DNA from: Gemmatimonadota bacterium
GTDB lineage: Bacteria > Gemmatimonadota > Gemmatimonadetes > Palauibacterales > Palauibacteraceae
Direction of reading: 5' to 3'
Length of the DNA stretch: 17,591 nt
Assembly (NCBI GenBank): GCA_046758745.1
Contig: JBHIAV010000053.1
Span: forward strand, 1-17,591
How positions within the stretch are numbered: position 1 is the first letter of the stretch; each line of letters starts with the position of its first letter. The notes under the pieces are model-generated. The model did not search any database, was not told the DNA's origin, and saw only the letters and a program-made list of their open reading frames with translations. Shown piece by piece: positions 1-17,591 of this stretch. The position numbers and the translations under genes are program-made.

Positions 1-84
1 CGCGCAGAGGAAGAAAGAGGGTTATTTGGTTGCGCTCTCTGGATGTTCGTCGAAACATCCGCCGGAATTATTATTAAAGGGAAC

Positions 85-678
85 ATGACAGTTATCATTA
101 TGCAACACAAAAACATTATCCGCATTGCGCTTGCCACAGCGTTCATATTGCTGCTGCCCTTGTTGACGATGCAGATCACTGATGAAGTGGTCTGGGACCT
201 GGCCGATTTCGCTGTCGCCGGCGCCCTTCTGTTCGGCACTGGTCTCACGTATGAGCTGGTAGCGAGAAAGATGGGCAGTATCGCGTACCGAGTTGCCGTC
301 GGCATTGCGCTTGCGGCAGCGTTCCTCCTCGTCTGGGTGAACCTTGCCGTGGGGCTCATCGGGAGTGAGGACGAACTCGCCAACTTGATGTATATCGGGG
401 TGCTCGCCGTCGGAATCATCGGTGCCATCATCGCGCGCTTCCAGCCACATGGAATGGCACGCGCGTTGTTCGCGACGGCGCTCGCTCAGACGTTGGTCGC
501 CGTGATCGCGCTGATCGCCGGGATGTACCAGTATCCTGGTAGCTCCGTGTCCGAGATCGTGAACGTGAACGGGTTCTTCGTCGCGCTGTTTCTCGGATCG
601 GCCTGGCTGTTTCGGACTGCTGCGCGGGAGCAAACTCCCGCGGGCGCGGGGCCGGAGGATCGGAAGGTCGCCGCCTGA
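85..678 (+). CDS. Hypothetical multi-pass membrane protein (about 6 hydrophobic helices)
   Basis: ORF 43..678 is strongly hydrophobic (IALATAFILLLPLLTMQ, AVAGALLFGTGL, AAAFLLVWVNLAVGLIG, LMYIGVLAVGIIGAII, ...). AAAGGGA precedes the ATG at 85, and the ATG at 100 is an alternative start. Confidence 0.8.
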   Translation: MTVIIMQHKNIIRIALATAFILLLPLLTMQITDEVVWDLADFAVAGALLFGTGLTYELVARKMGSIAYRVAVGIALAAAFLLVWVNLAVGLIGSEDELANLMYIGVLAVGIIGAIIARFQPHGMARALFATALAQTLVAVIALIAGMYQYPGSSVSEIVNVNGFFVALFLGSAWLFRTAAREQTPAGAGPEDRKVAA

Positions 679-829
679 TCATGCGCGACACCGGACACAA
701 CTTTTGACAATAGCTCCGAGTCAGGAGAGATCAGGATCAGGCTCTTGAGCTCCAAGCCTTCCTGAGCGGCTCGCCCAACTTCGGGTCCGCGCAGAGGGGG
801 AGCGCATTCCTCATCGCCTCCTTGCGGGA

Positions 830-1444
830 TCAGCCCGCGGGCCGAACGTCGATGTGGCCTTCGGTTACCCGAAGCTCCATCGGCCTGATGCCCTTGGCTC
901 CCATGATCGGACCGTTGCACTCGACCATCAGCTCGCCGAGGTCTTCCGGGCCCTCATGAGCCCCTTCCGTCTTCTTCCCGAAGATCATGATCATGTTGAG
1001 ACCGCCGGCGTACAGGTCGTCACCTTCATCGTAAACGAGCGTGCCGTGGCCGCTCTCGTCCACGTGAAAGGTCCCGAGGCTGTGCCAACTTTTGATGAGG
1101 GGCGCGATCTGATCGAAGGGCGGGGCGGGCTCGTTCAAACCCTTGTTGGGATTGCCCTCCTTGAAGAGCAGCTTCACGTACGCGGGCACCTCGATCTCGA
1201 AGAGGAAAACTTCATAGCCCAGGTCTCGCTGAGGAAAGCCCCACACCTCGGCACGCGCCACGCCCCTGCTCAGGTCGGACACGAAGTATCCCTTCGCACC
1301 GACCAGCGGCTTGTCGATGTAGATCTGCCGCACGGTTCCCTCCCAAAGCTCCACCGTCCCCTTGGTGTGCTGGGCCCGGAGGGTAGAGGGAAGGCCGACC
1401 AGCAGGAGCGACAGGGCCGCGGCGAAGGTGAGCTTGGCTCTCAT
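830..1444 (-). CDS. Secreted/periplasmic protein of unknown function (204 aa, Sec signal peptide)
   Basis: 3' part of ORF 830..1897. The ATG at 1444 follows AAAGGAGG and overlaps the MOSC stop (ATGA). The N-terminus MRAKLTFAAALSLLLVGLPSTLRA|QH is a typical signal peptide. Confidence 0.8.
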   Translation of the reverse strand: MRAKLTFAAALSLLLVGLPSTLRAQHTKGTVELWEGTVRQIYIDKPLVGAKGYFVSDLSRGVARAEVWGFPQRDLGYEVFLFEIEVPAYVKLLFKEGNPNKGLNEPAPPFDQIAPLIKSWHSLGTFHVDESGHGTLVYDEGDDLYAGGLNMIMIFGKKTEGAHEGPEDLGELMVECNGPIMGAKGIRPMELRVTEGHIDVRPAG

Positions 1445-2124
1445 GGCTGCCTCCTTTCGACGTGAGAAGCTCGGGCAGGCGGCTGTACTGTGCGCGCGCG
1501 TTCGCGCTGCCCGGACGAAGCGCTGAACAGAATGAGTTCCGCCTGGCCCCGCGTAAGGGTCCCCGATGTCAGGATACGGGCGCGGAGCCCACCGCGACCC
1601 CTCAGGAACTCTTCGGTGCCCGGGACCAGCGCCTGGTCCATCCAGTAGCACGGGCTGCACTCCTCGCTCCCGAAGAAGCGTACCCCGCCAACAGTGAACT
1701 CCCGCCCGACCAGGGCCTGCAGGTCGACCCTCTCCACAATCACGTTGCGGCGAAACACCGAGGGAGAGAAGCTCGGGAGGCCAAAGTGCTCTCGTGCCTT
1801 CCGGACGACTTCCGCGCTGAAGAAGGTGATCTGGCCCTTGTATTGGTCCTCGAACCCGAAGTAGCGGTCTCCCACCAGGCCCTTTCCTGCCACGCATTCC
1901 ACGCGGTCGTGAGATTCGACTCCGTGGTTCTCGCGGGGGAGTCCATGGCGCCCTTTGAAGTCGTGACCGGGGGAGGTGAATATGTGTGCGATCGCGACGC
2001 CGAATCTCCGCTGATCCGGCCCATCGGCCCTGGCCTCAGCGATCCGCTCCCAGACCCGTTCGGGCTTGGGCAACCTGGCAACGAACTTTCCCAAGGTCTC
2101 CGGTGGCCTCGGTCCGCGGCCCAT
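1441..2124 (-). CDS. MOSC domain-containing protein (molybdenum cofactor sulfurase C-terminal domain, YiiM-like)
   Basis: Motifs GKGLVGDRYF, QITFFS, FRRNVIV..VDL..LVGREFTVGGVRF, ECSPCYWMD and RGRGGLRARIL.SG are MOSC signatures. GGAGG lies 6 nt before the ATG at 2124. Confidence 0.85.
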   Translation of the reverse strand: MGRGPRPPETLGKFVARLPKPERVWERIAEARADGPDQRRFGVAIAHIFTSPGHDFKGRHGLPRENHGVESHDRVECVAGKGLVGDRYFGFEDQYKGQITFFSAEVVRKAREHFGLPSFSPSVFRRNVIVERVDLQALVGREFTVGGVRFFGSEECSPCYWMDQALVPGTEEFLRGRGGLRARILTSGTLTRGQAELILFSASSGQRERARTVQPPARASHVERRQP

Positions 2125-2268
2125 GCTTGCCTCCATGGAATCGGGGATCGACAGACGACCACGAGGATCGAACGGGCCGTCGTGTCCTAGTGGCGTCGGA
2201 CAGTCCCGTCGGCCTCTGTCCTCACTCGAGTCAGCAGCCACGGCAGCCCGGGGTCCGCTCCGCGCCCG

Positions 2269-3759
2269 CTACCGTGCGATCTCCAGTTCGTACCAAGTAC
2301 TGACTGCCTTCTGTCCGTCGCGGTCCTCTCGGTCGCCGTCCCACACCGCGAAGGCGATAGGGTACACCCTGCCGGGCGAGAACGAGACGTCCCCCCGGTC
2401 GCCGCTCCGGAGAGCCCGCCGGATGAGGACCTGCCACTCGCCGGATTTCCAGATGCCCATGCCCGTCACGTTCTGCTGCGGGGCCGGCTGGAGCGTCAGG
2501 GTTCCGAACCCCTCGGCATTGAGATCCTGCACGGCGGAGGGAAGGCGCACGGACGCCGCGAGGTTTCCCGCGTCGGCGGCCGTGGTGAAGTTCAGCGCTT
2601 CGGGGTAGTTGTCCGTCACCGTCGCCGGATACACCTCGAGCAGGCTCCGCCGCTGGGCTAGATCCAGCTGACGGTCCGCCCGCCAGTGCCAAATGTTCAC
2701 AGCGGCGCCGGTCGAGCCCATGGCGAAGTGGGACGCAGCCGTGGCGAGGCTGAACTGGACGGCGGCAGCGTCGGCGAACTCTTCCCCCCGGAGGACGCTC
2801 CACGCGGGAGTCGGATCCTCCCACGTCAGGAGGATTGCCAGGGTGTCACCGTCATGAAGCGCGCGCACTCCGAGCGCCTCGATCGCCTCCTTCCGCTGCC
2901 AGAGGAGCATGAGCGGCACGCGGAAGGCGTCCACGTCGCGCCAACGCGGGTCATCGGGAGAGGCCGGCGCGGAACCGGAGGTGCGCCCCGCCACCAGGCG
3001 GCCGGTGGAGGGCTGTATGGCCACCTTCTCGCCGGCCAGCGACTTGACGTATCGAACGAGCGCCCAAATCTCCACGGGAGTGGCCGTCCCCTCGTAGCTC
3101 GGCATCGGCGTGCCGTCCATCCCGCTCGCGAAGCGGAGGTAGATGTCTTCTTCGCTCCCGCCACCTTTGTAGATCCCCCGGGTGAAGTCGTTGGCTCGTA
3201 TCGGTCGCTTCCAGTTGTCGAAGAGCCCCTCCGACGATGGCCCGTCGCCGCGGCCCTTCTCGCCGTGGCACTTCCAGCAGCCGAGCTCACGATACTTCTG
3301 CGCGCCGAGCGCGAGCTCCGTCGCGTCGGCCGGAGGCCGGGCCGGGGGCGCGGGAAGGAGCTCCGGCTCGAGCTTTTCGAACGCCTCCGAGAAGCCCTTC
3401 ACGACCTGGACCAGAGCGCGCCGGTCGTCCTCGCTCAACCAGTCGAAGCTCGGCATGGCCGAGCCTGGCATGCCGTTCGTGATGGTGCGGAAGAGATCCT
3501 CGTCTGTGGGCAACGACCCCGACGTGGTCGATCGGATCTTGAAATAGGCCCGCGTGAAGTCACGCGGCTTCGGAAAGAGCAGGTACGCGGCCGGCCCGTC
3601 GCCCTTCCCTCCCTGGCCGTGGCACACGGCACATTCTCGCTCATACAGCGCCCGGCCACCCCGCGCTTCGGACGCAAAGTCCTGCGAGCGACCGCATCCT
3701 TGGGCGAGGATGGCGAGCCCCACCCCCAACCCGGCGCCAACCACTGACGGGCGCCTCAT
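2269..3759 (-). CDS. NXR/NAR gamma-subunit candidate: diheme cytochrome c fused to an ethylbenzene-dehydrogenase-gamma-like (EB_dh/DOMON) heme-b domain; probable lipoprotein
   Basis: Two CxxCH motifs (CAVCH, CWKCH), each followed by GDGP..DFT..GM.G..MPS (distal Met). The C-terminal domain has VRALHDG..LAILLTWED, FADAAAVQF, FAMG, VNIWHWRA and IAFAVWDG...RDGQKAVS. The signal peptide ends LAQGC. The ATG at 3759 follows GGAGG and overlaps the chaperone stop (ATGA). Confidence 0.85.
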   Translation of the reverse strand: MRRPSVVGAGLGVGLAILAQGCGRSQDFASEARGGRALYERECAVCHGQGGKGDGPAAYLLFPKPRDFTRAYFKIRSTTSGSLPTDEDLFRTITNGMPGSAMPSFDWLSEDDRRALVQVVKGFSEAFEKLEPELLPAPPARPPADATELALGAQKYRELGCWKCHGEKGRGDGPSSEGLFDNWKRPIRANDFTRGIYKGGGSEEDIYLRFASGMDGTPMPSYEGTATPVEIWALVRYVKSLAGEKVAIQPSTGRLVAGRTSGSAPASPDDPRWRDVDAFRVPLMLLWQRKEAIEALGVRALHDGDTLAILLTWEDPTPAWSVLRGEEFADAAAVQFSLATAASHFAMGSTGAAVNIWHWRADRQLDLAQRRSLLEVYPATVTDNYPEALNFTTAADAGNLAASVRLPSAVQDLNAEGFGTLTLQPAPQQNVTGMGIWKSGEWQVLIRRALRSGDRGDVSFSPGRVYPIAFAVWDGDREDRDGQKAVSTWYELEIAR

Positions 3760-4550
3760 GAAGCCTCCCTCCCTCCCAGGGCACGAGGGATCGGCGCGCA
3801 CGATGCGCCGCACGGAAGGGATCCGGTGAACGCGGGAGGCGGCTCCAGTGTCTTCCTCCGCGTGGGCGTAACCGCCAGATAGACGAGCTCGGCCGCGGCG
3901 AAAGCGCGCAACACTTCACCATACAGCCGGAGAGGACCGCTCCCCGCCTGGCGCACGAGTCGTACCGCGAAGTCGTCGAGCCACGTGCCCAGGTGATCCC
4001 GCACGAACTTCTGCTGCGCCTCCCGGCAAGAGGCCGCGCGATCCGGGCCGTGGCACTCGAGGGCGTACGCCTCCTTGAAGGCGAGGAAGTGCATGAACTC
4101 GAGCTCGATGCCCACGTGGTCCAGCCGCTCGCCTCCTCCCTCCCGGACCCGGAGGCCGAACGCCCGGTAAAAGCCCGCGAGGTCTGCAAGCGTATTCGTC
4201 TGCTCGAAGATGTGCGGTGATCCGTACTGTGCCTCGTACGGCGGACATACCTTCGAGACGGTGTGACCGAAGACCCGCACGTACTCCGCCCCGACCAGCT
4301 CGGACTGCGCCGCGAGGAATAAGCTGCCGAGCTCCGCCAGAGGCCCGAGCACCTCGGCGGCGTACCCGGCTTCGGAAAGGATCTGGCAGGCGGCCTCGAC
4401 CTCGGCGCGCCGATCCTCCCGCTCGGCGATCGGCCCTCCATCCCCCGCGCCGGGGTAGAGGGCGACTTCGGAGAGCAGCCGGTACACCGAGCTTCGGGCC
4501 AGCGCCTCCTCGAGACGTGCCCCGGAACCGGTCGGAGCTGTCGCGCTCAT
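3756..4550 (-). CDS. nxrD: TorD/DmsD/NarJ-family molybdoenzyme maturation chaperone (NxrD-like)
   Basis: ARSSVYRLLS, EYVRVFGH, CPPYEAQYG, LADLAGFYRAFGL, ERLDHVGIELEFMHFL and QQKFVRDHLGTW match the TorD/DmsD Y-F-G..PYE, FY..FG and E..DH..ELEF motifs. It starts 3 nt after the beta-subunit stop. Confidence 0.9.
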   Translation of the reverse strand: MSATAPTGSGARLEEALARSSVYRLLSEVALYPGAGDGGPIAEREDRRAEVEAACQILSEAGYAAEVLGPLAELGSLFLAAQSELVGAEYVRVFGHTVSKVCPPYEAQYGSPHIFEQTNTLADLAGFYRAFGLRVREGGGERLDHVGIELEFMHFLAFKEAYALECHGPDRAASCREAQQKFVRDHLGTWLDDFAVRLVRQAGSGPLRLYGEVLRAFAAAELVYLAVTPTRRKTLEPPPAFTGSLPCGASCAPIPRALGGREAS

Positions 4551-4553
4551 CGT

Positions 4554-5828
4554 CTAGATCGAGTTCGGGTGCTCGGACGGCCGTTCGTGGAACGGCTCCT
4601 CGACCGTAACGCGCACCACCTCCCTGCCCCGGCGATCGAACCCGATGACCGTGTCGTTGTACATCGCCCACGGTTTGCCGTTGATCTCGGTCTCGAAGAC
4701 CTTCGGACCTTCCTCGATCTCGTACCGGAAGATGACGTCCTGAGCCGCGCGAAAGAGCTGGAGGACCGCGAGCAGCTCGCGAGACGGTGCGACGTACCGC
4801 TCGATCGCTCGGTCGACGCCCGGGCCGAACATCTGGCGGAGGTAGCCGCGTGGCACCCAGCGCGGCGGGATGTAGTAGCCGTTCGGTTCGGTACCAAACT
4901 GGGGGTAGAGGGGCAGCGCGATCTTCTCCACCTTCACCAGGAAATACAGGGGGTTTTGCCGATCCTCCACCCATGCCCCGGTCTGCCGATCGATCCGAAC
5001 CAGACCCTGCAAACGGAGCTTGCCCACGCAGGCCGCCATACATCGGGTCTCGATCGGAACGCCGTCGGAAGAGAGCGTGCTGTCCCGCCCCTCCAGCCGG
5101 GGGTAGCAGGCTATGCATTTCTCACTGGTCTGTGTGGTGGCCCGGTACATGGCCTTCTTGTACGGGCAGCCCTCGACACACTTCCTGTAGCCACGGCAGC
5201 GCTTCTGATCGATGAGCACCACCCCGTCTTCGGGCCGCTTGTAGATCGCCTGGCGGGGGCAGGCGGCCAGGCATCCCGGGTACGTGCAGTGGTTGCAAAT
5301 ACGCTGCAGATGGAAGAACCAAGTGCTGTGCTCGGGAAGGGCCGCGGTACCGCCTTCGATCTTGCCGCCCCGCGCCGTGTCCTCGAAGATGTTCGGCGCA
5401 CGCCATTCCTTGTCCGTCGGCAGGTAGCCGAGCGCGCGAACGGGACCTGTTTCCTCGTAGCGGTTCTCCGCGGCCTCAAAGATGGTCATCCCATCGTAGG
5501 TCCCGTACGGTCGGTCGGGATCCTGCGACCGACTCCCGTCCCACGTGGCCGACCTCCCCTGCGCGCGGTGCGCCTCGTCCAGCATGCGGAGCAGCTTGAC
5601 GTCCCAGAACTGAGGGTAGCCGCCGTACGGCTTCGACTCGACGTTGTTCCACCACATGTACTCCTGCCCCTCCGAGAACGTCCACGTGGACTTGCAGGCC
5701 ATGGTGCACGTCTGACAGCCGATGCAGCGGTTGATGTTGAACACGAAGGCGAATTGCCACTCCGGATGGGCTTCCGGATACGGATAGCTCATCCGCCGAC
5801 CCAGCTGCCAGTTGTAGACGTCAGGCAT
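4554..5828 (-). CDS. nxrB: Nitrite oxidoreductase/nitrate reductase beta (Fe-S) subunit, periplasmic Nitrospira/anammox type
   Basis: The N-terminus MPDVYNWQLGRRMSYPY..HPEWQFAFVFNINRC..CQTC.MACKSTW.F..GQEYMWWNNVE.KPYGGYPQ matches the NxrB consensus as I recall it. Four Cys groups (CIGCQTCTMAC, CNHCTYPGCLAAC, CRGYRKCVEGC, CIAC..CMAAC) give 15 Cys, consistent with 3x[4Fe-4S] plus 1x[3Fe-4S]. It also has LPLYPQFGTEPNGYYIPPRW and no signal peptide. Confidence 0.93.
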   Translation of the reverse strand: MPDVYNWQLGRRMSYPYPEAHPEWQFAFVFNINRCIGCQTCTMACKSTWTFSEGQEYMWWNNVESKPYGGYPQFWDVKLLRMLDEAHRAQGRSATWDGSRSQDPDRPYGTYDGMTIFEAAENRYEETGPVRALGYLPTDKEWRAPNIFEDTARGGKIEGGTAALPEHSTWFFHLQRICNHCTYPGCLAACPRQAIYKRPEDGVVLIDQKRCRGYRKCVEGCPYKKAMYRATTQTSEKCIACYPRLEGRDSTLSSDGVPIETRCMAACVGKLRLQGLVRIDRQTGAWVEDRQNPLYFLVKVEKIALPLYPQFGTEPNGYYIPPRWVPRGYLRQMFGPGVDRAIERYVAPSRELLAVLQLFRAAQDVIFRYEIEEGPKVFETEINGKPWAMYNDTVIGFDRRGREVVRVTVEEPFHERPSEHPNSI

Positions 5829-6099
5829 CAGGCGCCCCTCGCTCGGTGAACCGGGGATGGCCCCAGCGGGCTCGGGCCCGATCGATCAGGTCCTGGACGT
5901 ATTCCTCGCCTCTGGCACTCAGGATGGCATGTGTGAGGTCGTAGATGGGTGAGCGAAAGATTCTCCAAAGCTTCGCATCGTCCACACCCAGGCGCACGAA
6001 CTCCTCGACGATGATGAATGCCATCTCGTCGAAGTCGCCTTCGGGCACGGGTGTCCCGACCAGCGCGCACGGATCTTCGGGATCGTACGGCTTGCTCAC
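5821..6099 (-). CDS. Small cytoplasmic protein of unknown function (92 aa) between the alpha and beta subunits
   Basis: The GTG start overlaps the nxrA stop (GTGA) and the stop overlaps the nxrB start by 8 nt. The sequence is protein-like (DPEDPCALVG, EMAFIIVEEFVRLG, IFRSPIY..H) and fills the gap exactly. Confidence 0.8.
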   Translation of the reverse strand: MSKPYDPEDPCALVGTPVPEGDFDEMAFIIVEEFVRLGVDDAKLWRIFRSPIYDLTHAILSARGEEYVQDLIDRARARWGHPRFTERGAPDA

Positions 6100-9000
6100 G
6101 TTACGCTACCGCGAACGCCCACGGTGTCGCCGGTCAGGTACCGTTCCATGAACTCATCCTCGGCCCCCGGGGAATACCCTGTGGTAGCCGGCTCCCAGAT
6201 ACCTCCCTCGAGGCCTCCGGGCTCCGCCCGGGTGATCCGCACCAGCGTCTCCTTCGGAACCGAGTTGATCGCGTGGTTGTCGATGTCGAATCCGAAGGTG
6301 AAGGCCATGGCTCCGGCCTTCTTGTGAAAGAGGCTGTCCGTTTGGTGCATCGGCATCATCCAGGCGCGGGTGATCGACTGGTGTGACCCGTATCGATAGC
6401 TGGCCTGGTACCCGGTCCCTTCGGCGAGAGCGCGGCCATCCTTGCGGCTCTCGTGGGCCTGGACCGACCGCTCCGTCGCCATCCAGCCCGTGTGTTTCAT
6501 GATGGTGAAGTACTTCGGCAACCCCGGGCTGAACTTGACGCGGACCATGCAACGAAAGGCCTTGTACCGGTCCCCATCCGCCGACCAACCGACGAAGGGA
6601 CGATCGGTGGGGTTCGCGTCGACGTAGACGTAATCCCCGTCGTGAAGTCCCAGCTCCTCGGCCGCCTCCGGACTCATCTGTATCTGGCGATCGCTCACGC
6701 CCGGCATTCGTTTATCCATCCGGTAGGGGTCGCCGAAGTTCGTGCTCCAGATCCAGTTCCAGTCGACGACGCTCCACGAGCTGTGCACGGAATGACGGCT
6801 CTTCGGCGTCGAGCAGAAGAAACGGAACCCCTGCTCCCAGAGAGGGTTGGTCGTCTTCTTCACGCGCCTCCACGGCATTCTGACGTTGCGCACCTGTCGG
6901 AGGTCCGCATCGACGGCCGTGAGGGAGATGCCGTAGTCCGCAGGACGGATGTACGGATTGCTCGACACGATCACGTTGGGCAGATACGGCGTCGCCTCCG
7001 GCCCCTCCCGATGGACGATGAAGTTCTCACCGTACTCGATGGCCTCGGGGATGTCGCAGTAGGCACTGAGCCGCCCGCAGTCCGTGTAGAACGGGAGCGA
7101 GTCGTGCACCTGCTCGTAGAAGGGGATCCGCGGATAAGTCCGGTACAGCATGAGAGCGACGCCGGCCTCACCGTATTTGCCGGCGAGGATGTCCCGGCAG
7201 GTGTACGCGCGACCGTCCGGCGTCCGCGTGGTCGACGAGGCCGCGAGTACCCGATCGATGTAGACGTCGGTGTCGCCGCTGAAGACGAAGTGCCAGTAAT
7301 CACGGAAGCGGCGATCGCCGGTGAGCTCGGCAAGAGCCGCCGACACGCCGGCGAAGACCATGGCATCGTCGACGGAATCGTAGAGCGGGTCGATCCCCCG
7401 GATCGCCTCTTGCTTCCGGCCGCCCCACAGCTGGAGGAAAGGGTTGGAGCACGAACTGCCGGCCTCGAGAGTCTGCGATTCGATCCAGGAGTTGACCGGC
7501 AGCACCAGGTCCGCGTACTCGGCGGAACCCGTCCACTCTATCTGCTGGTCGACGATCATGTCGACCTTGGGGTTCACGTTGGTGATCAGGTGGTACGCCC
7601 ACTTCGCCTGATTGATCAGGTTCGCGTTGTTGTACCAGATCAGTTTGGTCGGCGTAGGCATATGCGTCCTGCCCGTGAACACCTTCCGCCCCTTGGGCGT
7701 GTCCACGATCAGCGGCCGATCGCCGGCGCCCCAGTAGCCGACCTCTTCACCGTGCATCGTGTTGCGAAGGTCGGCAGCGGTGAGGCTGGCTTCCGGGTCC
7801 AGGACCGGGCGGAAGGGATCCTCCCGGACGTAGACCCCGGCGCCAGGCCCCGACCACGGCGAGGCCTGGAAGACCCCGCCCTTGTAGTTGCCGGCCCACG
7901 TGTACACGCCCGCACCGGGACGCCCGATGTTCCCGGTCAGCATCATCGGCAGGAAGACGGCGCGGTTGTGCAGCGTGGCGTGGAAGTAGTGGTTGATGCC
8001 CTCGCCGTGGTGAATGGCGGCCGGGCGGATGGTCGCCAGGTCGCGCGCCAGTCGCCGGATCAGGGCCCGGTCGGCGCCGGTGATCTCGGCGACCGTGTCG
8101 AGATCGTAGTCGCGCAGGTGGATCCGGTAGAGGGAGAAGACCGTCATCGCCTCGACAGACCGGCCGTCCACCGTACGGACGCTCCCCTGCCACTCGAGCG
8201 CCGGGTCGATCCCTGTTCGGGCCAGCCGTTCACCCACGTCGTCCCGCGTGATCGCTCTCAGAGCGCCCGAGGTCGCGTCCCACACCAGGAAGTCCCCGAT
8301 CCGACGCCGCTGCTCGTCCGTCAGGCCCTGGATCGTGTAGCTCGGGCCGTCCGAGAGATCCGACTGCCGGTATCCCGGAAACACCTCCTCCGGTCGCAGC
8401 CGCTCGAGCGTATCCGTACGCACGAGCAGCGGAAAATCCGTGAACTGCTTGACGAAATCGACGTCGTAGAGCCCTTCGTCGATGAGATAGCGGGCCACGT
8501 AGAGGAAGAGCGCCGTGTCGGAGAGGCCGGGGCGCGCCTGGATCCAGTAGTCGGATTTGGTGGCCGGCGCATTGTACTCCGGTGCTATGGTTACGATCTT
8601 TCCGCCGCGCTCCATGATCTCGCTCATCCAGTGGGATTCGGGCATCTTGTTCTCTATCAGGTTCTTTCCCACCTGGATGTGGAGCTTCGTGCTTCGCAGA
8701 TCATTGAAGTCGCAGTCCGAAGTCTGAAGCCCGGTCACGAAGGGTTGACCGGGGGCCTGATCCCCGCGCCACGTGTACTCCGTCCAATCGCGGCAGCCCT
8801 TTGCCTCCTCCGGGGAAACTCCCCGCACGTGGTGGTCGAGAAGCCCCATCAGATTCCCGAAGCGGAACAGGCCGAACTTCCCGACGATGCCGTGGAGCGG
8901 CAGGCTGGAGCCGATCTTCATCGTGCGCGTTCCGGCACCGCCCCAGTGCTCGAACATCTCTTCCAGATACCCATCCCGGAGCAGGCGCGCCCGGCCCTGC

Positions 9001-9587
9001 TCGCCGCTGTACGTCCGAGCGATCGCCACCAGGCCCTGGGCCGCATACCGGTAGGCTTCCTCCCAGGAGAGCCGCACAAACTCGTCGTTGCCGCGGTCAT
9101 CGAACCGGTAGGTGCTGCGCAAGCGAGGGTTTTCGGAGAGCGAGGGAAAGCCGTCGTCGGCCCACTCCTTCCACCCACGCCGAACCACCGGATAGCGGAG
9201 GCGGTGCGGACCATACACACGACGGTGCATGGTGTAGCCCTTCAGGCAGCCGCGCGGGTTCCAGGCCGGCGTGGCCTTGTTCCCGTACAGATCCGCGTAG
9301 CGCTGGTGGTCGTAGTTCTGTTCCGAGCGGATGAGGACGCCGTTCCGCACGAAGCCCCGCAGCCGGCACATGTGGGTGTCGTTGGGAGCACACACCCAGG
9401 TGAAGGTGCGATCGTAGTCGTATTGGTCGCGGTAGAGTCTCTCCCAGTCCCGGTCCGGATAGTGTTCCAGCGGGTTCTCTACCCCGACCACGGGGACGAG
9501 CATGCGGCACGAGGCCGTGCCGCCCAGCGTCAGGCTGGCCGAGGCGATCGCGGATCTCTTCACGAATTCACGGCGGCTCAGTGACAT
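6096..9587 (-). CDS. nxrA: Nitrite oxidoreductase/nitrate reductase alpha subunit (Mo-bis-PGD, type II DMSO reductase family), Tat-exported, periplasmic NXR type
   Basis: Twin-arginine motif SRREFVK. NXR-type motifs NPLEHYPDRDWERLYRDQY and the FS0 motif C66-APN-D70-THM-C74...WNPRG-C114. Predicted Mo-ligating Asp276 in YTWRGDQ. Further matches are GKNLIENKMPESHW, HGEGINHYFH, WAGNYK, HREGPEATPYLPNVIV, TPKSRHSVHS and YRYGSHQSITR. GAGGTG precedes the ATG at 9587, and the GTG at 9596 is an alternative start. Confidence 0.93.
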   Translation of the reverse strand: MSLSRREFVKRSAIASASLTLGGTASCRMLVPVVGVENPLEHYPDRDWERLYRDQYDYDRTFTWVCAPNDTHMCRLRGFVRNGVLIRSEQNYDHQRYADLYGNKATPAWNPRGCLKGYTMHRRVYGPHRLRYPVVRRGWKEWADDGFPSLSENPRLRSTYRFDDRGNDEFVRLSWEEAYRYAAQGLVAIARTYSGEQGRARLLRDGYLEEMFEHWGGAGTRTMKIGSSLPLHGIVGKFGLFRFGNLMGLLDHHVRGVSPEEAKGCRDWTEYTWRGDQAPGQPFVTGLQTSDCDFNDLRSTKLHIQVGKNLIENKMPESHWMSEIMERGGKIVTIAPEYNAPATKSDYWIQARPGLSDTALFLYVARYLIDEGLYDVDFVKQFTDFPLLVRTDTLERLRPEEVFPGYRQSDLSDGPSYTIQGLTDEQRRRIGDFLVWDATSGALRAITRDDVGERLARTGIDPALEWQGSVRTVDGRSVEAMTVFSLYRIHLRDYDLDTVAEITGADRALIRRLARDLATIRPAAIHHGEGINHYFHATLHNRAVFLPMMLTGNIGRPGAGVYTWAGNYKGGVFQASPWSGPGAGVYVREDPFRPVLDPEASLTAADLRNTMHGEEVGYWGAGDRPLIVDTPKGRKVFTGRTHMPTPTKLIWYNNANLINQAKWAYHLITNVNPKVDMIVDQQIEWTGSAEYADLVLPVNSWIESQTLEAGSSCSNPFLQLWGGRKQEAIRGIDPLYDSVDDAMVFAGVSAALAELTGDRRFRDYWHFVFSGDTDVYIDRVLAASSTTRTPDGRAYTCRDILAGKYGEAGVALMLYRTYPRIPFYEQVHDSLPFYTDCGRLSAYCDIPEAIEYGENFIVHREGPEATPYLPNVIVSSNPYIRPADYGISLTAVDADLRQVRNVRMPWRRVKKTTNPLWEQGFRFFCSTPKSRHSVHSSWSVVDWNWIWSTNFGDPYRMDKRMPGVSDRQIQMSPEAAEELGLHDGDYVYVDANPTDRPFVGWSADGDRYKAFRCMVRVKFSPGLPKYFTIMKHTGWMATERSVQAHESRKDGRALAEGTGYQASYRYGSHQSITRAWMMPMHQTDSLFHKKAGAMAFTFGFDIDNHAINSVPKETLVRITRAEPGGLEGGIWEPATTGYSPGAEDEFMERYLTGDTVGVRGSVT

Positions 9588-9677
9588 CGCGCGCACCTCA
9601 TCTCGGTCCGGTCAGCCAGCCCTCTTCGTACTCCGTGCCGCAGCCCGTATGGGCCGCCGCGTATGTCTTCCACTCCC

Positions 9678-9707
9678 GCTAGAGTTCGAGATCACCCCAA
9701 CTCTAGC
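9678..9707. promoter_or_regulatory. Perfect 9-bp inverted repeat GCTAGAGTT-N12-AACTCTAGC about 90 nt upstream of nxrA (leader hairpin or operator)
   Basis: Seen directly. On the minus (nxr mRNA) strand the stem extends by three more pairs, including one G.U, after a G-G mismatch. Confidence 0.5.
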
Positions 9708-9752
9708 TGGAAAGTGCTCCGCCGGCCTGTCGGGAGGACTTGGCGACCTGAT

Positions 9753-9769
9753 GTGGGGATTTGCCCTAC
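9753..9769. promoter_or_regulatory. Imperfect palindrome GTGGGGA-TTT-GCCCTAC; possible NarL/NreC (LuxR-type) response-regulator site
   Basis: Reads TAGGG-CAAAT-CCCCA on the minus strand, resembling but not matching the NreC-type TAGGG-N4-CCCTA. It lies about 170 nt upstream of nxrA. Confidence 0.3.
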
Positions 9770-9907
9770 GCGCTGAAGCGAAGAGGGCGGCACGCGGTCT
9801 GTGGACTTCCAGGTGATGAGATCAGGAGCGTGGCGTACGGCGAGCCGCCCGTCGGGCTGCCGCCCACGCCCGAACCGTCGCTTCCTCCGAGAAGATCGCG
9901 GGGGCAG

Positions 9908-10024
9908 TCAAAAGGGTATCACGTCGCGTCCAACCGCCATATCGACTGGAATGAAGTGTTCGCGGATGATCCTCTCGGCCTCTTCGTGCGTTCCGCGCTT
10001 GAACTTCCCTTAATGCACCTCATA
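9908..10024 (-). pseudogene. Possible degraded gene fragment (YEVH*GKFKRGTHEEAERIIREHFIPVDMAVGRDVIPF*)
   Basis: A protein-like amphipathic stretch bounded by in-frame stops and lacking a start. The family is not identified. Confidence 0.3.
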
Positions 10025-10042
10025 GCAGGCCGCTTCGGCACG

Positions 10043-10066
10043 CCCCAGTCCCCTCAACGACTGGGG
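10043..10066. repeat. Perfect 8-bp inverted repeat CCCCAGTC-N8-GACTGGGG next to an AT-rich patch (10079-10098)
   Basis: Seen directly in the divergent intergenic region. Confidence 0.5.
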
Positions 10067-10338
10067 ATTCCTCCGCGATTGACGTATATTTTTTCGTTAG
10101 GAGGCCTCTGAGAAGCCCATGGCTGCACTTCTCGTCTCGTCGCTGGTTGTCTTCCGCCCGCCTCTTGGCGCAGAAGAAGCGCCAATGAAGCCCACGGAAC
10201 TGGGCGGCGGAGCAAGTCCGGCCCCATCGACCCCTAGCCAACGGTCGGCCGACTGGTTCTCGACACCCAGGGCGACCCTCCTCCAGGACGTCTTGACAGA
10301 CCGTCGAATCCTATCCGTTTGACCCAAGGAGAGGCCGA

Positions 10339-12678
10339 ATGACACGGTGGACGATCCCCAAGAAGCCGCGGCGTCTCTCGCTCTGGCAGGGAAGGACTGG
10401 TGCGCTGCTGCTGATCCTAGGAGCGCTGGGTGCCTGTTCCAGGAGGCCGGCCATACGGGGCGCGACGGATCTACCCTTCAGGCTGGACGGTCTGGAGACA
10501 GCTGAGATCGACGGCGAGCCAGTGTTCCTACCGCCCAACCCGTACAACATCTTCGTCAACTACGAGTTGGGGATGCACTGCGTCGGCTTCGACATGAACT
10601 ACTGCTGTGTTATCCCGCCGTACAACAGCATCCAGGCTCAGGCGATGCGAACGGCGACGGCGGACGACCCGAGGCCTCGCCTGCTCTCACCGGAAGATGG
10701 GGTGACGTTGTGGTACGGTGTGGACGACAACACGTATTCCGAAGGCGACAAGATGGCCTACTGGGGGGTGCCCAAAGACGTGAATGGCGACGGGGACAAG
10801 GACGATCCCAACGACAACTTCGCCAACTACGTCTGGACGCACCTGTACATCTACGCGGACCTGGAAGGGACCCTGCCTGAAGGGCGTAGCCGAGCGGACC
10901 GGCTCCGCGTGGGCCGAGAGATCCCTGTGCAAGTGGACCACGGTCCCTCCGGCGCGCCGATGGCCGGCTTCGCGTCCTATGCGGACGAGGATGGCGGAAA
11001 CGTCGTCTTCACCGAGTCCCGCTACGGAGGCCTGTCCGATATCCCGCTGACGCTGACAGCCAGCCACATCTGGGACGCGCTGGGCCTGCCGCTGACGGCC
11101 TTCAACGACGGCGTGTTGGATGGGGGCTCCCACCGCAGCATCGAGGAAACCTACCTGCAGCCGTTCCAGGTCTCGCGCGTCACGCTCTACGACGCCCGAA
11201 CCGAGAGCCCGATCCGGACGAACGGCAATGAGGTCAGCTTCTTCGGCACCAACCCCGTGGACATCCCGAATTGCGTGTGGTGCCACGGCACCGAGCGGGC
11301 GAATGCCTTCGGCGACGAGATGTTCACGAGGTACCGGCAAGAGTACGACTACTGGACGTCGACCTATCCGGACCAGAGCGACTTCATGGCTCGGCTGAGC
11401 GCGGCTAACATCAGCATCCTAGAGATCCACGATTCGAAGCACGGCACGGCCTTCCTGGCGGAGTACGCCCCGAAGGCATCCAGCAACCGTCTCGGAAGCT
11501 CTGGACCGGTGAACTGTTCCGACTGCCACGGGGACAACGTGCAGGGGCGGCTGAAGGTGCAGGGCGAGACTCCGCAGCAGCAGGCCACGCCGCTGACCGA
11601 GGCGATCCATCAGACGCACCTTACGTTCGTGCCGGACGCCGACCAGTTCGGCCGTACCCAGGCCTGTCAGATGTGCCACCCGTCGCACTTCCAGAATCCG
11701 GAGTTGAACGTCACGGGGACGGGCTTCAGTCCGCTTACCAAGGACGGCCAGCCGCGATTCTCGGAGGGCGACATTCGCACCTCCGGCGGCGGCTGCTACC
11801 TCCGCCGTGACGCGCACACCAACCCGAGGGCCCAGCCGCCCTTCTTTCTGAATTCCGTGGGCGAGTACCTGCTGGCGAGCGTGGCGACCGTAGCGGAGGA
11901 ACTGCGCGGCCTGTACTGCACCAATTGCCACAACCACAACGCGCAGGCGCTCTACGCGCGTGATGCTCTCGTGACGGGACAGAAGCCGAGCGCCGACGAG
12001 ACGCTACGCGGCCAGTCGCTGGCGGAGATCGCCGCCGCCGTGACCGGATCCGACGACGTGGCCGCTTATGCGGCGTATTACCTCGATCCGGTCGTCGGGG
12101 CGGACGGCAATCCGCTGGTGGCGTACTATGCTGAGCACGAACCAGCCGCGCTGCCGGAGGTAGGCGAAAGCGCGACCTACGCCGACGCATCGGCTGGGAT
12201 CGACTGGTGGCTGTCGGCCAGCCAACCGCACTGCGCGGACTGTCACGTGCCCCCCTTCGTCGAGAGCATGGGCGGCGCGTATTTCCCCATTGATCAGCAG
12301 GGCAAGTACTCGCTGTACCGCTACTCGAAGGCGCACGCCAACATCGCCTGCCAGTCCTGCCATGAGTCGATCCACGGCCTGTACGAGGCGGTGGAAGGTG
12401 AGGGCGCGGATCAGACCACGATCGCTCAGGCGCGTCAGTTCAGCCCCGACGGCAAATATGCCGGACCGGTGACCTGCGTGGCCTGTCACGTTGTCGGCCC
12501 GAACGGAGTCCCGGTCCAACTAGGCGACACGGACTACTACGACGACTATTGGGCCTCAGTCGTGCTGCTGCACTACATGCGGGGCGAAGACTTCACGCTT
12601 TCGATTGACGAGCTGCTGGCCAACTATCCATACGAGGACGCGGCCGCGATCGTGGCGAGCAGCGTGCAGGCACGATGA
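10339..12678 (+). CDS. Multiheme cytochrome c lipoprotein with 7 CxxCH motifs (779 aa)
   Basis: Heme motifs CVWCH, CSDCH, CQMCH, CTNCH, CADCH, CQSCH and CVACH. Lipobox LGAC follows a basic n-region and hydrophobic h-region. The N-terminal domain has ELGMHC...YCCVIPPYNSIQAQ. AAGGAGAGG precedes the ATG. Confidence 0.9.
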   Translation: MTRWTIPKKPRRLSLWQGRTGALLLILGALGACSRRPAIRGATDLPFRLDGLETAEIDGEPVFLPPNPYNIFVNYELGMHCVGFDMNYCCVIPPYNSIQAQAMRTATADDPRPRLLSPEDGVTLWYGVDDNTYSEGDKMAYWGVPKDVNGDGDKDDPNDNFANYVWTHLYIYADLEGTLPEGRSRADRLRVGREIPVQVDHGPSGAPMAGFASYADEDGGNVVFTESRYGGLSDIPLTLTASHIWDALGLPLTAFNDGVLDGGSHRSIEETYLQPFQVSRVTLYDARTESPIRTNGNEVSFFGTNPVDIPNCVWCHGTERANAFGDEMFTRYRQEYDYWTSTYPDQSDFMARLSAANISILEIHDSKHGTAFLAEYAPKASSNRLGSSGPVNCSDCHGDNVQGRLKVQGETPQQQATPLTEAIHQTHLTFVPDADQFGRTQACQMCHPSHFQNPELNVTGTGFSPLTKDGQPRFSEGDIRTSGGGCYLRRDAHTNPRAQPPFFLNSVGEYLLASVATVAEELRGLYCTNCHNHNAQALYARDALVTGQKPSADETLRGQSLAEIAAAVTGSDDVAAYAAYYLDPVVGADGNPLVAYYAEHEPAALPEVGESATYADASAGIDWWLSASQPHCADCHVPPFVESMGGAYFPIDQQGKYSLYRYSKAHANIACQSCHESIHGLYEAVEGEGADQTTIAQARQFSPDGKYAGPVTCVACHVVGPNGVPVQLGDTDYYDDYWASVVLLHYMRGEDFTLSIDELLANYPYEDAAAIVASSVQAR

Positions 12679-13307
12679 AGGTCCGTACGGGAATCGGCGA
12701 GATTCGAGTTCGTCGGTCCCTCGTCGTACTCGCGCTCGTCGTGGCGACCGGCGCATCCGTGCTGGCGGTGCTGGCTCCGGGCGGTGCGGCTCCCAGTGAA
12801 GCCTCGCCGTCAGCGACCGATGCCGGATCGGCTGCACCGTCCACTGCTTCGGAGACCCCGCCTCGCCGGGTCCACACCACACATGCGGGCGAGCGTCTGG
12901 CGCCCGGTTTCTCCCTTCCGGATGTCCTGCGTCAGGGGGAGCGGGTCACGTTGAGCGAATATTCCGGTCGGCCGGTGGTCGTCAATTTCTTTGCCAGTTG
13001 GTGCGTGCCGTGCCGGAAGGAGATGTCCGCCCTGGAGACTGCCTACCAGCGTCACAGGGATTCGGGCCTGGTGGTCATCGGCGTGGGCGCCAGGGACGGA
13101 AAGCGGCCGGTGATCGGCTTCGCCATCTCAGCGGGTGTGACCTTTCCGGTCGTGTGGGACGGCTCGGGGGAGGTGTCCACCGCCTACGGTCTGCGGGGCA
13201 TGCCGACGACGTACTTCATTGACGCAACCGGAATCGTCAGGAACACGGTGATGGGCGCGCTCAAGTTGGAGCAGCTGGGGGAGCAGATCACGGCGATTCT
13301 GGACTGA
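12675..13307 (+). CDS. TlpA/ResA/CcmG-like membrane-anchored thiol-disulfide oxidoreductase
   Basis: N-terminal TM segment and A/S/P-rich linker, then APGFSL, GRPVVVNFFASWCVPCRKEM and YGLRGMPTTYFID..G. ATGA overlap with the multiheme gene. Confidence 0.9.
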   Translation: MKVRTGIGEIRVRRSLVVLALVVATGASVLAVLAPGGAAPSEASPSATDAGSAAPSTASETPPRRVHTTHAGERLAPGFSLPDVLRQGERVTLSEYSGRPVVVNFFASWCVPCRKEMSALETAYQRHRDSGLVVIGVGARDGKRPVIGFAISAGVTFPVVWDGSGEVSTAYGLRGMPTTYFIDATGIVRNTVMGALKLEQLGEQITAILD

Positions 13308-13344
13308 GCGGGGCTCTCTGGAACAAGTCGTCGAGCCACTCCTC

Positions 13345-13365
13345 CCGGGCGCGTAAAGCGTCTGG
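13345..13365 (+). terminator. Weak hairpin between convergent genes (CCGGGCGC-GTAAA-GCGTCTGG)
   Basis: 8-bp stem with two G.U pairs, followed only by TT. Confidence 0.25.
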
Positions 13366-13384
13366 TTCCACCGGCCGCCTCGTC

Positions 13385-14665
13385 TCAGTCGTGGGCGGTC
13401 GCGCCCGTCGGCCCGAGATGCCGCAAGTCCTCGCCAGACGGGTGCTGGAAGATCCGCAGGCCGAACTCCGGCACCGTGGCCAGGATATGGTCGAAAATGT
13501 CGGCCTGGATCCCCTCGTACTCGCCCCACTCCGTCGTTGCCGTGAAGCAGTAGATCTGGATCGGAAGGCCGGCCGGCGTCGGATCCCGCTGCTGCACCAG
13601 GAGCGTCATCTCCCGGTTGATACTGGGATGATTCTGCAGGTAGCGGAATATGTAGGCCCGGAACGTCCCGATGTTGGTGAGCCGGCGGGCGTTCACCTCG
13701 TCGCTGGATGCCCCGGCCAGGGGACGGTTCGCCTCGCCCAGGGCCTGCTGCTTCGCTTCGACGTAGTCCCTCAACAGCTCGAACCGCTTGAAGCGCTCGA
13801 CCTCCTCATCGCTGAGGAAGCGGATGGTTCCCTGGTCGACGAACAGGGATCGTTTGATCCGCCGGCCGCCGGATTCCGACATGTAGCGCCAGTTGCGGAA
13901 CCCTTCGGCGATGAACTTGTGCGTGGGAATCGTGGAGACCGTCTTGTCCCAGTTCTGGATCTTCACCGTGTGCAGGGCAATCTCGATGACGTCTCCGTCC
14001 GCTCCATGCTGAGGCAGCTCCACCCAATCGCCGATACGCATCATGTCGTTGCTGGCGATCTGGACGCTGGCGACCAGCGAGAGGATGGTGTCCTTGAAGA
14101 CCAGAAGGAGAACGGCTGTCAGCGCCCCAAATCCGCCCAGCAGAATGAGCGGCGATTGATCCAGCGCGACGGAGACGATGAGGATGCCTCCCATCACGTA
14201 CATGAAGATCTTGACGACCTGCACGTACCCCTTGATGGGACGGCTTCGGGAGATGGGGGCCTGCTCGTAGATCTCGTTGACGGCTGTGAGGAATCCGTCC
14301 GCCGAACGGATGACGATGAAGATCACGAGAATGATGGCGACGGCCCTGACGACGCTCACCGCCCCATCCGGCACCCCCGGGATGAGAGTGATGCCGAAGT
14401 AGATGACGGCCATGGGGACGAGGTGGGCAAGGCGCTCGAACACCCCGTGGTGCTGGACGATGTCGTCCCAGTCGACGGGCGATCGCTCGATGAGCCTTTC
14501 CAACGCCCGCAGGATGTACCGCCGGGCTGGGACGTCGGTCAGCCATGCGGCCAGGAGAAGTGCTACGACGCCCAGGCCGGTCTCAATGAGGGGATGCGTG
14601 TTGAGCCACGCCGTGATGGTCTCGACCATGGTTCCAGATGGGGCGGCCTGTATCCCGAGAAGCAT
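13385..14665 (-). CDS. MscS-family mechanosensitive channel, YbdG (miniconductance)-like
   Basis: RPIKGYVQVVKI, LGGFGALTAVLLLVFKDTILSLVASVQI..NDM.RIGDWVE.P..GADGDVIEIALHTVKIQNWDKT.STIPT, F.NWR.MSESGGRRIKRS, LTNIGTFRAY and YEGIQADIFDH. The start could alternatively be at 14629. Confidence 0.92.
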   Translation of the reverse strand: MLLGIQAAPSGTMVETITAWLNTHPLIETGLGVVALLLAAWLTDVPARRYILRALERLIERSPVDWDDIVQHHGVFERLAHLVPMAVIYFGITLIPGVPDGAVSVVRAVAIILVIFIVIRSADGFLTAVNEIYEQAPISRSRPIKGYVQVVKIFMYVMGGILIVSVALDQSPLILLGGFGALTAVLLLVFKDTILSLVASVQIASNDMMRIGDWVELPQHGADGDVIEIALHTVKIQNWDKTVSTIPTHKFIAEGFRNWRYMSESGGRRIKRSLFVDQGTIRFLSDEEVERFKRFELLRDYVEAKQQALGEANRPLAGASSDEVNARRLTNIGTFRAYIFRYLQNHPSINREMTLLVQQRDPTPAGLPIQIYCFTATTEWGEYEGIQADIFDHILATVPEFGLRIFQHPSGEDLRHLGPTGATAHD

Positions 14666-14948
14666 TCTCCATGACCTCCGTACGCGCAGCGCCGGGTTCC
14701 GGGACCAGCGGCGGCTAGGTTTGGTAAGCGATACCGCTATGCTGGATCTTCGTCCCCTCGACAGCCCTCTGCAAGGACACGAGCCCGGGCTCGCCGTGCC
14801 GACTTGCGCCCCGGACGCTATCGAGCGCCGAGGCTCCCGCGATCGGAGGTGCAGGTGATCCGTCCGTGGAGGGGAGCGTTGCGGATGGCACGGCTACCAT
14901 CCTCAGACGCGGGAGGGCTCGGCAACCTGTGGACCTACGAGGACGAGA

Positions 14949-17042
14949 TCAGGAGCGCGGCGTGCGCAGCAGGTGGGTAGCGGCTGCCGCGCCCTCGCCC
15001 TCGAAGCGCTTGAGTCCGTCGATCCGCCACAGGTCGCCTTCGATCTTCTGCCGGGTGAAGATGAGGGTCCGGCCGTCCGCGGAGAGGTGCAGGTAGTCTA
15101 TCCGCTCACTGGCCCCGGGATCGTACACGAGTCGCGGCTCGCCGCCGTCCAGCGGCACGGCCAGTACGAGCCGGTGATCGGCGAGGTAGACGACCGTGCG
15201 TCCGTCGGGTGACCAGAGTCCGTGGGCGTCCTGGCTCGGCTGGTCGGTCAAACGACGCGTCAAGCCGTCCGCAGGCCGCACCACGTAGATGTCCCGATCA
15301 CCCTCGGCCATGGAGGTGAAGAGAATCCACTGGCCGTCGGGTGACCAGCGGGCCGTATGCGCCGTGACCCCGATGTCGGTAACGCGACGCCGCTCGGACC
15401 CGTCGGCCGCCATCGTCCAGATCTCCTGGCGCCCCGTACGGTCGGACATGAAGGCGATCCGGTCGCCGTCCGGTGACCAGTAGGGATTGATGTCGTCGGC
15501 CGGGTCCTCGGAGAGACGGAGGGGTGCTCCGCCGGAGGCCGGAACCATCCAGATGTCCTCGTTCCCGGATCGATCCGAGAAGAACAGGATCCGAGAACCG
15601 TCCGGCGACCAGCTCGGCTGCATTTCGCGGCCGGGTTCCGAGGTCAGTCGGCGCGGGCTGTCGGACGGGGGTTCGAGGATCCAGAGGTCGGAAGTCCCGC
15701 CCCGGTCGGACACGAACACGAGGGTCTTCCCATCGGGTGAGAGGGCCGGCGCTACATCGTTCCACACCGCAGCCGACAGCGGGCGTGCCTCGCCGCGAGC
15801 CACGAGCCTCTCCGGATCCAGCTCCACGGTCCAAAGGTTCTCGAGGTAGCGCATCGACGCATACGCGAGCGTCGTCCCACCCGGCGCCACGGTGGGGTCC
15901 ACGTCGAACCCGGCTCCCGTCGTCAGCTGCACGGGCTCGCCCTGCACGTCCCCGGCGGATGGGTCGAACCCCACCATCCAGAGGTTCATGGCGCCCCCGC
16001 GGTCGGAGGCGAACACGATGGAGACATCGTCGATCCAGGCGGGTGTCAGGTCCCGCCATTCGGAGCGGGTGATCGAGACCGGCGTCCCGCCCTCCGCGGC
16101 CACGACCTGGATATCCACCGAGCTCCCGAGGCTGCCGGCCTGCCGCTCGTACACGATCCAGCGGCCGTTCGGTGACCAGCGCGGCCGGGTGTGCGCGGCG
16201 CCTTCCGATCGATCCGTGGATACCCTCCGGGCGTCCTCTCCCTCGGGGGTTGCCGTCCAGATCCGGCGGGGACCGTCGAGATCTCCGTCGAAGGCGATGC
16301 GACGCCCATCCGGGGACCAGTCAGGGTTGAAGCCGTTCTCCAGCACCCGCGACGGACTCCCCCCGAAGGCGGGGATGGTCCAGATGCCGCCGTTCAGTGA
16401 ATATCCGAATTGCACGCTCTGGTCGAGCCGCCGTCCGTAGTCACGCGAGCTGACGAACACGAGCCGCCTGCCGTCGGGCGACCAGGAGGGCTGCGAGTCG
16501 TCCCCCTCGTGGACGGTGGTGCGGAGCTCCTCGCCCTCGAGCAGTCGAACCCAGATGTCGCGATTGCCCGACCGATCCGACACGTAAGCCAGGCTACGGC
16601 CGTCCGGTGACCAGGCTGGCTCGGCCTCGAGGCCGGCGGCGGCAGTGAGGCGGGTCGTCGTGAGACCGGTCAGGACGCGGGCTCCGACCGAATCCCAAGC
16701 ACCCGCAGCTTCCCTCGTCCCGTCGGCGGGGCCGATCCCGGCGTTTCCACGGACCAGCGCGACGGCCGCCCCCGCGATGACAAGGATGCCGGTCAGCATC
16801 AACAGCTCCACACCACCCACGCGCTGCCGCCCCTTCTCGCCGTGGTACCAGGCGGCGACCAGAACTGCCAGCAGCCCGACGGCGAGAAGGATCGTGACAC
16901 TGCGGAGCAGGCTGAGCGGCCAACCGAACTGCTCTCCGAGCAAGCTCAGGAGCTGAAGGAGCAGCCAGGCCCCTCCGAGATATGCGAGGGTCCACTGGAC
17001 CAGCTTCCGCCGTCGCACGCGCTCGATCAGGGGAGGAGCCAT
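14949..17042 (-). CDS. Membrane-anchored TolB-like protein: 3 N-terminal TM helices plus 12 PD40 (WSPDG) repeats, i.e. two probable 6-bladed beta-propellers
   Basis: The N-terminus RRRKLVQWTLAYLGGAWLLLQ..FGWP..LLAVGLLAVLVAAWYHGEKGRQRV..VELLML is followed by twelve P.WSPDG..[ILV].[FY].S-type units. The ATG at 17042 was chosen because the upstream ORF extension is not protein-like. Confidence 0.85.
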   Translation of the reverse strand: MAPPLIERVRRRKLVQWTLAYLGGAWLLLQLLSLLGEQFGWPLSLLRSVTILLAVGLLAVLVAAWYHGEKGRQRVGGVELLMLTGILVIAGAAVALVRGNAGIGPADGTREAAGAWDSVGARVLTGLTTTRLTAAAGLEAEPAWSPDGRSLAYVSDRSGNRDIWVRLLEGEELRTTVHEGDDSQPSWSPDGRRLVFVSSRDYGRRLDQSVQFGYSLNGGIWTIPAFGGSPSRVLENGFNPDWSPDGRRIAFDGDLDGPRRIWTATPEGEDARRVSTDRSEGAAHTRPRWSPNGRWIVYERQAGSLGSSVDIQVVAAEGGTPVSITRSEWRDLTPAWIDDVSIVFASDRGGAMNLWMVGFDPSAGDVQGEPVQLTTGAGFDVDPTVAPGGTTLAYASMRYLENLWTVELDPERLVARGEARPLSAAVWNDVAPALSPDGKTLVFVSDRGGTSDLWILEPPSDSPRRLTSEPGREMQPSWSPDGSRILFFSDRSGNEDIWMVPASGGAPLRLSEDPADDINPYWSPDGDRIAFMSDRTGRQEIWTMAADGSERRRVTDIGVTAHTARWSPDGQWILFTSMAEGDRDIYVVRPADGLTRRLTDQPSQDAHGLWSPDGRTVVYLADHRLVLAVPLDGGEPRLVYDPGASERIDYLHLSADGRTLIFTRQKIEGDLWRIDGLKRFEGEGAAAATHLLRTPRS

Positions 17043-17320
17043 GAGATCCCGAAGAACTACGTTCGCAAACCGAACCAGGCAGCCATGGACTGGAAAATAC
17101 GCGCTCGTCCGTGTCGCGGCAGGCTCCCGGGCCGGCAGAACCGCACGCAGACCGAGCAGCAGGAGTGGTCCCTCTACGGCGGGATAGAATTCGGCTCCCG
17201 GCGGTTCGCGTTCGCGGTGGGTGCGGCGGGCCGGGCCAAGCGGATGCACATCATCCCTCCTCCGCCCACGATCCTGTCTACGTCACGCTGGCCGTGCCCG
17301 GCACCAAGACGGAGGCGAGC

Positions 17321-17489
17321 GAGGACGCCGGAGTGCCAGAAGTGCGGATTCAGCAGAGTCTCCGGCACGGCGATCCAAAGATGACCTCGGCGGTACACAA
17401 GGGCGCGGGATGTCGGTCAGGTGGCGGCCAACATGGACGAACTGCTGTTCGCGGACGCGACACCACGGACTGAGGTCGAGGAGGCATGA
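17321..17489 (+). pseudogene. Frameshifted C-terminal remnant of a tyrosine recombinase/phage integrase
   Basis: EDAGVPEVRIQQSLRHGDPKMT (17321-17386), one extra T at 17387, then RRYTRARDVGQVAANMDELLF...* (17388-17489). This reconstitutes the box II pattern G-x6-Q-x-L-[GR]-H-x5-T-x-x-Y. It ends about 50 nt from the tRNA 3' end. Confidence 0.6.
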
Positions 17490-17537
17490 GCCCCACGGTT
17501 CGTCCGAGGGTGTGGAAAAGCGAGGCTCGTAGCTCTA

Positions 17538-17591
17538 TGACCGGGCTGGGGATCGAACCCAGGACCTACGGATTAAAAGTCCGTTGCTCTA
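17538..17591 (-). tRNA. tRNA-Lys(UUU), 5' end truncated by the window edge; CCA not encoded
   Basis: The minus strand reads TAGAGCA-ACGGA-CTTTTAA-TCCGT-AGGTC-CTGGG-TTCGATC-CCCAG-CCCGGTC-A: anticodon arm with TTT, T-arm, acceptor 3' strand and discriminator A. Confidence 0.93.

What the first reader, a model, noticed from the sequence alone, without database searches (positions are those of the whole stretch)
830..13307. Complete periplasmic Nitrospira/anammox-type NXR-like module in an apparently non-canonical host, with its own accessory genes
Seen: Tat-exported alpha, beta, chaperone and heme gamma genes, three coupled or adjacent accessory genes (92-aa ORF, MOSC, secreted protein), and a divergent heptaheme lipoprotein plus TlpA. 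Known: this enzyme clade performs nitrite oxidation in Nitrospira, Nitrospina and anammox bacteria, and relatives act as nitrate reductases. Inference: the very high GC and the flanking TM-PD40 gene suggest a Gemmatimonadota/Acidobacteriota-like host. This could be an unrecognised nitrite oxidiser or mixotroph, or a periplasmic nitrate-respiring system with a gene set I do not recognise from described NXR operons.
Basis: partly seen in the sequence, partly recalled or inferred. Interest (0 to 1): 0.88.

Follow-up and report, generated by a model that had tools for sequence, protein, structure and literature searches.

The report
Acquired NXR-type nitrite/nitrate enzyme operon
An uncultured hydrothermal-vent bacterium has picked up the widespread five-gene cassette for the periplasmic molybdenum enzyme that interconverts nitrite and nitrate; the enzyme type is well known, and whether it makes or consumes nitrate here is still open.

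Summary
The genes are real and intact. Window 2269-9596 (minus strand) is a translationally coupled operon: nxrA, a 92-aa ORF, nxrB, a NarJ-type chaperone and nxrC. It is the Kuenenia/Nitrospira periplasmic NXR type: 1644 and 644 bits to PDB 7B04 chains for A and B, with catalytic and haem ligands conserved.

This is a common cassette, not a new gene set. 346 species genomes encode relatives, and 57 of 80 named loci keep the 92-aa ORF between alpha and beta. A 2023 paper and earlier reports of this scan describe it.

MOSC and the secreted protein are host genes. They are 74-76% DNA-identical in NXR-lacking relatives and lie in 0 of 80 NXR loci. The heptahaem/TlpA pair is not NXR-linked elsewhere.

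The host is non-canonical. None of 40 same-family or same-order genomes has the enzyme, and host-type genes flank it on both sides. A second sample's contigs bridge both junctions. The phylum stays unresolved.

The working direction is open. My odds are nitrate reduction about 0.5 and nitrite oxidation about 0.3.

New here:
- The 92-aa protein is predicted to bind NxrB.
- Alpha and beta have discordant phylogenies.
- The genome also carries a small-subunit-less RuBisCO with PRK.

The parts
6096..9596 (-). nxrA: the Tat-exported molybdopterin catalytic subunit. The ORF starts at a GTG at 9596; the likely start is the ATG at 9587.
   Evidence: It scores 1644 bits to Kuenenia NxrA (7b04_B) over residues 4-1161. 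The FS0 motif C-x2-N-D-x3-C and the TW[RH]GDQAP motif holding the Mo-ligand Asp are visible in that alignment and match the residues named in PMC8387239. The Tat model scores over its cut-off.
5821..6099 (-). A conserved 92-aa cytoplasmic protein with no named family. It is predicted to bind NxrB.
   Evidence: A homologue was detected in 59 of 80 named loci and lies directly between alpha and beta in 57 of those 59. Alignment A1 has 36 rows. No Pfam or NCBIfam family matched. The AF2 model is four helices with pLDDT 86. The complex model with NxrB scores 0.83 against a best control of 0.07.
4554..5828 (-). nxrB: the iron-sulfur subunit. It has no signal peptide and is presumably co-exported with NxrA.
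   Evidence: It scores 644 bits to 7b04_A. Fer4_11 matched. The cluster cysteines are invariant in 33 rows.
3756..4550 (-). NarJ/TorD-type assembly chaperone (nxrD).
   Evidence: PF02613 scores 77 bits. TIGR03482 scores 93 bits, below its 152.3 cut-off. A homologue is present in 72 of 80 loci.
2269..3813 (-). nxrC-like gamma subunit: signal peptide, dihaem cytochrome c and haem-b EB_dh domain in one protein. The likely ATG is at 3759.
   Evidence: Residues 52-260 score 206 bits to 6h5l_B, and residues 311-513 score 110 bits to 7b04_C. Met155 and Lys305 of KsNxrC both align to identical residues (PMC8387239). The same fusion lies in one ORF in 46 of 46 loci that have both parts.
10339..12678 (+). 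Heptahaem lipoprotein, divergently transcribed. It is a candidate co-acquired redox partner, but the link to NXR is not shown.
   Evidence: It has 7 CxxCH motifs. It is in 0 of 40 relatives and 0 of 80 NXR loci. It belongs to a family of about 800-aa hypothetical proteins, 52-56% identical in Sulfurovum, Persephonella, Aquificae and Syntrophales. No PDB relative was found.
12675..13307 (+). TlpA/ResA-type thiol-disulfide oxidoreductase, coupled to the heptahaem gene.
   Evidence: AhpC-TSA scores 91 bits and the ResA model 103 bits. It is in 0 of 80 NXR loci.
1441..2241 (-). MOSC-domain gene. This is a host gene that marks the left edge of the insert, not part of the module.
   Evidence: PF03473 scores 35.7 bits. 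Window 1556-2003 is 74% DNA-identical to two places in same-family genome G011. It is in 0 of 80 NXR loci.
830..1444 (-). Secreted 204-aa protein of unknown function. This is a host gene, not part of the module.
   Evidence: Window 830-1398 is 76% DNA-identical in same-family genomes G007 and G011. It is in 0 of 80 NXR loci.
13385..14665 (-). MscS-type channel gene. This is a host gene that marks the right flank.
   Evidence: It is 78% identical at protein level in G011 and 65% in G012, both same family, and 50-54% in the same order. DNA identity to G011 is 79%.

Best explanation
Window 2269-9596 is a horizontally acquired, intact five-gene cassette: nxrA, a 92-aa gene, nxrB, nxrD and nxrC. 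It encodes a periplasmic nitrite:nitrate oxidoreductase of the Kuenenia/Nitrospira (NXR) type. It is inserted between ordinary genes of an uncultured vent bacterium that respires oxygen and N2O and whose relatives lack the enzyme.

How it works (inferred from homology):
- Apo-NxrA receives Mo-bisMGD and the FS0 cluster with the help of the NarJ-type chaperone.
- NxrB has no signal peptide and is held by the small 92-aa protein until it pairs with NxrA (model only).
- The AB pair leaves through Tat on NxrA's twin-arginine signal.
- In the periplasm it docks on the Sec-exported gamma subunit.
- Electrons run between Mo, FS0-FS4, haem b, two c haems and the cytochrome c pool.

The chemistry is reversible. 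My best guess for this organism is that the enzyme mainly serves as a periplasmic respiratory nitrate reductase fed from the quinol:cytochrome c branch. In that role it stands in for the NarGHI that part of its family carries.

I put the enzyme identity at about 0.95 and the direction at about 0.5.
For: Identity:
- Alpha scores 1644 bits, beta 644 bits and the gamma C-domain 110 bits to the 7B04 chains.
- The Mo-ligand Asp, the substrate Asn, the 3Cys/1Asp FS0 ligands and the haem-b Met/Lys ligands are all conserved (residues named in PMC8387239 passages).
- The Tat motif scores over its cut-off, and the genes are coupled.

Acquisition:
- None of 40 relatives has a close homologue; the best non-self match is 25% identical.
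- Both flanks are host-lineage DNA, 66-85% identical in relatives.
- Contigs of a second sample (X2) cover 1874-4883 and 8427-17563, bridging both junctions.
- In the alpha tree the window sits with an unnamed 84%-identical protein inside a 10-row clade dominated by Acidobacteriota (SH-aLRT 100). Yet host RpoB is only 53-54% identical to two named Acidobacteriota.

Direction (nitrate reduction):
- The NarG model scores over its cut-off in 9 of 40 relatives, and 2 more carry fragments at E<=1e-50. That is 11 of 40 in all: 7 of 24 same family and 4 of 16 same order. None was found in this genome.
- No NapA-like enzyme appeared among its four molybdoenzyme matches.
- The genome has clade II NosZ (852 bits, over cut-off) beside a divergent haem-copper oxidase.
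- Kuenenia NXR catalyses both directions (PMC8387239 abstract).
- The nitrate-respiring Thermogutta terrifontis has a single Nar-type enzyme next to bc1 genes (PMC5673643 passage). PMC10732223 places it in the NXR clade.
- Only 8 of 50 NXR-bearing named genomes have RuBisCO.

Small protein:
- The complex model of the 92-aa protein with NxrB scores 0.83, with the best of 3 controls at 0.07.
- That mark was reached by 58 of 80 solved complexes and 2 of 110 mismatched pairs.
- The runs share at least 62% of contacts, and the partner pLDDT is at least 73.
- I used my own alignments, so those counts hold only roughly.
- In L005 the ORF stays with beta although alpha lies elsewhere.
Against: Against nitrate reduction as the main role:
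- No dissimilatory nitrite reductase was found. The NirK model scores 90 bits against a 296 cut-off. The Cytochrom_D1 hit is a PQQ-associated beta-propeller. NrfA gave no match.
- The genome is clearly aerobic, with three aa3-type oxidases and cytochrome bd.
- It carries RuBisCO, PRK and transketolase, which are found in 0 of 24 same-family and 2 of 16 same-order genomes.
- Every cultured organism known to live on a periplasmic NXR oxidises nitrite (recalled knowledge).
- No FNR-type box lies in the 742-nt upstream region.

General limits:
- The genome is 87% complete, so the absences are weak.
- No expression data exist.
- The 92-aa/NxrB contact is a model, not a measurement.
- No named Nitrospira, Nitrospina or Brocadiales sequence could be put in my trees.
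Confidence: 0.5

Rival explanations
1. The organism uses the enzyme in the oxidative direction. It would be a facultative (mixotrophic or autotrophic) nitrite oxidiser that passes electrons from NXR through the c haems of gamma and soluble cytochrome c to its aa3 oxidases, and that can fix CO2 through RuBisCO and PRK.
For: - The enzyme clade is that of the periplasmic nitrite oxidisers.
- The genome has three aa3-type cytochrome c oxidases.
- It has a RuBisCO large subunit (NF003252, 658 bits, over cut-off) next to PRK, transketolase and an FSA/transaldolase.
- RuBisCO is not found in the 24 same-family genomes and NXR is in none of the 40 relatives, so two rare traits coincide in this genome.
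- No nirK, nirS or nrfA was found.
- Gamma carries c-type haems.
Against: - The RuBisCO cluster lies about 3 kb upstream of a PQQ methanol/ethanol dehydrogenase with MoxJ-like genes. Autotrophy may therefore serve C1 or alcohol oxidation instead.
- Only 8 of 50 NXR-bearing named genomes have RuBisCO.
- The genome has NosZ and lacks any other nitrate reductase.
- aa3 oxidases are common in heterotrophs.
- No activity or expression data exist.
Confidence: 0.3
2. The contig is mis-binned or chimeric, and the NXR operon really belongs to another organism, for example an Acidobacteriota member.
For: - Contig C53 is peripheral in tetranucleotide space: rank 78 of 88 contigs of 5 kb or more, with GC 65.3% against 68.4% for the genome.
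- Alpha's nearest named relatives are Acidobacteriota.
Against: - Genes on both sides of the operon have their best matches in same-family genomes: MscS 78% at protein level, MOSC 74%, the secreted protein 76% and the left TM gene 85% at DNA level.
- Contigs of a second sample bridge both junctions at even depth.
- GC3 of the operon genes is 0.74-0.86 and that of the flank genes 0.73-0.86.
- The contig's first 55 bases equal the last 55 bases of C91 of the same bin.
Confidence: 0.04
3. The enzyme acts on another oxyanion or substrate (chlorate, perchlorate, selenate or an organic substrate), like other type II DMSO-reductase-family members.
For: - The family is substrate-diverse. The next-best PDB matches are the chains titled 'DMSO reductase family type II enzyme' (4ydd) and ethylbenzene dehydrogenase.
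- A Chlor_dismutase-family gene is present (184 bits).
Against: - The bit score to KsNxrA (1644) is far above those to 4ydd_A (192) and EbdA (140).
- The substrate-facing Asn and the Mo-ligand Asp are as in KsNXR.
- PF06778 also covers coproheme decarboxylases and matches 7 of the 14 control genomes.
Confidence: 0.06

Closest known systems
Kuenenia stuttgartiensis NXR-ABC (PDB 7B04; PMC8387239)
   Same: - All three subunits align full-length or domain-length (1644, 644 and 110 bits).
- The Mo-ligand Asp, substrate Asn, 3Cys/1Asp FS0 ligands and Met/Lys haem-b ligands are the same.
- Alpha carries a Tat signal.
   Different: - Gamma here carries an extra N-terminal dihaem cytochrome c domain, similar to a separate Kuenenia protein (6h5l_B).
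- The host has no anammox genes.
- I did not look for NXR-T in this genome; no monohaem cytochrome c gene lies in the window.
- The 15-gene Kuenenia cluster layout was not compared gene by gene.
NXR-like operons of non-anammox Planctomycetota and other uncultured phyla (PMC10732223; loci L001-L080)
   Same: - The same cassette, 63-77% identical in alpha.
- The same small ORF, chaperone and gamma.
- The same open question about direction.
   Different: - A different and so far unnamed host lineage, with no carriers among 40 relatives.
- Alpha groups with the Acidobacteriota-type clade, whereas beta and the gene order match the Binatia/Methylomirabilis/Proteobacteria type.
Thermogutta terrifontis nitrate reductase (PMC5673643; placed in the NXR clade by PMC10732223)
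   Same: An enzyme of the same broad clade in a cultured organism that respires nitrate. This is a precedent for the reductive direction.
   Different: - I did not have its sequence, so identity and layout were not compared.
- Its authors describe it as NarGHI with a NarI subunit and as cytoplasmic. No NarI-like gene is in the window.
Periplasmic NXR of Nitrospira and Nitrospina (recalled; named as relatives of anammox NXR in PMC12758564)
   Same: The same enzyme type and periplasmic orientation.
   Different: - Those organisms are obligate or specialised nitrite oxidisers whose relatives share the enzyme.
- From recall, their nxrA and nxrB are adjacent without the small ORF. I did not test this.
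Membrane-bound NarGHI
   Same: The same superfamily and cofactor chain, with a NarJ-type chaperone.
   Different: - The narG model scores 123 bits against a 1084 cut-off, and the narH model 182 against 524.
- The enzyme here is Tat-exported, has no NarI, and has a haem b/c gamma instead.

Membership tests
Periplasmic NXR (Kuenenia/Nitrospira/Nitrospina type) | Full-length similarity of the alpha subunit to a biochemically characterised NxrA | tested here: met
   1644 bits to 7b04_B over residues 4-1161. The next-best PDB chain scores 192 bits.
Periplasmic NXR (Kuenenia/Nitrospira/Nitrospina type) | Twin-arginine signal on alpha, and beta without a signal | tested here: met
   The SRREFVK motif is present. 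TIGR01409 scores 18.7 bits against a 16.7 cut-off. Beta starts MPDVYNWQ like its homologues.
Periplasmic NXR (Kuenenia/Nitrospira/Nitrospina type) | Mo-ligand Asp275, substrate Asn70, and FS0 bound by 3 Cys plus Asp71 (KsNxrA numbering) | tested here: met
   All are identical in the printed alignment. The residues are named in PMC8387239 passages.
Periplasmic NXR (Kuenenia/Nitrospira/Nitrospina type) | Beta subunit carrying the four cysteine groups for the Fe-S clusters FS1-FS4 | tested here: met
   644 bits to 7b04_A. The cluster cysteines are invariant in the 33-row alignment A2.
Periplasmic NXR (Kuenenia/Nitrospira/Nitrospina type) | EB_dh-type gamma subunit with Met/Lys haem-b ligands | tested here: met
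   PF09459 scores 99.9 bits. Met155 and Lys305 of KsNxrC align to M and K.
Periplasmic NXR (Kuenenia/Nitrospira/Nitrospina type) | Nitrite-oxidising or nitrate-reducing activity | not testable with these tools
   No RNA run holds the locus, and no biochemistry is available.
NCBIfam type II DMSO reductase subfamily models (TIGR03479/03478/03477/03482) | Score over the curated cut-off | tested here: not met
   Alpha scores 320 against 985, beta 251 against 481, gamma 134 against 170 and the chaperone 93 against 152. These are the best-scoring families, but all fall below cut-off. The NXR clade lies outside these narrower models.
Respiratory NarGHI | The narG and narH equivalog models score over cut-off, and a NarI membrane subunit is present | tested here: not met
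   narG scores 123 against 1084 and narH 182 against 524. No NarI-like gene is in the window.
Canonical nitrite-oxidising lineage | NXR shared by the host's close relatives | tested here: not met
   None of 24 same-family and none of 16 same-order genomes has a close homologue.
Canonical nitrite-oxidising lineage | A CO2-fixation pathway and a terminal oxidase in the genome | tested here: met
   RuBisCO, PRK and transketolase are present, as are three aa3 oxidases and cytochrome bd. These features are not specific to nitrite oxidisers.
Anammox bacteria | Hydrazine synthase | tested here: not met
   PF18582 gave no match in the 87%-complete genome. The hydrazine-synthase-beta model scores 141 against a 560 cut-off, and only on a PQQ-associated propeller protein.

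The most novel reading that the evidence does not exclude
This vent bacterium, from a lineage with no known nitrifiers, is a facultative chemolithoautotrophic nitrite oxidiser. It would have assembled the trait by gene transfer from three pieces: a mosaic NXR cassette, a small-subunit-less RuBisCO with PRK, and possibly the neighbouring heptahaem lipoprotein as an electron outlet. In this reading the conserved 92-aa protein is a so far unrecognised NxrB-specific assembly factor of all periplasmic NXR-type enzymes.
Probability: 0.2. Interest if true: 0.8.

Novelty: new member of a known kind. Interest (0 to 1): 0.35.

Why it matters
Nitrite oxidation is credited to a handful of lineages. Yet this cassette sits in hundreds of uncultured species: 346 species genomes. 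If even some of these hosts oxidise nitrite, nitrification budgets and marker-gene surveys based on nxrA and nxrB are mis-assigned. If they reduce nitrate, then 'nxr' counts in metagenomes overstate nitrifiers.

This copy is a clean case of recent acquisition, with host genes on both sides. It sits in a genome that also has RuBisCO and NosZ, so it is a reasonable test organism for the question of direction.

The predicted contact between the 92-aa protein and NxrB gives a concrete, cheap experiment on how these enzymes are assembled.

Tried and rejected
Expression and regulation
- No RNA holder is listed for window 1401-11400.
- The promoter and terminator scans are at chance level: 3 promoter-like sites against 1.8 expected, and 8 terminator-like sites against 7.2.
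- An FNR-type box search (TTGAT-N4-ATCAA, up to 2 mismatches) gave 3 matches against 1.73 expected. None lies in 9597-10338.

Host naming
- The Atlas search with RpoB gave no taxa.
- The exact-sequence look-up gave no names.
- RpoB is 50-60% identical to nine named genomes: Acidobacteriota (two), Planctomycetota, Acidimicrobiia, Myxococcota, Methylomirabilota, Chloroflexota and Elusimicrobiota. The Binatia genome gave no match. The phylum is left unresolved.

Synteny
- Around the MscS homologues of G011 and G012, only that one gene is shared with the window.

The 92-aa protein
- No Pfam family matched it. Among the 36 members scanned, the best was DUF7696 in 4, at E 0.01.
- Foldseek against the PDB gave 0 matches at E<=0.001.
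- VIA-align gave a best Z of 6.3 (an FF domain, rmsd 3.2 over 62 residues), which is within the noise for small helical folds.
- The Atlas neighbours are all 'hypothetical protein' clusters.

Heptahaem protein
- No PDB relative was found at E<=0.1.

Reference sequences for the trees
- The best 120 of 2325 homologues carried no Nitrospira, Nitrospina or Brocadia names.
- Only the best 80 of 346 loci were kept.
- My trees therefore hold no canonical nitrite oxidiser.

Markers not pursued
- The Chlor_dismutase hit cannot separate Cld from coproheme decarboxylase.
- The NirK-like cupredoxin protein (90 bits against a 296 cut-off) is not counted as NirK.

Supplements
- The supplementary tables and trees of PMC10732223 and PMC12758564 were not seen. 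They may already list relatives of this host.
Full report
OBSERVATION

The window is the whole of contig C53 of a 3.08-Mb bin with 130 contigs. The bin is 87% complete with 0.08% contamination.

On the minus strand lie five genes in a row:
- a 1166-aa molybdopterin subunit (6096-9596);
- a 92-aa ORF (5821-6099);
- a 424-aa Fe-S subunit (4554-5828);
- a 264-aa NarJ/TorD-type chaperone (3756-4550);
- a gamma subunit (2269-3813, likely ATG at 3759).

Their junctions are GTGA, an 8-nt overlap, a 3-nt gap and ATGA.

Downstream lie a MOSC gene and a 204-aa secreted protein (830-1444), which are coupled to each other by ATGA. Upstream and divergent, after 742 nt, lie a lipoprotein with exactly seven CxxCH motifs (10339-12678) and a coupled TlpA/ResA-like gene.

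WHAT THE ENZYME IS

Alpha scores 1644 bits against NxrA of Kuenenia stuttgartiensis (7b04_B) over residues 4-1161. The next solved relative scores 192 bits. Beta scores 644 bits against 7b04_A.

The printed alignment shows the motif C-x2-N-D-x3-C and TW(R/H)GDQAP. These hold Cys67, Asn70, Asp71, Cys75 and the Mo-ligand Asp275, which the structure paper names (PMC8387239 passages). The unusual 3Cys/1Asp FS0 site is therefore present.

Gamma residues 311-513 match KsNxrC, and both haem-b ligands (Met155, Lys305) are conserved. Gamma residues 52-260 match a separate Kuenenia dihaem cytochrome c (6h5l_B, 206 bits).

Alpha has a twin-arginine signal that scores over the model's cut-off, and beta has no signal.

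The narG and narH equivalog models, and the narrower TIGRFAM type II DMSO-reductase models, all score far below their cut-offs. The enzyme is therefore an NXR-type enzyme. It is neither a NarGHI nor a Ser/Ebd/Pcr-type enzyme.

HOW COMMON THE CASSETTE IS

A scan of one genome per species found 346 stretches that encode relatives. The best 80 (63-77% identical) are named MAGs of Acidobacteriota, non-anammox Planctomycetota, Burkholderiales and other Proteobacteria, Acidimicrobiia, Binatia, Methylomirabilota, Myxococcota, Chloroflexota, Elusimicrobiota and Omnitrophota. A protein search found 2325 homologues at E<=1e-100 among the candidates scored.

Within the 80 loci (some cut by contig ends), homologues were found as follows:

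| Gene | Loci with a homologue (of 80) |
|---|---|
| beta | 76 |
| EB_dh gamma domain | 73 |
| chaperone | 72 |
| 92-aa ORF | 59 |
| cytochrome c domain of gamma | 46 |

The 92-aa ORF lies directly between alpha and beta in 57 of its 59 occurrences. The cytochrome c and EB_dh parts lie in one ORF in 46 of 46 loci that have both.

Gene order is gamma-first in 39 loci, gamma-last (as here) in 33, other in 1, and 7 loci show no gamma. The window's exact layout, gamma-last with a fused gamma, recurs in 6 loci: L009, L011, L012, L018, L020 and L045.

A 2023 paper reports 19 such Planctomycetota MAGs and states that the direction could not be assigned (PMC10732223 passages). Some of my loci (OFTM isolates) are from that work. 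This scan has already reported the cassette on other DNA at least eight times. The gene set is therefore not new.

WHICH NEIGHBOURS BELONG TO IT

MOSC, the secreted protein, the heptahaem protein, TlpA, MscS and the left TM protein occur in 0 of 80 NXR loci.

A DNA search of the whole window in 40 relatives matched these parts:

| Window part | Gene | Identity in relatives |
|---|---|---|
| 138-658 | left TM gene | up to 85% |
| 830-1398 | secreted protein | 76%, two same-family genomes |
| 1556-2003 | MOSC | 74% |
| 13413-14779 | MscS | 79% |
| 15011-17010 | PD40 protein | 66-68% |

Inside the operon, the same search matched only conserved Fe-S and cytochrome c motifs. It matched nothing in 9597-13412. 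The MscS protein is 78% and 65% identical in two same-family genomes and 50-54% identical in same-order genomes.

So the insert begins right after MOSC. It ends somewhere between alpha's start and MscS.

The heptahaem protein is absent from all 40 relatives at E<=1e-10. It belongs to a conserved, unnamed family of about 800-aa proteins, 52-56% identical in Sulfurovum, Persephonella, Aquificae and Syntrophales. It has no solved relative. It may have arrived with the operon or separately. Nothing ties it to NXR elsewhere.

THE HOST

None of 24 same-family and none of 16 same-order genomes has a close alpha homologue. The best non-self match is 25% identical. In a nitrifier or anammox lineage, relatives would share the enzyme. 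HZS_alpha was not found.

Mis-binning is unlikely for four reasons:
- Host-type genes lie on both sides of the operon.
- Contigs from a second sample of the same study cover 1874-4883 and 8427-17563 with 3 and 7 differences, at even depth.
- GC3 is alike in the operon and flank genes.
- The contig overlaps C91 of the same bin by 55 bases.

The contig is, however, peripheral in tetranucleotide space: rank 78 of 88.

The runs that hold this DNA are labelled hydrothermal vent metagenome, and all are from one study.

I could not name the phylum. RpoB (1526 aa) is 50-60% identical to nine named genomes of eight phylum-level groups.

EVOLUTION OF THE COPY

Alpha groups with an unnamed 84%-identical protein. 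The pair sits inside a 10-row clade of 5 Acidobacteriota, 2 Planctomycetota and 1 Gammaproteobacterium (SH-aLRT 100).

Beta instead falls in a 21-row set of Proteobacteria, Binatia, Methylomirabilota and Elusimicrobiota (SH-aLRT 99). That set is the one that shares the window's gene order.

AU tests reject the swapped placements: p 1.7e-6 on the beta data and 2e-90 on the alpha data. The groups were named after seeing the trees. The second group is not a clade in the alpha tree even without the window, so that second test is the weaker one.

Alpha is closer to the Acidobacteriota type in most 100-residue stretches, and most clearly across residues 500-900. The operon therefore looks mosaic, with a breakpoint near the end of alpha.

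THE 92-AA PROTEIN

It has no signal peptide and no Pfam or NCBIfam family. Its model is a confident four-helix fold (pLDDT 86) with no convincing structural neighbour.

A complex model with NxrB passed. The score is 0.83, with the best of three controls at 0.07. That mark was reached by 58 of 80 solved complexes and 2 of 110 mismatched pairs. The runs share at least 62% of contacts, and the partner pLDDT is at least 73. I used my own alignments, so those counts hold only roughly.

The NxrB contacts include residues 33-39, which sit at the first cluster-binding cysteine motif, as well as 168-173, 323-326 and the C-terminal tail.

No such complex is in the solved Kuenenia structure, which holds the A, B, C and T subunits. 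A pass from memory is therefore unlikely. I read the protein as a cytoplasmic holder or assembly factor for NxrB. This is inference.

DIRECTION OF CATALYSIS

For nitrate reduction:
- NarG matches occur in 11 of 40 relatives, over the curated cut-off in 9, and in none of this genome's contigs.
- No NapA-like enzyme is among its molybdoenzymes. The others are two formate dehydrogenases and a NifS fusion.
- A clade II NosZ lies beside a divergent haem-copper oxidase.
- The cultured nitrate respirer Thermogutta has an enzyme of this clade next to bc1 genes.
- Only 8 of the 50 NXR-bearing genomes searched have RuBisCO. Thirty of the 80 were not searched.

For nitrite oxidation:
- No nirK, nirS or nrfA was found.
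- The genome has three aa3 oxidases and cytochrome bd.
- It has a RuBisCO, PRK, transketolase and FSA cluster. That RuBisCO is found in 0 of 24 same-family and 2 of 16 same-order genomes.

The RuBisCO's best solved matches are 457-aa large subunits (774 bits) and 6ura (679 bits), ahead of ordinary form I at about 620 bits. No small-subunit gene is next to it. From recall, this is the form I'-like group. The cluster lies beside a PQQ methanol/ethanol dehydrogenase system, which offers a rival reason for autotrophy.

I therefore put nitrate reduction at about 0.5, nitrite oxidation at about 0.3, and the remainder on other readings.

VERDICT

This is a real, intact and recently acquired copy of a known and widespread enzyme cassette in a new host lineage. 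The claim of a private accessory gene set does not hold. The points worth keeping are the predicted contact between the small protein and NxrB, the mosaic origin of the operon, and the coincidence of NXR with RuBisCO in one vent genome.

Noticed in passing
L099 (G000:C20:10000-29900), RuBisCO at 9274-10662: A RuBisCO large subunit with no adjacent small-subunit gene is followed by PRK and transketolase and preceded by an FSA/transaldolase. A PQQ methanol/ethanol dehydrogenase, a MoxJ-like protein and a PQQ-associated propeller lie just downstream. The best PDB matches are 457-aa large subunits (774 bits) and 6ura (679 bits). The RuBisCO is found in 0 of 24 same-family and 2 of 16 same-order genomes.
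   Followed up: partly
window 4554-9596: Alpha and beta of the same operon have discordant phylogenies. Alpha groups with an Acidobacteriota-type clade. Beta and the gene order match a Binatia/Methylomirabilis/Proteobacteria-type set. AU tests reject the swapped placements.
   Followed up: partly
window 10339-12678: The heptahaem lipoprotein belongs to a large, unnamed and well-conserved family of about 800-aa proteins. Members are 52-56% identical in Sulfurovum, Persephonella, Aquificae and Syntrophales. Some relatives carry extra C-terminal cytochrome c domains and reach 1037-1148 aa. No solved relative exists.
   Followed up: partly
L108 (G000:C5:22000-38000) and L107 (G000:C12:23000-31000): Next to an aa3 oxidase lie a 720-aa cytochrome c::EB_dh fusion, a dihaem cytochrome c and an 814-aa protein that matches only the first half of CydA ('bd-like'). 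A second bd-like gene is on C12, where a 38%-identical paralogue of the fusion also lies. The fusion is present in 17 of 24 same-family genomes at 52-61% identity (one of them only as a 94-residue C-terminal fragment), so it is a host-lineage module that resembles NxrC without an NXR.
   Followed up: partly
G000:C15:32290-40196 (L093, L104): A clade II NosZ (852 bits, over cut-off) lies about 5 kb from a divergent 711-aa haem-copper oxidase. That oxidase scores only 124 bits to the CtaD model. A small CuA-like ORF sits beside it. This may be a nitric-oxide-reductase-like enzyme.
   Followed up: no
L101 (G000:C50:2731-6192): A 1153-aa ORF joins a molybdopterin oxidoreductase domain (residues about 22-695) to a NifS/IscS-type cysteine desulfurase (771-1143).
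   Followed up: no
window 17538-17591 and 1-55: The contig ends inside a tRNA gene (Rfam, 42.9 bits, cut at the end), which explains the many 91-100% matches in relatives. The first 55 bases equal the last 55 bases of contig C91, which looks like an assembly k-mer overlap.
   Followed up: yes
relatives G001, G011, G016, G040 and others: Matches to NarG and to the cytochrome c::EB_dh protein in several relatives contain in-frame TGA, TAG or TAA stops. I did not examine whether these are frameshifts, joined segments or broken genes.
   Followed up: no
window 2194 and 12250-12300: There is strain variation between samples. One low-depth contig of run X4 has 9 extra bases after 2194. A contig of X3 differs at 12 of the 51 positions 12250-12300, inside the heptahaem gene.
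   Followed up: no
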